Source of the DNA: Actinomycetota bacterium
GTDB lineage: Bacteria > Actinomycetota > Acidimicrobiia > IMCC26256 > PALSA-555
Length of the DNA: 64,000 nt
Assembly: GCA_003140175.1 (NCBI GenBank)
Contig: PLJD01000043.1
Coordinates: 13,271-77,270, forward strand
Direction of reading: 5' to 3'
The notes under the pieces were generated by a model. That model was not told the origin of the DNA and did not search any database. It saw only the letters and a list, made by a program, of their open reading frames with translations. Positions 1-64,000 of the stretch are shown one piece after another. How positions within the stretch are numbered: position 1 is the stretch's first letter; each line of letters begins with the position of its first letter. The position numbers were made by a program, and so were the translations under genes.

Positions 1-36
1 TACTTTTGGGCTCGTGCCACGACGCGGGAGCGCTGT

Positions 37-825
37 GTGTCCGCCGTCCTGTACTCGTCCTCCGACCGGATCGGCGTCATTACCCTCAACCGCCCCGCGG
101 CGCGCAACGCTGTCGATCGCGAGCTGGCGCTCGGCCTCGAGGCCGCCGTGGACCGGCTCGAGGACGATCCCGAGGTCTGGGTCGGTGTCCTGTGCGCGAA
201 CACCGCGGATCAGGCGCACCCCGTCTTCTGTGCGGGCGCCGACCTCAAGGTCATCAGGGAGACGGGTTCTGCGGCGACGCTCGACACGGAGCGTGGCGGG
301 TTCGGCGGGTTCGTGTTTCGCGAGCGCACCAAGCCGATCGTGGTCGCCGTCGATGGTCTGGCGACCGCGGGCGGCCTCGAGATCGTCCTCGCGGCGGACG
401 TCGTCGTGGCGACCTCGCGATCGGCGTTCGGACTCGCGGAGGTTCGGCACAACCTGATCGCCGCGGCTGGCGGGCTGTTCCGGCTCCCGCGCGCGATCGG
501 TCGGGGCACCGCAATGGACGCCATCCTCACCGGTGAGCCGATCGACGCTCGTCGCGCGTTCAACCTCGGACTCGTGAGCCGGCTGGTCGAGCCGGGCTTT
601 GAAGTGTTGGACGAGGCACTCCGTCTCGCGCGGCAGATCGTCTTGGCGGCTCCGCTCGCGGTGCGTGCCAGCCGGCGCGTCGTCCTCCTGGCCGCGTCCG
701 AGCACGACGACACGCTGAGGCGGGTCTCGAAGGAGCTGTTGGACGAGTTGCTCGCGTCAGAGGACGCGAGCGAGGGCCTGCTCGCGTTCGCTGAGAAGCG
801 CGTGCCGCAGTGGCTAGGTCGCTGA
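37..825 (+). CDS. enoyl-CoA hydratase/isomerase (crotonase family)
   Basis: 262-aa ORF with crotonase hallmarks GVITLNRPAARNAVD, FCAGADLK and VAVDGLATAGGLEI. The frame is open back to position 1, so the start could lie outside the window. GTG at 37 fits the family N-terminus. Confidence 0.85.
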   Translation: MSAVLYSSSDRIGVITLNRPAARNAVDRELALGLEAAVDRLEDDPEVWVGVLCANTADQAHPVFCAGADLKVIRETGSAATLDTERGGFGGFVFRERTKPIVVAVDGLATAGGLEIVLAADVVVATSRSAFGLAEVRHNLIAAAGGLFRLPRAIGRGTAMDAILTGEPIDARRAFNLGLVSRLVEPGFEVLDEALRLARQIVLAAPLAVRASRRVVLLAASEHDDTLRRVSKELLDELLASEDASEGLLAFAEKRVPQWLGR

Positions 826-1478
826 TGCGCGTGTGCGGCGATGGACCGTCGGAGTCGATGCCGCAAAGCGCAACGAGCCACGAGCCCCGGCGCAGCGCGA
901 AGTGGAACGCGCGTCGCGACGCAATCATCGACACCTCGGCGCGGGTCTTCGCGCGAGGCGGCTACCACGCCACGGGCATCGCGGAGCTGTGCACGGTTAA
1001 CGGGCTCGGCAAGGGCGCCTTCTATCACTACATCGCGTCGAAGGAGGAGCTCCTCGCCGCGATCCACGATCGTGTGATGGACGAGGTGATGATCGGCGCT
1101 GATCGCGTCGCCCAAGCGGACGGATCACCGTCCGCGAGGCTGGCCATGCTGGGCGATGAGCTGCTCGACGTCATCCACCGCTATCCCGATCACGTCTGGG
1201 TGTTTCTCCACGAGTTCCCGGCGCTCACGGCCGAACGCGCCGATCAGTTCCGCGTGCGCCGGCGGGAGTATGAGCGAAGGGTCGAGGCGATCCTGCAGGC
1301 CGGCATCGATTCCGGGGAGTTCCGTGAGATCGACCCGAGGCTCACGGCCTTCGCGTGGCTCGGCATGCACAACTACACGTACCTGTGGCTCAAGGCGGGC
1401 GGCCGTGTGTCGGCTCGCGATGTGGCGAAACCGTTCGCAGACATCTTCATCCGAGGGATCGAGAGCTCGACTCCCTGA
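825..1478 (+). CDS. TetR/AcrR family transcriptional regulator
   Basis: N-terminal HTH ARVFARGGYHATGIAELCTVNGLGKGAFYHYIASKEELL. ATG at 825 overlaps the upstream stop (TGATG). Alternative starts are 810 (GTG) and 858 (ATG). Confidence 0.85.
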   Translation: MRVCGDGPSESMPQSATSHEPRRSAKWNARRDAIIDTSARVFARGGYHATGIAELCTVNGLGKGAFYHYIASKEELLAAIHDRVMDEVMIGADRVAQADGSPSARLAMLGDELLDVIHRYPDHVWVFLHEFPALTAERADQFRVRRREYERRVEAILQAGIDSGEFREIDPRLTAFAWLGMHNYTYLWLKAGGRVSARDVAKPFADIFIRGIESSTP

Positions 1479-1491
1479 GGCGAGGAGCGCG

Positions 1492-2751
1492 CTAGGTCCG
1501 GGAGCTCCCGGCGGCCACGGGGGCCTCGAACCCCAGGAGTCGACCCAGCGTGCCGCCGAGCATCGCGGCCCGTTCGTCGGCAGGGACGCCGGTGAACTGC
1601 TTCGCGATCAACTCCCGGCTGCCGCGGAACGTCCCCTCGGCGTGCGGGTAGTCGGAGCCCCACACGATGGTCGAGAGCCCGGTGATGTGGCGGCACGCAA
1701 CGGCCACAGGATCCTCCGAGAACGAGACGTGGAACTGGCGCTTCACGTACTCGCTGGGCCGCAGCGGGTACGGCCACTTCTCGTTCAGATCGAACATCCG
1801 CGCCATCTGCGGCTGGTCGTCGGCTGGGCGCTCATCGTTCCAGTACCCGAGCCACCAGTCGGGGTCCTGGCCGGTCCCGGTGACCCAGGCCTTGTCCATG
1901 GCGCCCACGAGCGACGCCAGCCAATGGGCGTTGAACTCGATGAGCGCGAAGTGGAGGTCGGGATACCGCTCGGGAACGCCGCCGCCGACGAGCTCGATGA
2001 TGATCTGCTGCGGGTTGATCGTGTTGTAGACGCATTGGGTCATCATCCGCCGCGACGCCAGCTTCCCGGTCATGGGCTTGTTGACTTCCGCGGCCATCCC
2101 CATGACGGTCTTGAGCGTCGTGGACTCCGGATCGTCGACCTTCACGCCACCGGTGGCGCAGTGGAAGAACACGTGCACGCCGCTGGCCTGCGCCGCGGCC
2201 CACACCGGGTCGAAGTCGGGCGAGTGGTATGGCAGCGGCGAGACCGCCGGGAGGAGGATTCCGCGGAACCCGGCCGCGGCGACGCGCTCGATCTCGGCGA
2301 CGGCGTCGTCGATGTCGGTCAGCGGCACGGGCGCAGTGGGAGCGAGCCGCGAGAAGTACGGCGTGAACCGCTCGATCAGGTAGTCGTTGTACACGCGGGC
2401 GTGCGCCATCGACAGCTCGTGATCGTCGGAGTAGATTCCGAACAGCGACAGGTTCGGGTGCATCACCCCGACGTCGACACCGTCGAAGTCCAGGTCCTCG
2501 AGGATCCGATCGGGGTCACCTTCTGGCATCCGCCCACCGGTCTGGCGATACCGAGAGACCGTCCAGCCCTCGAACCCGGGAGTGTGCAAGCGGCGGAAGG
2601 TCCGCGCGCCACCCTCGACGAGCGGCTCGATCTCGAAGTCTTCTTCCCAGACGGCGCGATCCCGCAGGTGCTTCGGAAAGCGAGTGACGAACAGATCGGT
2701 CGGCTCGAGGATGTGGCCATCCGCAGAAACAACAAAGTCCTTCGCGGTCAT
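1492..2751 (-). CDS. amidohydrolase, PF04909 (amidohydrolase_2) type
   Basis: 419-aa ORF. N-terminus VSADGHILEP is the family metal-ligand strand. Overall length and layout match the five other paralogs in the window. Confidence 0.85.
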   Translation of the reverse strand: MTAKDFVVSADGHILEPTDLFVTRFPKHLRDRAVWEEDFEIEPLVEGGARTFRRLHTPGFEGWTVSRYRQTGGRMPEGDPDRILEDLDFDGVDVGVMHPNLSLFGIYSDDHELSMAHARVYNDYLIERFTPYFSRLAPTAPVPLTDIDDAVAEIERVAAAGFRGILLPAVSPLPYHSPDFDPVWAAAQASGVHVFFHCATGGVKVDDPESTTLKTVMGMAAEVNKPMTGKLASRRMMTQCVYNTINPQQIIIELVGGGVPERYPDLHFALIEFNAHWLASLVGAMDKAWVTGTGQDPDWWLGYWNDERPADDQPQMARMFDLNEKWPYPLRPSEYVKRQFHVSFSEDPVAVACRHITGLSTIVWGSDYPHAEGTFRGSRELIAKQFTGVPADERAAMLGGTLGRLLGFEAPVAAGSSRT

Positions 2752-2780
2752 TGTTGCGACCCCCTTCGTCGCGAGGCTAA

Positions 2781-2797
2781 ACCAACCGGTCGGTACA
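2781..2797. promoter_or_regulatory. candidate operator, near-palindrome ACCAACCGGTCGGTACA
   Basis: Lies in the divergent intergenic region between the amidohydrolase (start 2751, minus) and the cyclase gene (start 2869, plus). Its reverse complement matches 5558-5574 at 16 of 17 positions. Confidence 0.35.
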
Positions 2798-2868
2798 TGT
2801 TACGCCATCGATGGCTCGGGGTGGATCGCTGCGGCTGTCCAAGGCTGCGGCCGGAAGGAGAGGAAGCG

Positions 2869-3927
2869 GTGACGAAGAGGTGGACGCAACGCCCGCCCGG
2901 CTCGACCTGGGGCGACTGGGGTGACGACGACGAGCTCGGCCGCATCAACCTGCTCACCCCCGAGAAGGTGCTCCAGGGCGTGCGCGAGGTCGAGGCCGGC
3001 ATCAGCTTCTGTCTCAGCCTGCCGCTCGACTATCCCGGTGGAACGGCCTTGAACCAGCGGCGGCACCCGCCGGTGCTCGCGCCCACCGAGGACATGGAGG
3101 GCAACCCCGACACCTTCTACAACGTCCACCAGAGCCAGATGGAGAAGTGGGGTCACCCCAAGTACGTCGACGTGTGGGCCGACGACATGGTGACCCTCGC
3201 GTTGCAGTACTCCACGCAGTGGGACTCGCTCGCCCACGCCGGCGCCGAGTTCGACGCTGACGGCGACGGGATGGAGGAGCCCGTGTTCTACAACGGGTAC
3301 CGCGCCGGCGTCGATCTCGTCGGACCGAAGCCTGACGCCGCGGGGGACGGCGGCAAGCACGTCTGTTTCGCGCGCCACCTCGGCTTGGAGCACATGGCCT
3401 TCCACGGCGTGCAGGGGCGAGGCGTCCTCATCGACCTGGCCCACCACCTGGGGCACGACTGGCGTGGGGTCGACCGGAAGATGCTCGAGGAGATCATGGC
3501 GGCGGACGACGTCGTTGTCGAGCCCGGCGACATGGTCCTGTTTCACACCGGTTTCGCGACGAAGGTCCTCGAATGGAACCGCGACCCGGATCCCGTGCAG
3601 ATCCATGCGATGTGCACGTACCTCGATGCGCGGGACGAGGCAATGCTCGAGTGGATCACCGAGTCGCAGATCTCGGCGCTGGTGGCGGATAACTACGCGG
3701 TCGAAGGGATGGTCGGCAGGGATCGGGACGAGAGCCGGCATTCGCTCCTCCCGATCCACCACCTGTGTCTCTTCAAACTCGGCGTCCCCCTCGGAGAGCT
3801 CTGGTACCTGCATGAGCTTGCGACGTGGCTGCGCGAGCACAACCGCAGCCGATTCCTGCTCACTGCGCCCCCGCTGCGGTTGCCGGGCGCGGTCGGCTGT
3901 CCCGTGACGCCGATCGCGACAGTTTGA
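2869..3927 (+). CDS. cyclase family protein (kynurenine-formamidase-like fold)
   Basis: Only the 3-prime third of track ORF 1156..3927 is credible. GTG at 2869 is preceded by GGAAGGAGAGG. Sequence DDELGRINLLTPEKV ... STQWDSLAH ... APPLRLPGAVGCPVTPIA is typical of putative-cyclase proteins. The canonical HxGTHxDxPxH reads QYSTQWDSLAH here. Confidence 0.8.
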   Translation: MTKRWTQRPPGSTWGDWGDDDELGRINLLTPEKVLQGVREVEAGISFCLSLPLDYPGGTALNQRRHPPVLAPTEDMEGNPDTFYNVHQSQMEKWGHPKYVDVWADDMVTLALQYSTQWDSLAHAGAEFDADGDGMEEPVFYNGYRAGVDLVGPKPDAAGDGGKHVCFARHLGLEHMAFHGVQGRGVLIDLAHHLGHDWRGVDRKMLEEIMAADDVVVEPGDMVLFHTGFATKVLEWNRDPDPVQIHAMCTYLDARDEAMLEWITESQISALVADNYAVEGMVGRDRDESRHSLLPIHHLCLFKLGVPLGELWYLHELATWLREHNRSRFLLTAPPLRLPGAVGCPVTPIATV

Positions 3928-5545
3928 ACGCCTTGTAGTCGCTCTCGCGGACCTTGGCGATCTCCTTGAAGAGCTTGGGTCGGCCGAGCGAGTTCAGGAG
4001 GTACCGGCGCGGCTTCCCGGGGATATTGGTGCCGAAGTAGTAACTGATCTTCCCGAAGGAGGGTGGCATCGCCGCGGCGGTGTCGATCATGTTCGTCCAC
4101 TTCTCTTCGGCCGCAGAGTCGACTTCGATCGTGTCGTAGCCGTGGTCGCGCAAGTAGACGAGGGTCTCGGTGATGAAGTCGACCTGGTCGCCGTTGTACC
4201 GCGGGTTGTTGCCTGCCGCGGCGTGTGGCCCGCCGGGGAAGAAGAAGTTTGGGAAGTCAGTGGTCTGGACGCCGAGGAACGTCTTCGGACCATCCGCCCA
4301 GTGGTCCTCGAGCGCGAGACCGTCGCGTCCGCGGATCCCCATGCGCGCGAGTGCGCCGGTGCCGAAGTCGAAGCCGGTCGCCCACACGACGATGTCGAAC
4401 TCTCGCACACCGTCGGCCGTCTCGATCCCGCGCTCGGTCATGCGCACGATGGGCGTCTGCTCGAGATCGACGAGCGAGACGTTCGGGTGGTTGTAGGTCT
4501 CGTAGTAGCTGGTCACGAAAGGCGGCCGCTTCTCGCCGAAGCGGTGAGTTTTGGGGATCAGCTTGTCCGCGGTCTCCGGATCCTCCACGATGCCCCGGAC
4601 CTTTTCGGCGACGAACTCGCAAAACTCTGCGTTCGCGGCGGGATCCAACATCAAGTCGGTGTAGTTGCTCGTGAGCTTCGAGAAGCCAGGACTGTTCCAC
4701 ATCTTCTCGAAGAACGCCCACCGCTCCTCCTTCGAATCGTCGAAGGTGGCGCGATCGTGCGCGACATGGAGGAACCCGTGCGCCGACGTGTTCAGCGTCT
4801 CGCGAATCGCTTCGAAGTCACCCCTGAGCTGAGCCTGCTCGTCGGGCGTAATCGGTGCGTTGTTGAGCGGTGTGCACCAGTTGGCGGTGCGTTGGTACAC
4901 CGTCAAGGAGGCAACCTCGCCAGCGATGGCAGGGATCAGCTGTACGCCGCTCGATCCAGTCCCGATGACGGCGACGCGCTTGCGCCCGAAGTCAACTGGC
5001 GTCGCCGGCCACAGCCCGGTGTGGTACGCCTCACCGCGAAAGTCCTCGCGCCCCGGCACATCCGGGAAGTACGGCACCGAGAGGACGCCGGTCGCAGCGA
5101 TGAGGAACTGGGTCCGGAGCTCGGTGCCGTCGCTGACCAGCACGGTCCACTTTCCTGACGGCTCGTCGTACACGGCCGAAGTGACCTTGGCGTCGAATCG
5201 GATGTGGCGCCGAAGGTCGAACCGGTCGACCACGTGGTTGAGGTAGCGCTCGGTCTCCGGTTGCTCGGCGAAGTGCTCTCGCCACTCCCACTCTTCGAAC
5301 AGCTCTTTCGAGAACAGGTACGCGTAGGTGTAGCTCTCCGAGTCGAACCGTGCCCCGGGGTACCGGTTCCAATACCAGGTGCCCCCCACGCCACCACCAG
5401 CCTCGAGGAGCTGCGCGGAGAAGCCGGCTTCGAGCGCGCGATACAGCTGGTAGATGCCGCTGACGCCGGCGCCGACGACCAGCACGTCGACGTCGGCAGC
5501 AAACCGACGTGACCGCTCGTGGAAGGGGGGTTCGCAGGGATCCAT
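3860..5545 (-). CDS. Baeyer-Villiger (type I flavin) monooxygenase
   Basis: Motifs VLVVGAGVSGIY (FAD GxGxxG), GGTWYWNRYPG, BVMO fingerprint FRGEAYHTGLWP and second Rossmann motif VAVIGTGSSGVQ. The 3-prime end overlaps the convergent cyclase gene by 68 nt. Confidence 0.9.
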   Translation of the reverse strand: MDPCEPPFHERSRRFAADVDVLVVGAGVSGIYQLYRALEAGFSAQLLEAGGGVGGTWYWNRYPGARFDSESYTYAYLFSKELFEEWEWREHFAEQPETERYLNHVVDRFDLRRHIRFDAKVTSAVYDEPSGKWTVLVSDGTELRTQFLIAATGVLSVPYFPDVPGREDFRGEAYHTGLWPATPVDFGRKRVAVIGTGSSGVQLIPAIAGEVASLTVYQRTANWCTPLNNAPITPDEQAQLRGDFEAIRETLNTSAHGFLHVAHDRATFDDSKEERWAFFEKMWNSPGFSKLTSNYTDLMLDPAANAEFCEFVAEKVRGIVEDPETADKLIPKTHRFGEKRPPFVTSYYETYNHPNVSLVDLEQTPIVRMTERGIETADGVREFDIVVWATGFDFGTGALARMGIRGRDGLALEDHWADGPKTFLGVQTTDFPNFFFPGGPHAAAGNNPRYNGDQVDFITETLVYLRDHGYDTIEVDSAAEEKWTNMIDTAAAMPPSFGKISYYFGTNIPGKPRRYLLNSLGRPKLFKEIAKVRESDYKAFKLSRSASRDSRPRPATAAGAQ

Positions 5546-5557
5546 GCCGGGGCGAAT

Positions 5558-5574
5558 TGTACCGACCGGTTCGT
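5558..5574. promoter_or_regulatory. candidate operator, near-palindrome TGTACCGACCGGTTCGT
   Basis: Lies 13 nt upstream of the BVMO start (5545, minus) and about 45 nt upstream of the Rieske gene start. It is the partner of the motif at 2781-2797. Confidence 0.35.
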
Positions 5575-5618
5575 ATAACGTCTCAGACGACGCACTCCGA
5601 GCGAGAGAGGGGCGCTGC

Positions 5619-6992
5619 GTGGCGCTCGTGGACCAGGAGAGGTCGGCACTCCCGGTGCCCTATGCGATGGAGTTGGAGTTCCCGGACCGGGTTCGCAAGG
5701 AGCGCTACTTCGACCCCGACTTCTACCAGATGGAGGTCGAGCTGCTGTGGCCTCGGGTCTGGCAGATGGCGTGCCGGCTCGAGGAGATCCCAGCGCCGCG
5801 CGACTTCGTCGAATACGAGTTCCTCGATCAGTCGATCGTCATGCTGCGCACCGATGACATGGGGGTGAGGGCGCTCCAGAACGCTTGCCGCCATCGTGGC
5901 GTCAGGGTCGTCAAGGGTCGAGGGACGTGCGAGAGCGGGTTCACGTGCCCGTTCCATGGGTGGTGCTATGGCCTCGACGGCAAGAACACGGCCGTCCCCC
6001 GGAGGCGTGGGTTTTCAGAGCACAACCTGGAGCCGGAGGACATCAACCTCGTACCGGTGCGGTGCGAGGTGTGGGGCGGGTGCGCGTGGATCAACCTCGA
6101 CGACGACGCGCCGCCCTTGCGGCAGTGCATCGAGCCGTTCGCCACGGTCCTCGACGCGTGGACGGTGGAGTCACTGCGGACCGAGTGGTGGTACGCGTGC
6201 CGTCTCCCCGTGAACTGGAAGCTCGCCGAAGAGGCATTCGTGGAGATGTACCACGTGGTGCAGACGCATCCCCAGCTCGCCATCCCCGGGATGAGGTTCT
6301 CGCTGCGCGATGGTGAGGCGTTCGACCCGCGTGCATTCATCGACGCGGAGATCCGCTACCTGCGCGCGATGAGCGACGGCATGGCGGGGATGGTGCACGC
6401 GAACGACGTGCGCGTCGCCGAGGGTCTGCGCGACATGGAGCTACCCGCCGACCCGACGCTCGCGATCTCGACCTGGAATCGCGCGCTCAATGACGCCGTC
6501 ATGAGCTGGCACCGGGCCGCGGGCGCTGACATGCCCGACCTCAACGATCTCGACGCGCGAGGGATCAACCTCTCGTTCCTCTCCTGCTTCCCGCACTCCT
6601 TCGTGTTGCCGATGTACAGCAGCGCCGCCTCGTACCGCTTCCGCCCGCTGGGACCGGAGGAGACGCTGATGGAGATCTGGTCGCTCACGCGGTTCCCCGA
6701 GGGCCAAGAGCCGGGGAAGCCCACGCCGCCGGAGGTGTGGGAGTGCGACGATCCACGGTGGCCACCGATCCCCGCGCAGGACTTCTCGAACCTGCCGAGG
6801 CAGCAGAAGGGCCTGCACGCGAAGGGCTTCGAGTACATGCGCCTGAACGAGCAGCTCGAGGGACACATCTCAAACTTCGAGCGGACCGTGGACGGCTTCC
6901 TCGCCGGTCTTCCCTACGAGCAGTTGCTCCCGGCGCTGCAGAAGATCAACGTGTATCCCTTCGACAAGCCGATTCTCGACGTCGGGTTCTGA
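5619..6992 (+). CDS. Rieske [2Fe-2S] non-haem-iron oxygenase, alpha subunit
   Basis: Rieske motif CRHRGVRVV...CPFHGW and mononuclear iron region EEAFVEMYHVVQTHP. The track ORF starts at 5454 inside the BVMO gene. GTG at 5619 after GAGAGAGGGG is the first plausible non-overlapping start, and ATG at 5667 is an alternative. No beta subunit is adjacent. Confidence 0.85.
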   Translation: MALVDQERSALPVPYAMELEFPDRVRKERYFDPDFYQMEVELLWPRVWQMACRLEEIPAPRDFVEYEFLDQSIVMLRTDDMGVRALQNACRHRGVRVVKGRGTCESGFTCPFHGWCYGLDGKNTAVPRRRGFSEHNLEPEDINLVPVRCEVWGGCAWINLDDDAPPLRQCIEPFATVLDAWTVESLRTEWWYACRLPVNWKLAEEAFVEMYHVVQTHPQLAIPGMRFSLRDGEAFDPRAFIDAEIRYLRAMSDGMAGMVHANDVRVAEGLRDMELPADPTLAISTWNRALNDAVMSWHRAAGADMPDLNDLDARGINLSFLSCFPHSFVLPMYSSAASYRFRPLGPEETLMEIWSLTRFPEGQEPGKPTPPEVWECDDPRWPPIPAQDFSNLPRQQKGLHAKGFEYMRLNEQLEGHISNFERTVDGFLAGLPYEQLLPALQKINVYPFDKPILDVGF

Positions 6993-7044
6993 GCGCGGTG
7001 ATCGAGGCGAACGAAGCGATGACGGAGCTCGGGAGGCTGGCCGA

Positions 7045-7446
7045 ATGAGCACGACGACGACATACGCGGAGGTCGCCGAGGGCATCCGTGCCACCATCGC
7101 CGCGTACGCCCAGGCCCTGGACGACGGCCGGACCGACGACATTGTCGCCACCTTCTGCCCCGACGGCGTCTCCGAGATCACGGGCATGGGCACCCACGAA
7201 GGCCACGACGCCCTCCGCAAGGCCTACTCCGGATGGAAGCCGCGGGGACCCCAACGTCATCTCGTCCTCAACACCCTCGTCACGGACTGGAACGACCACG
7301 AGGCCCACGCGATCAGCGACGTGGTATTCGTCCTGCGGGGCGACTCCGGCTGGGCGATCCAGCTCGTGGGCCGATACGAAGACACCCTCCACCACGACGA
7401 CGGCACGTGGCGTATCCACCATCGGGTGGCCACGTTCGTGACCTAG
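7045..7446 (+). CDS. SnoaL-like / NTF2-fold protein
   Basis: 133 aa. IAAYAQALDDGRTDDIVATFCPDG and the C-terminal DDGTWRIHHR are typical of SnoaL_4-type small alpha+beta proteins. A GGGAGG RBS lies upstream. Confidence 0.65.
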   Translation: MSTTTTYAEVAEGIRATIAAYAQALDDGRTDDIVATFCPDGVSEITGMGTHEGHDALRKAYSGWKPRGPQRHLVLNTLVTDWNDHEAHAISDVVFVLRGDSGWAIQLVGRYEDTLHHDDGTWRIHHRVATFVT

Positions 7447-7473
7447 CACAGCCGGCGCTGACCTCCGGGGCCG

Positions 7474-7989
7474 TCACGCCATCGGGAGGCGGGCCTTCCT
7501 CATGAGCTCGCGGACCTCGGCGACCGCGGTGTTCACCTTGTCGGGCTGGTCGGCGACCTCGTCGGCCAGGGCGCCGACGCCGCAGTGACGGAGCATGTCG
7601 GGGAGGTGGTGCCCGATGCAGGCGAGCGAGAAGTCGATGGGGTCGCCGACCGCTAGTTCGTCGATCCGCACCACGGTGTTCGCACCGTTCGCCTGCTCGA
7701 TGTAGTGGTAGTGCGGCTCGTTCTCGAAACAGTCGAAGCGCAGGTGCTCGACACCGTCAGCCGTTCCACACACGTGGAGCGTGGCACCGAAATCGTCGAA
7801 GAGGATCTCAGCGTCGACGACGTCGTGGAAGGCACCTTCGATGATCTCGTTCGTCAGCTTGCGGGACTCCACGACGAGCTTGACTGCACCCGCGTCGACG
7901 GGGATGCAGTGCTCCGTGACCATCGGGATGGGCAGCCGGTCGTAGCGGTTGCCGCGTCGGTACGGGGATTCCTCACGGTCGATCGCCAT
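7474..7989 (-). CDS. hypothetical protein
   Basis: 171-aa ORF with normal high-GC third-position usage, the only long ORF in this slot. No motif I can assign. It has a His-rich stretch, CFENEPHYHYIEQ. Confidence 0.55.
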   Translation of the reverse strand: MAIDREESPYRRGNRYDRLPIPMVTEHCIPVDAGAVKLVVESRKLTNEIIEGAFHDVVDAEILFDDFGATLHVCGTADGVEHLRFDCFENEPHYHYIEQANGANTVVRIDELAVGDPIDFSLACIGHHLPDMLRHCGVGALADEVADQPDKVNTAVAEVRELMRKARLPMA

Positions 7990-8054
7990 CGCTCAGCTCC
8001 TCTGCACTGGCGGACGTCCGCGAACTGTAGCGGTCCGCCGGTCGCGACCAGCCG

Positions 8055-8653
8055 TCAAGCGCCGGGGAGCGGGGGCGCGGCCACGGTGTCGAGCTCGGGG
8101 TCGAGCTCGAGCCCGAAGCTGTTGAACGCGATCGCCAGGCACGTGTTCGGGCCGACGATGAATGGCACCCCGATCAGGTGCCGCTCGTCGACGTGTTGCG
8201 CGAGGCGGCGCCATGTCTCGTCGTCAATGCGGTGGTCGTCGAAGAGCTCGTCGGTCGCCATGAGCAGATCGGCCTCGACTGGGACCACGGGTGGGCGACG
8301 GTGCCGTCGGCGATGGCATCGATCTCCGCCGCGGTGATCCCCCATCGCGGCGCCAGGCGCACGTGCTGGAGCCACTCGTACGGGGACCGGGTTCGGAACG
8401 CGACCCGCAGGACCATGAGCTCTCGCAGGCGCGGCTCGATCGCGGGAGTCCGGAGCAGGAGCTTGTTGTAGGCCAGGAACGGGCCGGCCAGAGCGGGGTG
8501 GCGCATGAGCATGGTGAAGGCATTCGGCATGCGCGGCGCATCCGGGCCTGTCGCCAGCAGCCGATCGGCGGTCGACTCGTCGAACGCGCTGCGCAGGCCT
8601 GCACCCCATTCGTCCCTCAGGAGCGGCTGAATCCGAGCGCGGGACGCGCTCAT
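8055..8653 (-). pseudogene. carboxymuconolactone decarboxylase (CMD/AhpD-like) family gene, frameshifted
   Basis: The N-terminal 120 aa (MSASRARIQPLL...RSPYEWLQHVRLAPRWGITAAEIDAIADGTVAHPW) lie in the frame of ORF 8174..8773. The family C-terminus (EADLLMATDELFDDHRIDDETWRRLAQHV...AIAFNSFGLELD) continues in the frame of ORF 8055..8609. The frame switch is near 8285. Confidence 0.7.
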
Positions 8654-8693
8654 AGGTACCTGGCGCCGTTGAGGTTGAGCTGGTGACCGGTGA

Positions 8694-8897
8694 TGTAGCC
8701 GGCCCCCTCGGGTCCTCGTCGTCGACCGGCAGCCCGAGGTCCTCGAGGGCGAGTTGCCGGCCACCCAGACCATCGTGCTCGAGTTCGAGACGGTCGAGGC
8801 GGCGCGTGCCTGGTACGCATCGGACGCCTACCAGGTCGCGGCCAAGCTACGTCACGCCGCGGTGGACAGCAACGCGGTCATCCTCTCCGGGTTGTAA
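8694..8897 (+). pseudogene. DUF1330 family gene remnant, C-terminal part only
   Basis: My own translation gives VLVVDRQPEVLEGELPATQTIVLEFETVEAARAWYASDAYQVAAKLRHAAVDSNAVILSGL, then a stop at 8895-8897. This matches the DUF1330 C-terminal half. Three in-frame stops (8670, 8676, 8691) lie upstream and there is no usable start. It is absent from the ORF track. Confidence 0.55.
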
Positions 8898-8910
8898 CAA
8901 CCATCTTGGG

Positions 8911-10140
8911 TCAGACGCGGTCAAGGTCGAGCATGCGGATGGCATTGCCGCGCAGGACCTTGTAGGCCGTGTCGTCGTCGAGGCCGACGTCCGCGATCAT
9001 CTTCTCCGCATACTCCTTGGAGTGCGGCCACGTCGTGTCGGTATGCGGGTAGTCGGTCTCGAAGCAGATGTTGTCGACGCCGACGGTCTCCAGGTTGTTG
9101 AGCCCGACACGATCCGCGGTGAAGCAGCCGAAGATGCGGCCGTAGTAATAGGTGGATGGCGGTTCGGGGATGATCTCCTTCGAGTGCTGCCACGCGTCGT
9201 GCTGGTCCCACACGGTGTCGGCCCGTTCGAGGGCGTAGGGAATCCAGCCGATCTGTCCCTCGCTGTACGCGAGCTTGAGCTCGGGAAACTGGATCAGCTT
9301 GCCGGAGAACAGCCAGTCGGCGAGCGATGCCATCGAGTTGTTGAAGGCGAGCGTGCCACCGACGCCTTCGGGAGCGTCCGGTGACGCGGCGGGGTTGCTC
9401 GACGACGATCCGATGTGCATGCACAGTGCCACGCCGGTGCCATTGCAAGCAGCGAGGACGGGGTCCCAGTGGCCAGTGTGGATGCTCGACAGGCCGAGGC
9501 GGGTGGGGAGCTCACTGAAGCAGAACGCGCGCACGCCGCGCGCCGCGTTGCGCTGGACCTCCGCGACGGCGAGCTCGACGTCCCAGAGCGGCATGAGGCA
9601 GAGCGGGAGGTTCATCCCGCCCGACGGCTCACACCACTCTTCGACCATCCAGTCGTTGTACGCCTTCACGCATGCGAGCGCGAGGTCCTTGTCGTTCGCC
9701 TCGTAGAACGTCTGCCCGCAGAAGCGCGGGAACGTGGGGAACGGAAGCGACCCGTCGACCCAATTGAGGTCGAAGTCCTTCACGCGTGCATCGCGTTCGT
9801 AGCAGCCGGGGCGCATACCGTCGTAGGTCACTGCAGTCATCGTCATGACCGTGCGGTCGAAGCTGTCGACCGTGCCGTCGGGCGTCGCGCTCAACGGGAT
9901 CGCGACGAACTTCTTGTTCACGTAGATGAGCCGGTCTTCGTAGATCCAAGCGTCGCCCCACTCACCGTTGGGATCCTCGGTGTTGGTGTACTTCGCACCC
10001 GGGTGGTGCTCGAACGGCGCCCAGCGCTTGCGCTCGACCCGTGGCCCCTGCGCACGGTGCTTCTCGGGCAGCCACGTCTGCCACACATGGGGCGGCTCGA
10101 CCACGTGGTCGTCGACGCTCACGATCTTCGGGATGGTCAC
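8911..10140 (-). CDS. amidohydrolase, PF04909 type
   Basis: 409 aa, N-terminal VSVDDHVVEP. A close paralog sits at 63449..64000 with identical blocks SMASLAD, LKLAYSEGQIGWIPYALERAD, NICFETDYPHTDTTWP and VLRGNAIRMLDLDRV. Confidence 0.9.
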   Translation of the reverse strand: MTIPKIVSVDDHVVEPPHVWQTWLPEKHRAQGPRVERKRWAPFEHHPGAKYTNTEDPNGEWGDAWIYEDRLIYVNKKFVAIPLSATPDGTVDSFDRTVMTMTAVTYDGMRPGCYERDARVKDFDLNWVDGSLPFPTFPRFCGQTFYEANDKDLALACVKAYNDWMVEEWCEPSGGMNLPLCLMPLWDVELAVAEVQRNAARGVRAFCFSELPTRLGLSSIHTGHWDPVLAACNGTGVALCMHIGSSSSNPAASPDAPEGVGGTLAFNNSMASLADWLFSGKLIQFPELKLAYSEGQIGWIPYALERADTVWDQHDAWQHSKEIIPEPPSTYYYGRIFGCFTADRVGLNNLETVGVDNICFETDYPHTDTTWPHSKEYAEKMIADVGLDDDTAYKVLRGNAIRMLDLDRV

Positions 10141-10329
10141 AGGTCAGCTCCTCCGGAGCGGCAGCGAACAGCCGTCCACACACTATGACGCAACTGTTAG
10201 ATAAAGCCAGAGTTCGGCCGGGTGAGGCGGCCCTCGATCAGGCTGGTGGGCAGCCCCTCCGCCGAGAGAGTCGACGCCTCCGTTACAAGGAAGGTGCGCG
10301 CGGGGAGCCCGACGCGTATCGTCTCGGCC

Positions 10330-11277
10330 GTGACGCTACGCGACCTGCTCGACCCGGCGGTCGCCGAGGTGACCGACCGGATTCCCTTCGACGAGATCAC
10401 CGCCGAGATCCTCCCCTCGCTGCGCGGCGCCGTCGGCGTGGAGTTGCCGCTGTCCGACGCTGTCGAGCGGATCGACCATGTCGTGCCGGGCGATCCCGAG
10501 GTGCGGGTGCGGGTCCACCGCCCCAAGGGGGTCGACGGCGTGCTCGGGTGCGTGTATTCGATGCACGGTGGCGGCTACGTCATCGGGACGAACTCCATGG
10601 ACGATCCGATGTTCGACGAGCTGTGTCCGAAGCTCGGCTTCGTCGCTGTCTCCGCCGACTATCGGTTGGCTCCCGAGACGCCGTACCCCGGGCCGTTGGA
10701 GGACTGCTACCAGGGGTTGCGATGGACCTACGAGCACGCGGCCGAGCTGGGCATCGACCGCGCCTGCGTCGGGGTGATGGGCGTCAGCGCCGGCGGCGGC
10801 CTGGCCGCCGCGCTCGCACTGCTGGCCCGCGACCGTGGCGAGGTCCCGCTGGTGTTCCAGCTGCTCGACTCACCGATGCTCGACGACAGGCAGCGCACGC
10901 CGTCGAGCCAGCAGGATGGCCTCCCGGTGTGGACCCGCGGCTCCAACACCTTCGGGTGGAAGGCGTACCTCGGCGCGCTCTACGGACGCGACGACGTGCC
11001 ACCCACCGCAGCGCCGGCGCGCGCCAGCACGCTGGCTGGCCTGCCACCCGCGTTCGTCTCGGTCGGCGCCGTCGACGGGTTCCGCGACGAGGACATCGAC
11101 TATGCCCTTCGGCTTAACCAGGCGGGCGTGCCGACCGAGCTGCACGTCTACCCAGGCGCGTGCCACGGGTTCAATCTTATGGCGCCGGACGCTCCCGTCA
11201 CGAGGCAGTGCATGCGCAACCTGGAGGAGTGGTTGGGTCGGCAGCTGCGTCTGCGCGAGGACGGGTCTGCGACCTGA
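10330..11277 (+). CDS. alpha/beta hydrolase, hormone-sensitive-lipase-type esterase
   Basis: Oxyanion motif HGGGY and nucleophile elbow GVSAGG. I chose GTG at 10330 (VTLRDLLDP) by comparison with the pseudogene copy at 36351. The track ORF begins at 10222. Confidence 0.85.
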   Translation: MTLRDLLDPAVAEVTDRIPFDEITAEILPSLRGAVGVELPLSDAVERIDHVVPGDPEVRVRVHRPKGVDGVLGCVYSMHGGGYVIGTNSMDDPMFDELCPKLGFVAVSADYRLAPETPYPGPLEDCYQGLRWTYEHAAELGIDRACVGVMGVSAGGGLAAALALLARDRGEVPLVFQLLDSPMLDDRQRTPSSQQDGLPVWTRGSNTFGWKAYLGALYGRDDVPPTAAPARASTLAGLPPAFVSVGAVDGFRDEDIDYALRLNQAGVPTELHVYPGACHGFNLMAPDAPVTRQCMRNLEEWLGRQLRLREDGSAT

Positions 11278-11310
11278 AGGGAAGGCACAACAGGACCGAG
11301 AGGGGAACCA

Positions 11311-12504
11311 GTGGCGGTCGCCGACGAGTTGTTCCTGCCGGAACCGGCGCCACGCGAAGTGAAGTACACCGTGATCTCGGTCGACGACCACGTCGTCGAG
11401 CCTGCGCACACATTCGAGGGGCGGCTTCCCACTGCGCTCCAGGACCGCGCGCCGAGGATTGTCGAGACGCGCAAGGGCCATCAGGTCTGGGAGTTCGAGG
11501 GCGAGCGCTACACCCAGGTCGGGATGAACGCAGTCGCCGGCCGGCGTCCGGAGACGGTGAAGCTCGAGCCGTTCCGTTTCGACCAGATGCGTCCCGGCTG
11601 CTACGACGTCGACGCCCGGGTGCGTGATATGGACATCAATGGCGTATGGGCATCGGTGAACTTTCCCTCACAGATCACCGGGTTCTGCGGGCGCGTGTTC
11701 TTCAGCATCCCCGACCGCGAGCTCGGGGTCGCGTGCATCCGCGCGTGGAACGACTGGCTGTTCGAGGAGTGGTACCAGCGTCATCCTCACCGTATCGTCC
11801 CGCTCGGCATCACCTACCTCGCCGATCCGGCGCTCGCCGCGGACGAGATCCGCCGCAACGCCGAGCGTGGCTTCACGTCCGTCACGCTCCCCGAACGGCC
11901 GCATGCGATCGGCCTGCCGTCGCTGTGGGAGCGCGATCACTGGGACGCGATCATCGCGGCGTGCGTAGAGACTGACACCGTGATCTCCCTGCACGTCGGC
12001 AGCTCAGGGATCTACGAGTCCCCACCGGGTGCGCCGAGCCAGCAGCTCGGCGCCACGCTGTTCAGCCAGCTGGCGTTGAGCGCGTGCGCCGAGTGGCTGT
12101 GGTCGGGCTACGCAGTGACGCACCCGAACCTCAAGGTCGCGATGAGCGAGGGCGGCATCGGCTGGGTCGCGATGCTGCTCGACCGGCTCGATTCGATCGT
12201 CGACCGTTCGAGCTACGGGCTCGGCTGGGAGGAGCGGCCCGCCGACCTGCTGAAGCGCAACTTCTGGTTCTGCACCCTCGATGACCCGTCGACGATCGAC
12301 ACGCGCCACCGCATCGGCGTCGAGAACATCATGGTCGAGGTCGACTACCCCCACGGCGACAGCACCTGGCCCGATACCCAGCTGGTGATCGAGAAGGCGT
12401 GGGGCCACGTGTCGACCGACGAGCTGCGCGCCATGTGCAGCGAGAACGCCGCTGCGCTGTACCGGCACCCCCTCCCCGAGGTTGTCCTCCCGACGGGGCC
12501 ATGA
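11311..12504 (+). CDS. amidohydrolase, PF04909 type
   Basis: 397 aa with ISVDDHVVEPAHTFEGRLP at the N-terminus. GTG start is preceded by GAGAGGGG. Confidence 0.9.
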   Translation: MAVADELFLPEPAPREVKYTVISVDDHVVEPAHTFEGRLPTALQDRAPRIVETRKGHQVWEFEGERYTQVGMNAVAGRRPETVKLEPFRFDQMRPGCYDVDARVRDMDINGVWASVNFPSQITGFCGRVFFSIPDRELGVACIRAWNDWLFEEWYQRHPHRIVPLGITYLADPALAADEIRRNAERGFTSVTLPERPHAIGLPSLWERDHWDAIIAACVETDTVISLHVGSSGIYESPPGAPSQQLGATLFSQLALSACAEWLWSGYAVTHPNLKVAMSEGGIGWVAMLLDRLDSIVDRSSYGLGWEERPADLLKRNFWFCTLDDPSTIDTRHRIGVENIMVEVDYPHGDSTWPDTQLVIEKAWGHVSTDELRAMCSENAAALYRHPLPEVVLPTGP

Positions 12505-12520
12505 CGCGGGTCGATGCTGC

Positions 12521-14023
12521 TCACGTCGGTTCAGCGACGCGTCGGCGGGTGGTCTCTGACACCCGGCCGAGAACCTTGGTCAGCACGCGGTAGTGCAGGT
12601 TGGTCGAGGGCCACTGGGTCACGATCTTGCCGGTCGGTGACTTGAAGTAGTTGTTGCTCATGAGCCAGGACGTTCCCTCCATCCGGCGCTGGAGCCAGCG
12701 GTACCACCTCGCCTCGAACCTCGGCTTGACCTCGACGGCGGTGACGCGCTCGCGGATCATGCGCTTCATGGCCCGCACGGCGAACTCCGCCTGGCTCTCG
12801 AGCATGATGACGATCTCGCCACCGTTGGTGCCCGGCCCGTAGAGCATGAAGAAGTTCGGGAACCCCGGCACCGTGATGCCGAGATACGCACGCGGTTCGT
12901 CCGCCCAGTGCTCCTGCAGCGTCCGGCCGCCACGACCGACGACGCGGAGGCGGGCGAGGTAGTTCGCCGGCCGGAACCCGGTCGCCATGACGATGACGTC
13001 GACGGCTCGCTCCTCGCCTTCGGTGTCGACGATGCCGGTGCGGGTCACCGACGCCACAGCTCGGGGGACGAGCTCCACGTTGTGCTTCTTGAGCGCGGGA
13101 TAAAAGGTGCTGGCGAAGACCGGCCGCTTGCCGGGATAGGGATACGCCGGCGTCACCGCCTCGCGCAGGTCGGGGCGATCGGCGAACTGTCGGTCGATGT
13201 AGCTGAGGCAGAACTGCTGGCGGGCATCGTTGACCTTGGTGCCCGGCCGGTAGAGATTGCCGCGCCACAGACTCTTCTCCAGCAGGTACTTCAGCCGCCA
13301 TCGCTCCCACGCGCGCCGCCACGGCTTGGCCAGCGCCACCCGCTCCTCGCCGGAGAGGTCGCGCTCACCCTTGGGCATGACCCACCCGGGCTCGCGCTGG
13401 AACACGTAGAGCTCTTGCACGATCGGCTGGATGGCCGGCACCACTTGGGTGGCCGACGACCCAGTGCCGACGACGGCCACGACCTTGCCCGTCAGATCGT
13501 GCTCGTGCTCCCAGCGGGCGGTGTGGAACTTCGCGCCCTCGAAGTCGTCGAGCCCGGGCCAGCTGGGAGAGCGGGGCACGTTGAGAAAACCGACCCCACT
13601 CATGAGCACGTGGCACTCGCCGACAGTTCCGCCGTCGAGGCGGACCGTCCAGACGTGGCGGTCGTCGTCCCACATGGCAGATTCCACGGTGACACCGAGC
13701 TTGAGGTGCGGCCGGAGGCCGAACTCGTCGACCGTCTCCTCGAGGTACTTCTGCAGCTCGGGCTGCCGGGCATGCGTGCGGGTCCAGTCGTGAGGCTTGA
13801 ACGAGAAGCAGTACAGATGCGACCCCACGTCGACCTCGGCGCCGGGGTATGTGTTGTCCCACCACGTGCCCCCGATCCCGAGCGACGACTCGTAGATCGT
13901 GAACGTGTGGATGCCCGCGCGCTTCATCTTCACGCCCGCGGCGATCCCGCCGAACCCCGCGCCGACCACGACGACCCTCGGGGTCCCAGCAGGACCGAAC
14001 AGCTCGTCGGCCGTGGGCCTCAC
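12521..14023 (-). CDS. flavin-dependent (Baeyer-Villiger type) monooxygenase
   Basis: Motifs VVVVGAGFGGIAAG, GGTWWDNTYPG, fingerprint FEGAKFHTARWE and VAVVGTGSSATQ. Confidence 0.85.
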   Translation of the reverse strand: MRPTADELFGPAGTPRVVVVGAGFGGIAAGVKMKRAGIHTFTIYESSLGIGGTWWDNTYPGAEVDVGSHLYCFSFKPHDWTRTHARQPELQKYLEETVDEFGLRPHLKLGVTVESAMWDDDRHVWTVRLDGGTVGECHVLMSGVGFLNVPRSPSWPGLDDFEGAKFHTARWEHEHDLTGKVVAVVGTGSSATQVVPAIQPIVQELYVFQREPGWVMPKGERDLSGEERVALAKPWRRAWERWRLKYLLEKSLWRGNLYRPGTKVNDARQQFCLSYIDRQFADRPDLREAVTPAYPYPGKRPVFASTFYPALKKHNVELVPRAVASVTRTGIVDTEGEERAVDVIVMATGFRPANYLARLRVVGRGGRTLQEHWADEPRAYLGITVPGFPNFFMLYGPGTNGGEIVIMLESQAEFAVRAMKRMIRERVTAVEVKPRFEARWYRWLQRRMEGTSWLMSNNYFKSPTGKIVTQWPSTNLHYRVLTKVLGRVSETTRRRVAEPT

Positions 14024-14044
14024 GGGTGGTCGAGCACCCGGCCG

Positions 14045-15265
14045 TCAGCCTTGGGGAACCGCGCGGACCGGCACGTTTGAGTACCCGGCGACGTTGGCCA
14101 TCTGCACCCTGCGCAGGCCGGCTTCGTCGACCTCGAGCTGCCGCCACCGTCCCGTGAGCTCCTCGATCGCGATGCGGCTCTCCATGCGCGCGAGTGCTGC
14201 GCCGAGACAGCTGTGCACGCCGTGTCCGAGCCCGATGGTGATGCCGGGCTGGCGTTCGATGTCGAACTCGTCAGCGCGCTCAAAGGCGCGCGGGTCGCGT
14301 GTTGCCGCGCCTGTGATGAGGAGCACTGGGAAGCCTGCGGGGACCGTCCCGCTCTCGAGCTTTCGCTCCTCCGCGCAGAACCGGCCCTGGTACTGCGACG
14401 GCGGCAAGTAGCGGAGGATCTCTTCGACGGCTCGTGGGATCTTGTCGTGGTCATCGAGAATCGTCTGCCACTGATCGGGGTGCTGCCAGAAGAGCATGAC
14501 CGCGCTGCCGACGAGCTTGGTGACGGTCTCGGCACCCGCGCCGCCGAGGAGCGTCACGAAACCGGTGATCTCGGCGTCGTCGAGCCCGGTCTCCGTGCCG
14601 TCACCGCGGTCGACGGTGACCTGGGTCAGGCGCGACAGCATGTCGTCACCCGGGTTCTTGCGCTTCTCCACTGTCAGCTCGTGGAAGTACACCGCCGACT
14701 CGAGCACCGCTTGCTCGTTCTCAGGGCTCGGCGCGATCTGGCCCGGTTCCCGGTGGAGGCTGGCGTCGAGCCAGTGACGGATCTGCTGGCGCTCTCCCTC
14801 GGGGACGCCGAGCATTCGCGAGATCACCTCGACGGGGAAGGGCGCGGAGAAGTCGGCAACCACGTCAAACTCGCGCGAATCGCGCAACGGATCGAGGTAA
14901 CCGCAGATGACTTCGCGGATCATCGGTTCGAGTGCCGTGACAGCACGGGGCGTGAAGACTCGACTGACCAGCGCTCGGAAGCGGTCGTGTTCCGGAGGAT
15001 CCATCATGATGATGCTCCGGTAGCTCGCGATCTCTTCTGGGTCCTTCGCGAGCGTGAAGAGCTCGATGCCGTGCGCACTCGAGAACCCTTGCCAGTCTCG
15101 ATGCGCGGCCAGGACGTCAGCGAAGCGCGACAGCGCGTAGAACCCGTACTTCTCGCTGCAGTAGACGGGCGCCTCGTCGCGCAGACGGCGGTACATCTCG
15201 GTGGGATCGTTGAAGAACTCCTCCGAGAGCGGATCGAACTCCACGGGGCTCGTGGTCACGCTCAT
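14045..15265 (-). CDS. cytochrome P450
   Basis: Haem-thiolate loop GHGVHSCLGAALAR, I-helix GGAGAETVT and ExxR EILRY. ATG at 15265 (MSVTTSP) overlaps the upstream SDR stop (ATGA). The upstream part of track ORF 14045..15541 is Arg-rich noise. Confidence 0.9.
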   Translation of the reverse strand: MSVTTSPVEFDPLSEEFFNDPTEMYRRLRDEAPVYCSEKYGFYALSRFADVLAAHRDWQGFSSAHGIELFTLAKDPEEIASYRSIIMMDPPEHDRFRALVSRVFTPRAVTALEPMIREVICGYLDPLRDSREFDVVADFSAPFPVEVISRMLGVPEGERQQIRHWLDASLHREPGQIAPSPENEQAVLESAVYFHELTVEKRKNPGDDMLSRLTQVTVDRGDGTETGLDDAEITGFVTLLGGAGAETVTKLVGSAVMLFWQHPDQWQTILDDHDKIPRAVEEILRYLPPSQYQGRFCAEERKLESGTVPAGFPVLLITGAATRDPRAFERADEFDIERQPGITIGLGHGVHSCLGAALARMESRIAIEELTGRWRQLEVDEAGLRRVQMANVAGYSNVPVRAVPQG

Positions 15266-16020
15266 GGGTGCTCCTTCGCGGAAGGTCGTGGAGTGACGGT
15301 GACCGACGGCACCGACATGCTGGCACCACCTCGGAGCACCGCGTCGAGAGCCGACACCAGCTCGTCGACGGCGATCAGCGAGCCGCTGATGTAGCCGCGC
15401 GACACCCATGCGGGCGCGAGCTCTGCGGCCAGCTCGAGATCCCACCCCGCGTTGAACTCCGTGCGCGAGTCGCCCTCGCCGCCGGCACAGTCGCCAACCA
15501 CGAAGCGCGTGAACCCGATGTCGGGGTGCTCCGCCCGCCACGCCTCCACAAGCTTGTCAAGCGCGGCCTTGCTGACGATGTACGCCCCGAGCCCCGGCCA
15601 AGGCGGCGTGAGGGACGCGCTCACAGAAGAGAGGAAGGCCACGGTTCCCGAAGTCGCCGCCAGGTGAGGGACAGCCGCGGCGGTGATGCGCGCCGCGCCG
15701 GTGACGTTCGTGTCGAACACCCGCCGCCAGGTGTCAGCGTCGGTGTCGATGAGTCGAGCCAGTGGCCCGATCGCCGGCGCGTACACCAGGGCGTCGATGC
15801 CGCCGAGCCGGCTCGCGGCTTCGTCGATGGCCGAACGGCATGACGTCTCGCCGGTGACGTCGCACTCGATGGCCAGGGCTCCGGGCCCGGCTTCGCGGGC
15901 TGCGGCCTCGAGGCGCTCGCGACGCCGGGCGAGCAGCGCCACGTCGGCACCTCGCTGGGCGAGCCCAATCGCGATGGAGCGCCCGAGCCCACCCGACGCC
16001 CCAACGACAACGGTTCGCAT
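15262..16020 (-). CDS. short-chain dehydrogenase/reductase
   Basis: Starts MRTVVVGASGGLGRSIAIGL (TGxxxGxG-type motif), with YIVSKAAL (YxxxK). It is a paralog of 47129..47899, including the unusual shared tail SMSVPSVTVTPRP. Confidence 0.85.
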   Translation of the reverse strand: MRTVVVGASGGLGRSIAIGLAQRGADVALLARRRERLEAAAREAGPGALAIECDVTGETSCRSAIDEAASRLGGIDALVYAPAIGPLARLIDTDADTWRRVFDTNVTGAARITAAAVPHLAATSGTVAFLSSVSASLTPPWPGLGAYIVSKAALDKLVEAWRAEHPDIGFTRFVVGDCAGGEGDSRTEFNAGWDLELAAELAPAWVSRGYISGSLIAVDELVSALDAVLRGGASMSVPSVTVTPRPSAKEHP

Positions 16021-16159
16021 CCCGGCGACCTCCCCCCGAGTAGTGACGCAGATGTTAGAACAGAGTCGTGCGAGCCGACTCCGAGAAGGCCAAAAGCGCT
16101 GGCTCCGATCGACCAAGGCTTCACCCCGTGACGAGATCGTCAGGAGGCAAGTATCAGTT

Positions 16160-16477
16160 ATGGTCGAATGCGGTTCGGACCAGGAGCAGCCCCGGCGTGA
16201 CGACGGAGCATTGATCGTGGACCTCACCGAACGATACGGGCCCTGGGCCGTGATCGCGGGGGGATCCGAGGGAGTGAGCGCGTCGGTCGCCCGGCTCCTC
16301 GGCGATCGGGGCGTGAACGTCATCCTCGTCGCCCGCCGCAAGGACACGCTCGACGAGACGGCGGTCACCGTCGTCACCGAAACGCGGGCGGTGGTCCTCG
16401 ACCTCAACAACGCAGGCGCCGCCGACGCGCTCGCCGTCGAGCTGATGAGCCAGGGCGCGGCCGCTCTGCACGATTGA
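16160..16477 (+). pseudogene. N-terminal stub of an SDR-like Rossmann protein (105 codons)
   Basis: WAVIAGGSEGVSASVARLLGDRGVNVILVARRKDTLDE resembles the first beta-alpha-beta of an SDR. The ORF stops after about 105 aa, where the Mo-hydroxylase gene begins. No catalytic YxxxK part is present. Confidence 0.4.
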
Positions 16478-16485
16478 CCTCCGGC

Positions 16486-18852
16486 ATGCCGACCGACGTG
16501 CAACGCCTCGACGCTTCGTCACCTTCCGCCGCGGGTCGCTACGCGGGTGCCCGCGTCAACCGTGTGGAGGATGCGCGGCTGCTGACGGGCAGCGGGACGT
16601 TCGTCGATGACGTGTCGCGTCCCGGGATGCTGCACGCGTGCTTCGTGCGCAGCCCCTTCGCCCGAGCTCGCATCGAGGCGATCGAGACGAACGAGGCACT
16701 CGCCGTGCCGGGGGTGCACGCGGTGCTCCTCGCTGCCGACCTGAACCCCGACGTCCGGGAGCAATGGCACACGTCGATCGGCCCGGACGTTCCCGAAGTC
16801 CCGCGGCCGCCGCTCGCAGACGACGAGGTCCGCTTCGTGGGCGACCCGGTTGCCCTCATCGTCGCGCAGAGCCGCTACATCGCTGAGGACGCGGCCGAGC
16901 TGGTCGTCGTCGACTACGAGGCGCTGCACGCCGTCGTGGACTACGCCGCGGCCGAGACCGACGACGTCTCGGTGCACGCGACCATCCCAGGAAACGTCGT
17001 CGGCCAGATGGCCGGTCCTCCGATCGCCGAGGTCGACGCGGTGTTCGCGACCGCTGCGCACGTCGTGCGCGAGACGTTTCGTCAGCATGCCTACGCCCCG
17101 GTGCCGATGGAGACGCGCGGGCTCGTGGTCGAGTGGTCCGCCGCGAGTGGCGAGATGACGATCTGGGCCTCGACGCAGGTGCCGCACGAGGTACGCCTCT
17201 TCTGCTCGCGACTCCTCGGCCTGCCCGAGCACCGCATCCGGGTGGTGATGCGCGACACCGGCGGTGGCTTCGGACAGAAGGTACTTGTCCAGCGCGAGGA
17301 GATGTGCCTCATGCTGGCGGCACGGAAGCTTCCGGGAGCGATCAAGTGGATCGAGGACCGGAGCGAGAACCTGATGGCCGCGGGCCAGTCGCGTCACGAG
17401 CACGCGGTGGCGCGTCTGGCGTTCGACGATGAAGGGACCGTCCTCGCCGCAGCGCTGGACCACGCGCAGGATGTCGGGGCGTACCCAACGCCTTGGCCCG
17501 TCGGCACTGCAGCGGCGGTCGGCATGCTGTTCCCCGGGCCGTACCGCATACCGCGCGCCACGTTCAGGTCGAAGGCCGTGGCCTCCAACACCGTTGGGCG
17601 AACGGCCTACCGAGGTCCGTGGCAGTTCGAGTCGGTCGCCCGGGAGGTGCTGCTCGACATCGCGGCACGGCAGCTCGGCATCGACCCCGTCGAGCTGCGT
17701 CGACGCAACCTGTTACGGCGGGACAACCTGCCGTACAGGAGTGCGACCGGCTTCGTCTACGACCACGTGACGCCGCTGGAGACGTTCGATCACGCGATCG
17801 AGATGCTCGACTACGAAACGTTCCGGCGCGAGCAAGCCGAGGCGCGCGCCGAGGATCGATACCTCGGGGTCGGGACCTGCACCTTCATCGAGCCGACGAC
17901 CCCCGGCTACGGTGTGTACGGCACGGAGGGTGCGACCATCCGCATTGAGCCCTCTGGCATGGTCAACGTGTACGTCGCCGGCGGCTCGAGCGGGAACAGC
18001 ATCGAGACAACGGTCGTGCAGCTGGTCGCAGACGCTCTCGGCGTCGACATCGACGACGTCGCGACGATCCAGGGCGACACGGCCGTCACGCCGTTCGGCG
18101 CGGGCGCGTGCGGGAGCAGGAGCGCGTCGATGACGGCCGGAGCCGTCGCGGAGACAGCGTCCGTTCTGCGGGACCGGATCGTCGAGATCGCGGCGCACCG
18201 CCTGGAGGCGGCGGTCGAGGATCTCGAGCTCGGGGGAGGCCGCGCGAGCGTGCGGGGCACTCCGTCGAAAGGGATCACCTACGGCGAGCTCGCGCGCGTC
18301 GCGTACCTCTCGCCGTACGAGCTCCCGCCCGGGACGCCCGCTGGCCTCGAGGCGAGCGGCCGGTACACCGCGGCCACGCCGCAGGTCTGGACGAACGCGA
18401 CGCACGTGTGCACGTGCGAGGTCGACGCCACGACGGGGCTCGTGCGGCTGCTGCGTTACATCGTCAGCGAGGACTGCGGTCCCATGATCAACCCCGCCGT
18501 CGTCGAGGGGCAGATCGCCGGTGGGACCGTCCAAGGCATCGGCGGCGCGTTGTACGAGCACCTCGTGTACGACGAGGACGGGAACCCGGTGACGACGACG
18601 TTGGTCGACTACCTGCTGCCGACCGCGGCGGAGGTTCCGGTGATCGAGTACGGGCACGTCGAGACGCCTGGCCCGGGCCCAGGGGGACACAAGGGCGTCG
18701 GCGAAGGCGGGGCGATCGGTGCGCCTCCGGCGGTCATCAACGCCGTCGCCGACGCGCTCGCGCCGTTCGGCGTGACGATCACCGACCAACCGCTCAGCCC
18801 CTCGAGGATCGTGGCACTCCTTGACGAGGCGCGCCGTGGGGATCCCCGATGA
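16486..18852 (+). CDS. xanthine dehydrogenase-family molybdopterin-binding large subunit (CoxL-like, not a true CO dehydrogenase)
   Basis: About 788 aa with RVNRVEDARLLTG, DTGGGFGQK and GEGGAIGAPPAVINAV. The active-site loop reads AYRGPWQFE rather than the AYxCSFR of form-I CODH. ATG at 16486; TTG at 16474 is also possible. Confidence 0.9.
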   Translation: MPTDVQRLDASSPSAAGRYAGARVNRVEDARLLTGSGTFVDDVSRPGMLHACFVRSPFARARIEAIETNEALAVPGVHAVLLAADLNPDVREQWHTSIGPDVPEVPRPPLADDEVRFVGDPVALIVAQSRYIAEDAAELVVVDYEALHAVVDYAAAETDDVSVHATIPGNVVGQMAGPPIAEVDAVFATAAHVVRETFRQHAYAPVPMETRGLVVEWSAASGEMTIWASTQVPHEVRLFCSRLLGLPEHRIRVVMRDTGGGFGQKVLVQREEMCLMLAARKLPGAIKWIEDRSENLMAAGQSRHEHAVARLAFDDEGTVLAAALDHAQDVGAYPTPWPVGTAAAVGMLFPGPYRIPRATFRSKAVASNTVGRTAYRGPWQFESVAREVLLDIAARQLGIDPVELRRRNLLRRDNLPYRSATGFVYDHVTPLETFDHAIEMLDYETFRREQAEARAEDRYLGVGTCTFIEPTTPGYGVYGTEGATIRIEPSGMVNVYVAGGSSGNSIETTVVQLVADALGVDIDDVATIQGDTAVTPFGAGACGSRSASMTAGAVAETASVLRDRIVEIAAHRLEAAVEDLELGGGRASVRGTPSKGITYGELARVAYLSPYELPPGTPAGLEASGRYTAATPQVWTNATHVCTCEVDATTGLVRLLRYIVSEDCGPMINPAVVEGQIAGGTVQGIGGALYEHLVYDEDGNPVTTTLVDYLLPTAAEVPVIEYGHVETPGPGPGGHKGVGEGGAIGAPPAVINAVADALAPFGVTITDQPLSPSRIVALLDEARRGDPR

Positions 18853-19220
18853 GCTCGATGCTCGACGACGCGACGGTCCAGACGCTCCGTCGTCATTGGG
18901 AAGACGGATGGAACCGCGGCGACCTCGACACGAGCATGGCGCCGTTCGCGCCAGAGGTGGTGTTCAGCTCGCCGGGCATCTCGATGCTCACAGGCGATCC
19001 GTCGAGGACCACGATCGAGGGATACGACGAGTTGCGCACATACATAGAGGGTGCGCTGCGCCAAGCGGGCGACGTGCGATACACGTGCGCGCCACGCACG
19101 TCGGTACCCATCGTCCTCCTCTACGCGTGCGGCCTCCCGAATGGGCCCGAGAAGCTGGGAGCCGACCTCATGTGTGTCGACGGGGACCGAAGAGTGGTCG
19201 AGTGGCGATGCCACTACTGA
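18849..19220 (+). CDS. SnoaL-like / NTF2-fold protein
   Basis: 123 aa with LRRHWEDGWNRGDLDTSMAPFAPEVVFSSPG. ATG overlaps the stop of the Mo-hydroxylase gene (ATGA). Confidence 0.65.
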   Translation: MSSMLDDATVQTLRRHWEDGWNRGDLDTSMAPFAPEVVFSSPGISMLTGDPSRTTIEGYDELRTYIEGALRQAGDVRYTCAPRTSVPIVLLYACGLPNGPEKLGADLMCVDGDRRVVEWRCHY

Positions 19221-19237
19221 GCGGGAGTGTGTGAACG

Positions 19238-19978
19238 ATGGGTCTTCTCGAGGGCAAGGTCGCGGTGATCACCGGCGCGGGATCGGGGATGGCGAAAGCA
19301 TCGACGATGACGTTCGTCCGTGAGGGTGCGAAAGTGCTCGCGGCCGACATCAGCGGTGCTGAGCAGGACACCGCCGCGGAGGCCGGCGACGCAGTCGTGC
19401 CATTCCACGCTGACGTTACCAAGGAGTCCGACGTCGAGGCGATGATCGGGCGGGCCGTGGAAGAGTTCGGCCGCCTCGATGTCTTGTGCAACGTCGCGGG
19501 CATCGGTACTGGCGCGCTGCTCGCCGACGTCACGATGGACGACTACGACCGCACGATGGACGTCGACTTGCGCGGCGTCCTTCTTGGCATGAAGTACGGC
19601 ATCCGAGCCATGCTCGAGTCCGGCGGTGGTTCGATCGTCAACTGGTCGTCGATCGGTGGGCTCAACGCGTCGCCGGGGACGAGCGTCTACTCAGCAGCCA
19701 AAGCCGGTGTCATCGCTGCCACCAAAGCGGCGGCGGTCGAATACGGCTCCAAAGGCATCCGGGCAAACGCGATCTGTCCGGGTTTCATCCTGACCGAGAT
19801 CATGGGAGCCGCCGGCCTCGAGACCTTTTCCGGGATCACGAAGAAGGCCGCGCTCCGGCGCGCCGGTGAGCCGCACGAGGTGGCCGAGGTCGCCGCGTTC
19901 CTCGCGTCCGACCGCTCGTCCTTCGTCACGGGGGCGATCATCCCCGTCGACGGCGGGTGGATCGCCCAAGTCGCCTAA
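19238..19978 (+). CDS. short-chain dehydrogenase/reductase (FabG-like)
   Basis: Motifs GKVAVITGAGSGMAKA, NVAGIG, YSAAKAGV and PVDGGW. Confidence 0.9.
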   Translation: MGLLEGKVAVITGAGSGMAKASTMTFVREGAKVLAADISGAEQDTAAEAGDAVVPFHADVTKESDVEAMIGRAVEEFGRLDVLCNVAGIGTGALLADVTMDDYDRTMDVDLRGVLLGMKYGIRAMLESGGGSIVNWSSIGGLNASPGTSVYSAAKAGVIAATKAAAVEYGSKGIRANAICPGFILTEIMGAAGLETFSGITKKAALRRAGEPHEVAEVAAFLASDRSSFVTGAIIPVDGGWIAQVA

Positions 19979-19999
19979 AGCTGGATCGGAGACACCGAC

Positions 20000-21199
20000 A
20001 TGACCACGACCACCGGCACCGACGCCGCGTACGACCCGTACGACATCGAGATCAACGCAGATCCCTATCCAGTCTTCCGGCGTCTCAGGGAGGAGGTGCC
20101 GCTGTACCGCAACGAGACCTACGACTTCTACGCGCTCAGCCGGTTCGCGGACGTCGAGCGCGGCCTCACGGATCGCGAGACCTACATCTCGGGACGCGGC
20201 GCCGTCCTCGAGCTGATCAAGGCCGACATGGAGATGCCGCCGGGCGTGATCATCTTCGAGGACCCGCCGATCCACACCATGCACCGGGGCCTCCTGTCGC
20301 GGGTGTTCACCCCGAAGAAGATGAACGCGCTGGAGCCGGAGATCCGGGACTTCTGCGCGCGGAGCCTGGATCCGCTTGTGGGCGCGGGCGGCTTCGACTT
20401 CGTGCGTGACCTCGGTGCCCAGATGCCGATGCGGGTGATCGGGATGCTGCTTGGGATCCCCGACCAAGACCAGGAGGCGATCCGCGATCGTGTCGACGCC
20501 GATCTGCGGACCGAGCCGGGCAAGCCCATGGAGGTCTCGCAGGACCAGCTCGTGACCGGCGAAGCGTTCGCGGAGTACGTCGACTGGCGGGCTGAGCACC
20601 CGTCCGACGATCTGATGACGCAGCTGCTGCAGGCAGAGTTCGAGGACGAGACCGGCGCGACCCGACGCTTGACGCGCGAGGAGGTGCTCACGTATGTCAA
20701 CGTTGTGGCAGGTGCCGGCAACGAGACGACCACCCGGTTGATCGGCTGGGCCGGCAAGGTGCTCGCCGAGCATCCCGGCCAGCGCAGGGAGCTTGTCGAG
20801 GACCGGTCACTGATCCCGAACGCCATCGAGGAGCTCCTTCGCTACGAGCCACCCGCGCCCCACGTCGCCCGCTACGTGAGCCGCGACGTCGAGCACTACG
20901 GCGAGACCGTGCCGGAAGGCAGCGTCATGATGTTCCTGGTCGGCGCGGCCAATCGCGACGATCGTCGCTTCCCCGACGGTGACCGCTTCGATATCCGGCG
21001 CGACATCGGCCAGCACCTCACGTTCGGCTACGGCATCCACTTCTGCCTCGGTGCCGCATTGGCCCGCCTGGAAGGGCGCATCGCGCTCGACGAGGTCCTC
21101 AATCGATTTCCGGAGTGGGACGTCGACCTCGACAACGCGAGGTTGTCGCCCACCTCCACTGTCCGTGGGTGGGAGACGCTCCCCATCGTCACCCCATGA
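20000..21199 (+). CDS. cytochrome P450
   Basis: Motifs FGYGIHFCLGAALAR, AGAGNETTT and EELLRY. About two-thirds aa identity by eye to the P450 at 58145..59350. Confidence 0.9.
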   Translation: MTTTTGTDAAYDPYDIEINADPYPVFRRLREEVPLYRNETYDFYALSRFADVERGLTDRETYISGRGAVLELIKADMEMPPGVIIFEDPPIHTMHRGLLSRVFTPKKMNALEPEIRDFCARSLDPLVGAGGFDFVRDLGAQMPMRVIGMLLGIPDQDQEAIRDRVDADLRTEPGKPMEVSQDQLVTGEAFAEYVDWRAEHPSDDLMTQLLQAEFEDETGATRRLTREEVLTYVNVVAGAGNETTTRLIGWAGKVLAEHPGQRRELVEDRSLIPNAIEELLRYEPPAPHVARYVSRDVEHYGETVPEGSVMMFLVGAANRDDRRFPDGDRFDIRRDIGQHLTFGYGIHFCLGAALARLEGRIALDEVLNRFPEWDVDLDNARLSPTSTVRGWETLPIVTP

Positions 21200-22326
21200 T
21201 CGAGCCCTTCGAGATCCGCGTCGACGACATGGTCCTCGAAGATCTGCACGACCGCCTGGTGCGAGTCAGGTTGCCGGACCAGATTGAGGGCACGGGCTGG
21301 GAGTACGGCATCCCGACCGACTACCTCGCCGACCTCATCGCGCATTGGCGCGACACCTACGACTGGCGTGCGCACGAGACGCGGCTCAACGAGCTCGACC
21401 ACTTCCGCACGGGGATCGACGGCCAGTCCATCCACTTCATCCACGCGCGCTCACCTCACGCCGGTGCCCTCCCGCTGCTGCTCACCCACGGATGGCCTGG
21501 TTCGATACTCGAGTTCCTGGACGTGATTCCCCGGCTCACCGACCCCGAGGCTCACGGGGGCGACGCCGCCGACGCGTTCCACGTGATCGCACCCTCACTC
21601 CCGGGCTACGGCTTCTCGGAGCCGACGCGCACGCCCGGCTGGGATGTCTGGCGCATCGCGCGTGCGTTCAGCGAGCTGATGAGCCGCTTGAACTACCCGC
21701 GTTACGGCGCGCAGGGCGGCGACTGGGGCGCCCAAGTCGCGACGCGCACTGGCGCGCTCGACGCGGAGCACTGCACTGCGATCCACCTCAACATGGCGAT
21801 CGTGGATCCCCCGCAGGATCCCGTCCCGCTCACCGACGACGAGAAGGCCGATCTCGCGGGCATGGCACATTTCCAGCGCGACGAAGCCGGCTACGCGTTG
21901 GAACAGGGCACCAAGCCACAGACCGTGGGGGTCGCCCTCAACGACTCACCCGCCGGACTCCTCGCCTGGATCGTGGAGAAGTTCCGTGCCTGGAGCGACT
22001 GCGACGGCCATCCCGAGAACGCCTTCACGCGCGACCAGCTGATCACGAACGTGATGACGTACTGGCTGAACCAGACGATCACCTCGTCCGCGCGCCTGTA
22101 CTGGGAGCTCATGCATAGCGAAGAAGCGGGGCCGGAATTCGTCGAGGTTCCCACCGGTGTCGCGCGCTATCCCAAAGAGGTATTTCGCTTCCCGCGCGCG
22201 TGGGTGGAGCGTCGCTACAACGTGACGTACTGGTCCGAGCTGCCCAGGGGCGGGCACTTCGCCGCGATGGAGCAGCCCGAGCTGTTCGTCGACGACGTCA
22301 GAACCTTCTTCCGCACAGTGCGCTGA
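21196..22326 (+). CDS. epoxide hydrolase (microsomal type, with N-terminal EHN domain)
   Basis: FEIRVDDMVLEDLHDRL...WEYGIPTDYL...DHFRTGIDGQSIHFIH (EHN domain), HGWPGS motif and nucleophile AQGGDWGA. ATG at 21196 overlaps the P450 stop (ATGA). Confidence 0.9.
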   Translation: MIEPFEIRVDDMVLEDLHDRLVRVRLPDQIEGTGWEYGIPTDYLADLIAHWRDTYDWRAHETRLNELDHFRTGIDGQSIHFIHARSPHAGALPLLLTHGWPGSILEFLDVIPRLTDPEAHGGDAADAFHVIAPSLPGYGFSEPTRTPGWDVWRIARAFSELMSRLNYPRYGAQGGDWGAQVATRTGALDAEHCTAIHLNMAIVDPPQDPVPLTDDEKADLAGMAHFQRDEAGYALEQGTKPQTVGVALNDSPAGLLAWIVEKFRAWSDCDGHPENAFTRDQLITNVMTYWLNQTITSSARLYWELMHSEEAGPEFVEVPTGVARYPKEVFRFPRAWVERRYNVTYWSELPRGGHFAAMEQPELFVDDVRTFFRTVR

Positions 22327-22327
22327 G

Positions 22328-22612
22328 TCACTTCCAGATGATCTTGTCCCGCATCGACGACCGCTCGAGCATCCCGTCGGTCTCTTCGCCGTCCCACCGG
22401 TATCGGACGCCGCCCTGAAACGGGATCGGGAACCGCGGGTACTCAGGCAGTCCCAGCGCGAAGGTCGAGAAGACAGTCCCACCCTCGATGCGGGTGATGC
22501 CGAGTTCGGACTCGAGCACGAACGAGACGTCTCCGTCGGGGATCAGCCGGGTGAGCCAGGGCGCCTTGAGGACCTTCGCGCGGATCAGCTCGCCCTCGCG
22601 TGAAAGAGGTAG
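22328..22612 (-). pseudogene. C-terminal remnant of an unidentified gene
   Basis: Reading frame GELIRAKVLKAPWLTRLIPDGDVSFVLESELGITRIEGG...GVRYRWDGEETDGMLERSSMRDKIIWK has good codon bias but no start codon. It continues out of frame from the ORF at 22585..22941. Confidence 0.35.
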
Positions 22613-23060
22613 CCCTCGTTGTAGGACGGGCTGCCATCGGGCCGGGGCGGGTACGCGAGGTCCCCGAAGCCGCGACCGCTCGGGAACAACGCCGACTGCC
22701 ACGGCTGGGCCGACTGCCCGCGACGCAGCGACCGGGCGTTCGGATCCTCGTCCAGCAGGCACGACAGCGCGGTCGACCCGGTCCGCGGGAGGCCGAGCCC
22801 AATCAGCGGGACGTTGATCTCCGGGTGGCGGTGGTACCAATCCTCGATCTGCAGTCGCTGGCCGAGGTACCCGACGATGGCCTGACGGATCGCTATCTCG
22901 CCAATTGCGTTGAGCGCGGCCTCCTCCCGGAGCACACTCACCAGGACCTCGAGGCCCTCGCAGAAGGAGTCGTCGCCGAAGTCGTCGAGACCGGTCTCGG
23001 CCCGAGCGGCGGCGATCAGCTCGTCGTGCCGTTCTACCGGATCCGCGATCGGTCGCGGGA
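22585..23060 (-). pseudogene. sulfotransferase-family gene remnant, N-terminal part
   Basis: DELIAAARAETGLDDFGDDSF...NVPLIGLGLPRTGSTALSCLLDEDPNARSLR is the N-terminus plus PAPS-binding loop of actinobacterial sulfotransferase-family proteins. No ATG, GTG or TTG is available upstream of 22941. The frame ends at 22585, about 150 aa into what I expect to be a roughly 380-aa protein. Confidence 0.5.
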
Positions 23061-23065
23061 CGGCG

Positions 23066-24718
23066 TCACGCGATCTCGGGATGCATGCCCGGTCGCACGT
23101 CCGGCTGGTCCAGCTGCGCGCCGTCGATGCGGATCGGTGTGCCGTTCACGAGTACGTGCCGTACTCCCTCGGGCTCTTCGGCGGTCAGGCGCTCGCCGTC
23201 CGCAGGGAAGTCGTGAACGCGCCGGGTGGGGCCCGGGCTCACGGTCCTCGGATCGAACACGCACACATCCGCCCAGTAGCCCTCGCGGAGGTAGCCACGG
23301 CGAGCGAACCCGAACATGTCGGCCGGTTCGCCGGTCAGCTTGCGGACCGCGTGCTCGAGCGCCAGGACCTTGCGCTCCCGCACCCATGTGCCAAGCAGGT
23401 CGGTCGGCAACGGCGCGTCGCACAGCTGGTCGACGTGGGCTCCGGCGTCTGAGAGACCGAGCGCCATGTGGTCGTGCGTGAGCAGGTGGGCCACCGCGTC
23501 GACGTCGTCGTTGGCGATGTATGCGCGAAAGCGCGTCTTCAGCTCCTCGGCGATGGCCAGCTCGCACATGACGTCGAGCGGGCTGCATTCGCGCTCGCGT
23601 GCAAGCTCGCTCACGCGCCGGCCCTCGAGCTCCGGGTAGTGCTGCGACTCGGAGACCTCGAAGGTGTCCCAGCGCGGCGACATCGGTGCCTCGTTCAGGT
23701 CCGCGAGCGCTCGCGCCCTCCAGGCAGGATCGCGGTACGCGGCGATGCGCGCCTCGCGGTCGCCCTTCAGCAGCTCTCCGAAGACCGTCCCGACGTTGAG
23801 GCTGTACGGGTCCGCCAGCGTGAACTGCATGGTGAGTGGCCGCGGCGTGACCTGGGGCCAGACGTCGGCGCCGACAGCCAGCCCCTGCTCCTGCAGCTTG
23901 ACCGGCTCCAGATGCTTCCCGCCCGGTGCCGCGAACAGCGGGTAGGTGAACGGTCGGCCGATCCGTGGCTGCCATTCGTACACGTCGGTGTAGCTGCACT
24001 GCTTGCCCGGTGTGATGAGCACCACGCCCTTGCCCGCCTGCCCGGCTGCGACGAAGAGCGCGTCGACCTCGTCGTGCTCCGCGAAGCGGCTGGGGACCGG
24101 CTTGCCGTCGACGCCACGATGCGCGAAGGAGAAGCTGGTCGAGAACCCCGCCGCGCCCGCATTGATCGCCTCGCGTACGAGCCGACTCATCTGTTCGATC
24201 TCCGCGGCAGTGGCGGGGCGCTCGTAGGCCGCGTCACCCATCACGTAGAGCCGCAGCGCGGAGTGGCCGATGTACGCGGTGAAGTTGAGCACGGTCCCAC
24301 GACGGCCGACGGATGTCAGGTACTCGGGGAACGTCTCGAAGTCCCAGGAGACGCCGGCGTTCAGCGTCGCTGCGTCCATGTCCTCGACGTTCTCGAGCGT
24401 GCCGACGATCGCGTCGCGGTGCTCGGAGCGGGTCGGGGCGATCGTGAATCCGCAGTTGCCGGCGACCACCGTGGTGACCCCTTGGTACGACGAAGGCCGG
24501 AGCGCCGGATCCCAGAACACCTGCGCGTCGTAGTGGGTGTGAATGTCGATGAAGCCAGGCGTGACCGCGCAACCCGACGCGTCGAGCACTCGGGCGCCCT
24601 CGAGGTTCGCGCCGATCTCGGTGATCACCCGGTCCGAGATGGCAACGTCGGCCGGGCGTCCCGGCGCGCCGCTCCCGTCGTAGACGGTCCCCCCGCGAAT
24701 GACGAGCTCAGTGGACAT
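23066..24718 (-). CDS. N-acyl-D-amino-acid deacylase (D-aminoacylase) family amidohydrolase
   Basis: 550 aa with LVIRGGTVYDGSG, VTPGFIDIHTHYD and TTVVAGNCG. Confidence 0.9.
   Translation of the reverse strand: MSTELVIRGGTVYDGSGAPGRPADVAISDRVITEIGANLEGARVLDASGCAVTPGFIDIHTHYDAQVFWDPALRPSSYQGVTTVVAGNCGFTIAPTRSEHRDAIVGTLENVEDMDAATLNAGVSWDFETFPEYLTSVGRRGTVLNFTAYIGHSALRLYVMGDAAYERPATAAEIEQMSRLVREAINAGAAGFSTSFSFAHRGVDGKPVPSRFAEHDEVDALFVAAGQAGKGVVLITPGKQCSYTDVYEWQPRIGRPFTYPLFAAPGGKHLEPVKLQEQGLAVGADVWPQVTPRPLTMQFTLADPYSLNVGTVFGELLKGDREARIAAYRDPAWRARALADLNEAPMSPRWDTFEVSESQHYPELEGRRVSELARERECSPLDVMCELAIAEELKTRFRAYIANDDVDAVAHLLTHDHMALGLSDAGAHVDQLCDAPLPTDLLGTWVRERKVLALEHAVRKLTGEPADMFGFARRGYLREGYWADVCVFDPRTVSPGPTRRVHDFPADGERLTAEEPEGVRHVLVNGTPIRIDGAQLDQPDVRPGMHPEIA
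23775..23938. repeat. source copy of the 164-nt segment duplicated at 41875-42039
   Basis: Hand alignment shows 2 substitutions and 1 extra base in the second copy, in the same orientation. Confidence 0.9.
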
Positions 24719-24719
24719 C

Positions 24720-25139
24720 TCAGTGCTCCTCTTTGCCGTAGATCATGAACTCGACGAGGTTCCCGTCGGGATCGCGCACATACACGCTCGACGCGTCCGC
24801 GCGACGACCGCCTTCTCGCGCCACCGGACCTTCGATGATCTCGGCGCCCGCGTCGCGCAGCAGCGAGTACAGCGATTCGGGCGATCCTTCCCACACGAAG
24901 CAGAGATCGCCGCAGGGCGGCATCGCGGCGGGGGCGCGCAGGGTGAACCCCTTCTTCTGCCAGGTTTCGGGTCGGTGAAGGTTGACCATCTGGTCGCCCG
25001 CATAGACGGACACCGCGTAGGGATGCTCGGCGACCTGCAATCCGAGCGAGCGGTAGAACGCCACCATCGCTTCGGTGTGTTGCATGGGTAGCGACACATG
25101 GTCGAAGCCGCGGATCGTGCCCGCGGGTTCAGGAGGCAT
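24720..25139 (-). CDS. VOC (glyoxalase/bleomycin-resistance/dioxygenase) family protein
   Basis: 139 aa with GFDHVSLPM ... DPDGNLVEF. ATG at 25139 follows AGGAGG and overlaps the upstream gene end by 11 nt. Confidence 0.8.
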   Translation of the reverse strand: MPPEPAGTIRGFDHVSLPMQHTEAMVAFYRSLGLQVAEHPYAVSVYAGDQMVNLHRPETWQKKGFTLRAPAAMPPCGDLCFVWEGSPESLYSLLRDAGAEIIEGPVAREGGRRADASSVYVRDPDGNLVEFMIYGKEEH

Positions 25140-26253
25140 GCGCGAAGCCATACAGCATGGCGCAGTTGGTCGCCGTGATCTTGCGGCGGTCCGCTTCGGA
25201 AAGCGCGCCCAGCGCCTCCTCGATCGCGTGCCGCGAGTCGGGGAAGGTGCTGTCGGTGTGCGGATAGTCGGATGCCCACATGCAGGAGTCGGCGCCGAGG
25301 AGCGGGATGAACTGCGCACCCATCTCCTCCTCCTCGAAGGTGGCCATCACCTGCCGACGGAACAGCTCGCTCGGCGCGACTTGGGGCGAGTAGTCGAGCT
25401 TGTCCCCGAGGTTGCGCCACTCCAGGTCCATCCGTGTCAAGAAGTACGGCAGCCAGCCGAGGCCCGACTCGGCGAGCACCAGCTTGAGGCCGGGGTACCG
25501 CTCGAGCGCACCGCAGAACACCATGGTTGCTAGCGGCTCGTCGAGCTGCAGTGGCAGGACTGTCGCGAACGCGGCCGACTGCCACTTGCCCATCTTGTAG
25601 CTGAGGTTGGACCAGGTGCCGTCCTTGAGGTGGAAGCTGATGGGCAGACCTGTCTCCTCCGCGGTTGCCCACAGGCGGTCCCACGCCGGGTCGCCGAGGT
25701 CGATGTCGAAGATTTGGACGATCGCCCCGCGGTGGCCGATCGCGGCGGCGCGCTCGAGCTCGGTCGCGGCAGCATCGGGCGAATGGCTGGGCAGGAACGC
25801 CAGCGCGCACAGCCGATCGGGGGCGCCCGCATTGAACTCCTCGACCGCCCAGTCGTTCCACGCCGCGAAGCAGACGCTCTGCAGCGCGGGGTCGTGGATA
25901 GGGAGACCCAGCGCGGCAGGTCCGTAGATCACCGAGACCCACAGGCCGTCGCGGTCCATGTCGTCGAGCCGGAGCTTGGGAGTGCCGGCGCGAAAGCCGT
26001 CGTCCTCGATGCCGGCGCGCCCAATCGCGCTGAGCTTCTTGACGGCGTCGCCTGTCTTCGCAGAGATCCCGCTGCGACCGATCACGCGGTCCTCGCATAT
26101 CCAGACGGACGCGCCGTCTCGCGTCTCGACACGCGGTCCACGCTCGGCATCGGCGCGCGCCAACCGCGACTGCCACACGTCCGGCGGCACGGCGGACAGA
26201 TCCAGGTGGTCGTCGCAGGAGTAGACGCCCGTCGCCGGGTTGATGCCGCTCAC
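25129..26253 (-). CDS. amidohydrolase, PF04909 type
   Basis: YSCDDHLDL at the N-terminus, with WASDYPHTDSTFP near the C-terminus. GTG at 26253 overlaps the upstream SDR stop (GTGA). The rest of track ORF 25129..26547 is upstream noise. Confidence 0.85.
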   Translation of the reverse strand: MSGINPATGVYSCDDHLDLSAVPPDVWQSRLARADAERGPRVETRDGASVWICEDRVIGRSGISAKTGDAVKKLSAIGRAGIEDDGFRAGTPKLRLDDMDRDGLWVSVIYGPAALGLPIHDPALQSVCFAAWNDWAVEEFNAGAPDRLCALAFLPSHSPDAAATELERAAAIGHRGAIVQIFDIDLGDPAWDRLWATAEETGLPISFHLKDGTWSNLSYKMGKWQSAAFATVLPLQLDEPLATMVFCGALERYPGLKLVLAESGLGWLPYFLTRMDLEWRNLGDKLDYSPQVAPSELFRRQVMATFEEEEMGAQFIPLLGADSCMWASDYPHTDSTFPDSRHAIEEALGALSEADRRKITATNCAMLYGFAHAS

Positions 26254-27044
26254 GTCGGCGTCTCCGTCGGGCGCGTGGCGAGCAGCTCCCTCACGTCGGT
26301 CGGGGGTGGGCCCGCAGTCGTTCCGCCGTCGACCGGCAGGACGATCCCGGTGACCTGCGCGGAGCGGTCGCTCGCCAGGTAGACGGCGGCATTCGCCACA
26401 TCCCTCGGCGACCCGACACGCTGCAGCGGCTGCATCTTCTGGATGATCCGCGACTGATCGTACGTGGCGTTGATGGCCGTCGGGATGTGGGCTGGCGCCA
26501 CACAGTTCACGCGGATCCCGTGCTCGGCGAGGTCGACGGCGATGCACCTGGTCAAGTGGATGACCGCAGCTTTCGACGCGCGATAGGTCATCAGTCCGGC
26601 CCCGGCGTTGATCCCGCCGATGGAAGTCGTGTTGATGATCGAGCCGCCACCGTGCTCCGCCATGTGACGGCCGGCCCGCTGGCAGCCGACCATGACGCCG
26701 AAGAGGTTCACGCGCATCTGGGCGTCGAAGTCGAGCAGTTCGTCATCGAGAAATCGACGGCGCGGACCACCGATCCCGGCGTTGTTGCACATGACGTGCA
26801 GCCCGCCGAAGCGCTCGACGGCGAAGTCGACGGCCTGCTGTACGTCGTCAGCATCGCCCACGTCGGTCCGCTTGAACGCCGCCGCCGCGCCAAGCTTCGC
26901 TTCGAGGTCTTGGCCGCGCGCCTCGTCAATGTCGGCGATGACGACGTCTGCACCTTCCTCCGCGAAGAGCTCCACGATCCCGCGACCGATGCCGCCTGTG
27001 CCGCCGGTGACGATCGCGACCTTGCCCGAGAGCTCCTCACCCAT
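26250..27044 (-). CDS. short-chain dehydrogenase/reductase
   Basis: Motifs GKVAIVTGGTGGIGRG, NNAGIG, YRASKAAV and PVDGG. Confidence 0.9.
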   Translation of the reverse strand: MGEELSGKVAIVTGGTGGIGRGIVELFAEEGADVVIADIDEARGQDLEAKLGAAAAFKRTDVGDADDVQQAVDFAVERFGGLHVMCNNAGIGGPRRRFLDDELLDFDAQMRVNLFGVMVGCQRAGRHMAEHGGGSIINTTSIGGINAGAGLMTYRASKAAVIHLTRCIAVDLAEHGIRVNCVAPAHIPTAINATYDQSRIIQKMQPLQRVGSPRDVANAAVYLASDRSAQVTGIVLPVDGGTTAGPPPTDVRELLATRPTETPT

Positions 27045-27050
27045 CGTGCG

Positions 27051-28046
27051 TCAGTCCTCGATCCAGTACTCCGGGACCGTCTCGATCTCGTGGCGAGCGA
27101 AGATCGCGTCGGTCTCGGCCAGGTCGGCCTCGGAGATCGACCAGCCGATCGCGCCGATGTTGTCCTCGACCTCGGCGACGGTGCGAGTGCCCACGAGTGC
27201 CGTGCTGACGACCGGGTGCGAGATCGCCCACCGGAGCGCGAGCTGCGGGAGGCTCTTGTCGTATCGCGTGGCGATGCTCTTGAGCTCGTCGACCGCCCGG
27301 ACGTTCCGCGGGAACGACTCGGCGCCGAACAGGGACTCGAACATCTTGATGTTGCCCATTTTGCCTTGCCGCGCGCGCCAGTCCTGCGAGCCGAAGTCCT
27401 GGTCCTCGGTGAAGGTCCCGGTCAGCAGCCCGAACGCGAGCGAGCCGTAGGCCATGAACCCGATCCCGTGCTCCTCGCAGTAGGGGAGAATCTCTCGTTG
27501 CATCCGCCGGTCGAACATGTTCCAGCCGTACTGGACGACGTCGACCCGGAACGCGCGCCTGCATGCTTCGATCTCATCGACCTTGAAGTTCGAGAGCCCA
27601 ACGGCGCGGACCTTGCCGTCGCGGACCACCTCCTCGAGCGCACCCATCGTCTCCTCGAACGGGGTCTCCCGGTCGGGCCAGTGCACGAGGAAGACGTCGA
27701 CCCGGTCGGTGCCCAGGTTCTTGAGGCTCTTGTCGATCGACGCGAAGACGCGCTCGCGGCTGCTGTCGCGGAACTTCGGCTTGTCCTTGTAGTTCATGCC
27801 GAACTTGGTGACGATGATTGCCTCGTCGCGGCGGCTGCCGAGCGCCTCCCCGAGGGAGCGCTCCGACGAGCCCATCCCGTAGCCCTCGGCGGTGTCGAAG
27901 CAGTTGATCCCGAGGTCGAGTGCCCGCCGGACAGCTCGGGCGAACTCGTCCTCCTCGACGTGGCCGTATCCGCCGCCGACCTGCCAGCAGCCGATGCCGA
28001 TCGCCGAGACCTCGAGCCCGGTTCGTCCGAACGGTCGGTGTTCCAT
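27051..28046 (-). CDS. aldo/keto reductase
   Basis: MEHRPFGRTGLEVSAIGIGCWQVGG, INCFDTAEGYG and AVGLSNF. ATG at 28046. Confidence 0.9.
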   Translation of the reverse strand: MEHRPFGRTGLEVSAIGIGCWQVGGGYGHVEEDEFARAVRRALDLGINCFDTAEGYGMGSSERSLGEALGSRRDEAIIVTKFGMNYKDKPKFRDSSRERVFASIDKSLKNLGTDRVDVFLVHWPDRETPFEETMGALEEVVRDGKVRAVGLSNFKVDEIEACRRAFRVDVVQYGWNMFDRRMQREILPYCEEHGIGFMAYGSLAFGLLTGTFTEDQDFGSQDWRARQGKMGNIKMFESLFGAESFPRNVRAVDELKSIATRYDKSLPQLALRWAISHPVVSTALVGTRTVAEVEDNIGAIGWSISEADLAETDAIFARHEIETVPEYWIED

Positions 28047-28150
28047 GTTGCGGACCCCCCTCGCCAGGTTGTGAACTAACACCGGCGTCAGCGAACCGTA
28101 GCACGACCTTGCCATACCGCCCATGGGGAGGAAAGTGACGCGAGCGATCT

Positions 28151-28162
28151 ACTAACGCTAGT
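28151..28162. promoter_or_regulatory. near-palindrome ACTAACGCTAGT, possible operator
   Basis: Five of 6 base pairs are symmetric. It lies 44 nt upstream of the double-TetR ATG, in the divergent region shared with the AKR operon. A second ACTAAC hexamer lies at 28075-28080. Confidence 0.25.
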
Positions 28163-28205
28163 GTCATCGTCACGAGCCACGGCAGCCGGCACCGAGGAGG
28201 CCCAG

Positions 28206-29516
28206 ATGCCGGACGATCAGCGAAACGGGCCCCTCGACGGAGCCGTGGCCATCATGCGCCGTGCGCCATTCTCCGACAACCCCCGCGTCGGCGCCCGGGG
28301 GCAGCGGACGCAGCAGCGAATTCTCGATGCGGCCCTGCGTGCCTTCGGTGACCAGGGCTACCACGCGTGCAGCATCGACCGGATCACGACGCTCGCCCGA
28401 TGCTCGCGGATCTCCTTCTACCAGTACTTCGCCAGCAAGGAGGAGGTGTACCGCCACCTCGCAGGGCAGGTCGCCCGCCAAGTCAGCGCTTCGACCGAGG
28501 CGCTGGACCCGCTCACCCCCGACATCGAGGGATGGGCGGCGATGCGGACCTGGGTCGCCCGCTACGCGGAGATCTACTCGCGCTACGAGCCCATCTTCCA
28601 CTCGTTGGAGGTCGACGAGGTCCTCGCCGGCATGGCGCGGCACACGGGTAAAGAGACCATCGGGCGGATCCATGCGCGGTTGGCGACGACCACGCTTCCG
28701 CCCCGGCAGTTGGACCCGGTGATCCGGCTGCTGCTCGATTGCCTGAACCACACGCTCGAGGTCAGAGGCATCCTTCGCTCCGTCGTGCCCGACGCCTACC
28801 CGGGCGAGCGCATCGAGGTGGCAATCACCGACGTCTTGCATCGCACGTTGTTCGGGATGCGCGCCGATGTGAACGTGCATCCGTCCGACGGTTCTCGTTC
28901 ACCGGTGCTCGAGTTCGGCCCTGCAATGCTCGACGTCCTCCGCCAGGACGGCGCGATGGCTCCTGACGCTGCTGCCAACCCGGCGCTCGACTCCTTGCTC
29001 GCCTCGGCCCGGGCCGTGTTCGTCGAACGCGGGTACCACGCCACCCGCGTTGACGACCTCGTCGAAGCCGCGGGTGTGTCGCACGGTGCCTTCTACCGAT
29101 ACTTCCGGAACAAGGAGCATCTCGCTCGGATCCTCACAGCTCGCGCCGTGCAGACTGTGGGAGCCGAAGTGCTGGAGCTGCCCGATGTCGCGGTGCTCGA
29201 GGGCCCGACGGGCACAACGGTTTTGCGTCGGTGGCTTCGCCGCTACTACGCGGTGCACGCCGACGAGGCCGTGATGCTGCGCGTCTGGGTGGATGCCGCG
29301 CTCCAGGATCCCGTGATCAGGACCGAGTCCGCGCCGCCGCTCGACTGGGGTCGACGGCGGATGTCTCGCTTCCTGACGCCGCGGGGGTTTGGTGACGCCG
29401 ACGTGGATGCGGTCGTCATGGTGGCGCTGCTGGGCGTGTTCGGCGCACGGCAACGACCCCCCGGGGAGGTCGAGGCAGCCGCGCAAACCATCGAGCGCGG
29501 GCTCCTGGGCCGCTGA
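28206..29516 (+). CDS. TetR-family regulator with two tandem TetR modules in one chain
   Basis: Two separate HTH regions: ILDAALRAFGDQGYHACSIDRITTLARCSRISFYQYFASKEEVY (N-terminal) and LLASARAVFVERGYHATRVDDLVEAAGVSHGAFYRYFRNKEHLA (about residue 265). ATG at 28206 follows GAGGAGG. Confidence 0.85.
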   Translation: MPDDQRNGPLDGAVAIMRRAPFSDNPRVGARGQRTQQRILDAALRAFGDQGYHACSIDRITTLARCSRISFYQYFASKEEVYRHLAGQVARQVSASTEALDPLTPDIEGWAAMRTWVARYAEIYSRYEPIFHSLEVDEVLAGMARHTGKETIGRIHARLATTTLPPRQLDPVIRLLLDCLNHTLEVRGILRSVVPDAYPGERIEVAITDVLHRTLFGMRADVNVHPSDGSRSPVLEFGPAMLDVLRQDGAMAPDAAANPALDSLLASARAVFVERGYHATRVDDLVEAAGVSHGAFYRYFRNKEHLARILTARAVQTVGAEVLELPDVAVLEGPTGTTVLRRWLRRYYAVHADEAVMLRVWVDAALQDPVIRTESAPPLDWGRRRMSRFLTPRGFGDADVDAVVMVALLGVFGARQRPPGEVEAAAQTIERGLLGR

Positions 29517-29536
29517 CGCTTCCGATTGGAGGATCT

Positions 29537-30817
29537 GTGACCACGACCGATTTCGAGACGACGGACTTCGACGAGATCGACTGGTTCCGCGCCAAGGCCC
29601 TTTACCAGGACCCGTACCCGTACCATGAGTGGCTCCGCTCGCATGGGCCGGTGTGGCGCGAGCCGCATCACGGCGCGGTCATGGTCACCGGCTACGAGGA
29701 AGCGGTCGCGGTGTACCACGACACCGAGCGGTTCTCGAACTGCAACTCGGTCGCCGGGCCGTTTACCGAGTGGCCGGTCCCGTTCGAGGGCGACGACATC
29801 AGCGAGATCATCGAGCAGCACCGCGACGTGTTGCCGTTCAGCGACCAGCTCCCGACGTTCGATCCGCCGAAGCACACCGCTCACCGAGCGCTGCTGATGC
29901 GGCTGATCACCCCGAAGCGCCTCAAGGAGAACATGGAGTTCATGTGGCGGCTCGCCGATCTCCAGATCGACGAGTTTCTCTCCCGCGGTGAGTGCGAGTT
30001 CGTGCACGACTACGCCAGCCCGTTCACGCTGCTCGTCATCGCCGACCTGCTCGGAGTTCCGGAGGCCGATCAGCCGGCCTTCCGCGAGGAGCTGCAAGGC
30101 GACACCCGGCCGACGAGTGGTCCGATGGTCCACAAGCCGCTGGCGTTCCTCTACGACCGCTTCACGGCGTACATCGAGGAGCGGCGGCGCGAGCCGCGCG
30201 ACGACGTCATGACGAGGCTGGCCACCGCGCCATTCCCCGATGGCTCGTTGCCTGAGGTCACCGACGTGATGTTGATCGCCTCGAACCTCTTCGCGGCGGG
30301 TCAGGAGACCACGGCCCGGCTCCTCGGCACGATGCTGCGGCTGATCGGGGAGCGTCCCGAGCTCCAGCAGCGGCTGCGTGACGAACCTGCCCTCATCCCG
30401 GCGTTCGTCGAGGAGTGCCTGCGGCTGGAGAGCCCGCTCCAGGGGCAGTTCCGACTGGCACGTGTCGCCTCGGAGCTCGGCGGCGTCGACATCGCCCCAG
30501 GCGACAGCGTGTTCCTGATGCCTGGCGCGGCCAACCGTGATCCGCGCCAGTTCGAGACCCCGGACCAGCTCCGCCTCGATCGACCAAACGGGCGCCAACA
30601 CATCGGCTTCGGGTTCGGCGTTCACCTGTGTGCCGGAGCGCCGCTCGCCCGGGCCGAGGCCTACGTCAGCACCGCCCGCCTCTTCGAGCGCACGGCAGAC
30701 ATCAGGATCTCCGAGGCAGCGCACGGCCCCCCCGGCGCCCGCCGCTACGAGTACACGCCCATCTATCTACTCCGCGGCCTGGAGCACCTCCAACTCGAGT
30801 TCACTCCCGTGGGCTGA
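29537..30817 (+). CDS. cytochrome P450
   Basis: Motifs FGFGVHLCAGAPLAR, AAGQETTA and EECLRL. Paralog of 42373..43647. Confidence 0.9.
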   Translation: MTTTDFETTDFDEIDWFRAKALYQDPYPYHEWLRSHGPVWREPHHGAVMVTGYEEAVAVYHDTERFSNCNSVAGPFTEWPVPFEGDDISEIIEQHRDVLPFSDQLPTFDPPKHTAHRALLMRLITPKRLKENMEFMWRLADLQIDEFLSRGECEFVHDYASPFTLLVIADLLGVPEADQPAFREELQGDTRPTSGPMVHKPLAFLYDRFTAYIEERRREPRDDVMTRLATAPFPDGSLPEVTDVMLIASNLFAAGQETTARLLGTMLRLIGERPELQQRLRDEPALIPAFVEECLRLESPLQGQFRLARVASELGGVDIAPGDSVFLMPGAANRDPRQFETPDQLRLDRPNGRQHIGFGFGVHLCAGAPLARAEAYVSTARLFERTADIRISEAAHGPPGARRYEYTPIYLLRGLEHLQLEFTPVG

Positions 30818-30843
30818 GCGCCCCGAAGCTGCGATCGCGAGCC

Positions 30844-32013
30844 ATGGACCCGATGTCACGTCACGACCACCGCTTCCGCGACGAACTGCGCGGCTGGCTC
30901 GCGGAGCATGCGCCGCCCGACGTCGAGATCGCGGCGACGCCCGAAGAGGCCGAGGTGCTGCGCGAGTGGCAGCGAACGCTGCACACGGGACGATGGGTCG
31001 GGATCAACTGGCCGGTCGAGTACGGGGGACGCGGCGCGTCGCTGACGCAGGTCGCCATCTACAACGAGGAGCTGGCACACGCGTCGGCACCCCAGATCCT
31101 CGGGCGCGCGGGCGTCAGCCTGGTGGGGCCGACCTTGATGGCGCACGGCACCGCGGAGCAACGCCGGCGGTGGATGCGGAGGATCCTGTCCGGCGACGAC
31201 ATCTGGTGTCAGCTGTTCAGCGAGCCCGACGCAGGGAGCGACCTCACCGCGCTCTCAACGCGCGCAGACAAGCGCGGCGGGGTCTACGTCGTGACAGGTC
31301 AGAAGGTCTGGTCGTCGCACGCGCGCTTCGCGGACTGGGGAATCGCGCTGGTGCGCACCAATCCGACCGCACCCCGGCACAAGGGGATCTCGATGCTGGC
31401 GATCCCAATGACGGCGAAGGGCGTGGATGTCCGCCCGTTGCGCCAGATCACCGGCGAGAGCGAGTTCAACGAAGTGTTCCTCGACGGCGTGGACATCCCC
31501 GTCGAACATCTTATTGGTCCCGAGAACGAAGGTTGGGCCGTCGCCGGCACGACACTTGCCAACGAGCGCGGCGCCACGTTCGTGTGGAAGGAGCAGGTCC
31601 TGGCCTCGCTGGCCTTCGACCTGCTGTCGAAGGCATCTGCACGCGGTGGGCGCGACCGCGATCCGATCGCACGCCAGCGCCTCGCGCAGGCGTGGATCGA
31701 AGTCGAGATCTTCCGCCTCCACAACGGGCGCACGCTCGCGCGCCTGGCTCGTGGCGAGGAGCTCGGTTCGGAGTCGAGTCTCGTGAAACTGTTCTGGGCG
31801 GGGATGAGCCAGCGGCTGTACGAGACCGCCGTCGCGATACTCGGGTCCGACGCGCTGCTCATGCCCGAGGACGAACGCGCCCTCGATCGGGGGCGCTGGC
31901 CCTTGGGTCTGCTCGCGTCGCGTGCCAACTCGATCATGGGTGGGACAAGCGAGATCCAGCGCAACATCATCGGCGAGCGTCTCCTTGCGCTTCCGCGGGA
32001 GCCGAGAACGTGA
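30844..32013 (+). CDS. acyl-CoA dehydrogenase
   Basis: Motifs WCQLFSEPDAGSDL, GQKVWSS and GGTSEIQRNIIGERLL. ATG at 30844. Confidence 0.9.
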   Translation: MDPMSRHDHRFRDELRGWLAEHAPPDVEIAATPEEAEVLREWQRTLHTGRWVGINWPVEYGGRGASLTQVAIYNEELAHASAPQILGRAGVSLVGPTLMAHGTAEQRRRWMRRILSGDDIWCQLFSEPDAGSDLTALSTRADKRGGVYVVTGQKVWSSHARFADWGIALVRTNPTAPRHKGISMLAIPMTAKGVDVRPLRQITGESEFNEVFLDGVDIPVEHLIGPENEGWAVAGTTLANERGATFVWKEQVLASLAFDLLSKASARGGRDRDPIARQRLAQAWIEVEIFRLHNGRTLARLARGEELGSESSLVKLFWAGMSQRLYETAVAILGSDALLMPEDERALDRGRWPLGLLASRANSIMGGTSEIQRNIIGERLLALPREPRT

Positions 32014-33266
32014 AGCCGCATCGAGTGTGCGACGACATCGACGTACTCGAGCTCGTCGATCCCGAGCGCTACGCACGCCGCGGCTATCCGCACGACGTGT
32101 GGACGCGGTTGCGAGCAGAGGCGCCGGTCGCGTTCTTTACCCCGGAAGGGTTCGAGCCGTTCTGGGCCATTACGAAGCATGCCGACATCCTGGAGATCTC
32201 GAAGCAGCCGTTGCGATTCTCGAGCGCGCAGGGAATCACGCTGCGTCCTGCCGGTGTGGTGTTCCCGCCGTCGGAGATGGTCGTCATGCTCGATCCGCCG
32301 CGGCACGGCCCGATGCGCCGGGTCGCGAACGCGGGGTTCACGCCGCGAGCGGTACGAGGGCGCCGCAACGACATCGAGCGGATCGCCGTCGAGCTCCTCG
32401 ACGGAGCGATGCCTGTCGGCGCGTCGGGAGAGCTCGACTTCGTCGAGCGCATCGCGGCCCCGTTCCCGCTCGGGGTGATCGCCTGGATCCTCGGCGTGCC
32501 GAGGGACGACTGGGAGCGGCTGTTCCGCTGGACGAACGAGGTGATCGGCAAGGACGATCCGGAGTACCGCCGCCCAGGCGAGAGCCCGGGCGCCACCAGT
32601 AAGCGCGCACGCGGCGAACTCCATGTCTACTTCGACGAGATGATCGCGCAGCGTCGCAGCGTTCCTCGGGACGACCTGGTCAGCGAGCTGATCGAGGCCG
32701 AGGTCGACGGGGCCCGCCTCAGCACAGAGCAGCTGGTCTCATACTGCGAGCTCCTCGTCGAGGCCGGCAATGAGACCACGCGCAACGCGGTCAGCGGGGG
32801 CCTGCTCGCCTTTTCCGAGGACCGCGGAGCATGGGAGAAGCTCCGTGAACACCCGGAGCTGCTTCCGGATGCAGTCGAGGAGATCCTGCGCTGGGTCAGC
32901 CCCATCAGCCACTTCACCCGCACGACCACCGAAGACTGCGAGGTACGAGGGACGAAGATCAGCGCAGGCGAGCAGGTAGCGCTGTACTTCGCGTCGGCAA
33001 ACCGCGACGAGGAGGTGTTCGACTCCCCGTTCGAGTTCCGAGTCGATCGCAGCCCGAACCCTCATCTCGCGTTCGGCTTCGGCGAGCACTTCTGCATGGG
33101 CGCGCACGTCGCCCGAGTCGAGCTCGAGACGATCTTTCGCCACCTGCTGACGCGCCTGGAGTCGTTCGAGCTGTCGGGTCCGGTCCAGCGTCTGACCTCG
33201 ATCGTCAATGGCAGCATCAAGCACTTGCCGTTCAGCTACAGCACGAAGGAGAGTCCCACAACGTGA
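32010..33266 (+). CDS. cytochrome P450 (N-terminus reminiscent of CYP124/125/142-type lipid or sterol hydroxylases)
   Basis: Motifs FGFGEHFCMGAHVAR, EAGNETTR, EEILRW and FWAITKHADILEISKQPLRFSS. GTG at 32010 overlaps the ACAD stop (GTGA). Only the last 418 codons of track ORF 30537..33266 are credible. Confidence 0.9.
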   Translation: MKPHRVCDDIDVLELVDPERYARRGYPHDVWTRLRAEAPVAFFTPEGFEPFWAITKHADILEISKQPLRFSSAQGITLRPAGVVFPPSEMVVMLDPPRHGPMRRVANAGFTPRAVRGRRNDIERIAVELLDGAMPVGASGELDFVERIAAPFPLGVIAWILGVPRDDWERLFRWTNEVIGKDDPEYRRPGESPGATSKRARGELHVYFDEMIAQRRSVPRDDLVSELIEAEVDGARLSTEQLVSYCELLVEAGNETTRNAVSGGLLAFSEDRGAWEKLREHPELLPDAVEEILRWVSPISHFTRTTTEDCEVRGTKISAGEQVALYFASANRDEEVFDSPFEFRVDRSPNPHLAFGFGEHFCMGAHVARVELETIFRHLLTRLESFELSGPVQRLTSIVNGSIKHLPFSYSTKESPTT

Positions 33267-33288
33267 CCGTTCAGAACGGAGCACTCAG

Positions 33289-34779
33289 ATGACCGCGGCC
33301 AATGCGAGGACAGCACCCCTACGACACGCCGATCGTTTCTTCATCGGAGGCGAGTGGGTCGCACCCTCGTCCGATGCGACCATCGACGTGATCGACTCCG
33401 GGACTGAAGAGCTCTACTACCGGGTCGCGGCGGCCGGGCCCGACGAGCTCGCACGGGCAATCGCGGCCGCGCGTCAGGCGTTTGACGAGGGCCCATGGCC
33501 CCGCATGACCCACGCCGAGCGCGCTGATCACCTGCGGGCGCTCGGGGCGGCCCTCGCCGAGCGCGGCGACGTGCTGGCGCAACTCTGGCCACGCGAGTCG
33601 GGTGTCCTCTACAAGACGTCCCAGTATGCCGGGCGGATCGGATCGGCTGCGCTCGAGTCGTACGCCGCGCTGGCGGAGTCGTTCCCGTTCGAGGAGGAGT
33701 GCCCACCGACGATCGGTGGTGCGTTCGGTCTCCTCGTGCGCGAGCCGGTCGGGGTGGTCGGTGCGATCATCCCGTGGAACGCTCCGGTGGCGCTCATCTG
33801 CCACAAGATCGGCCCCGCGCTCCTCGCCGGTTGCGCCGTCGTGCTGAAGTCGGCACCGGAGGCTCCCGGCGAGGGCTATGTGTTCGCGGAGGCGGCCGAA
33901 CAGATCGGTCTGCCACCTGGCGTGCTGAACGTCGTCACCGCCGACCGGGAGGTGTCGGAGCTGCTCGTGCGCGATCCCGGCGTGGACAAGATCACGTTCA
34001 CGGGATCGACCGCGGCCGGCCGGCGCATCGCGTCGCTGTGTGGCGAGCGGATCGCACGCTGCACGCTTGAGCTCGGTGGGAAGTCGGCCGCTGTGGTCCT
34101 CGACGACATGGACCTCGGGACCGCCGCCACGACGCTCGCACGCGCCGAGTGCGGGCTCAACGGCCAGGTGTGCTCCTCGCTCACACGGGTCATTGTGACC
34201 AAGAGTCGCCACGACGAGCTCGTGGACGCGCTCGCCTCGACCTTCGGCCAGACGCGCGTCGGTGACCCGTTCGACGAGCAGTCACAGCTCGGCCCCCTCG
34301 TCTCACAACGCCAGCGCGATCGGGTCGAGGGCCTCATCGCCAGGGGTGTGGCCGAGGGCGCGACGCTGGCCACCGGGGGAGGGCGGCCCGAAGGTCTCGA
34401 TCGGGGCTACTACGTGGAGCCGACCGTCTTCGGCAACGTCGACAACGCATCGACGATCGGCCGCGAGGAGATCTTCGGCCCCGTCCTCAGCGTCATCGCC
34501 GCCGCGGACGAGCAGGACGCGGTGCGGATCGCGAACGACACCATCTACGGGCTCAACGCCTCGGTGTTCACCAACAACGTCGAACGCGCTCGTGCCGTCG
34601 CACGTGAGCTTCGGTCCGGCACCGTCGGCCACAACGCCTTCCGTACGGACTTCGGCATGGCTTTCGGCGGGTTCAAGCAGTCGGGCATCGGTCGCGAAGG
34701 TGGTAAAGAGGGCCTGCTGCCGTTCCTGGAGACCAAGGCCGTGATCCTCGAAGGCAGGCCTGCCGGCTACCCGGCATGA
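33289..34779 (+). CDS. aldehyde dehydrogenase
   Basis: Motifs FIGGEWV, ELGGKSAAVV and GQVCSSLTR (catalytic Cys). Confidence 0.9.
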   Translation: MTAANARTAPLRHADRFFIGGEWVAPSSDATIDVIDSGTEELYYRVAAAGPDELARAIAAARQAFDEGPWPRMTHAERADHLRALGAALAERGDVLAQLWPRESGVLYKTSQYAGRIGSAALESYAALAESFPFEEECPPTIGGAFGLLVREPVGVVGAIIPWNAPVALICHKIGPALLAGCAVVLKSAPEAPGEGYVFAEAAEQIGLPPGVLNVVTADREVSELLVRDPGVDKITFTGSTAAGRRIASLCGERIARCTLELGGKSAAVVLDDMDLGTAATTLARAECGLNGQVCSSLTRVIVTKSRHDELVDALASTFGQTRVGDPFDEQSQLGPLVSQRQRDRVEGLIARGVAEGATLATGGGRPEGLDRGYYVEPTVFGNVDNASTIGREEIFGPVLSVIAAADEQDAVRIANDTIYGLNASVFTNNVERARAVARELRSGTVGHNAFRTDFGMAFGGFKQSGIGREGGKEGLLPFLETKAVILEGRPAGYPA

Positions 34780-34823
34780 TTGGGTCCGGGCGCCTCTGAA
34801 GCGGCCGAACGATCGGAGGCTCG

Positions 34824-35966
34824 ATGCTTCGCGACGATGTCCAGCTGATCTCCGTCGACGACCACGTCGTCGAGCCGGCGCACGTCTTCACGGCGCACAT
34901 CGAGCCCAAGTTCCGGGACCGCGCCCCCCGCATCGCCGACCGTGACGGAGTCGAGGGGTGGGTGTGGGAGGACCGCTTCTACCCACTCTCGTTCCAGGGG
35001 AACGCCCAGACGCGCCGGTTCCGCAAGGGTGAGGCGGGCCGTGGCGAAGACCTCTTCGCCCGGCGGTACGAGGACATGGTCCCGGCGGCCTACGACGTGC
35101 ACGAGCGGATCCGGGCGATGGACGACGACGGCGTGACGGCCGAGCTGCTGTTCCCAACGTTCCCCCGCTTCGGCGGCACGCAGTTCCTCGAGGCACACGA
35201 CACGGAGCTCGCGCTCGCGATGGTCCGCGCGTGGAACGACTGGATGATCGACGAGTGGTGCGCGGCCTATCCGAATCGGTTCATCCCGCAGACGCTCGTC
35301 CCTCTGTGGGACGTGCCCGCGGCGGTCGCCGAGATCGAGCGCTGTGCCGCCAAGGGCTCGCGCGCGGTCCTGTTCGTCGAGAACCCGCACCCGCTCGGGC
35401 TGCCGTCGTTCCCGACCGGGCACTGGCGCCCGGTGTTCGAGGCGTCCGCCGCCACGGGTCTGCCGCTCTCGATGCACATCGGGACCTCCATGGGCCTGAT
35501 CCGGCCATCGCCCGAGACAACGCCGTCAGTCGGCATCGCGCTCTGCGGCATCAACTCGATGAGCGCGCTCGGCGACCTCATCTTCAGTGGCGCGTTCAAC
35601 GGCCTGCCCGACTCCCGGGTCGCGCTGTCCGAAGGCGGGGCCGGCTGGGTGCCGTACGTCCTCGCGCGCCTCGACTACACGTGGGAGCGCAGCCGCCTTG
35701 AGGGTCTGGAGAACCCGGTGCCGCCTTCGGAGGTATTCGCCGAGCACGTCTGGGTGTGCATGATCTCCGACCGCTACGCCATCCGGAACCGTGACCTGAT
35801 CGGTGTCGACAAGATCATGTGGGAGGCCGACTTCCCGCACAACGACTCGAACTGGCCGAACAGCCGCAAGGTCCTCGCGGACACGTGTGCCGACGTCCCC
35901 GATGAGGAGGTCCGACGCATCGGCGAGGAGAACGCGCGGGGGCTCTACCGGTTCCCGCGCCCGTGA
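34824..35966 (+). CDS. amidohydrolase, PF04909 type
   Basis: ISVDDHVVEPAHVF at the N-terminus, with WEADFPHNDSNWP near the C-terminus. Confidence 0.9.
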   Translation: MLRDDVQLISVDDHVVEPAHVFTAHIEPKFRDRAPRIADRDGVEGWVWEDRFYPLSFQGNAQTRRFRKGEAGRGEDLFARRYEDMVPAAYDVHERIRAMDDDGVTAELLFPTFPRFGGTQFLEAHDTELALAMVRAWNDWMIDEWCAAYPNRFIPQTLVPLWDVPAAVAEIERCAAKGSRAVLFVENPHPLGLPSFPTGHWRPVFEASAATGLPLSMHIGTSMGLIRPSPETTPSVGIALCGINSMSALGDLIFSGAFNGLPDSRVALSEGGAGWVPYVLARLDYTWERSRLEGLENPVPPSEVFAEHVWVCMISDRYAIRNRDLIGVDKIMWEADFPHNDSNWPNSRKVLADTCADVPDEEVRRIGEENARGLYRFPRP

Positions 35967-36118
35967 CCGCGTCCCTCTCAGTTGCGCTCCCCACCTACTC
36001 GGCCGACGACCCCGGGACGTGGGACCACCTCTTCGACCTCGCGCGGGCGGCCGACGCGGTGGGCATCGATCGGGTCGTGGTCTCCGACCACGTCGTGTTC
36101 CGTGAGAACCTCGACGCC
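35963..36118 (+). pseudogene. 5-prime stub of a luciferase-like (LLM, F420-type) oxidoreductase gene
   Basis: The first ~52 codons, LSVALPTYSADDPGTWDHLFDLARAADAVGIDRVVVSDHVVF, are a typical LLM N-terminus. GTG overlaps the amidohydrolase stop (GTGA). After about 36118 the frame becomes low-complexity Arg/Ser/Pro text until the stop at 36379. Confidence 0.5.
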
Positions 36119-36350
36119 TACTGCCGCGCGTCGGCGAGCACCGCACAGGGCCACTCACCGAGGAACGAGCGGGACCCGGGACGTGTCCTTGGCCCAGGTC
36201 CGAGGAGGCCGCCGTCCGGCGGCGAGATCGGGAGGTCGAACTGCTCGAGCTGGCTCCCGAAGCCCGGGTGGAACCACATGCCGCCGGGACGGGTGACCTC
36301 CGCTTCCACCTCAAGCGCCTTCCGGCATGAGCCACGCGCATCGTTCGGAC

Positions 36351-36605
36351 GTGGATCCGCGTGCTGTGCTCAATCCTGAAGTGGTGAAGGCGATCAAATC
36401 CCCTCCGGCGATTTGACCGCCAGATCCTTTCCGCCGCTGCGCGGAACCGTCGGGTGGACTCTTCCGCCCTCCGATGCCGTCGAACGGACGGACTACGCCG
36501 TCCCGGGCGATCCGGAGGTGCCGGTGCGAGGTGCGCCGGCCCAAGCGGCCTGACGGCGTCCCGCCGTGCGTGCACTCAGCCGGGTCGGGTGACGTGTCTG
36601 TTAGA
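36351..36605 (+). pseudogene. decayed paralog of the esterase gene at 10330..11277
   Basis: VDPRAVLNPEVVKAIK / IPSGDLTARSFPPLRGTVGWTLPPSDAVERTDYAVPGDPEVPVR / RRPKRPDGVPPCVHSAGSGDV aligns with residues of the intact esterase (IPFDEITAEILPSLRGAVGVELPLSDAVERIDHVVPGDPEVRVRVHRPKGVDGVLGCVYSMHGGGYV). It needs at least two frame changes, near 36397 and 36520. The HGGG motif is lost and the catalytic part is absent. Confidence 0.6.
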
Positions 36606-36866
36606 GCAGCGTGGCAGCGGTCGGTGCCGACCGGGGCCGCTTTGAAAGCCCCGAGACCGTCGTCGTGCTGCCGGCTTCGCTCCCGAGGACGGCGATTCAG
36701 GGCCACCCGGAGTGGGTTCGATTCATTCGGCAGCGGAGGTTTGACGCAGCGCGACTGGCGGTGAGGCGACGCAGGTGTTACACCATGCCCGGCGCGGGCT
36801 GCGGTTTCTCGAGCCACGGAGACGTGGCCCAGGCCAGTCAGAACGATCGTCACGGGGGGTTCGGCG

Positions 36867-38168
36867 ATGTCGGAGGCTCGGGTGCGTAGTCGCCAAGTGG
36901 GGCGTCGGGTGGCGGCGCTCGTTGCAGTGCCGCTGATGGTCACGCTGGTCGGTGTCTCCGGGGCGGGCGCCCAGCAGACCCCGGTCAACCAGCCCGGGGT
37001 GACAGCGACCCAGATTCGGGTCGGTGGGGTGGCAACCGTGACGGGCGACCCGACGGGCAACACGGACGGGACCGCCTTCGACGGCACGAACGCGTACTTC
37101 GACTACGTCAATTCGACGCAGGGAGGGGTCTGCGGACGCAAGCTTGTCCTTGCCTCGAAGCGCGACGACATGCTCTCGAACAACCGGGCGCAGGTGCAGG
37201 GGCTGATCAGCGAGGACAACGTGTTCGCGGTGCTCCCGGTCGCGACCACCCTCTTCACCGGCTCGAGCCTGCTGGCTTCGAACAAGATCCCGACGTTCGG
37301 TTGGGATATCCAGGCGGACTGGGGCTCTGAGGCCAACGATCCGGGACCGTCCAACTTGTTCGGTGCGGTCGGTTCCTTCATCAACTTCAGTACACCGGGG
37401 CCGACAGCATTCCCGGATCTCTTCCTGGCGAGGAAGCTCGGGGTCAAGCGCGTTGGCCTGGTCGCGTACAACGTCGCTCAGTCGGCGCAGGCTGCCGACG
37501 TCGTCGAGGCGACGTTCAACAAGTATCCCGGAGCAAAGGTCGTCTTTAAGGACACCAGCCTCCCGTTCGGCGGTGTGGATTACAGCGCCGACGTCGCTCG
37601 AATGGTTCAGGACAAGGTCCAACTCGTGATCCCTTCGCTCGATTCAAACGGCGCGTTCCTGCTCGCCCGCGAGATGAGGAGGCAGGGCCTCAACGTCCCG
37701 ATGATTCTGCCAAACGCGTACAACCAGCAGCGGGTCGCGGCGAACGCCCAGGTTGCCAATGGGAGCTATGTCTTCCTCCAGTTCGCACCATTCGAGACCA
37801 AGTCCAAGCCCCAGGGACTGCAGCTCTACTTGACATGGATCAAGAAGAGCGGCGGCCAGCAGACCGAGAACTCCGTCTACGGCTGGCTCAATGCCGACCT
37901 GTTCGTCACTGGTCTCAAAGCCGCGGGGTGCAACTTCACGCGCCAGAAGCTGGTTGACGCCATCAACCAGCTGAAGAGCTACAACGCCATGGGGTTCATC
38001 CCCCCGGTCAATTGGACCACGGCCCACTCGCAAGGCAACGGCTGTTTCGCGTTCGTGAAGGTCGTGAACGGAAAGTTCCAGCCCGTCTTTACCCAGCCGG
38101 GCAAGCCGTTCCTGTGTATTCCGGCGGGCAGCACTTCGATTCCCGCAAACCCGCAAGCTGTCGGATAG
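36867..38168 (+). CDS. ABC transporter substrate-binding protein, LivK / Peripla_BP_6 type
   Basis: Signal-peptide-like N-terminus RRVAALVAVPLMVTLVGVSGAGAQQ, followed by GVTATQIRVGG...YFDYVN..GGVCGRKL. Confidence 0.9.
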   Translation: MSEARVRSRQVGRRVAALVAVPLMVTLVGVSGAGAQQTPVNQPGVTATQIRVGGVATVTGDPTGNTDGTAFDGTNAYFDYVNSTQGGVCGRKLVLASKRDDMLSNNRAQVQGLISEDNVFAVLPVATTLFTGSSLLASNKIPTFGWDIQADWGSEANDPGPSNLFGAVGSFINFSTPGPTAFPDLFLARKLGVKRVGLVAYNVAQSAQAADVVEATFNKYPGAKVVFKDTSLPFGGVDYSADVARMVQDKVQLVIPSLDSNGAFLLAREMRRQGLNVPMILPNAYNQQRVAANAQVANGSYVFLQFAPFETKSKPQGLQLYLTWIKKSGGQQTENSVYGWLNADLFVTGLKAAGCNFTRQKLVDAINQLKSYNAMGFIPPVNWTTAHSQGNGCFAFVKVVNGKFQPVFTQPGKPFLCIPAGSTSIPANPQAVG

Positions 38169-38216
38169 CGAAAGGTCGGTGCCAGGCCAGCACGTGCCGA
38201 ACGGGCCACGGGCGCC

Positions 38217-40226
38217 GTGACCGAGTTACTCGGGTATGTCATTCGTGGCATCCCGTACGGCTGCGTGTTCGCGCTCGTCGCGATCGGCCTCGTGCTCACG
38301 TACAAGACGTCGGGCGTGTTCAATCTGGCCTTCGCCGCCCAGGCCTACGCGTCTGCCGCCGTCTACTTCCAGTTGCGGGCGAACGACGGGTGGTCGATCA
38401 TCCCGGCGTTCCTGATCGCGGTGATCGTTGTCGCTCCGCTCCTCGGCTTGGCGCTGGACCGGTTCCTGTTCCGCCATCTCCGCACGGCACCGACCGTCGC
38501 GAAGCTGGTCGTGTCGCTCGGCCTGCTGGTGGCGATCCCGGAGATCGTGAACCTGTGGTTCGGCAGTGGCCCGGCGTACGGGCCCCCGACGATCTGGCCG
38601 AGCGAGTTCGCGATCTACCACTTCGGCAGCTACGCCATCGACGGCAACCAGGCCGCCACCATGATCGCCACCGCCGTGTCGGTCGTGGGCCTGACGCTGC
38701 TCCTTCGCTACTCGACCATCGGGCTCCGGATGCGGGCGGTGGTCGAGAGCCCGAGGATGACCGCGCTCACCGGCATCAACGCCGACCGGGTCAGCGGGTT
38801 CGCGTGGATGCTGTCGAGCCTGTTCGCCGGTCTGGCGGGCGTCCTGCTCGCTCCGCTCTTTGACCAGTTGACGGTGTCGAGTTTCACCGTGCTGCTCGTC
38901 GCCGCGATCGCCGCGGCGGCGTTCGCGCGGCTGACGAGCATCCCGCTCGCGCTCCTCGGCGGTCTGCTGCTGGGGATCCTGCAAGGCATCCTCGCCGGGT
39001 ACCTCCCGGTCAACAGCGTCCTGGCGACCGGGTTGCGTCCGTCGCTGCCGTTCGTCGCGCTGTTCCTGCTCCTGCTGTTCTGGCCCGGCCTCCGGCAGAA
39101 GCGCGAGCTCACCGACCCGCTCTCGGGCGTCGACCCGCCGCCGCCCGGCCTCGCCGCGGCGCTGCGCAGCCGCGGGCTCACCGTCACCGTCCGCGCGCTC
39201 GGTGTCGCGGTCGTGCTGGCCGGTCTCGGTGTGGCCCTGTTCGCCCTGGACTCGTTCTGGCTGCTGATCGTGACGGAGGCCGTCGTGTTCTCGGTGATCT
39301 TCCTGTCGATCACCGTCATCACCGGCATGGCGGGCCAGATCTCGCTGTGCCAGGCAGCCTTCGCCGCGGTGGGCGGCTTCACCACCGCGGAGCTCGTCCA
39401 CAACTTGGGACTCCCGGTGCTCCTCACCGTGGCCATCGGCACCGTGTTCGCCGCGATCGTCGGCGGCCTCCTGGCGATCCCGGTGCTCCGTCTCAGCGGC
39501 ATCTATCTCGCGCTTGCCACCCTGGCCTTCGCGCTGATGTTCGACAGCATCTTCGTCCCGCTCAAGTGGGTCGGCGGCGGGCTCCTCCCGATCAACGTGC
39601 CGCGCCCCGCGTTCCTCGCGGGTGACCACGCGTTCTTCCTATTCAGCGTGGCGGTGCTGGTCGGCGTCGGGGTCGTTGTGATCCTTGTGCGCCGCGGCGT
39701 CAGTGGAAAGTTTCTGCAGGCCTTGCACGGCAGCGAGACGGCCTCGGCGTCGCTCGGGATCAACGCGACCCGGGCGCGAGTCGTCGCGTTCGCGCTCTCA
39801 GCCGGCATCGCTGGACTGGGCGGCGGCCTGCTCGCCATGCTGCAGAGCCAGACCAACTACACGGGGAACTTCACGCCGTTCGCCGGGCTGTTCTGGCTGG
39901 TTCTCGTCGTGACGCTCGGGTGCCAGACCGTCGAGGGCGCGATCCAGGCCGGCCTGGCGTTCGCCCTGCTCCCCCAGCTGTTCCAGCGGTTCGGGATCCC
40001 GCTCGAGTACCAGTACATCCTCTTCGGGCTCGGCGCGCTCACGTACGCGAGGAACCCCGAGGGGATCCTCGAGGCCCTGAAGCGCAAGCAGCTCGTCGCC
40101 GTCCAGCGAGCCCTCGATCGGCGCAAGCGCCGAGCCGAGCGGGGCGCCGTCCACGGGCGAGACGCCGGGCCGCCCACCGTCCCGCGGCCGGCGGCGACCG
40201 CGACCCCGAAGAAGGGGGGCTCGTGA
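38217..40226 (+). CDS. branched-chain-amino-acid-type ABC permease, LivH-LivM fusion
   Basis: 669 aa. The first half (GIPYGCVFALVAIGLVLTYKTSGVFNLAFAAQ) is LivH-like and the second half (ITVITGMAGQISLCQAAFAAVGGF) is LivM-like. Confidence 0.9.
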   Translation: MTELLGYVIRGIPYGCVFALVAIGLVLTYKTSGVFNLAFAAQAYASAAVYFQLRANDGWSIIPAFLIAVIVVAPLLGLALDRFLFRHLRTAPTVAKLVVSLGLLVAIPEIVNLWFGSGPAYGPPTIWPSEFAIYHFGSYAIDGNQAATMIATAVSVVGLTLLLRYSTIGLRMRAVVESPRMTALTGINADRVSGFAWMLSSLFAGLAGVLLAPLFDQLTVSSFTVLLVAAIAAAAFARLTSIPLALLGGLLLGILQGILAGYLPVNSVLATGLRPSLPFVALFLLLLFWPGLRQKRELTDPLSGVDPPPPGLAAALRSRGLTVTVRALGVAVVLAGLGVALFALDSFWLLIVTEAVVFSVIFLSITVITGMAGQISLCQAAFAAVGGFTTAELVHNLGLPVLLTVAIGTVFAAIVGGLLAIPVLRLSGIYLALATLAFALMFDSIFVPLKWVGGGLLPINVPRPAFLAGDHAFFLFSVAVLVGVGVVVILVRRGVSGKFLQALHGSETASASLGINATRARVVAFALSAGIAGLGGGLLAMLQSQTNYTGNFTPFAGLFWLVLVVTLGCQTVEGAIQAGLAFALLPQLFQRFGIPLEYQYILFGLGALTYARNPEGILEALKRKQLVAVQRALDRRKRRAERGAVHGRDAGPPTVPRPAATATPKKGGS

Positions 40227-41767
40227 CCCTGCTCGACGCCCGCGGCATCACGAAGCGCTTCGCCGGCATCATGGCGCTCGACGAGGTGTCGCTGTCCGTC
40301 AAGCCGGGCGAGGCCGTCGCGCTGATCGGGCCGAACGGCGCTGGGAAGACCACGCTGTTCAACTGCCTGTTCGGGATGCTGCGACCCGACAGCGGCACCG
40401 TCGTGTTCGACGGCCGCGACATCACGCGCGCGCCGGTGTACCGGCGAGCCCGACTCGGACTGGGTCGAACCTTCCAGCGGGCCGAGCTGTTCAGCGGCAT
40501 GAGCGTTCGCGATCACCTGCAGATCGCGGAGTGGGCCCGGCGCGGCGCCGGGCGCCTCTGGAGGGACTGCCTCAACCTCTCCAAGCCCACCGCCGAGCAG
40601 CGTCAGCGAGTCGACCAGATGCTCGAGCTGCTCGGGCTGGAGGATGTCGCGGATCGGCCGGTCGATTCGCTGAGTCTCGGGCGCGGCCGCCTCGTCGAGC
40701 TCGGGCGGGCGCTGATGACCGACCCCGCGCTGCTGCTGCTCGACGAGCCATCGTCCGGGCTCGACCAGCACGAGACGCGGGAGATGGTCGGCGCGCTCCA
40801 GGAGGTGCAGCGCCAGAGCGGCACCGCGGTGCTGCTCGTCGAGCACGACGTCGAGATGGTCCAGGCCTTCGCAACCCGGCTCTACGTCCTCGACTTCGGC
40901 CGGCTCATCGCGCAGGGCGGAACCGCTGAAGTCATGACGGACGACGGAGTCCGCCGGGCGTACCTCGGCGAGCTCACCACCGTCCATCCGAACGATCGTG
41001 CGGGGGAACAGCCGGCCGCGGCGGGGGAGCCGCGCCAGGACCAGGCGGGGGCGGGTTCGCCGCTCCTCGAGGTGCGCGACGTCGAGGCAGGCTACGGGCC
41101 GTTTCGCGCGGTGTTCGGGGTGTCGTTCTCGGTCGCCGACGGTGGCGTCACGGCGCTGCTCGGCGCGAACGGCGCCGGGAAGACAACGATCGCCCGCGTC
41201 GTCTCGGGGCTGATCCCCGCCACGGCCGGCCAGGTGGTCTTCGACGGCGTCGACATCACCCGGATGAAGCCGTGGCGCATCGCGCCGCTCGGCATCGTGC
41301 ACGCGCCCGAAGGACGTTCCGTGTTCGGCTCGCTCACCGTCGAGGAGAACCTCACCCTGGACTTCCGGCGCAACCTCGGCCGGGCCGGCGTCGCGCCCGG
41401 CCTCGACCGAGCCGTCGAGCTTTTCCCGCGCCTGGGCGATCGGCGCAAGCAGCTGGCGGGAACGCTGTCGGGTGGCGAGCAGCGCATGCTCTCGCTCGCC
41501 CGCGTGCTCGTCCGCTCACCCCGCTTGCTCATCGTCGACGAGCTCTCCCTGGGCCTGGCCCCGCTCATCATCGACGAGATCTACGCCACCCTGGAGACCG
41601 TGCGGCAGGCGGGCACCACGCTGCTGCTCATCGAGCAGTACGTCGGGCACGCGCTGAGGATCGCCGACGCCGCCGTGCTGCTCCAGCACGGCGAGGTCGT
41701 CTACGACGGGTCGGTCGCCGCGCTCGGTGACGTCAGCGAGCGGCTGCTCTCAGCCCGCCGCCCCTGA
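40223..41767 (+). CDS. ABC transporter ATP-binding protein, LivG-LivF fusion (two NBDs)
   Basis: Two Walker A sites (GPNGAGKTT and GANGAGKTT), two signature motifs (LSLGRGR and LSGGEQR) and an Ala/Gly/Pro-rich linker. GTG at 40223 overlaps the permease stop (GTGA). Confidence 0.9.
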   Translation: MTLLDARGITKRFAGIMALDEVSLSVKPGEAVALIGPNGAGKTTLFNCLFGMLRPDSGTVVFDGRDITRAPVYRRARLGLGRTFQRAELFSGMSVRDHLQIAEWARRGAGRLWRDCLNLSKPTAEQRQRVDQMLELLGLEDVADRPVDSLSLGRGRLVELGRALMTDPALLLLDEPSSGLDQHETREMVGALQEVQRQSGTAVLLVEHDVEMVQAFATRLYVLDFGRLIAQGGTAEVMTDDGVRRAYLGELTTVHPNDRAGEQPAAAGEPRQDQAGAGSPLLEVRDVEAGYGPFRAVFGVSFSVADGGVTALLGANGAGKTTIARVVSGLIPATAGQVVFDGVDITRMKPWRIAPLGIVHAPEGRSVFGSLTVEENLTLDFRRNLGRAGVAPGLDRAVELFPRLGDRRKQLAGTLSGGEQRMLSLARVLVRSPRLLIVDELSLGLAPLIIDEIYATLETVRQAGTTLLLIEQYVGHALRIADAAVLLQHGEVVYDGSVAALGDVSERLLSARRP

Positions 41768-41776
41768 CGCTCTCTC

Positions 41777-41798
41777 GGCCAGGGCTCAGGGCCCGGCC
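41777..41798 (+). terminator. GC-rich imperfect hairpin, possible intrinsic terminator
   Basis: GGCCAGG-GCTCAGGG-CCCGGCC gives 6 paired positions with one mismatch, 10 nt after the ATPase stop. No U-tract follows. Confidence 0.2.
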
Positions 41799-41851
41799 TC
41801 GACCCGACGGAACGCTCGCGAGCGCGCAGGATCAGGTAGAGGATCCCGAAA

Positions 41852-41873
41852 GGTGGGAGACGCTCCCCATCGT
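41852..41873. repeat. 22-nt exact copy of the 3-prime end of the P450 gene (21167-21188)
   Basis: GGTGGGAGACGCTCCCCATCGT is identical at both sites, in the same orientation. Confidence 0.75.
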
Positions 41874-41874
41874 T

Positions 41875-42039
41875 TCTCCGAAGACCCGTCCCGACGTTGA
41901 GGCTGTACGGATCCGCCAGCGTGAACTGCATGGTGAGTGGCCGCGGCGTGACCTGGGGCCAGACGTCGGCGCCGACAGCCAGCCGCTGCTCCTGCAGCTT
42001 GACCGGCTCCAGATGCTTCCCGCCCGGTGCCGCGAACAG
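41875..42039. repeat. 165-nt near-identical copy of an internal piece of the D-aminoacylase-family gene (23775-23938)
   Basis: Hand alignment shows about 98% identity with one inserted C. Track ORF 41701..41931 (minus) reads MQFTLADPYSLNVGT, identical to the aminoacylase protein. Confidence 0.9.
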
Positions 42040-42242
42040 TCGACGAGGTCTACACGACTCTGGAGACGGTGCGGCAGGCGGGGACGACCCTCCTCCTCAT
42101 CGAGCAGTACGTTGGCCACGCGCTGAGGCTCGCCGACTCGGTCGTGCTCCTCCAGCACGGCGAGGTCGTCTACGACGGATCGGCCGCCGCCCTCGGCGAC
42201 GTCTCCGAGCGACTCCTCTCGGCCAGCCCGCAGCTGACGTAG
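42040..42242 (+). pseudogene. 3-prime remnant (67 codons) of a second LivF-type ATPase gene
   Basis: DEVYTTLETVRQAGTTLLLIEQYVGHALRLADSVVLLQHGEVVYDGSAAALGDVSERLL parallels the C-terminus of the intact ATPase (41571-41767). I estimate about 85% nt identity, with mostly third-position differences. No Walker motifs and no start context. Confidence 0.75.
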
Positions 42243-42372
42243 ACCGTGGCTGGTGATCGCCGGCCTCTCGCGTTACTTCTCGAAACCCATGACCGGTCAG
42301 CAGGTTGGCGTCGACGGTGCTGCTCTCTGTAGGCGCCGATTCGGGACGGGCCTGTGAAGCCGAGAAAGAGCG

Positions 42373-43647
42373 TCAGCCGGTCGGTGTGAACTCGAGTTGC
42401 AGCGTCCGGAGACCACGGAGGATGAACGTGGGCACGTACTCGTAGCGGCGAGCGCCCGCGGGGCCGTGTGCCGTCTCCGAGATCCGGAGGTCCGAGGCGC
42501 GGGCGAGCAGTCGCTCGATGCTCACGCGGGTCTCCGCTCGAGCCAGCGGCGCGCCGGGACAGAAGTGGGTGCCGTGCCCGAACGCAAGGTGCTGCCGCGC
42601 GTTCGCGCGGCCGACGACGACCTCGTCCGGGTGCTCGAACTGGCGCGGGTCTCGGTTCGCGGCACCGTTCAAGACCATCACCGTGGTGCCCGCCGGGAGC
42701 TCGACACCGCCGACAGTCACCGGCACGCGTGACAGGCGGAAATCCCCCTTGACCGGGCTCTCGACCCGCAGGGTCTCCTCGATGAAACCGGGGATCCGGT
42801 CACGCTCGTCTCGCAGGAGCTGCTGGAGGTCGGGACGCTCGGCAACGAGCTGGAGTGCCGAGGCGAGGAGGCGCACGGTCGTCTCCTGGCCGGCGGCGAA
42901 GAGGTTCGCCGCGACGCGAACGACGTCGATGACCTCAGGCGTCGAGCCGTCGGGAAACGTCGCGGTCGCAAGACTGGTCAGCACGTCGTCGTGAGGCTCT
43001 CGCCGACGCTGCTCGACATACTCGGTGAAGCGCTGATAGAGGAACTCCAGCGGGTTCTGGGCCATGGCGTGGTCGGTGCTCCCGATCGCGCCGCCCCGGC
43101 GGTGACCACCGAGCTCCGCTCGGAACGTCTCGTGGTCGGACTCGGGCACGCCGAGGAGATCGGCGATGACCAGCATGGTGAACGGTCCCGCGAACTCGCT
43201 GATGAACTCGCATTCGCCCCGTGCGAGGAACTCGTCGATCTGACGGTCGGCGAGGCGCCACATGGACGCCTCGTTCTCGCGGAGGCGCTTCGGTGTGAGC
43301 AGGCGCATGAGTAATGCCCGGTGATCGGTGTGCGTCGGCGGATCGAGCGTCGGCAGCTGGTCGCTCATCGGCAGCTCGTCGCGGTGCTCCTCGATGAGCG
43401 CGCTCACGTCGTCGCCTTCCAGCGCGACGGGAAACCCCGGGAACGGTCCGCTCACGGAGTTACACGACGAGAATGCCACCGTGTCGTGGTACACCTCGAG
43501 GGCTTCCTCGTACCCGGTGACCATGACGACGTCGTGGTGCGTCTCGCGCTGCACCGGGCAACGCTCACGCAGAACATCGAAGTAGGGGTAGGGGTCGGCG
43601 ACGAGGGACTCGTCGCGGAAGAAGTCGACCGCGTCGAAGTCGTTCAC
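42373..43647 (-). CDS. cytochrome P450
   Basis: Motifs FGHGTHFCPGAPLAR, AAGQETTV and EETLRV. GTG start overlaps the upstream stop. Paralog of 29537..30817. Confidence 0.9.
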   Translation of the reverse strand: MNDFDAVDFFRDESLVADPYPYFDVLRERCPVQRETHHDVVMVTGYEEALEVYHDTVAFSSCNSVSGPFPGFPVALEGDDVSALIEEHRDELPMSDQLPTLDPPTHTDHRALLMRLLTPKRLRENEASMWRLADRQIDEFLARGECEFISEFAGPFTMLVIADLLGVPESDHETFRAELGGHRRGGAIGSTDHAMAQNPLEFLYQRFTEYVEQRRREPHDDVLTSLATATFPDGSTPEVIDVVRVAANLFAAGQETTVRLLASALQLVAERPDLQQLLRDERDRIPGFIEETLRVESPVKGDFRLSRVPVTVGGVELPAGTTVMVLNGAANRDPRQFEHPDEVVVGRANARQHLAFGHGTHFCPGAPLARAETRVSIERLLARASDLRISETAHGPAGARRYEYVPTFILRGLRTLQLEFTPTG

Positions 43648-44858
43648 AGGGCCGCTCCCGTGACCTTGTGCTCGATGATCTCGTCGTATGTGAGACCGAG
43701 CTCCAACAGGACCTCATCGGTGTGCTCACCATGTTCCGGAGCGCCACGCACCGCGGGAGCCGTCTCGTCGAACTGCACCGGATTCGCGGGGAGCGCGAAC
43801 TCGGCACCGCTCGTCGCGGTCAGCGTCTCGAGATACCCGTTCGCCACTACCTGTGGATCGTCGTGCACTTCGAGCGGTGTCTGCATCGGCGCCCACACGC
43901 CTTGGAGGGTCTGGAGGCGATCGCACCACTCGGCGTACGTCCGGGTGCGGAAGACGTCCCGGAGGACCTCGATGCACTCGCGCCGGTGCTCGAATCGCGC
44001 CGCCGCGTCCGCGAAGCGAGGATCGTCGAGGAGATCGGGACGCTCGAGATGCGCGCACAGGTCCGGCCAGAACCGGTCGGACTGGAGCAGCACGATCGTG
44101 ATGAAGCGTCCGTCCTTCGTCGGGTACGTACCGACGAGCGGATTCGGGATCGAGTCGCGATCGAAGGTCGGGATGTCGATGCCTTCGTAGAGCTTGGCCG
44201 AGGTCACTTCGGGAGCGAGGCTCCAGAGCCCCATGCCGAGCAACGACACGTCGACCACGGATGGGGTCCCGGTGCGCTCGCGCCGCACCAGCGCAGCCGC
44301 GATGCCGCCCGCGATGGTCAAGCCGCCGAGCACGTCGCCGAACGCGGGCCGCTGGTCGACCGGCCAACTGGCCTTCGGGTCCTTGAAGGCCATCGCCAGA
44401 CTCGCACGGGCCCAGTACGACGCGCCGTCGAACCCACCGCGACCCGCTTCGGGGCCACGCGGTCCTGTGGCCGAGCCACGCACGTAGATGGCGTGAGGGT
44501 TGCGGGCGCGGATGTGCTCGACATCGATGCCGAGCCGCGCCCGTACGTCGGGGAGGTGATTCGTGACAAACACGTCGGCCGTCTCGACCAAGCGGTAGAG
44601 CAGCTCGCGCCCAGCGTCGGACGAGAGGTCGAGGCCGACGGACCGCTTGCCGCGGTTCGGTACCTCGAACATGAAGTTGACGCCGGTGTCCCCCGGCACG
44701 AGCCCGGACGAGACCAAGCCGCGCTGCGGATCTCCGTGCGCGGGGTGCTCGACCTTGATCACGTCGGCGCCCCACTCGGCGAGGACGGCACCGGAGATCG
44801 GCACGAACGTCCAGGCCGCCACCTCGACGACCCGGATCCCTGCCAGCACGTCCTGCAT
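43644..44858 (-). CDS. family III CoA-transferase (CaiB/BaiF/alpha-methylacyl-CoA-racemase family)
   Basis: MQDVLAGIRVVEVAAWTFVPISGAVLAEWGADVIKVEHP. The ATG at 44858 is preferred to the GTG at 44918. Confidence 0.85.
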   Translation of the reverse strand: MQDVLAGIRVVEVAAWTFVPISGAVLAEWGADVIKVEHPAHGDPQRGLVSSGLVPGDTGVNFMFEVPNRGKRSVGLDLSSDAGRELLYRLVETADVFVTNHLPDVRARLGIDVEHIRARNPHAIYVRGSATGPRGPEAGRGGFDGASYWARASLAMAFKDPKASWPVDQRPAFGDVLGGLTIAGGIAAALVRRERTGTPSVVDVSLLGMGLWSLAPEVTSAKLYEGIDIPTFDRDSIPNPLVGTYPTKDGRFITIVLLQSDRFWPDLCAHLERPDLLDDPRFADAAARFEHRRECIEVLRDVFRTRTYAEWCDRLQTLQGVWAPMQTPLEVHDDPQVVANGYLETLTATSGAEFALPANPVQFDETAPAVRGAPEHGEHTDEVLLELGLTYDEIIEHKVTGAAL

Positions 44859-44970
44859 CGCAGCCCTTTCGCGCGCCCCGCCGCGGCCGGACGGGCTATT
44901 GGCGGTTACCGCATTCACACTCTAGGAGAGGGAGATTTCCACAGCAATCGGCCCCCTGCTGGACCGTGCT

Positions 44971-45948
44971 TCACAGCTCGATCAGGGTCGGGACGCTTCG
45001 GGCCGCGACCAGCCGCCGGCCGACATCCACCACGATCTCGTCGGCTGATCCGAAGACTCCTTCGAGGGCCATGGTCCGCTTCAGGTACCGGTGGAAGGGG
45101 TGGTCGGTGGTGAAGCCGATGCCCGCCAACACCTGCTGGCAGTGGGCGGTGACGGTCCGGTTCGTCCGGCCGGCGATCGCCTTCGCGACCGCCGCCGTGT
45201 CGGGACTCGACTCGTCCCACGCGGCGCACACGCTCGCCTCGAGGGCCTCGACGGCCACCAGGGAGTCGGCCAGCCGGTGACGGACGGCCTGGAAGCCTGC
45301 GACCGGGCGACCGAACTGCACCCGATCCAGGGCGTGGGCGCGCGCCAGGTCGAGCATGGCCCGGTCGGCTCCTGCGATCTGACGTGCCACGGCGCGTCGA
45401 CCGCACGCGACCGCCGCGTCCCAGGTGGCGGTGGCGAGCGGCACCGCATCCGCTGCAGGAACCTCCCCCCGGACCAGACGCAGCCCGCCGTCGGGATCGA
45501 CGCCGTACACAGCGCCGACGTCTGCGACGGTCCGCGGCACGGTCACGGTCCGGAGCTCCACCCCCGCGGCGCACACGACCAGGAGCTCGGCTGCGGTCGC
45601 GGCTCGTACGGAGGCGATTCCGCGCAGGTGCACCCGGTCGCCATCGAGGGACCCCGGCGGTCCCCACCCGGCGAACCAGGGGAGGAGGACGGCGAGGTCG
45701 GGGCGCGGCTGCGCGCCAAGGCCGGCTGCGAGCACGTCGTCGAGGACTGTCGCCGTGGCGTTGGTGCGGCCGAGCGCACCGAACACGATCTCGATCGCGT
45801 CGCGTGGCTCGGCGCACAGCATCTCCCGCCATCCGATCCGGACGAGGGCCTCGTCGACGGCTGCACGGTCGTCGGTCGAGGCCGACGCGTCCGCGATCGC
45901 GTCTTCGACCGTCGACCGGAGCAGCGCCCGCTCCGCATCTTCCATCAT
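44971..45948 (-). CDS. acyl-CoA dehydrogenase family protein, short beta-type subunit
   Basis: 325 aa. It shows only C-terminal-domain similarity (RVQFGRPVAGFQAVRHRLAD...GIGFTTDHPFHRYL). ATGA overlap with the upstream full-length ACAD. Confidence 0.8.
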   Translation of the reverse strand: MMEDAERALLRSTVEDAIADASASTDDRAAVDEALVRIGWREMLCAEPRDAIEIVFGALGRTNATATVLDDVLAAGLGAQPRPDLAVLLPWFAGWGPPGSLDGDRVHLRGIASVRAATAAELLVVCAAGVELRTVTVPRTVADVGAVYGVDPDGGLRLVRGEVPAADAVPLATATWDAAVACGRRAVARQIAGADRAMLDLARAHALDRVQFGRPVAGFQAVRHRLADSLVAVEALEASVCAAWDESSPDTAAVAKAIAGRTNRTVTAHCQQVLAGIGFTTDHPFHRYLKRTMALEGVFGSADEIVVDVGRRLVAARSVPTLIEL

Positions 45949-47132
45949 CCGTCGTCCCCCAGGTCGAGGAGCCGTCGGGCGATGATGTTGCGTTGCACCT
46001 CCGCGGTACCGCCGTAGATCGTCGCAGCCCGAGAATAGAGGTACTCGCTGCGCCAGGTCGCGCCGATGACGCCGTCATCCATCTCGACCACCCCCGGCAG
46101 GAGCCGTCGGGCGGCGTCGTAGATCGACTGCTCTGCGGTCGCCACGAGCAACTTGTCGATCGAGGTCTCCGCGCCGAGCGTCGCTCCGTCAGCCAGCCGG
46201 TGCTGGGTAGCGCGCGACCGCGCCCGAAGCGCGTGGAGCTGCACGAACGCGTCGCCGACAACCTCCGCGGTGCGGTCGTCGTCGGGAGCGATGTCGACGA
46301 GCAGCTGGAGCCGTCGGTAGAGGTAGGCGATGCGCTGCCAGAAGCACGAGGAGCGCTCGTACGGAAGGATGCTCATCGCGACGGCCCAGCCCCCGTGCAG
46401 CTCGCCGAGCATGCGGTCGGCGGGCACGACCACCTCGTCGAAGAAGACCTCGGCGAACTCGCGCATCCCGTTGATCATCTCGAGTGGAGCGACGGAGATC
46501 CCCGGCGAGTCCATGTCGACGAAGAACGCGGTGATGCCCCGGTGGCGCGAGTCCGGCGGTCCGGTGCGGGTCAAGAGGACGCAGCGGTCGGCGTACTGGG
46601 CGAGGCTGGTCCAGACCTTCTGGCCGTTGATGATCCACGCCGATGCAGTCGCCGCGTCGCCGTCCGGCCGGGCCTGGCACGCCAACGATGACAGGTCGCT
46701 GCCGGTGCCGGGCTCGGAGAACCCCTGGCACCACATCTCGGCGCCCGAGAGGAGGCGGGGGACGACCTTCGCCGCGAGCGCGGGCGGCGAGAATTCGATG
46801 AGCGTGGGTGCGAGCACCTCGATGAGGGAGTAGAGCCCTGGGTCCGTGAGGTCACGTGCGGCGATCGACGCGCCGAGCTCGGTCCGGAGCATCGGTGAGC
46901 CGCCCAACCCCCCGACGCGCTCGGGCCAGCCGTACCGCATCCAGCCCGCGTCGAACAGGAGCGACTTCACACGCTGCATCTGCGCGACGTGCTCGTCGAG
47001 CGTGCCCGGCGGCGAGTACCGCGGAGCGAGCTCCGCGTGGTGCTCATCGAGCCAGGCCTGCAGTGCGGCGCGGTACTCGGCGATCGTCACCCGGTCCGCG
47101 TCCAGGAGGGCGGCCGGTGACGGCGTCGTCAT
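45945..47132 (-). CDS. acyl-CoA dehydrogenase (alpha-type subunit)
   Basis: Motifs WCQGFSEPGTGSDL, GQKVWTS and GGTAEVQRNIIARRLL. ATG at 47132 overlaps the SDR stop. Confidence 0.9.
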   Translation of the reverse strand: MTTPSPAALLDADRVTIAEYRAALQAWLDEHHAELAPRYSPPGTLDEHVAQMQRVKSLLFDAGWMRYGWPERVGGLGGSPMLRTELGASIAARDLTDPGLYSLIEVLAPTLIEFSPPALAAKVVPRLLSGAEMWCQGFSEPGTGSDLSSLACQARPDGDAATASAWIINGQKVWTSLAQYADRCVLLTRTGPPDSRHRGITAFFVDMDSPGISVAPLEMINGMREFAEVFFDEVVVPADRMLGELHGGWAVAMSILPYERSSCFWQRIAYLYRRLQLLVDIAPDDDRTAEVVGDAFVQLHALRARSRATQHRLADGATLGAETSIDKLLVATAEQSIYDAARRLLPGVVEMDDGVIGATWRSEYLYSRAATIYGGTAEVQRNIIARRLLDLGDDG

Positions 47133-47899
47133 GGGCGCGGGAGACCGATCGGACGGGGCGTCACGGTGACGGATGGCACCGACATGCTCGAGCCGCCCCG
47201 GAGCACCGTCTCGACGATGTTCACGAGCTCGTCGACCTCGATGAGTGAACCGCTCAGATAGCTGCGCGCGATCCACAGCGGGTGGAGCTCAGCGGCCAGG
47301 TCCTGGTCCCACCCGCGAGCGAACGCCGTCGTCGAGTCGCCATCCCCGCCGGCACAGTCGCCGACGACGAGACGGGTGAAGCCGATACCGCCGTGCTCCG
47401 CGCGCCAGGCCTCGACCAGTTTGTCGAGTGCCGCTTTGCTCACTGCATAGGCACCGAGGCCGGGCCAGGGAGGCGTGAGCGACGCGCTGACCGAGGACAG
47501 GTAGACCGCGGCTCCCGCCGACTCGGCGAGGTGGGGGAGCGCGGCGGTCGTGACGAGCGCCGCGCCCGTCACGTTGGTGTCGAAGACACGACGCCACGTG
47601 TCGGCGTCGGTGTCGGCAAGCCGTGCCAGCGGGCCGATCCCGGGCGCGTAGACGAGGGCGTCGATCCCGCCGAGCCCGGTCGCCGCTTCCGTGATGGCCA
47701 CCCCGCAGGATCCGGCGTCGGTGACGTCGCACTCGATCGCCAGTGCACCCGAACCGGCCTCCTCGGCGGCGGCCTCGAGTCGTTGCCGCCGTCGGGCCAG
47801 CAGCGCAACCCGCGCACCCCGTTCCGCGAGCCCGATCCCGATGCAGCGCCCGAGACCGCTCGAGGCGCCAACGACGACGGCCCGCAACGGTCGCTTCAT
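47129..47899 (-). CDS. short-chain dehydrogenase/reductase
   Basis: AVVVGASSGLGRCIGIGL and YAVSKAAL. Paralog of 15262..16020. Confidence 0.85.
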   Translation of the reverse strand: MKRPLRAVVVGASSGLGRCIGIGLAERGARVALLARRRQRLEAAAEEAGSGALAIECDVTDAGSCGVAITEAATGLGGIDALVYAPGIGPLARLADTDADTWRRVFDTNVTGAALVTTAALPHLAESAGAAVYLSSVSASLTPPWPGLGAYAVSKAALDKLVEAWRAEHGGIGFTRLVVGDCAGGDGDSTTAFARGWDQDLAAELHPLWIARSYLSGSLIEVDELVNIVETVLRGGSSMSVPSVTVTPRPIGLPRP

Positions 47900-48684
47900 C
47901 GGCCGGTGACCGGCGAACGCGCGAGGAACCGGTTGATGTTCTGGCGGAACTCGGCCGTATCGAACGACTCGGTCTCCGCCGCCATCGCGAAGTCGATCGT
48001 GGCCAGGACCGCCCGCTCGGCGTGGAGGTTCAACACTCGCTTGGTCGCCTCGACGGCTTGCCGCGGCAATGCGGCGATCTTGTGGGCCGTGGCGAGCGCC
48101 GCGGTCATCACCTCGTCGTCGGGCACCACGTGGTTGGCCAAACCGATCTCCGCGGCGCGCGCCGCGCTGATCCGGTCACCGGTGAACGCGTACTCCTTCG
48201 CGAGGAGCAGGCTCGTGTGCAGCGGCCAGCTGAGAGGACCGCCGTCGGCGGCGACGAGGCCCACGGTCACGTGTGGATCGGACAGGTAGGCCGACTCCGC
48301 GAGATACACCACGTCGGAGAGTGCGATGATGCTGCAGCCGAGACCGACCGCAGCCCCGTTGACTGCGGCGACGACGGGGAGGCGGCACCGGAGCATGTTG
48401 AGGACGAGCTCGCGACCCTCCGCGATGACGCGACGCCGCAACTCGCGATCGTTGGCCATCCGGTCGAGGAACTCGAAGTCCCCGCCGGCCGAGAACGCGC
48501 GACCCTCGCCGGTGATCACGGCAACACGAGCGTCGGGATCCGCGCTCAGCTGCGGGAAGAGTTGTGTCAATCCCAGGTGCAGCTCTTCATTGATCGCGTT
48601 GAGCTGGTCGGGACGTGCGAGCCGCACGACCCGCACCGGGCCTTCGGCCTCGACGCGGATCTCGGCTGGCAGGTCGTAGTCCAT
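47896..48684 (-). CDS. enoyl-CoA hydratase/isomerase
   Basis: RLARPDQLNAIN, VITGEGRAFSAGGDF and AAVNGAAVGLG. ATG at 48684. Confidence 0.85.
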   Translation of the reverse strand: MDYDLPAEIRVEAEGPVRVVRLARPDQLNAINEELHLGLTQLFPQLSADPDARVAVITGEGRAFSAGGDFEFLDRMANDRELRRRVIAEGRELVLNMLRCRLPVVAAVNGAAVGLGCSIIALSDVVYLAESAYLSDPHVTVGLVAADGGPLSWPLHTSLLLAKEYAFTGDRISAARAAEIGLANHVVPDDEVMTAALATAHKIAALPRQAVEATKRVLNLHAERAVLATIDFAMAAETESFDTAEFRQNINRFLARSPVTGR

Positions 48685-48713
48685 TCGGCTTCCTCTCCGG
48701 GTACGCGGTCGGC

Positions 48714-49847
48714 TTAGGCGGTCGGAAGGCCGAGGATCCGCGTGGCGACGATGTTCTTCTGGATCTGCGATGTACCACCCATCACGCTCTGGGCGCGGCT
48801 GTACAGGTAGACGTTCAGGCCCAGGTCGTCGGAGTCGAGCACCGCCCGCGAACCCGAGACGCCAAGGGCCGCCGTGCCGACGGTCTGCTCGACCCACGTC
48901 ATCAGGAGCTTGTCGACGGAGCCGCCTGGCCCGTGCTCGACACCGTCCAGTCGCTCGGACAGGCGTCGGCGGACGTGCAGGCGGAGCATCTCCGCCTGCA
49001 CGTAGGCCCAGGTAACTTGCTCTCGCTGGTCGCTCCGGAACGCGCTCGGGCTCGCACGCACCGCGCGCTCCATCTCGTTGACGGTCTTCGCGTACCGGGC
49101 GACGTACCCAAGCTCGCCAGGCTCGCGTTCATGGCTGACGATCGTCATGGCGATGCGCCACCCCTCGCCGGGCTCGCCGATCATATTCTCGGCGGCAACG
49201 CGTGCGCCGTCGAAGTGCACCTGTCCGAACTCGGTGGTGATGCCGTTGATCATCCGCAGTGGCCGTTGCTCGATGCCGGATTGGTCCATCGGCAACGCGA
49301 ATGCCGACAGCCCTTTGTGCTTCGGCACATCGGGATCGGTGCGCGCGAGGAGGAAGCACCAGTCGGCGACGTCGGAGTAGCTCGTCCACACCTTGTGACC
49401 GTTGATCACGTAGTCATCGCCGTCACGCGTGGCCGTGGTGCGCAGCGACGCCAGGTCTGAGCCAGCGTCGGGCTCACTGAAGCCCTGGCACCACCGCTGG
49501 CGCCCACTGATCAGGCCGGGCAGGAACCGATCCTTGATCGCGTCGCTCCCGTGCGCCGTGATCCCCTGGACGAGGTACCCGAGGCTCGGGCGCGGTGGTG
49601 CGCCGGCGGCCGCGAGCTCGTCGTCGAGGATCACGTCGAAGACCGTCGGCAGGTCGTGACCGCCGAAGCGGGCGGGCCAGCTCAGGCCGAAGAAGCCGGC
49701 GTCGTAGAGCGCGGTGTGCCACTCGGCCTGTCGGACCCAGTACTCGTCGTTGGTCGAGGAGGCCGGCAAGCCCAGGTTGTGCTCGGCGAGCCACGCGCGT
49801 AGCCGGCTCCGGAACTCAGCTTCCGCCGGCGAGTCACGGAAGTCCAT
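48714..49847 (-). CDS. acyl-CoA dehydrogenase (alpha-type)
   Basis: Motifs WCQGFSEPDAGSDL, GHKVWTS and GGTSQIQKNIVATRILGL. ATG at 49847 overlaps the upstream gene by 14 nt. Confidence 0.9.
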   Translation of the reverse strand: MDFRDSPAEAEFRSRLRAWLAEHNLGLPASSTNDEYWVRQAEWHTALYDAGFFGLSWPARFGGHDLPTVFDVILDDELAAAGAPPRPSLGYLVQGITAHGSDAIKDRFLPGLISGRQRWCQGFSEPDAGSDLASLRTTATRDGDDYVINGHKVWTSYSDVADWCFLLARTDPDVPKHKGLSAFALPMDQSGIEQRPLRMINGITTEFGQVHFDGARVAAENMIGEPGEGWRIAMTIVSHEREPGELGYVARYAKTVNEMERAVRASPSAFRSDQREQVTWAYVQAEMLRLHVRRRLSERLDGVEHGPGGSVDKLLMTWVEQTVGTAALGVSGSRAVLDSDDLGLNVYLYSRAQSVMGGTSQIQKNIVATRILGLPTA

Positions 49848-50886
49848 CGACGGTCCCCAACCGCTCTCGCTCGAGCTGGCGCAGCTGCTCGCCGTCGTCA
49901 CCGAACCACTGGGAGGAGAGCAATGCACGCCGCAGGAACACGTGGACGAGGCATTCCCACGTGTTCCCGATCCCGCCGTGCACCTGCACCGCGGTCTCGC
50001 AGACATCCCGGGCCGCGCGTGCGCAATACGCCTTGGCCACCCGTCCGGCAGTTCGGGCATCGGCGGGCGGCAGGTCGTCGACGGCCCACGACGCGTGCAG
50101 CGCGACGCTGATGGAACCCTCCATCAGGCAGTGCGCGTCGGCGAGAAGGTGTTGCACAGCCTGGAACGAGCCGACAGGAACCCCGAATTGTCGGCGCTCG
50201 ACCGCGTAAGCGACCGCGAGCTCGAGCACCCCGCGCATCAGCCCGACGAGGTCGGCACTCGTCAGCGCCAAGCCGAGCGCGGTCCAGGAGGCGAGCTCGT
50301 CGTCCGTCAGGATCCGACGCTGGCCGGGAACCTCGACGACGGTTGCGCCGGGAGGGATCAGACAGGTGCTCCTCGTGAGATCGGCACCGTGGTCCGCGCC
50401 GATCGCCGCGCCGTCGACCCGGACCTGCGCGAGGCGGTACCCACCGCCGACGCGGACGAGGCCGTACACCGGGCCACCGTCGGCGGGCAGGTCGACCGCG
50501 TGGAGTGCTGTTGTCGTGACGGGAGTCTCCAGTACGGCCACTCCGAGCAGATCGGGCGTGTACGCGACTACAGGCGTCCCCAGGTTGGCGGCTCCGCAGC
50601 GTCGGGCCAGGTCGGCGGCGAGGACGGGGCCCCCGAACGCAACGTCGGCGACGGTTTCCGCCAGTCCTTCCGCGAGGATCGCCGCCTCGACGCCGCCCGC
50701 GAGCGGCTCACCGTCGCCACGGTCGTCTCGGAGTTCGAGCCAGCCGGCGTCGTGCACGGCGACGGCGAGGCGTTTGGCCCGGGTCTGATCGTCGAGGTCG
50801 GCCACCGTGCTGGGCCCCAGCTGACCCGCGAGCTGGTGGGCGGCGCGCCGGAGCTCCGCCTGCTCGGGCGTGTCGCGGGTGTCCAC
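49834..50886 (-). CDS. acyl-CoA dehydrogenase family protein (beta-type)
   Basis: 350 aa with RRQFGVPVGSFQAVQHLLAD and VHGGIGNTWE. It lacks the WCQxFSEP-type middle motif. GTG start. Confidence 0.8.
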   Translation of the reverse strand: MDTRDTPEQAELRRAAHQLAGQLGPSTVADLDDQTRAKRLAVAVHDAGWLELRDDRGDGEPLAGGVEAAILAEGLAETVADVAFGGPVLAADLARRCGAANLGTPVVAYTPDLLGVAVLETPVTTTALHAVDLPADGGPVYGLVRVGGGYRLAQVRVDGAAIGADHGADLTRSTCLIPPGATVVEVPGQRRILTDDELASWTALGLALTSADLVGLMRGVLELAVAYAVERRQFGVPVGSFQAVQHLLADAHCLMEGSISVALHASWAVDDLPPADARTAGRVAKAYCARAARDVCETAVQVHGGIGNTWECLVHVFLRRALLSSQWFGDDGEQLRQLERERLGTVDGLP

Positions 50887-50945
50887 GTAGGTAGAACCTA
50901 GTTATTCAAATTTGGGAATACAAAACCCAACCATCAGATCACGTT
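50887..50945 (-). promoter_or_regulatory. AT-rich promoter/operator candidate upstream of the ACAD operon
   Basis: TAGTTATTCAAATTTGGGAATACAAAA is by far the most AT-rich stretch I saw in the window. It sits directly upstream of the GTG at 50886 and contains the inverted repeat TATTC-N8-GAATA (50903-50920). Confidence 0.3.
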
Positions 50946-51047
50946 CCGTGGCCGGCCCGGCCGCGCCACGCGCCCGGTACCGCGGCTCGGTGAGCACGCC
51001 GACGCGACGTTCCGCCCTGACCCAACCAGCTGAGGTTGCGTGCAGGG

Positions 51048-51619
51048 TCAGTGATCGGTCTGCGCACGAGCGAGGAGCCCGCGCGCGATCACGAGTGCCT
51101 GGATCTCGTTCGTGCCCTCGCCGATGATCATGAGCGGCGCATCGCGGAAATAGCGCTCGACGGGGAGCTCGTCGTGTATCCGATGCCGCCATGTATCCGC
51201 ATGGACTCCGTGGCTAGCTCGAGTGCCGTCTCGCTCGGGAACAGTTTGGCCATGCCGGCTTCGACGTCGCAACGGAGCCCGGCCTGCCTCCGCTCCTCGG
51301 CGGAGACGGTCAGCAGCCGCGCCGCTTCGAGACCCGTCGCCATGTCGCCGAGCTTCAGCTGGATGGCATGGTGCTGCGCGATCGGCTTCCGCGTCGTCAC
51401 CCGCTGCTGAGCGTAGGAGAGCGCCGCGTCGAACGCCGCACGTGCCACTCCGACGGCACGCGCCGCGATGTTGATTCGCCCGACCTCGAGCACGCTCAGG
51501 ATCTGCGGGAGCCCACGCCCTGCAGCGCCGAGGAGCGCGTCCGCTGGGAGGCGGTGGTCGACGTAGACCATCTCCACCGTCTCGATCCCCGGCAGCTCCG
51601 GTTCGGTCTGCATGCTCAT
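51048..51619 (-). pseudogene. acyl-CoA dehydrogenase remnant (5-prime truncated and frameshifted)
   Basis: Only the C-terminal half of an ACAD is present (VDHRLPADALLG...RINIAARAVGVARAAFDAALSYAQQRVTTRKPIAQHHAIQLKLGDMA...HGGIGYT). The conserved end PVERYFRDAPLMIIGEGTNEIQALVIARGLL lies in another frame (ORF 51048..51272). The switch is near 51185, beside a C4 run. Confidence 0.7.
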
Positions 51620-51622
51620 GCG

Positions 51623-52765
51623 CTAGATCGACAGGATCGACACGCCGGCGGTCCCGGGAGCGCCGTAGAGCTGTGTGTAGCCGACCTTGGGGCGTCCCGG
51701 GACCTGTCGGTCGCCGGCCTGCGCGCGCAGCTGCAGCACGATCTCGTGGACCTGTCGGAGCCCGGACGCGCCGATCGGCTCGCCGTTCGCGATGAGCCCG
51801 CCGTCGGTGTTGACCGGCAGTGCCCCGCCGATCTCGAGCGCGCCGTCGGCCACCAAGGCCTCCTGGTCGCCGTCACAGCAGAAGCCGTTCTCGGCGAGGT
51901 GGATGATCTCGGCCCCGGCGTCGGTGTCCTGGAGCTGTATGACGTCGACGTCTTCGGGGCCGAGGCCGGCGATCTCGAACGCCGCTCGCGACGCGTCCAC
52001 CGTGGGCCCGACGGTCTCCTCTACGGGGAGCCAGGGGCTGTGAACCTCGAAAGCGCCGAGGCGCCGGGTCCGTACGGTCGTGGCGCGGAGGTAGATCGGA
52101 GTGTCGGTGTAGCGGCGGGCATCTTCGGCGCGACACAGCACCACCGCGGCGGCGCCCTCGTCGGGACTGCAGAACATGTACTGAGTGAGCGGATAGTTCA
52201 GCATCGGCGATCCGAGGATCTCGTCCTCACTGAGGGGCTTGCGCCGAAACGCGTTCTCGTTCAACGCACCGTTTCGCAGGTTCTTCGCCACCACCTTGGC
52301 CAGCGTCGAGTGCGAGATGCCGTGATCGTGCATGTACTTGTTGATCTTCATCCCGAAGAACTTCGTGGTGACGAACTGCCCGAGCTCGCCGTACCAAGAC
52401 GGGCACGCGTACTGACGGGGGTCGGCGCTGAAAGCGCCGGGTAGGTGCTTGTCCATGCCGACGGCGATGCCCAGGCCGTGATCCCCAAGCCGGATCGTGT
52501 CGGAAGCAAGGGTGAGCGCGCTCGCGGCGGTGGCGCACCCGTTATAGACGTCGGTGAAGGGGATCCCCGTGAGTCCGAGGAGCGCGACCACCGCGTCGGG
52601 GTTGTCGACTTCGTAGCTTCCTCCGAAGGCGAACTGGATGTCACGCCACTCGACACCCGCGTCGCCGAGGGCCCGACGGATCGCGATAGCGCCCATCTCA
52701 ATTCCCGACACACCTGGAAAGCGACCGAACGGATGCAGGCCGACTCCCACGATGGCAACGTCCAT
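51623..52765 (-). CDS. thiolase-like protein (SCP-x / lipid-transfer-protein type)
   Basis: MDVAIVGVGLHPFGRF, YNGCATAASAL and NTDGGLIANGEPIGASG. The position I remember as GHP reads GEP. The usual partner, a DUF35 gene, lies directly upstream. Confidence 0.85.
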   Translation of the reverse strand: MDVAIVGVGLHPFGRFPGVSGIEMGAIAIRRALGDAGVEWRDIQFAFGGSYEVDNPDAVVALLGLTGIPFTDVYNGCATAASALTLASDTIRLGDHGLGIAVGMDKHLPGAFSADPRQYACPSWYGELGQFVTTKFFGMKINKYMHDHGISHSTLAKVVAKNLRNGALNENAFRRKPLSEDEILGSPMLNYPLTQYMFCSPDEGAAAVVLCRAEDARRYTDTPIYLRATTVRTRRLGAFEVHSPWLPVEETVGPTVDASRAAFEIAGLGPEDVDVIQLQDTDAGAEIIHLAENGFCCDGDQEALVADGALEIGGALPVNTDGGLIANGEPIGASGLRQVHEIVLQLRAQAGDRQVPGRPKVGYTQLYGAPGTAGVSILSI

Positions 52766-52808
52766 ACCGGTGTCCTCTCTCTGCGTGTTCGTGCTCGCGA
52801 TCGTGCGT

Positions 52809-53228
52809 TCAGCCGACCGGACGGAACGCGAAGGTCATGACCTCATCTCCGTCGCGGTCGCGGAACGGCACCAAAACGAGCTCCATCTCCATCCCTTGCG
52901 TCAACGCGCTGGGATCGGCCTCGGTCAGGCGGGCCTCCACTCTCACTTCACCGCCGAGTTCCACGTACCCGACGCCGAAGGGGACGAACGCGTCGCCGGT
53001 AGGCCCGGCATACGGTGGCGACGGCGGTGGGAAGTCCTGGGTCGTCCATGCCCACAGACGGCCTCGCCGGGCCAGGAGATGCTCCTCCATCGCCGTGGAC
53101 GGGCAGCGTGGGCACGACACCTGCGCTGGAAACGTGACGATCTGACACAGAGTGCAGCGGCTTCCGATGAGCTGTGGCTGGTCGGACGGCCAGGTGAAGA
53201 TGCCGTCCGCGATCGGGACTTGCGCCAT
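52809..53228 (-). CDS. Zn-ribbon / OB-fold protein (DUF35 family)
   Basis: CTLCQIVTFPAQVSCPRC (four-Cys ribbon) is followed by an OB-fold-like part, VPFGVGYVELGGEVRVEARL. ATG at 53228. Confidence 0.8.
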   Translation of the reverse strand: MAQVPIADGIFTWPSDQPQLIGSRCTLCQIVTFPAQVSCPRCPSTAMEEHLLARRGRLWAWTTQDFPPPSPPYAGPTGDAFVPFGVGYVELGGEVRVEARLTEADPSALTQGMEMELVLVPFRDRDGDEVMTFAFRPVG

Positions 53229-53431
53229 CAGGTCCTCCAGTCGTCGGGTTCCCACCGCAGATACGCAGGTCGGCGATCGTCGGAGACGCGGATCGTGAAC
53301 CCGGGCCGTCGCCGGTCGCGACGTGCCGCGATGCCTTCGCGCGCGTCAGGCGCGACGGCGGCCGCGGCACCACGGCGCGCCAGCCCATCGACGCCCGCAA
53401 TTTCGCACTGGATCGCCTTGTCGTCGGTCAC
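53228..53431 (-). CDS. small hypothetical protein (67 aa), coupled at both ends
   Basis: GTG at 53431 overlaps the acyl-CoA synthetase stop (GTGA), and its TGA overlaps the DUF35 ATG (TGATG). By my count about 80% of third positions are G/C. No recognisable motif. Confidence 0.45.
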   Translation of the reverse strand: MTDDKAIQCEIAGVDGLARRGAAAAVAPDAREGIAARRDRRRPGFTIRVSDDRRPAYLRWEPDDWRT

Positions 53432-55008
53432 GACGGCACCGCCCGGGCCCGCAGCTCGTCCTTGACCACCTTCCCGGTCGCGTTGACGGGCAGCGCGTCG
53501 AGGAAGACAACCGACCGAGGCACCTTGAAGTTCGCCATTTCGTCGCGAGCCCACGCGATGATTTCTGACGACTCGACCGGCGGACCAGGAGCGAGCACCA
53601 CAAAAGCCTGGCCGACCTCGCCGAGGCGAGCGTCGGGGACGCCGATCACCGCCACCTGCGCGATGCGTGGGTGACGCAACAGCAGATTCTCGATTTCGGC
53701 GGGGTACGCGTTGAAGCCGCCGACGATGAACATGTCCTTGATCCGCCCGACGATCCGCAGGTAACCGTCGGCGTCGAAGGTGCCGAGGTCACCGGTGTGG
53801 AGCCATCCGCGGTCGTCGATCGCGGCGGCGGTCGCGTCCGGATCGTCGAGGTAGCCGCGCATCACCGTCTCACCCCGCACCACGACCTCGCCCGGCTCTC
53901 CGGGCAGCGTGCCGGCTCCCGCTTCGGTGACCGTGCGGACCTCGAAGCCTTCCCACGGCACGCCGACCGTCGTGGCGACATGCTCGAAGTCGTCATCGGG
54001 CCTGCTGCCTGTGACCGTGCCAGCTTCGGTGAGCCCGTACCCGGTGAGGATGTGCTCAAACGGCAGCTCCTCGCGCACCCGACGGATCAGCTCCACCGGT
54101 ATGTCAGCTGCCCCGGTGACGGCGACGCGCAGGCTCGAGATGTCGCGCCGCGCGCGGTCCGGATGGTCGAGCAGGGTCTGGTAGATCGTCGGCGGTCCCG
54201 GGAGCACCGAGATCCGCTCGCGCTCGACAAGCTCGAGAACGACCGCGGGGTCGAACACGGCGACCGGGACGATCGTCGAACCGCGCATGAGCGATGCGAG
54301 GCAGCCGGCCTTGTAGCCGAAGATGTGGAAGAACGGGTTCGCGATGAGGTAGCGGTCGCCCGGGCGAAGGTCGGCCCAGTCGCACCACGCGAGATAGGCG
54401 CGCAACGTCTGGCCGTGCGCCATCACCACACCCTTGGGGCTCCCGGTTGTGCCGGAGGTGAAGACGACGTCGCTGGGGTCGTCCGGACCGATCGATCCGA
54501 GGCGAGCCTCCAGGTCCGCGTCGGGTAGGTCGCGCTCCCGAGCGAGGAACTCGTCCCAGGCAACCGATGCGTCGTCGGCGTCACCGGACAGCAGAATGGT
54601 GTGCTGGAGATCGGGGAGCGGTGCCCCGGCGTCCGCGAGGAGCGCGGGGTAATCCGTGTCCAGGAACCCCCGCACGGTGAACAGGGCGCGTGCCCGGGAC
54701 GCAGTGAGCACGAACGCCGCCTCGGACCCCCGGAACCGCGTGTTGACCGGGACCAGCACTCCGCCCGCCGTGGTAACGCCGAGCGCGGCGACGATCCACT
54801 GCAGGGAGTTCGGAGCCCACACCGCGACCCGGTCACCCCGTTCGACCCCCGACGCGAGGAGCGCGCGGGCGCCTCGTGTGACCATCGCCGAGAGCTCGGC
54901 GAATCCCACTCGACGTGCGCCGTCCACCACTGCCTCGGCGTCGCCGTACCGACGCGCCGCGTCCCGGACCATGGCGGGAACCGTGGGCCAGGTGACCTCG
55001 CTGCGCAC
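53428..55008 (-). CDS. acyl-CoA synthetase (AMP-forming, FadD-like)
   Basis: Motifs TSGTTGSPKGV, GYGLTEAG and DRGWLHTGDLG. The start is uncertain: GTG at 55008 after GGGGG, with 55014 and 54972 as alternatives. Confidence 0.85.
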   Translation of the reverse strand: MRSEVTWPTVPAMVRDAARRYGDAEAVVDGARRVGFAELSAMVTRGARALLASGVERGDRVAVWAPNSLQWIVAALGVTTAGGVLVPVNTRFRGSEAAFVLTASRARALFTVRGFLDTDYPALLADAGAPLPDLQHTILLSGDADDASVAWDEFLARERDLPDADLEARLGSIGPDDPSDVVFTSGTTGSPKGVVMAHGQTLRAYLAWCDWADLRPGDRYLIANPFFHIFGYKAGCLASLMRGSTIVPVAVFDPAVVLELVERERISVLPGPPTIYQTLLDHPDRARRDISSLRVAVTGAADIPVELIRRVREELPFEHILTGYGLTEAGTVTGSRPDDDFEHVATTVGVPWEGFEVRTVTEAGAGTLPGEPGEVVVRGETVMRGYLDDPDATAAAIDDRGWLHTGDLGTFDADGYLRIVGRIKDMFIVGGFNAYPAEIENLLLRHPRIAQVAVIGVPDARLGEVGQAFVVLAPGPPVESSEIIAWARDEMANFKVPRSVVFLDALPVNATGKVVKDELRARAVPS

Positions 55009-55123
55009 TTGCACCCCCGTCGTGAAGCTTGCGAGAACGACGCTAGCAGAGCGGGAAAGACGGCTTGCAGGAACCGAATATGGTCTTATCATCGGGCGCG
55101 GACCCGCTGAGCCCTGGAACCGC

Positions 55124-56140
55124 ATGCTTCCCGATCACGAGTACCACCCGCTGCGGATCGTCGACGCGGTCGACGAGACCGGTGACACGCGCTCCTTCGT
55201 ACTGGAGGTCTCGTCCGCCCTTGAGGAGACGTTCGCCTACGCCGCCGGGCAGTTCTGCACGTTCCGGGCCACGATCGACGACGAATCCGTGGTCCGGTGC
55301 TACTCGATGTCGAGCTCGTCCGACACGGGCGAGCGATTCACCACGACGGTCAAGCGGGTCCCCGGCGGACGCATGTCGAACTGGATGATCGATACGCTCG
55401 CACCGGGCGACACCATCGACGTCATGCGGCCCGCGGGTCTCTTCGTGCTGCGCGAGACACGCGTCCCAATCGTCGCGTTCGCCGGTGGCAGCGGCATCAC
55501 CCCGGCGATCTCGGTCATCAAGAGCGCGCTTGCCACCACAACGCGTGCCATCACCCTCGTGTACGCCAACCGCAGCGCCGACTCGGTAATCTTCGCCGAC
55601 GAGCTCGGCCGCCTAGCCGCGGCATCGGGCGGGCGGTTCTCAGTTCAGCACCATCTCGATTCGGAGCGCGGATTCCTGGATGCCGCGGCATGCGCAGCGT
55701 TCGTGGGTGAGCGCACGCAGGCTGACTTCTACGTCTGCGGTCCGGGCCCGTACATGGATACGGTCGAGGCCGGCCTCGCGCTGCTCGACGTCTCGCCCGC
55801 GCAGCTGTTCATCGAGCGATTCGTCGTCCCGGAAGACGGGGATGCCACCGACGAGGTCCGCGCCACGGCGTCACTCGTGATCCGCCTCGAGAGCCGCGAG
55901 CACAGCCTCGCCTACCAGGCGGGCGACACTCTCCTCGAGGCCGCCCGGCGCGCCGGCCTCAGCCCGCCGTACTCGTGCGAGGCGGGCAGCTGTGCCACCT
56001 GCATGGCGCATCTCGACGTGGGATCCGCCACGATGCGGGTGAACAATGCGCTCACTCCGGACGAGGTCGACACCGGCTGGGTGCTGACCTGCCAGGCGAT
56101 CCCGACCAGCCCGGAGGTCGTGGTCGACTACGACGCGTGA
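55124..56140 (+). CDS. FNR-type flavin reductase fused to a plant-type [2Fe-2S] ferredoxin (PDR/KshB/PaaE-like)
   Basis: RCYSMSS (RxYS flavin motif), GGSGITP (NAD(P)H site) and C-terminal CEAGSCATCMAHL...LTCQA. ATG at 55124. Confidence 0.85.
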   Translation: MLPDHEYHPLRIVDAVDETGDTRSFVLEVSSALEETFAYAAGQFCTFRATIDDESVVRCYSMSSSSDTGERFTTTVKRVPGGRMSNWMIDTLAPGDTIDVMRPAGLFVLRETRVPIVAFAGGSGITPAISVIKSALATTTRAITLVYANRSADSVIFADELGRLAAASGGRFSVQHHLDSERGFLDAAACAAFVGERTQADFYVCGPGPYMDTVEAGLALLDVSPAQLFIERFVVPEDGDATDEVRATASLVIRLESREHSLAYQAGDTLLEAARRAGLSPPYSCEAGSCATCMAHLDVGSATMRVNNALTPDEVDTGWVLTCQAIPTSPEVVVDYDA

Positions 56141-57279
56141 CCTGTCTCCGTCGCCGGCGGCGCGAGGAGCTCCTCGGTGTGCTCGTGCAGCCGCGGTGGC
56201 ACCCGGTACTCCGGGCGCGCGTCGTTGAAGCGGATCGGACTCCCGACCATCTGCAACGGTCCGTCGGCGGTGTCGACGGACACGACCATGCCGCGCGAAC
56301 GGACGAGCTCACCATCGAGCGCATCGCCAAGACCGACCACCGCACCCACCGCGATCCCGAGCGGCCGGAGACGCTCGACCCACTCCTGCGCCGTCGCCTG
56401 CGTGAGCCGGGCGGCGAGCGCGTCGAGCAGCTCGTCGCGATGCTCGGAGCGCGCGTGCATCGTTGCGAACCGCGGATCGTCCGCCCACTCGGGGCGTTCG
56501 ATCTCACCGCACAGTCGCCGCCAGAACTCGTCATGGGTGACGAACAGTGCGACGTACCCGGACGCCGTCGCGAAGAGCTGCGCCGGCACGTAGAACGCAT
56601 GAGCCCCGAGCGGCTGACGGGACGGCGCGCCGCCGCCGTTGAGGTAGGTCGCCGCCTTGTAGTTGAGCTGCGACAGCATGACGTCGAAGAGCGAGACGTC
56701 TACCTGGCCCCCCTTGCCTTCGAGGACCTTCGCCACGAGCCCGAGCGCAGCCATGATCCCAGACGAGTTGTCAACGGCGGAGTACCCGGCCAGGGTGGGT
56801 GGTCCGTCAGGTTCCCCCGTCATGTCGGCCACGCCTGCCATCGCCTGGATCACGTAGTCGAACGCGGGCCACTCGGCGGCCGGACCCTCGAGCCCGTACC
56901 CCGTGACCGCGACGCACACGATCTTCGGGTTGAAGCGATGCAGCGACTCGTAGTCGAGCCCGAGCCGCCTGATCGCCGAGGGACGCAGGTTCACCAGCAG
57001 CGCGTGTGCCGTCGTCGCGAGCTCGCCCAGCTCCGCCTGTCCCAGTGTGGAGGTCAAGTCGATATGGACGCTGCGCTTGTTGCGGTTCAGGCTCGCGAAG
57101 TACACGTTGTGCTCGTCGACGCGCTGCGAACCCACCTGCCGGGAGAGGTCGCCCGCGAGCGGCTCGATCTTGATCACGTCGGCCCCGAGGTCCGCGAGCA
57201 ACATCCCCCCGTAGGGGCCTGCGAGGATGTGTCCCACCTCGAGCACGCGGATCCCGGTGAGTGGACCGGTGGGCGGCAA
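56128..57279 (-). CDS. family III CoA-transferase
   Basis: LTGIRVLEVGHILAGPYGGMLLADLGADVIKIEP and ASLNRNKRS. TTG at 57279 lies 7 nt after AAGGAG. The upstream part of track ORF 56128..57810 is antisense to the SDR gene. Confidence 0.85.
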   Translation of the reverse strand: MPPTGPLTGIRVLEVGHILAGPYGGMLLADLGADVIKIEPLAGDLSRQVGSQRVDEHNVYFASLNRNKRSVHIDLTSTLGQAELGELATTAHALLVNLRPSAIRRLGLDYESLHRFNPKIVCVAVTGYGLEGPAAEWPAFDYVIQAMAGVADMTGEPDGPPTLAGYSAVDNSSGIMAALGLVAKVLEGKGGQVDVSLFDVMLSQLNYKAATYLNGGGAPSRQPLGAHAFYVPAQLFATASGYVALFVTHDEFWRRLCGEIERPEWADDPRFATMHARSEHRDELLDALAARLTQATAQEWVERLRPLGIAVGAVVGLGDALDGELVRSRGMVVSVDTADGPLQMVGSPIRFNDARPEYRVPPRLHEHTEELLAPPATETGHAS

Positions 57280-57367
57280 TACCGTTCTCCTTTTTCGAGA
57301 GCAGCCTTGCACGAAACGAGGTGAGCGTCCATACTCGCGGGATTCCGCGCCGTCGAACGGGGGACCG

Positions 57368-58111
57368 ATGAGCCGCGTCGCAGTCGTCACCGGCGCCGCC
57401 TCGGGTATGGGCCTGGCGGTGGCCCGCCACCTCGCGGACCGGGGGCACCGGCTCGGGCTCCTCGATCTCGACGCTGCCGCGGTGCAACAGGCCGCCGCGA
57501 ACCTGCAGAGCTCCGGCACGCACGCGCTCGGTGCCGCCGTAGATGTCGCTGACCGCGCGACGGTCGACGAGGCGCTGGGCAAGGTCCGCAGCGAGCTCGG
57601 TCCGGTGGAGATCATCGTGACGAGCGCCGGCATCGACGAGTTCACGTCGTTCACCGACATCACCGCCGAGTCGTGGAACCGCGTCGTCGCTGTCAACCTC
57701 ACCGGGACGTTCCACTGCCTCCAGGCCGCCATCCCCGACATGCTGGATGCGGGCTGGGGCCGCATCGTGACGATCTCCTCGTCGAGCGCGCAGTCGGGCG
57801 CCGCGCGCATGGCCCATTACGTCGCCTCGAAGGGCGGGGTCATCGGCCTCACCAAGGCATTGGCGAAGGAGTATGCAGCCCACGGGATCACCGTGAACAC
57901 GATTCCCCCGGGCTTCATCGACACGCCCATGGTGCGTCGGGCCGAGGCGGCCGGCGACCTCCCGAGCATCGACGCCGTCACCGCGCGCACGCCCGTGCGG
58001 AGGGCCGGGACGCCCGACGACATCGCGGCCGCCTGCGTGTTCCTCTGCTCGGACGAAGCCGGCTACATCACCGGTCAGCAGATCAACGTCAACGGCGGTT
58101 GGTACATGTGA
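57368..58111 (+). CDS. short-chain dehydrogenase/reductase (FabG-like)
   Basis: Motifs VAVVTGAASGMGLA, TSAGI, YVASKGGV and NVNGGW. Confidence 0.9.
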   Translation: MSRVAVVTGAASGMGLAVARHLADRGHRLGLLDLDAAAVQQAAANLQSSGTHALGAAVDVADRATVDEALGKVRSELGPVEIIVTSAGIDEFTSFTDITAESWNRVVAVNLTGTFHCLQAAIPDMLDAGWGRIVTISSSSAQSGAARMAHYVASKGGVIGLTKALAKEYAAHGITVNTIPPGFIDTPMVRRAEAAGDLPSIDAVTARTPVRRAGTPDDIAAACVFLCSDEAGYITGQQINVNGGWYM

Positions 58112-58144
58112 GCTCGGCCGGTCCTCGACTCGCGGCGTCGACCG

Positions 58145-59350
58145 TCAGGACGTGACGACTGGCAAGCACTCCCACCCGCGCACCGTCGAGGTGCGGGCCT
58201 GCACAGCACGGTCCCGGTCGATCTCCCATGACGGGAACCTCAGCAGAACCTCCTCCAGCGCGATGCGACCCTCCAGCCGAGCGAGCGCGGCACCCATGCA
58301 GAAATGGATTCCGTAACCGAAGGCCAGGTGATGGTCGATCGTGCGGTGGATGTCGAAGCGGTCGCCGTCTGCGAACTTTCGCTCGTCACGGTTCCCCGAC
58401 GCCGTCAGCAGGAGCATGGCGCTTCCCCGAGGCACGACCACTCCGTAGTGCTCGACGTCCTCGGCGACGAAGCGCGCCTGCACGGGTGACGGCGACTCGT
58501 AGCGCAACACCTCCTCGATCGCGTTCGGAATGAGGCCAGGGTCGTCGACGATCTCGCGACGCTGGTCCGGATGGTCGGCGAGCACCTTGCCGGCCCATCC
58601 GATGAGCCGCGTCGTGGTCTCGTTGCCAGCCGCTGCGAGCAGATTGACGTAACCCAGCACCTCCTGGCGGGTGAGCCTGTGTCGCGCCCCAGTCTCGTCC
58701 TCGTACTCCCCTTGGAGCAGCTCGGTCATCAGGTCGTCGGAGGGATGCTCCGCGCGCCACTCGATGTACTCCTCGAACTCGGTCCCGGGGGCGGCCCCCG
58801 TGCCGTACTGCGCGTCGGGGTCGGGCATGGCGCCCTCGGCGAGACGGAGACCATCGTCGATACGATGACGGATGGCTTCTTGGTCCTGCTCGGGGATGCC
58901 GAGGAGCAGGCCGATGGTGCGCATGGGCATCGGTGCACCGAGGTCCACGATGAAGTCGAACCCACCGGTGCCCACGAGCGGATCGAGGCTGCGCGCACAG
59001 AACTCGCGGATCTTCGGCTCGATCGCGCCGACTCTGCGAGGTGTGAAGACGCGGGACAGCAGGCCGCGATGGAGATCATGGGCGGGAGGATCCTCGAAGA
59101 TGATCGTGCCCGGCGGGATCTCCATCCCGCTCTTGATGACCTCCAGGACGGTGCCCTTTCCCGAGATGTAGGTCTTGCAGTCGACCGATGCTCGTTGGAC
59201 ATCGTTGAACCGGCTCAGGGCATAGAAGTCGTAGCGATCGTTGTGGTACAGCGGCCGCTCGTCGCGGAGCCGCTTGAAGACTGGGTACGGATCCGAGTCG
59301 ATGTCGAAGTCGTACGGGTCGTAGGAGACCTCTGAGTCCGTGGCCGTCAT
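58145..59350 (-). CDS. cytochrome P450
   Basis: Motifs FGYGIHFCMGAALAR, AAGNETTT and EEVLRY. ATG at 59350 (MTATDSEVSYDPYD). Confidence 0.9.
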   Translation of the reverse strand: MTATDSEVSYDPYDFDIDSDPYPVFKRLRDERPLYHNDRYDFYALSRFNDVQRASVDCKTYISGKGTVLEVIKSGMEIPPGTIIFEDPPAHDLHRGLLSRVFTPRRVGAIEPKIREFCARSLDPLVGTGGFDFIVDLGAPMPMRTIGLLLGIPEQDQEAIRHRIDDGLRLAEGAMPDPDAQYGTGAAPGTEFEEYIEWRAEHPSDDLMTELLQGEYEDETGARHRLTRQEVLGYVNLLAAAGNETTTRLIGWAGKVLADHPDQRREIVDDPGLIPNAIEEVLRYESPSPVQARFVAEDVEHYGVVVPRGSAMLLLTASGNRDERKFADGDRFDIHRTIDHHLAFGYGIHFCMGAALARLEGRIALEEVLLRFPSWEIDRDRAVQARTSTVRGWECLPVVTS

Positions 59351-59501
59351 CGCGGTTCCGAGCTGACGGGGCTGGGCTTCCCGAGATGAGGCACGCGCGC
59401 TTCCCTTCGCCGGGCCCGTCCGGGCAGCGGACGGTCTCGCGAGCGAAGATAACATACCTTTCCAATCACGAGAAGATCGTTTCCACCCAGGGGGCTGCGA
59501 G

Positions 59502-60455
59502 ATGCGCGTCGGCATGATGGTGGGTCCGGAGCGAGGCCGCTACGCGGCCAAGGTCGACCGGCTCCGAGCTGACGGTCGGTGGGCCGAGGACGCCGGCCTC
59601 GCGTCGGTCTGGATCCCCCAGATCCCCGATGACTTCGACGCCTTGACCGCCGTCGCCGTCGTCGCCGCGGACACGACGCGGATCGAGATCGGTACCGCGG
59701 TGGTCCCAATCCAACCTCGCCATCCGATCGCGCTCGCGCAGCATGTGCTGTCGGTCCAGGCGGTGTGCGACGGACGTCTCGCACTCGGTCTCGGCGTGTC
59801 GCACCACTGGGTTATCGACACGATGCTCGGGTTGCCCTACGAGCGACCCGCGTCGACCATGCGCGCGTACCTCGACGTCCTCGATCAGGCACTCCGCGGA
59901 AACGGCAATGTGGATGTCGAGAACGAGGTGTTCCGCGTGCACAACCCGCTCGACATCACTGACATCGCTCCCACCCCGGTCCTGCTCGCTGCGCTGGGTC
60001 CGGTCATGCTCCGATTGGCCGGTGAGCGGACCGACGGGACCATCCTGTGGATGGCCGACGAACGGGCGATCGGTTCGCACGTCGTCCCGACCATCACGCA
60101 CGCGGCCGAGGCGGCGGGACGGCCGGCACCGCGCGTCGTCGCCGGCATCCCGGTGTGCCTCTGCGGTGACGACGAGGTCGACGTCGCCGAAGCGCGGGCG
60201 AACCGCATCCTCGCCGAGGCGGAGATGTCGCCGAACTATCAGCGGTTGCTTGAGCACGGCGACGCTCGAAATGTCGGCGACATCCTCGCGGCGGGGAGCG
60301 AGGCGACGATCGAGCAGCGGTTGCGTTCCTTCGCCGACGCCGGCGTCACAGACATCTCGGTCCGGGTCATGCCGATCGGTCAGGGCCGAGACGAGCTCGT
60401 GGCGTCCTACCAACGGACGCGGGCCTTCGTCGCGGCACTCACCGAGCGTCTCTGA
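59502..60455 (+). CDS. luciferase-like monooxygenase family, F420-dependent-oxidoreductase type
   Basis: 317 aa with MRVGMMVGPE...AGLASVWIPQIPDDFDALT...GLGVSHHWV. Length and layout fit LLM class proteins. Confidence 0.8.
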   Translation: MRVGMMVGPERGRYAAKVDRLRADGRWAEDAGLASVWIPQIPDDFDALTAVAVVAADTTRIEIGTAVVPIQPRHPIALAQHVLSVQAVCDGRLALGLGVSHHWVIDTMLGLPYERPASTMRAYLDVLDQALRGNGNVDVENEVFRVHNPLDITDIAPTPVLLAALGPVMLRLAGERTDGTILWMADERAIGSHVVPTITHAAEAAGRPAPRVVAGIPVCLCGDDEVDVAEARANRILAEAEMSPNYQRLLEHGDARNVGDILAAGSEATIEQRLRSFADAGVTDISVRVMPIGQGRDELVASYQRTRAFVAALTERL

Positions 60456-60521
60456 GACTCGAGGAGCGAACGGCGACGCGAGCACGCCGCAACGGGACCG
60501 GAGCACGCGCCTGACCTGGCA

Positions 60522-60932
60522 CTACGAGTGGAGGTGATCCGTTTCTGACAGCGCTCGCATGCTGTCGAGCAGCACCTCGAGCGGGGTCCCGGTCGGGTAG
60601 ACGGCGGCGGCACCGGCGGCCTTGAGCCGTGCGACATCGCGCTGGGGGACCGTGCCGCCCACGACGAGCAGGACGTCATCGGCGCCGACCGCCCGAAGCG
60701 CGTCCGCGGTCTTGCGCGTCAGCGCGAGATGCGCGCCGCTGAGGATGCTGAGGCCGACGATCTGCACGCCTTCCTGGAGCGCGACCGACGCGATCGCCTC
60801 AGGGCGCTGGCGGATCCCCGTGTAGATGACCTCGAAGCCGGCGTCACGCAGCGCTCGTGCGACGAGCTTCGCGCCCCGGTCGTGACCGTCGAGTCCGGGC
60901 TTCGCGACGAGGACACGCGCCGGCCCCGGCAT
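60522..60932 (-). CDS. acyl-CoA mutase small subunit (cobalamin-binding domain)
   Basis: VLVAKPGLDGHDRGAKLVARALRDAGFEV contains the DxHxxG base-off/His-on B12 motif, plus GLSILSG. ATG at 60932 shares one base with the large-subunit stop. Confidence 0.9.
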   Translation of the reverse strand: MPGPARVLVAKPGLDGHDRGAKLVARALRDAGFEVIYTGIRQRPEAIASVALQEGVQIVGLSILSGAHLALTRKTADALRAVGADDVLLVVGGTVPQRDVARLKAAGAAAVYPTGTPLEVLLDSMRALSETDHLHS

Positions 60933-62518
60933 CAGAACACCGCCGGCTGCTGGAACTCGCCCCACTTGCCCTTGAGCACGTCGACCATCTCGCCGACGGT
61001 GCAGTACGCCTTCGCGCAGTCCACGAGGCGTGGCATCAGGTTGTCGTCGTCGCGGGCTGCGGCGGCACCCAACGCGGTGAGGGTCGCGCGTACCTCCGAC
61101 GACGAGCGCGAGCGTTTTACCTCGGCGAGCCGCTCGAGTTGGCGGATCCGGCCCTGTTCGTCCATCTCGTAGCCCTCCACCTCGGGCGGGTCGTCGTCGG
61201 TCTCGAACCGGTTGACCCCGACGATCGCGCGCTCCCCGGAGGTAATCGCCTGCTGGACGCGGAACGCCTCCTCCGAAATGAGGCGCTGCAGGTAGCCCTC
61301 CTCGACGGCTTGCACCATTCCGCCCCGCCGCTCGAGGTCGTCCATGATCTCGACGACCCGGGCTTCCATCTCGTTGGTGAGCGCCTCGACGTAGTACGAG
61401 CCTCCCAGCGGATCGGCAACCCGGGCCACGCCGGTCTCGTAAGCCAGCACCTGTTGGGTCCGCAGCGCGAGTGTGGCCGAGTCTTCGCTCGGGAGCGCGA
61501 ACGGCTCGTCCCAGGCCGCGGTGAACATCGACTGGACGCCGCCGAGGACCGACGCCAGCGCCTCGTAGGCGACGCGGACGACATTGTTCTGCGCCTGGGG
61601 TGCGTACAGGGACGCGCCGCCGGCGACGCAGCCCACGCGGAACATGCAGGAGCGGTCATCCTTCGCCCCATACCGTTCCCGGACGATGCGGGCCCAGCGC
61701 CGGCGTCCGGCCCGGTACTTGGCGATCTCCTCGAAGAAATCGCCGTGCGTGTAGAAGAAGAAGGACACCTGGGGTGCGAACTCGTCGATCGTCATGCGAC
61801 CTCGCGCCATCACCTCGTCGCAATAGGTGATGCCGTCCATGAGCGTGAACGCCATCTCCTGGGCCGCATTGGCGCCGGCGTCGCGGAAGTGGGCTCCGGC
61901 CACCGAGATGGCGTTGAACCGAGGCACCTCTTCGGCGCAGAACTCGATCGTGTCGGCGATGAGGCGCAGCGACGGCCGGGGTGGCCAGATCCACGTGCCA
62001 CGGCTCACGTACTCCTTCAGGATGTCGTTCTGGATCGTCCCTCGGAGCTTCGCTCGCTCGACACCCTGCTTCTCACCGACGGCCACATAGAAAGCGAGCA
62101 GGATCGCGGCGGTGCCGTTGATCGTGAAGCTCGTACTGATCGCGTCGAGGGGGATCGCGTCGAACAGGATCTCGGCATCGGCGAGCGTGTCGAGCGCGAC
62201 GCCGACCCGCCCGACCTCCTCTTCGACGTCGGGGTGATCGGAGTCGTATCCGCACTGCGTCGGGAGGTCAAGGGCAACCGACAGGCCGGTCCCGCCCTGG
62301 GCGAGGAGATAGCGGTACCGCTTATTCGACTCCTCGGGCGTCCCGAAGCCTGAGTACTGGCGGATGGTCCAGACGCGCCCGCGGTAGCCGTCGCGAAAGT
62401 TCCCCCGCGTGAACGGGAACTCGCCGGGCGGCGGGAGCGACTCGGTCGGGGGCAGGTCGGCGGGGCCGTAGCTCACCGCCAGCGGGATCCCCGCCTCGCT
62501 GTGCACCCCGTCGTCCAC
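60932..62518 (-). CDS. acyl-CoA mutase large (substrate-binding TIM-barrel) subunit, methylmalonyl-CoA-mutase family
   Basis: FPFTRG, WTIRQYSGFG, GLSVALDLPTQ, GTIQNDILKEY, FFEEIAKYRAGRRRWA and DPLGGSYYVE. No B12 domain is present in this chain. Confidence 0.9.
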   Translation of the reverse strand: MDDGVHSEAGIPLAVSYGPADLPPTESLPPPGEFPFTRGNFRDGYRGRVWTIRQYSGFGTPEESNKRYRYLLAQGGTGLSVALDLPTQCGYDSDHPDVEEEVGRVGVALDTLADAEILFDAIPLDAISTSFTINGTAAILLAFYVAVGEKQGVERAKLRGTIQNDILKEYVSRGTWIWPPRPSLRLIADTIEFCAEEVPRFNAISVAGAHFRDAGANAAQEMAFTLMDGITYCDEVMARGRMTIDEFAPQVSFFFYTHGDFFEEIAKYRAGRRRWARIVRERYGAKDDRSCMFRVGCVAGGASLYAPQAQNNVVRVAYEALASVLGGVQSMFTAAWDEPFALPSEDSATLALRTQQVLAYETGVARVADPLGGSYYVEALTNEMEARVVEIMDDLERRGGMVQAVEEGYLQRLISEEAFRVQQAITSGERAIVGVNRFETDDDPPEVEGYEMDEQGRIRQLERLAEVKRSRSSSEVRATLTALGAAAARDDDNLMPRLVDCAKAYCTVGEMVDVLKGKWGEFQQPAVF

Positions 62519-62632
62519 CGGACCATCCTAGCGAAAACAAGATATGCAGCCAGTGTGAGCACGACGCACAGAACCTGAGAGCACTATTCTCATCCAGCAG
62601 TCGCACCGTCGCGCACGCTCGAGAGGGTGGGG

Positions 62633-63424
62633 ATGCCGGAGTCGGATCGGAAGAGCACCCGTGGGGGTGTGCGCGTCGAGATCGACGCGGGAGTCGCCGT
62701 CGTCACCATCGACCGCCCCGACGTCCGCAACGCCATCGGCGCCGCGACGGTCGACGAGCTCGGGGCAGCGCTCGATCACGTGCTGGAGTCCAGCGCGGCC
62801 GTACTTGTCCTCCGCGGCGCGGGCGATCGAGCCTTCGTCTCGGGTGGCGACCTCAAGGAGCTCAGCGCGATTCGGACGCACGAGGCCGCCGTCGAGATGG
62901 CGAGTGGGGTACGGCGAGTCCTGGACCGAGTGGCTGCCTTCCCGGTCCCGGTGATCGCCGCGCTCAACGGGCATGCCCTCGGCGGTGGAGCAGAGGTCGC
63001 GATCGCGGCAGATGTCCGAATCGCGGCGGACGACGTCAAGATCGGCTTCAACCAGGTGACCCTCGGCATCATGCCAGCGTGGGGTGGCGCAGAGCGGCTC
63101 GCCCAGACGGTCGGGCGGAGCCGGGCGCTGCTGGCGATCGCGACCGGCGACCTCCTCGACGCGCCCACCGCACAGCACTGGGGCCTCGTCGACATCGTCG
63201 TCCCGCGGGCCGCATTCGACGACGAATGGCGCGCGCTCGCGCGTCGACTGGTGACGTCTGCGCCGGGGACGACGCGCGCGGTGAAGGCAGTCATCGCGGC
63301 CGCATTCCCCTCCGTCCATCCGGACCTCGAGGCCGACGCCACCGACGCGTTCGCGCGGCTGTGGACCGCGGACGCGCACTGGGCCGCGGTCGAAGCGTTG
63401 GAGCAGAAGAGGCGAGCCGGGTAG
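62633..63424 (+). CDS. enoyl-CoA hydratase/isomerase
   Basis: VVTIDRPDVRNAI, LRGAGDRAFVSGGDLKE and AALNGHALGGG. ATG at 62633 follows GAGAGGG. Confidence 0.85.
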   Translation: MPESDRKSTRGGVRVEIDAGVAVVTIDRPDVRNAIGAATVDELGAALDHVLESSAAVLVLRGAGDRAFVSGGDLKELSAIRTHEAAVEMASGVRRVLDRVAAFPVPVIAALNGHALGGGAEVAIAADVRIAADDVKIGFNQVTLGIMPAWGGAERLAQTVGRSRALLAIATGDLLDAPTAQHWGLVDIVVPRAAFDDEWRALARRLVTSAPGTTRAVKAVIAAAFPSVHPDLEADATDAFARLWTADAHWAAVEALEQKRRAG

Positions 63425-63448
63425 CAGTTGCAGCCGGGTGGCCCCGGA

Positions 63449-64000
63449 TCAGACCCGGTCGAGATCGAGCATCCGGATCGCGTTCCCGCGGAGCACCTTG
63501 TAGCGCTGCTCGTCTGTCAGCGCCGCGGTCATGCGCTCCGCCTCCTCGCGGGCGAACGGCCACGTCGTGTCGGTGTGCGGGTAATCCGTCTCGAAGCAGA
63601 TGTTGTCCTCGCCGACCGCGTCGATAGACGCCACCCCGTGAACATCATTCGTGAAGCACCCGAAGATCCGACCGCGGTAGTAGGTAGACGGCGGTTCGGG
63701 AATCGCGTCCTTCGCGTGCGTCCAGTTCGAGTGGTACTCCCACGTGTTGTCGGCTCGCTCCAGGGCGTACGGGATCCAACCGATCTGACCTTCGGAGTAG
63801 GCCAGCTTGAGCTCGGGATATCGCACGAGCACCCCGGAGAACAAGAAGTCCGCCAGTGACGCCATGGAGTTGTTGAACGACAGCATGATGTCCGTCGACG
63901 GTGGCGCGTCCGGAGACGCGGCCGGCATCTTGGACGACGACCCGATGTGCATGCACAGCACTGTGCGCGTCTCCTCACACACCGCGAACAGGGGATCCCA
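63449..64000 (-). CDS. amidohydrolase, PF04909 type (partial; 5-prime end beyond the window)
   Basis: C-terminal 180 aa are collinear with and highly similar to the gene at 8911..10140. The frame stays open to the window edge. Confidence 0.85.
   Translation of the reverse strand, partial: WDPLFAVCEETRTVLCMHIGSSSKMPAASPDAPPSTDIMLSFNNSMASLADFLFSGVLVRYPELKLAYSEGQIGWIPYALERADNTWEYHSNWTHAKDAIPEPPSTYYRGRIFGCFTNDVHGVASIDAVGEDNICFETDYPHTDTTWPFAREEAERMTAALTDEQRYKVLRGNAIRMLDLDRV

Follow-up and report, generated by a model that had tools for sequence, protein, structure and literature searches.

A patch of about 390 nt adjoins the 3′ side of an amino-acid-type (liv) ABC transporter operon, and pieces of three genes abut within it. 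The questions raised by this locus are whether the patch is real, from where its pieces were taken, how they came to be joined and whether the product has a function. The analysis covered a window of 64 kb (the whole stretch of 64,000 nt), in which gene identities were based on Pfam. The features under discussion are collected in Table 1.

Table 1. Positions in the window of the patch, the sources of its fragments and the surrounding features.
Feature	Position	Strand	Description
Source of fragment 1	21168–21189	+	3′ end of the P450 gene 20000–21199
Source of fragment 2	23775–23938	-	Internal to the Amidohydro_3 gene 23066–24718
Abhydrolase_3 remnant	36392–36590	+	Residues 52–117 of a paralogue of 10222–11277
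Resident liv-type ABC transporter module	36736–41783	+	~90.6% nt identity to L006, L007 and L096; Pfam
Binding protein (SBP) of the resident operon	36867–38168	+	Pfam
Fused LivHM permease of the resident operon	38217–40226	+	Pfam
Fused LivGF ATPase of the resident operon	40223–41767	+	514 aa, LivG-LivF; Pfam
Spacer after the livGF stop	41768–41851		84 nt
Fragment 1	41852–41873	+	22/22 copy of 21168–21189, P450 3′ end
Orphan T	41874		Separates fragments 1 and 2; in neither source
Fragment 2	41875–42039	+	165-nt copy of 23775–23938, same orientation
Predicted 71-aa ORF	42027–42242	+	End of fragment 2 and fragment 3; gene callers
Fragment 3	42040–42242	+	Last 66 codons and stop of a LivF-type ATPase gene
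Spacer, fragment 3 to convergent P450	42243–42372		130 nt
Convergent P450	42373–43647	-	Pfam

Make-up and reality of the patch

BLASTN comparison of the window with itself, together with alignments, reproduced all three fragments, in the order and orientation that the first-pass annotation had described. They are the sole short, near-identical, displaced pieces in the window; all remaining internal repeats are paralogues with 73–85% identity. The sources of the three fragments ascend on one strand (21168 < 23775 < 41571).

Fragment 1 (BLAST E = 1.7e-5 with a 1-kb query against the window) consists of the codons for GWETLPIV, the C-terminus of the P450. The exact 22-nt match reported at first is confirmed, with its source moved by one base from 21167–21188. 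This source ends 7 nt upstream of the start codon of an epoxide hydrolase (EH) gene (21196–22326), which overlaps the stop of the P450 gene by ATGA. The P450 C-terminus reads STVRGWETLPIVTP in the window and STVRGWDAMPVFTA in the L096 orthologue, and it is kept in a paralogue as well. This conservation among orthologues and paralogues indicates that the source of fragment 1 is native. The base that follows is a C in both sources and a T in the patch (position 41874). The adjacency of the ATPase and EH genes in L008 (the P0104 'fusion') was considered as an ancestral liv-EH junction. It is a GTGA stop/start overlap without P450-tail sequence, so that fragment 1 is not explained by the L008 arrangement.

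Fragment 2 is identical to its source at 163 of 165 positions (98.2%), with two substitutions and one inserted C, in line with the value of about 98% estimated earlier. Being a same-orientation copy from a gene on the minus strand, it is antisense to the Amidohydro_3 gene. The source gene is intact, encodes 550 residues and is found in a single context on 14 contigs. The L008 orthologue shares the state of the source at each of the two substitutions and at the indel, so that all three changes arose in the copy. One of the changed positions, 41911, is polymorphic in the population, as seen in L097. Fragments 1 and 2 were copied recently from intact genes and are decaying neutrally, and their derived status, already proposed at first reading, is upheld by the conserved P450 C-terminus and by the comparison with L008.

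At least five assemblies (L001, L002, L003, L089 and L090) span the patch with 100% identity; they are independent metagenome assemblies from differing samples and made with differing assemblers. Proteins identical to the P450 and LivGF of the window are encoded on many metagenome contigs, all from one population with at least 99.9% identity to the window. The patch of L097 is a variant: over 3.2 kb, L097 differs from the window by three SNPs, two of them inside the 390 nt. Contigs end within fragment 2 in L004, L091, L092 and L094, and slightly upstream of the patch in L093 and L095, and breaks in or near fragment 2 are to be expected where a repeat is true. These short-read contigs that stop in or just ahead of fragment 2 indicate that the repeat confuses assemblers, and the patch could be suspected to be a chimera made by an assembler at that repeat. 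There is next to no chance of this, as the same junctions recur across samples and assemblers, a population variant exists, and a chimera cannot yield a copy that departs from its source by two substitutions and an indel. Misassembly, against which the first-pass annotation had cautioned, is thereby excluded.

A laterally exchanged operon beside an older ATPase tail

The resident operon encodes a binding protein, a fused LivHM permease and a fused LivGF ATPase. Homology of this module to L006, L007 and L096 collapses at 36736 and 41783, and the flanks are unrelated in the three contexts. Identity across the module is uniformly 86–96%, which rules out a mosaic or a very recent tract inside it. 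In L006 and L096 the module lies directly 3′ of an XDH gene; the XDH homologue of the window is 18 kb away. Relative to L006, L008 and L096, blocks are permuted, and the region is prone to rearrangement.

The age of the module was compared with that of its hosts at four-fold degenerate sites, where 60% of sites are expected to differ at saturation. Between the window and L006, the differences amount to 24.9% for the binding protein, 17.1% for the permease and 12.1% for the ATPase, and to 47.9% for XDH. XDH, compared in part, differs from that of L096 at 48.8% of the sites, and the P450 and mutase genes differ from those of L006/L096 at 58–61%. At the genome level, L006 and L096 differ from each other at 12–14%. 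The liv genes are not merely slow, since they saturate against L008 (44–56%) just as XDH does (51–53%). The contrast between 12–25% for the liv genes and 48–61% for the other genes implies that the resident operon and those of L006/L007 have an ancestor far younger than that of their hosts. With the divergence of neighbouring genes as a proxy for that of the hosts, this disparity shows the resident operon to be a discrete module exchanged laterally among Acidimicrobiia lineages. L006, L007 and L096 share the module, and the transfer may have run in either direction. A search for a plasmid link of the module returned only generic ABC-ATPase similarity.

Fragment 3 has a different history. It begins just past the Walker B motif and continues in frame to a TAG stop at 42240–42242. 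Positions 42040–42239 are 85.0% identical to 41571–41769, with 29 mismatches and one gap, and 15 of the 23 differences in the first 165 nt fall at third codon positions; both features had been estimated correctly by eye. The third-position bias implies that fragment 3 diverged as part of a working gene under purifying selection. At four-fold sites, fragment 3 differs from the resident tail at 16/35 (46%), compared with 3/37 (8%) between the resident and L006 tails (Fisher p = 4e-4, the fragment offering 35 such sites only). The tails of the resident operon, L006 and L007 are ~95% identical to one another, and fragment 3 is 85–88% identical to each; the L008 tail is more distant than fragment 3. 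The tail tree is ((resident, L006, L007), fragment 3), L008, which places fragment 3 outside the trio, at a 'host-level' divergence.

Searches of a collection of 5.8 billion proteins, with full-length LivGF and with the fragment-3 peptide, retrieved no intact parent of fragment 3. Short matches to the LivF tail were considered as stand-alone genes and discarded, being frameshift-broken genes in noisy long-read assemblies (L096); the match in L097 is the same patch.

With the shared ancestor of the resident and L006/L007 operons younger than that of their hosts, and fragment 3 diverged at host level, the simplest reading is that the resident operon displaced an older, probably native operon. 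Judging from this divergence, fragment 3 is probably the tail of that older operon. Alternatively, the native operon could be the resident one, with fragment 3 as the relic of a second operon, either paralogous or acquired earlier.

The flanks were examined with displacement of an older operon in mind. In the spacer that follows livGF, the first ~16 nt belong to the module homology, whose end-points fall at 41771–41783, and the remaining ~68 nt are possibly donor flank. The spacer beyond fragment 3 is presumed to be the original downstream flank of the displaced gene. Neither spacer has a significant match as a gene fragment in the window or in 94 other loci, and 42243–42372 does not match 41770–41851. 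A search of GTDB genomes with the convergent P450 on the right flank found no relative representing the state before the event. The best match, in L009 (85% aa identity), shares only this P450; homology ends at its stop codon and no liv gene lies beside it. The presumed position of the older liv gene next to the P450 thus has no counterpart in L009.

Formation of the scar

All junctions of the patch are blunt. Microhomology amounts to 0 nt at 41851|41852 and 42039|42040, and one untemplated T stands at 41874. A weak, patchy similarity (9 of 12 positions) is found 6–18 nt to the left of 42039|42040. As the first-pass annotation had already noted, nothing points to a mobile element: transposase, integrase and IS genes are absent from ~17–54 kb, terminal repeats from the edges of the module and of the patch, and tRNA genes, as potential integration sites, from the window. 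Insertion of a transposon, an IS or an integrative element was rejected for want of element genes, terminal repeats and a tRNA site.

The reading that we prefer, at slightly better than an even chance, is that the patch is a non-functional scar left when one liv operon replaced another in situ, with filler captured on the way. The older operon would have been native, and a double-strand break would have been repaired by illegitimate end-joining. Joining of the incoming operon would have cost the older one its 5′ 4.6 kb and left its last 200 nt. The filler at the joint would be two short stretches of DNA from the cell itself (or from the incoming DNA), taken up separately or as a single piece of ~2.8 kb that later underwent an internal deletion. 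A like-for-like replacement would have kept the transport function, so that the event could fix in the population. Fragment 3 lies 272 nt downstream of the resident livGF and in the same orientation. Debris is present at the left edge of the module too, in the form of the Abhydrolase_3 remnant, in keeping with this reading. Fragments 1 and 2 are copies of spots 2.6 kb apart in a locus 18–20 kb upstream.

No relative was found to carry the older operon intact at this site, the nearest belonging to the same population (at least 99.9% identical) or being at least 8% diverged. The number and order of events are thus inferred, with one or a few illegitimate joinings favoured. It had been deduced at first that the near-identity of fragment 2 and the old divergence of fragment 3 reflect events of very different age. 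This does not follow, as the 85% measures the divergence of two liv lineages before they met and not the age of a junction. With the resident operon laterally exchanged and fragment 3 deep according to the synonymous sites, all three junctions could have been made by a single recent event. That one end-joining event captured both the 5.1-kb foreign operon and the two endogenous pieces in the native homologous operon is a tentative proposal, for which the chances are rather against. The colinear order and orientation of fragments 1 and 2 are accounted for at least as well by one segment with a later deletion as by two captures.

The first-pass annotation had pictured a second copy of the 21.1–23.9 kb segment that landed in a liv ATPase paralogue. 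Had it done so, fragment 1 should be preceded by the 5′ part of that paralogue. What lies there is the non-coding 3′ flank of the resident operon (41768–41851), so that extra deletions would be needed, and no second Amidohydro_3 copy is present on the 14 contigs that carry the gene. This picture was consequently not retained in its original form.

A version of it with more steps was weighed, in which segmental duplication placed a copy of at least 21168–23938 between the resident and the older liv operon. Alternatively, 21168–41851 would have been duplicated in tandem, with 41851|21168 as the new joint. Two later deletions would have taken out 21190–23774, and the stretch from 23939 to about codon 447 in the older ATPase gene. 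In favour of this course, the three sources ascend on the same strand, as tandem duplication predicts, fragments 1 and 2 stem from one 2.8-kb span, and the gene cluster is prone to rearrangement. However, at least three independent illegitimate events are required, whose end-points would by chance have spared no more than 22 and 165 nt. Moreover, if tandem duplication alone were at work, fragment 3 and its flank should be ~98% identical to 41571–41851, but 85% identity and unrelated sequence, respectively, were found. Intermediates with a second Amidohydro_3 or EH copy are missing from the 14 contigs and from 18 contigs with LivGF, an absence that says little on whether all junctions formed at once. 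Stepwise duplication and deletion is therefore held to be a possible but unlikely course.

Template switching during replication (FoSTeS/MMBIR-like) would copy short stretches from a template ~20 kb distant, in colinear order and unchanged orientation, as is observed: the fork would have copied 22 nt, jumped 2.6 kb, copied 165 nt and resumed in the older liv gene. Yet none of the three junctions offers a single nucleotide of priming microhomology, the T is untemplated, and the similarity near 42039|42040 is only weak and patchy. Such a mechanism is improbable here.

Homology-facilitated illegitimate recombination (HFIR) in natural transformation, reportedly described by de Vries & Wackernagel in 2002, was also compared. 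HFIR requires a one-sided homologous anchor, and its illegitimate joint usually has 3–10 nt of microhomology. Common to HFIR and the locus would be the replacement of recipient DNA by foreign DNA, one or more joints without homology, and a deletion in the recipient. The locus differs in that no homologous anchor is found at either edge of the module and that the junctions are without microhomology.

By analogy with experimental systems, the anatomy of the patch matches bacterial end-joining scars. Blunt junctions, a single untemplated nucleotide and inserted short pieces of the cell's own genome are shared with scars of NHEJ (Ku/LigD), as would be the integration of foreign DNA in the absence of homology and the capture of several fragments in tandem. 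As with NHEJ filler, the sources (21168–21189 and 23775–23938) are parts of intact genes, from which the copies derive. NHEJ scars at I-SceI breaks in Streptomyces ambofaciens contain endogenous inserts of 30 bp to 18.8 kb, short ones of 30–83 bp among them, some of them derived from the vicinity of the break (PMC5869714). Heterologous DNA is captured by NHEJ in Sinorhizobium meliloti, at times as two tandem cassettes (PMC6379672). Unlike these scars, the patch is natural and fixed in uncultured Acidimicrobiia, with no induced break. No Ku or LigD gene is present in the annotated part of the 64-kb window or in the short related contigs.

Function and significance of the patch

The patch is a real rearrangement scar and almost certainly has no function. 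It could conceivably act as a 165-nt antisense RNA, as a 71-aa protein or as a terminator (41855–41877), and each has something in its favour. The plus strand of fragment 2 is 98% complementary to the Amidohydro_3 mRNA and stands 3′ of a plus-strand operon. One weak terminator-like match, a hairpin with a 5-bp stem and a T-run, was created at the joint of fragments 1 and 2. The 71-aa ORF, for its part, is predicted by gene callers. Against a functional patch, its folding is no better than that of shuffled sequences (z = +2.06), and a search of Rfam with it gave no match. The copy-specific changes and two of the three population SNPs lie in the patch, and include a valine to aspartate change in a conserved motif. 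A functional patch is thus very unlikely. Cross-regulation, in which read-through from the liv operon would produce a 165-nt antisense piece acting on the Amidohydro_3 gene, is unsupported and far less likely than the single end-joining event. The patch probably drifts neutrally.

The 71-aa ORF is predicted in L001–L005, L089, L090 and L097 and has no Pfam match. It lacks the Walker A and B motifs and is polymorphic, the aspartate of L097 replacing valine in its conserved 'HGEVVYDG' motif. No homologous stand-alone family was found, the short database matches being frameshift-broken genes. The ORF is judged to be a pseudogene remnant and not a gene.

The patch is a new example of known processes, and no new kind of system or function. 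Omelchenko et al. are said to have introduced in 2003 the concept of xenologous displacement in situ, along with mosaic operons. As in xenologous operon displacement, the liv genes of the resident operon resemble those of L006/L007 far more closely than other shared genes do. What sets the locus apart is that part of the displaced gene physically survives, together with the junction itself, and that the join is illegitimate and not homologous. The term xenologous displacement is in use (PMC9425974, PMC1274311). Truncated, unconstrained pieces between intact genes are also what ordinary pseudogene fragments in catabolic islands look like. The patch is unlike these remnants in that three pieces of different origin and age abut base to base, and this abutment records the chemistry of the junctions, which is more than plain decay would do.

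Junction-level records of operon swaps by foreign homologues are rare because scars usually erode. The tail of a displaced gene, filler DNA and blunt joints all survive in this patch, so that the event can be read base by base. If the tentative single-event proposal is true, the locus would be field evidence, from uncultured Acidimicrobiia, that repair of the NHEJ type mediates like-for-like replacement of operons. The replacement would have crossed lineages too diverged for homologous recombination, as has been proposed from laboratory assays (PMC6379672, PMC5869714). The locus is a useful worked example of how operons are exchanged laterally, here within a catabolic gene island in uncultured actinobacteria associated with wood. 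It also illustrates that 85% identity to a neighbour need not indicate an old local duplication, and that a 71-aa "gene" can be mis-called over debris.

A tblastx census of intergenic debris was too noisy in this DNA of 68% GC. The sole clean further remnant in the window is the Abhydrolase_3 piece, which is frameshifted, has 76% nt identity to its paralogue and abuts the left edge of the liv module; it is an older gene remnant.

Surroundings of the liv module

In two relatives (L006 2116-9729 and L096 3755-10282, compared with window 16474-18852 and 36736-41783), the gene with the MoCoBD domain (XDH) lies immediately 5' of the liv module. In the window, 18 kb (18.9-36.7 kb) lie between the two, and this block holds the sequences from which fragments 1 and 2 of the patch were copied. 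This 18-kb stretch could represent an insertion in its own right, in which case it was possibly gained jointly with the liv module.

An internal fragment of an Abhydrolase_3 esterase was found inside the 900-nt gap 35967-36866, 5' of the liv binding-protein gene. It shares 76% nucleotide and 63% amino acid identity with its paralogue (Table). The left edge of the liv module, too, thus carries gene debris.

The right flank was examined by comparing window 42372-45381 with L009 1-1829, from the nearest GTDB relative, the Acidimicrobiia MAG LejiaD_71_17. At this locus no counterpart of the CoA-transferase gene (window 43644-44918) separates the P450 and acyl-CoA dehydrogenase genes, and an unrelated convergent gene stands at the place of the patch and the liv operon.

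At L008 10001-12439 (ERZ25039534 contig_52499), the ABC ATPase and epoxide hydrolase (EH) were merged by the gene caller into a protein of 812 aa (P0104). A frameshift error in a noisy long-read assembly probably explains this merged call. In the DNA of this locus the stop codon of livGF and the start codon of EH share the sequence GTGA, indicating that in that organism translation of EH is coupled to that of the liv operon.

The joint between fragments 2 and 3

The final 18 nt of fragment 2 (42022-42039) display a patchy, statistically marginal similarity, including 9/12 matches, GCCYGGNNCCGC, to 41553-41570, the livF sequence expected 5' of fragment 3. This marginal similarity could be a short imperfect homology close to the illegitimate joint.

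Possible truncated genes and a duplicated catabolic island

Two ORFs may be further truncated genes. The sole match of the 118-aa ORF falls below the threshold (E = 4e-4) and covers positions 1-37 of Sulfotransfer_3; in two other loci, L098 and L099, this ORF is a gene call without Pfam domain. The 138-aa ORF has no Pfam match; its initial ~45 residues look like a genuine enzyme N-terminus and are followed by low-complexity sequence. The 909-aa ORF probably represents either a pair of genes or an artefact of reading through GC-rich sequence. In translated comparison its upstream part (30865-31299) resembles window 49398-49814 and the locus L032.

The region is a big catabolic gene island with internal duplications. 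At least six cytochrome P450 genes are present within 64 kb, neighboured by SDRs, Amidohydro_2/3, acyl-CoA dehydrogenases, thiolase/ChsH2-like genes and CoA-transferases. Among the paralogous blocks with 73-76% nucleotide identity are four pairs (Table).

Table. Window coordinates of ORFs, gene fragments, P450 genes and paralogous blocks
Feature	Position	Strand	Remark
118-aa ORF	22585-22941	-	between EH and Amidohydro_3 genes
138-aa ORF	35963-36379	+	overlaps Amidohydro_2 gene stop
Abhydrolase_3 internal fragment	36392-36590		residues 52-117, frameshifted; paralogue of gene 10222-11277
909-aa ORF	30537-33266	+	P450 domain confined to C-terminal third
P450 gene	14045-15541
P450 gene	20000-21199
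P450 gene	29537-30817
P450 gene	~32600-33266
P450 gene	42373-43647
P450 gene	58145-59515
Candidate additional P450 gene	12521-14023
Block pair	42386-43641 / 30804-29564
Block pair	58248-59323 / 21096-20030
Block pair	47151-47880 / 15284-16013
Block pair	63446-63958 / 8908-9426

Follow-up and report, generated by a model that had tools for sequence, protein, structure and literature searches.

The 64,000-nucleotide stretch of DNA analysed here, referred to as the window, carries a two-gene acyl-CoA mutase which, as judged by sequence comparison, is a member of a discrete, widespread and uncharacterised clade common to Actinomycetota and Proteobacteria. We consider the enzyme to be a mutase of substituted succinyl-CoA or malonyl-CoA that would operate in a module comparable to the sbm operon of E. 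coli, and give this reading a probability of roughly 0.6. The substrate is probably a dicarboxylic acyl-CoA of greater bulk or branching, processed in a breakdown pathway. We infer the use of the cofactor, the reaction type, the substrate class and the roles of the partner proteins from sequence. The acyl-CoA mutase specificities described so far are those of methylmalonyl-CoA mutase (MCM), ICM/IcmF, ethylmalonyl-CoA mutase (ECM), HCM/RCM and PCM, along with the proposed IaaGH and ActD/MatB enzymes, and every new specificity has given access to a metabolic pathway and to a rearrangement of carbon skeletons for biocatalysis.

Subunits, fold and substrate pocket

The mutase genes and the surrounding features are listed in Table 1. 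The two mutase reading frames are predicted to encode a heteromeric AdoCbl-dependent acyl-CoA mutase, with a small subunit of the base-off/His-on type. In the profile searches, the large subunit matched PF01642 (657 bits) and TIGR00641 (663 bits, cut-off 304) over the full length, and the small subunit matched PF02310 (86 bits) and TIGR00640 (152 bits, cut-off 57). The DGHDRG sequence of the small subunit represents the DxHxxG motif and was aligned with the motif of HcmB and of the ScpA C-terminus. The identity of this subunit is 47% to HcmB of M. petroleiphilum and 50–53% to the proteobacterial partner subunits. The domain matches and the DxHxxG motif support the proposal of the initial annotation that a split AdoCbl-type acyl-CoA mutase is encoded here. 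The single base said to be shared by the stop and start codons was confirmed as well, as the TGA of the large subunit and the ATG of the small subunit overlap by one A, at position 60932, in the TGATG junction (...TTC TGA TG CCG).

Table 1. Coordinates of the mutase genes and of the neighbouring features in the window
Feature	Position	Strand	Length	Family matches and remarks
Large subunit, acyl-CoA mutase	60932..62518	(-)	528 aa	Substrate-binding TIM-barrel; PF01642, TIGR00641
Small B12-binding subunit	60522..60932	(-)	136 aa from ATG	PF02310, TIGR00640
Crotonase-fold protein ("ECH")	62633..63424	(+)		PF00378, 173 bits; transcribed divergently from the mutase
F420-dependent luciferase-like oxidoreductase (LLM), MSMEG_4879 family	59502..60455	(+)		TIGR03564, 339 bits, cut-off 234
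Cytochrome P450	58145..59350	(-)		PF00067; gene call from the identical contig L082
Short-chain dehydrogenase/reductase (SDR)	57368..58111	(+)		PF13561, PF00106
Family III CoA-transferase	56128..57279	(-)		PF02515, 370 bits
PaaE/KshB-type ferredoxin reductase	55124..56140	(+)		PF00970, PF00175 (FNR-like), PF00111 (2Fe-2S)
FadD3-family acyl-CoA ligase	53428..55008	(-)		NF005801, 763 bits, cut-off 657; call from L082
Beta-oxidation-type genes downstream	48714..53228	(-)		Pfam matches; gene calls in L082
DUF35/OB-fold protein	about 52809-53228	(-)		Pfam
SCPx-type thiolase	51623-52765	(-)		Pfam
ORF with ACAD C-terminal domain only	51128-51619	(-)		Pfam
ACAD subunit pair	48714-50886	(-)		Pfam

A search of the PDB by sequence gave HcmA (4r3u_A) as the best match of the large subunit with 535 bits, and human MCM scored 470 bits. 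An AF2 model of the large subunit was of medium confidence (pLDDT 70.6, pTM 0.77), and its comparison using Foldseek gave TM scores of 0.86 to 4r3u and 0.85 to 2xiq. No cobalamin riboswitch or other Rfam element was matched within the 64-kb window, and the inverted repeats in the intergenic region between the mutase and the ECH gene were weak.

The large subunit was aligned using HMMER to the human, M. tuberculosis and P. shermanii MCMs, and the MAFFT alignment agreed. Residues are given in P. shermanii numbering, in which the 1REQ chain index plus one yields Tyr89, Gln197, Arg207, Tyr243 and His244. Relative to the three solved MCMs, four positions were kept, namely Tyr89 (Y55 in the window protein), Gln197 (Q163), Arg207 (R173) and His244 (H210). 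The equivalents of Tyr89 and Arg207, which are the Tyr of TIRQY and the Arg of KEYVSRGTW that were already recognised as retained, are essentially invariant among the actinobacterial and proteobacterial homologues. In human MCM, Tyr110, His265 and Arg228 are substrate contacts according to a published paper. The sequence around His244 is altered, with Tyr243 replaced by A209 and Glu247 by D213, and both changes are near-invariant in the clade. In MCM, Tyr89 and Arg207 hold the substrate carboxylate, His244 the thioester carbonyl and Gln197 the CoA, and Tyr243 was reportedly described as an active-site residue of MCM by Thoma, Evans and Leadlay in 2000.

Two further segments diverge from MCM. 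HxQTSGW reads GCVAGGA (His328 to G296, Gln330 to V298, Thr331 to A299, Ser332 to G300 and Trp334 to A302) and LHTNSx reads MFTAAW (Leu363 to M331, His364 to F332, Asn366 to A334, Ser367 to A335 and Leu368 to W336), where the MCM numbers from His328 to Leu368 assume that the first residue is missing from the alignment line, whose length disagreed with its coordinates, and could be off by one. His328, Gln330 and Asn366 are taken by us to have structural roles in the MCM pocket. Of the eight barrel strands predicted in the AF2 model, strands 5, 7 and 8 contain the changed residues or immediately precede them.

The altered sequences are characteristic of the clade. Of the 120 actinobacterial homologues, 119 carried AGAH[F/V]RDAG, as did all 120 proteobacterial homologues; MFTAAWD was found in all 120 actinobacterial sequences and [I/V]FTCA[F/L]D in all 120 proteobacterial ones. 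The columns of G296, V298, G300, G301, F332, T333 and A335 were invariant in both. The segments AGAHFRDAG, GCVAGG and SMFTAAWDE had been called non-canonical, and the call was upheld by both alignments and by the near-invariance in the clade; the canonical Tyr243, Gln330 and Asn366 were not found at their pocket positions. Because the alignments to solved MCMs place them, the three divergent segments are not an artefact of misalignment.

The side-chain sizes and the modelled strand positions suggest that the substrate pocket is wider and more hydrophobic than in MCM. The residues holding the carboxylate, the thioester and the CoA are kept, and about ten residues of strands 5, 7 and 8 are changed to Gly, Ala, Val or Phe, and the reaction is therefore most likely a 1,2-shift of the CoA-thioester group as in MCM, on a carboxylated acyl-CoA whose substituent would be additional to, or larger than, that of methylmalonyl-CoA.

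Phylogenetic position and characterised relatives

The clade spans Acidimicrobiia, Mycobacterium, Nocardia, Rhodococcus, Streptomyces, Cupriavidus, Variovorax, Comamonas and Paraburkholderia, and one scan recovered no fewer than 569 genome loci, with a catabolic context. Identity is 75–92% across Actinomycetota and 56–57% to the proteobacterial sister group. In a neighbour-joining (NJ) tree, the actinobacterial and proteobacterial clade was separated with 100/100 bootstrap support from HcmA, ScpA and the representatives with canonical motifs. Within a library of representatives at 50% identity, the clade had one full-length member (P0121; 825 bits, 71% identical to the window protein), and the next-best match outside it reached 556 bits and 52% identity. 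The large subunit did not group with confirmed MCMs, whereas tight clustering with them would have spoken against the initial annotation; its identity to ScpA of E. coli is 44%, and HcmA scored best among the PDB entries. No published work on the mutase clade was found, including in the literature on alkylsuccinate, dimethylmalonyl-CoA and quaternary-carbon mutases, and literature searches on the MSMEG_4879 neighbours and the C. necator locus tags found nothing on the clade.

The MCMs (P. shermanii MutB, human MMUT and E. coli ScpA) are alike in fold, domains, the Tyr89/Gln197/Arg207/His244 set and the DxHxxG motif. Since the equivalents of these four residues are kept, the carboxylate clamp is predicted to be the same and the radical 1,2-shift chemistry is probably the same. 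The window mutase is 40–45% identical to MCM, yet it is split in two and differs in pocket and gene context.

The closest solved relative by both sequence and fold is HcmAB of Aquincola and Methylibium (PDB 4R3U), which has the same split architecture and a large subunit 47% identical to that of the window. The two differ in the pocket: HcmA has TMRQI (Ile), MAQKEY (Gln) and STDFD (Asp117), whereas the window protein has TIRQY (Tyr), VSRGT (Arg) and SVALD (Ala). Conversely, HcmA retains SGYH, HCQTAA and SLHTNG, all three of which are altered in the window protein. The gene context is also different, with an acyl-CoA ligase and MeaH in the HCM cluster and a CoA-transferase and an ECH in the window clade. 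In ICM, IcmF and PCM, Phe replaces Tyr89 and Gln replaces Arg207; these traits are absent from the window protein, which keeps Tyr and Arg. IcmF scored 239 bits in the PDB search with the large subunit, and NF045497 scored 276 bits against a cut-off of 1500.

ActD/MatB acts on hexylmalonyl-CoA, and MatBQ is split; ActD/MatB has few orthologues, all of them in biosynthetic clusters (PMC5719088). This contrasts with the catabolic contexts and abundance of the window clade. IaaGH, ActD/MatB and ECM belong to the same proposed reaction class as the window mutase, a comparison made by description and not by sequence. IaaGH, with its family III transferase IaaL, and ActD/MatB set a precedent for the rearrangement of large carboxylated acyl-CoAs. 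ECM, a fused protein, is associated with crotonyl-CoA carboxylase/reductase (CCR), and none of the loci examined showed a CCR-type gene close to the mutase.

Conserved gene neighbourhood

Synteny was counted over 80 related actinobacterial loci, with an identity threshold for each gene. A small-subunit homologue adjoined the large subunit in 78 of them. The most consistently linked partner was the family III CoA-transferase, found at 50% identity or more in 55/80 loci, which the neighbour list of the initial annotation had omitted. It is 53% identical over the full length to its C. necator operon partner, and its nearest solved relatives are formyl-CoA transferase, succinate--hydroxymethylglutarate CoA-transferase and YfdE, which are genuine transferases with dicarboxylates or formyl-CoA as substrates. 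An assignment as alpha-methylacyl-CoA racemase was rejected, as racemases scored about 60 bits against 190–215 bits for true transferases.

The LLM (at least 55% identity) was present in 48/80 loci, usually directly after the small subunit, and the ECH orthologue (at least 50% identity) in 42/80, its median distance to the mutase gene being 124 bp. Both neighbours had been noted before and are indeed present; their recurrence demonstrates that they are not incidental. Many Mycobacterium, Nocardia and Rhodococcus loci are without an orthologous ECH inside 8 kb. The alignment of the ECH included PaaF, PaaG and ScpB of E. coli as well as the ECHs of the proteobacterial operons. The first catalytic Glu is kept (GGGAE), and a Gln occupies the position of the second (GFNQV versus GLPEI of PaaF). 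This change to Gln was observed in every aligned ECH of the clade, and ScpB shows the same pattern of presence and absence of the two Glu residues. The alignment showed no equivalents in the ECH of His66 and Tyr140, which are catalytic in E. coli ScpB.

Other genes were linked to the mutase less often. The ACAD at g48714 (at least 55% identity) was found in 22/80 loci, the PaaE/KshB-type reductase (at least 40%) in 19/80 and the SDR (at least 65%) in 16/80; the beta-oxidation-type genes are tied to the mutase more loosely than the core genes. The reductase is probably an electron donor for an oxygenase, as suggested by its domains. The P450, a candidate pathway hydroxylase, was found at 60% identity or more in only 3/80 loci, and its association with the mutase is weak. 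Elsewhere in the window, a molybdenum hydroxylase and hydantoinase-like amidohydrolases are encoded, the molybdenum enzyme lying more than 40 kb from the mutase.

The operon had been described as having no MeaB-like gene. This is correct for the entire window: tblastn of the 64 kb found no match to E. coli ArgK at E<=1e-3 or to C. necator MeaB at E<=1e-5, and PF03308 had no match in the ORFs scanned. It does not extend to the clade. A MeaB homologue adjoins the mutase in 10/80 related actinobacterial loci, and for this reason the absence is local and not a clade trait; one was also present in every proteobacterial operon examined. The LLM and an adjacent MeaB never occurred together among the 80 loci. 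A G-protein chaperone for the window mutase would have to act in trans.

In Proteobacteria, the module forms a tight operon in which an IclR regulator is followed by ECH-mutL-mutS-CoAT-MeaB, with the ECH as the first gene of the operon and a carboxylate or LIV-type transporter adjoining it. The operon was found in Cupriavidus necator H16, Variovorax, Hydrogenophaga, Diaphorobacter, Paraburkholderia and Sulfitobacter. The core genes of the operon are 57.5% (mutL), 50% (mutS), 53% (CoAT) and 37% (ECH) identical to those of the window. The accessory genes of the operon (2OG oxygenase, SBP, 111-aa protein and IclR) had no orthologues within the window, and the two systems have only the core module in common. 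Mutase, MeaB, crotonase and CoA-transferase occurred all together in the proteobacterial operons and in 8–10 actinobacterial loci.

The E. coli sbm operon (scpA-argK-scpB-scpC), which converts succinate to propionate, comprises the same four functional types as the proteobacterial operon, and in both ScpB and the clade ECH the first catalytic Glu is kept and the second is missing. The window differs in its mutase pocket, in the lack of conservation of ScpB His66 and Tyr140, in having no MeaB and in having an F420-dependent LLM. E. coli ScpC belongs to a transferase family other than family III. As the CoA-transferase of the window is of family III, the analogy with the sbm operon is functional and not homologous.

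Proposed pathway and alternative readings

The proposed pathway comprises four steps. The family III CoA-transferase would place CoA on a free dicarboxylate and may move it between the two carboxyl groups. The mutase would then interconvert a substituted succinyl-CoA and a substituted malonyl-CoA by rearrangement of the carbon skeleton. The crotonase-fold partner would perform a non-hydratase step, probably decarboxylation of the substituted malonyl-CoA, and the acyl-CoA product would enter beta-oxidation. The idea of a bulkier carboxylated substrate gains support from the dicarboxylate-type family III CoA-transferase being a conserved partner; the decarboxylase role of the ECH is weakly founded, since His66 and Tyr140 of ScpB are missing from it. 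Should the substrate be a malonyl-CoA or succinyl-CoA that is bulky or carries two substituents, this would account for the removal, by aerobic soil bacteria, of branch points at which beta-oxidation is blocked, and would provide a new enzyme for branched dicarboxylic building blocks. The clade is abundant, its pocket is fixed and its operon is compact in the tractable Cupriavidus necator H16; therefore, the substrate and the pathway are directly testable.

A more specific reading, which we consider unlikely, is that the clade resolves quaternary carbons by converting 2,2-disubstituted malonyl-CoA to substituted succinyl-CoA. Oxidation of one methyl group to a carboxyl group in a gem-dimethyl or tert-alkyl acid would give a 2,2-disubstituted malonate such as dimethylmalonate. 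In Betaproteobacteria, the oxidation would be carried out by the operon-encoded 2OG-Fe(II) oxygenase, SDR and ALDH; in the window, this task would fall to the P450 and its PaaE-like reductase together with the SDR and the F420-dependent LLM. The CoA-transferase would activate the malonate, and with Ala in place of Tyr243 the pocket would have space for the second alpha-substituent. No report of a mutase reaction on 2,2-disubstituted malonyl-CoA was found in the literature searched.

It is improbable that the enzyme is an ordinary archaeal-type split methylmalonyl-CoA mutase whose pocket differences are neutral lineage drift. The retained Tyr89, Arg207, His244 and Gln197 fit such an enzyme, the identity of 75–92% could suggest a housekeeping role, and all sources annotate the protein as a methylmalonyl-CoA mutase family protein. 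However, the substitutions are fixed across two phyla, which is no drift; one of them affects Tyr243, said to be a known active-site residue of MCM, and the clade stands apart from confirmed MCMs with the full bootstrap support given above. The NCBIfam MCM equivalog NF006944 scored 579 bits against a cut-off of 876, although this score is lowered because the model covers the fused full-length protein and the window protein is split. The gene is located in catabolic clusters that include a CoA-transferase, a regulator and a transporter dedicated to them, and on a Diaphorobacter plasmid another, different mutase is found at a distance of 10 kb, accompanied by a MeaB of its own. On the reading preferred here, that of a substituted succinyl-CoA or malonyl-CoA mutase, the family label would conceal a separate functional group.

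We also give little credence to orthology with IaaGH, which would make the enzyme a mutase of aryl-succinyl-CoA with auxin-like or aromatic substrates. IaaGH is a split phenylsuccinyl-CoA/benzylmalonyl-CoA mutase, acting on a bulky carboxylated acyl-CoA together with the family III transferase IaaL, the CoA ligase IaaB and the ACAD IaaF (PMC8360864). The same enzyme types are present in the actinobacterial clusters, and the molybdenum hydroxylase and hydantoinase-like amidohydrolases of the window would suit such a pathway, yet the molybdenum enzyme is distant from the mutase, no IaaA-, IaaC- or IaaE-type genes adjoin the window mutase, and the proteobacterial operons are without a ligase, an ACAD or any of these three types. 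The motif of the clustered ACAD at the YEG position was considered as a sign of a decarboxylating, IaaF-like enzyme and rejected: it reads MGG, compared with GGG in IaaF, and is not diagnostic, since xGG is common to every alpha/beta-type ACAD of the window.

A non-carboxylated acyl-CoA substrate, as in HCM/RCM, ICM and PCM, with Tyr and Arg serving another polar group, is very improbable: HcmA is the best PDB match by sequence and structure and shares the split architecture, but the window protein has MCM-like Tyr, Arg and Ala against the Ile, Gln and Asp of HcmA, its partner CoA-transferase is of the dicarboxylate type where the HCM cluster uses an acyl-CoA ligase, and HcmA falls outside the clade in the NJ tree.

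Mutase subunits and phylogenetic position

The split B12-dependent acyl-CoA mutase proposed in the initial annotation was borne out by its two ORFs, the one-base junction between them and the PF01642 and PF02310 domain matches. The large subunit (mutL) was matched over its full length and the small, B12-binding subunit (mutS) contained the DGHDRG motif, while at their junction (TTC-TGA-TG-CCG) one base was common to the stop and start codons. An AlphaFold2 model of mutL, for which 38 homologues served as input (pLDDT 70.6, pTM 0.77), displayed eight barrel strands; its top structural match was the 2-hydroxyisobutyryl-CoA mutase (HCM) structure 4R3U (TM 0.86), followed by human methylmalonyl-CoA mutase (MCM). 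The GC content of the window was 66–72%. The closest relatives of the mutase, at 92% amino acid identity, were found in Acidimicrobiia metagenome-assembled genomes, and contigs encoding an identical large-subunit protein were present in public metagenomes.

Scanning a single genome for each species yielded at least 569 loci with relatives. Among these, the top 80 encoded proteins 75–92% identical to the window protein, and their hosts were Acidimicrobiia, Mycobacterium, Mycolicibacterium, Mycolicibacter, Nocardia, Rhodococcus, Streptomyces, Blastococcus, Solirubrobacterales and Thermoleophilaceae. A library of 50%-identity representatives held one full-length clade member (825 bits, 71% identical), and the next-best match in the library, outside the clade, reached 556 bits at 52% identity. 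The segments AGAHFRDAG and MFTAAWD occurred in 119–120 of 120 close homologues. A sister clade at 56–57% identity, found in Cupriavidus necator H16, Variovorax, Comamonas, Hydrogenophaga, Rhodoferax, Diaphorobacter, Paraburkholderia, Marinobacter and Sulfitobacter, carried the same signature (AGAHVRDAG in 120/120, together with FGVVCGGSSL and S[I/V]FTCAFDE). Neighbour-joining analysis united the two clades with a bootstrap of 100/100 and kept them separate from HcmA, E. coli ScpA and the representatives with canonical MCM motifs, which places the mutase outside the confirmed MCM/ScpA grouping. The large subunit was 47% identical to Methylibium HcmA and 44% to ScpA. Judged from sequence, the pocket changes described below appear to be more than drift, given that the clade is tight, discrete and marked by a fixed signature.

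Many other full-length mutase large subunits in the same library (P0122–P0270) were non-canonical at Tyr89, Tyr243/His244, His328–Gln330 and Asn366. The pocket diversity of metagenomic acyl-CoA mutases thus seems to far exceed the handful of characterised specificities, and the window clade is one unexplored branch among several. Literature searches found no publications on this mutase clade.

Features of the window and the related C. necator operon
Feature	Position	Strand	Remarks
Mutase large subunit	60932-62518	minus	528 aa; PF01642 657 bits, TIGR00641 663 bits (cut-off 304)
Mutase small subunit	60522-60932	minus	136 aa from its ATG; PF02310, TIGR00640 152 bits (cut-off 57)
Long ACAD subunit	48714-50060	minus	MGG or YGG at classical YEG site
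Long ACAD subunit	45945-47276	minus	MGG or YGG at classical YEG site
Long ACAD subunit	30628-32013	plus	MGG or YGG at classical YEG site
ACAD C-terminal-domain-only ORF	51128-51619	minus	163 aa; directly downstream of SCPx-type thiolase; gene call in L082 (contig matching the window)
Fused branched-chain-type ABC permease ORF	38217-40226		669 aa; GC3 0.93; contains the AT-skew dip interval
Tandem-TetR protein	28161-29513	plus	451 aa; two TetR_N DNA-binding domains, unusual architecture
Rieske oxygenase alpha subunit	5454-6989
Molybdenum hydroxylase	16474-18849
Catabolic island, example gene	1495-2751	minus
Catabolic island, example gene	8914-10140	minus
Catabolic island, example gene	11311-12501	plus
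Catabolic island, example gene	25132-26547	minus
Catabolic island, example gene	34824-35963	plus
Catabolic island, example gene	63449-64000	minus
C. necator H16 operon (locus L092)	chromosome 2, AM260480.1 2071799-2091424

Substrate-pocket residues

Residues were mapped using HMMER alignments against the human, M. tuberculosis and P. shermanii MCMs, and independent MAFFT alignments were concordant. This agreement demonstrates that the three divergent pocket segments initially described had been placed correctly. In P. shermanii numbering, four MCM residues were retained in the window protein (Tyr89 as Y55, Gln197 as Q163, Arg207 as R173 and His244 as H210). Near His244, Tyr243 was replaced by Ala209 and Glu247 by Asp213. 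The replacements in the second segment (His328 by Gly296, Gln330 by Val298, Thr331 by Ala299, Ser332 by Gly300 and Trp334 by Ala302) and the third (His364 by Phe332, Asn366 by Ala334, Ser367 by Ala335 and Leu368 by Trp336) carry P. shermanii numbers that may be off by one: the 1REQ alignment line disagreed in length with its stated coordinates and was therefore assumed to have lost the first residue.

In the AlphaFold2 model, the replaced residues mapped to predicted strands 5 (201–207), 7 (295–299) and 8 (330–333) or to the positions immediately following them. The active sites of TIM barrels lie at the C-terminal strand ends, where these positions of strands 5, 7 and 8 fall. The mapped positions other than Tyr89, His244 and Arg207 presumably also have roles in the MCM pocket. 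The human MCM counterparts of these three residues are substrate contacts (PMC11988910).

Operon partners and the chaperone

The neighbours of the mutase are conserved partners. Across 80 related actinobacterial loci, the small subunit adjoined the large in 78, a family III CoA-transferase (CoAT; ≥50% identity) was found in 55, a TIGR03564 F420-dependent luciferase-like oxidoreductase (LLM; ≥55%) in 48 and a crotonase-fold protein (ECH; ≥50%) in 42, the latter at a median distance of 124 bp from the mutase. Also present were an ACAD subunit (22/80), a PaaE-like reductase (19/80) and an SDR (16/80).

The proteobacterial core consisted, in this order, of an IclR regulator, the translationally coupled genes ECH-mutL-mutS-CoAT-MeaB, and a TRAP, TTT or LIV-type transporter. 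The window proteins were 57.5% (mutL), 50% (mutS), 53% (CoAT) and 37% (ECH) identical to those of C. necator, of which they are orthologues. Further along the operon, four betaproteobacterial genera encoded a 2OG-Fe(II) oxygenase, an aldehyde dehydrogenase and an SDR; this extension (loci L092, L094, L095 and L086), in which the oxygenase was of the DIOX_N/2OG-Fe(II) type, also held a 107–111-aa protein without a Pfam match and a LIV-type solute-binding protein. The window did not share these accessory genes.

The CoAT resembled true transferases with dicarboxylate or formyl-CoA substrates, being closest to formyl-CoA transferase, succinate–hydroxymethylglutarate CoA-transferase and YfdE (190–215 bits), and its assignment as an alpha-methylacyl-CoA racemase was rejected, as racemases scored only ∼60 bits. 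The ECH retained the first catalytic Glu and presented Gln at the second-Glu site of canonical hydratases such as PaaF, a substitution seen in every aligned ECH of both phyla. In E. coli, the methylmalonyl-CoA decarboxylase ScpB likewise retains the first Glu and lacks the second; however, its His66 and Tyr140 were not conserved in the clade.

The reported lack of a G-protein chaperone held for the window but not as a trait of the clade. Within the 64-kb window, E. coli ArgK and C. necator MeaB gave no match as queries, and PF03308 was absent from every ORF scanned, whereas 10 of the 80 actinobacterial loci had a MeaB homologue (37–41% identical to ArgK) beside the mutase, and one was also present in every proteobacterial operon examined. 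The absence is therefore a local arrangement, and the chaperone presumably acts in trans. When the 60 related loci flanked by at least 4 kb on each side were considered, LLM was found in 42, MeaB in 8 and both in none, which may reflect phylogeny (Mycobacteriales and Acidimicrobiia versus other lineages) or two alternative operon designs.

Proposed reaction and catabolic surroundings

The retained carboxylate clamp together with the dicarboxylate-type CoAT points to a dicarboxylic acyl-CoA substrate, and the change of approximately ten pocket residues to Gly, Ala, Val or Phe indicates an acyl group larger or more substituted than methylmalonyl. The bulkier carboxylated substrate class initially suggested thus stands as the best reading, and the reaction is most likely an MCM-type shift between a substituted succinyl-CoA and a substituted malonyl-CoA. 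Published precedents for mutases of this sort are IaaGH, a proposed phenylsuccinyl-CoA mutase partnered by the family III transferase IaaL (PMC8360864), and ActD/MatB, a hexylmalonyl-CoA mutase proposed within the HCM subclass (PMC5719088). The window enzyme is unlikely to be an ordinary MCM, as the pocket substitutions are fixed, the clade is separate and the operon is a dedicated catabolic one; moreover, the Diaphorobacter plasmid encodes a further mutase accompanied by a MeaB of its own. A non-carboxylated substrate, as used by enzymes of the HCM or isobutyryl-CoA mutase type, is also unlikely, because the residues defining those families are missing from the window protein. Orthology with IaaGH, whose operon contents differ, is likewise judged unlikely.

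For the favoured substituted succinyl-/malonyl-CoA shift, the E. coli scpA-argK-scpB-scpC module, which converts succinate to propionate, offers a likeness in that it comprises the same set as the operon (mutase, MeaB, crotonase-fold enzyme and CoA-transferase). By this analogy the order would be CoA loading, rearrangement, decarboxylation and beta-oxidation; in the window, the last step could fall to the downstream ligase, the DUF35 protein with the SCPx-type thiolase, and the alpha/beta ACADs.

In both phyla, a hydroxylase, alcohol-oxidation and aldehyde-oxidation set of non-homologous enzymes was located near the mutase. The window set consisted of a P450 with a PaaE-like reductase, an SDR and the F420-LLM, functionally parallel to the betaproteobacterial oxygenase and dehydrogenase genes, which look like a methyl-to-carboxyl oxidation set. 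A more speculative reading suggested by these parallels is that oxidation first turns a methyl branch into a carboxyl, whereupon the mutase would resolve the quaternary carbon of a 2,2-disubstituted malonyl-CoA; no mutase for such a substrate was reported in the literature searched. C. necator H16 provides a direct testing ground for the mutase clade.

Taken as a whole, the window constitutes a single dense catabolic island, with at least six PF04909 (Amidohydro_2) genes, four or five P450s, two FMO/BVMO-like monooxygenases, an epoxide hydrolase, several TetR regulators and a LIV-type ABC transporter. The Amidohydro_2 paralogues beside Rieske and reductase genes might, as an idea only, include amidohydrolase-fold oxygenases. 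The MGG or YGG of the long ACAD subunits, which replaces the catalytic YEG motif of classical ACADs, is typical of the heteromeric alpha/beta ACADs of steroid-like pathways, and xGG was shared by all alpha/beta-type ACADs of the window; it is therefore no evidence for a decarboxylating IaaF-like enzyme. The C-terminal ACAD ORF, across which contig L082 matches the window, may represent a truncated remnant or, alternatively, a free-standing subunit. An AT skew of −0.278 was observed at 38001–40000, compared with about ±0.08 elsewhere in the window, and is probably a codon or amino acid composition effect of the membrane protein encoded there.
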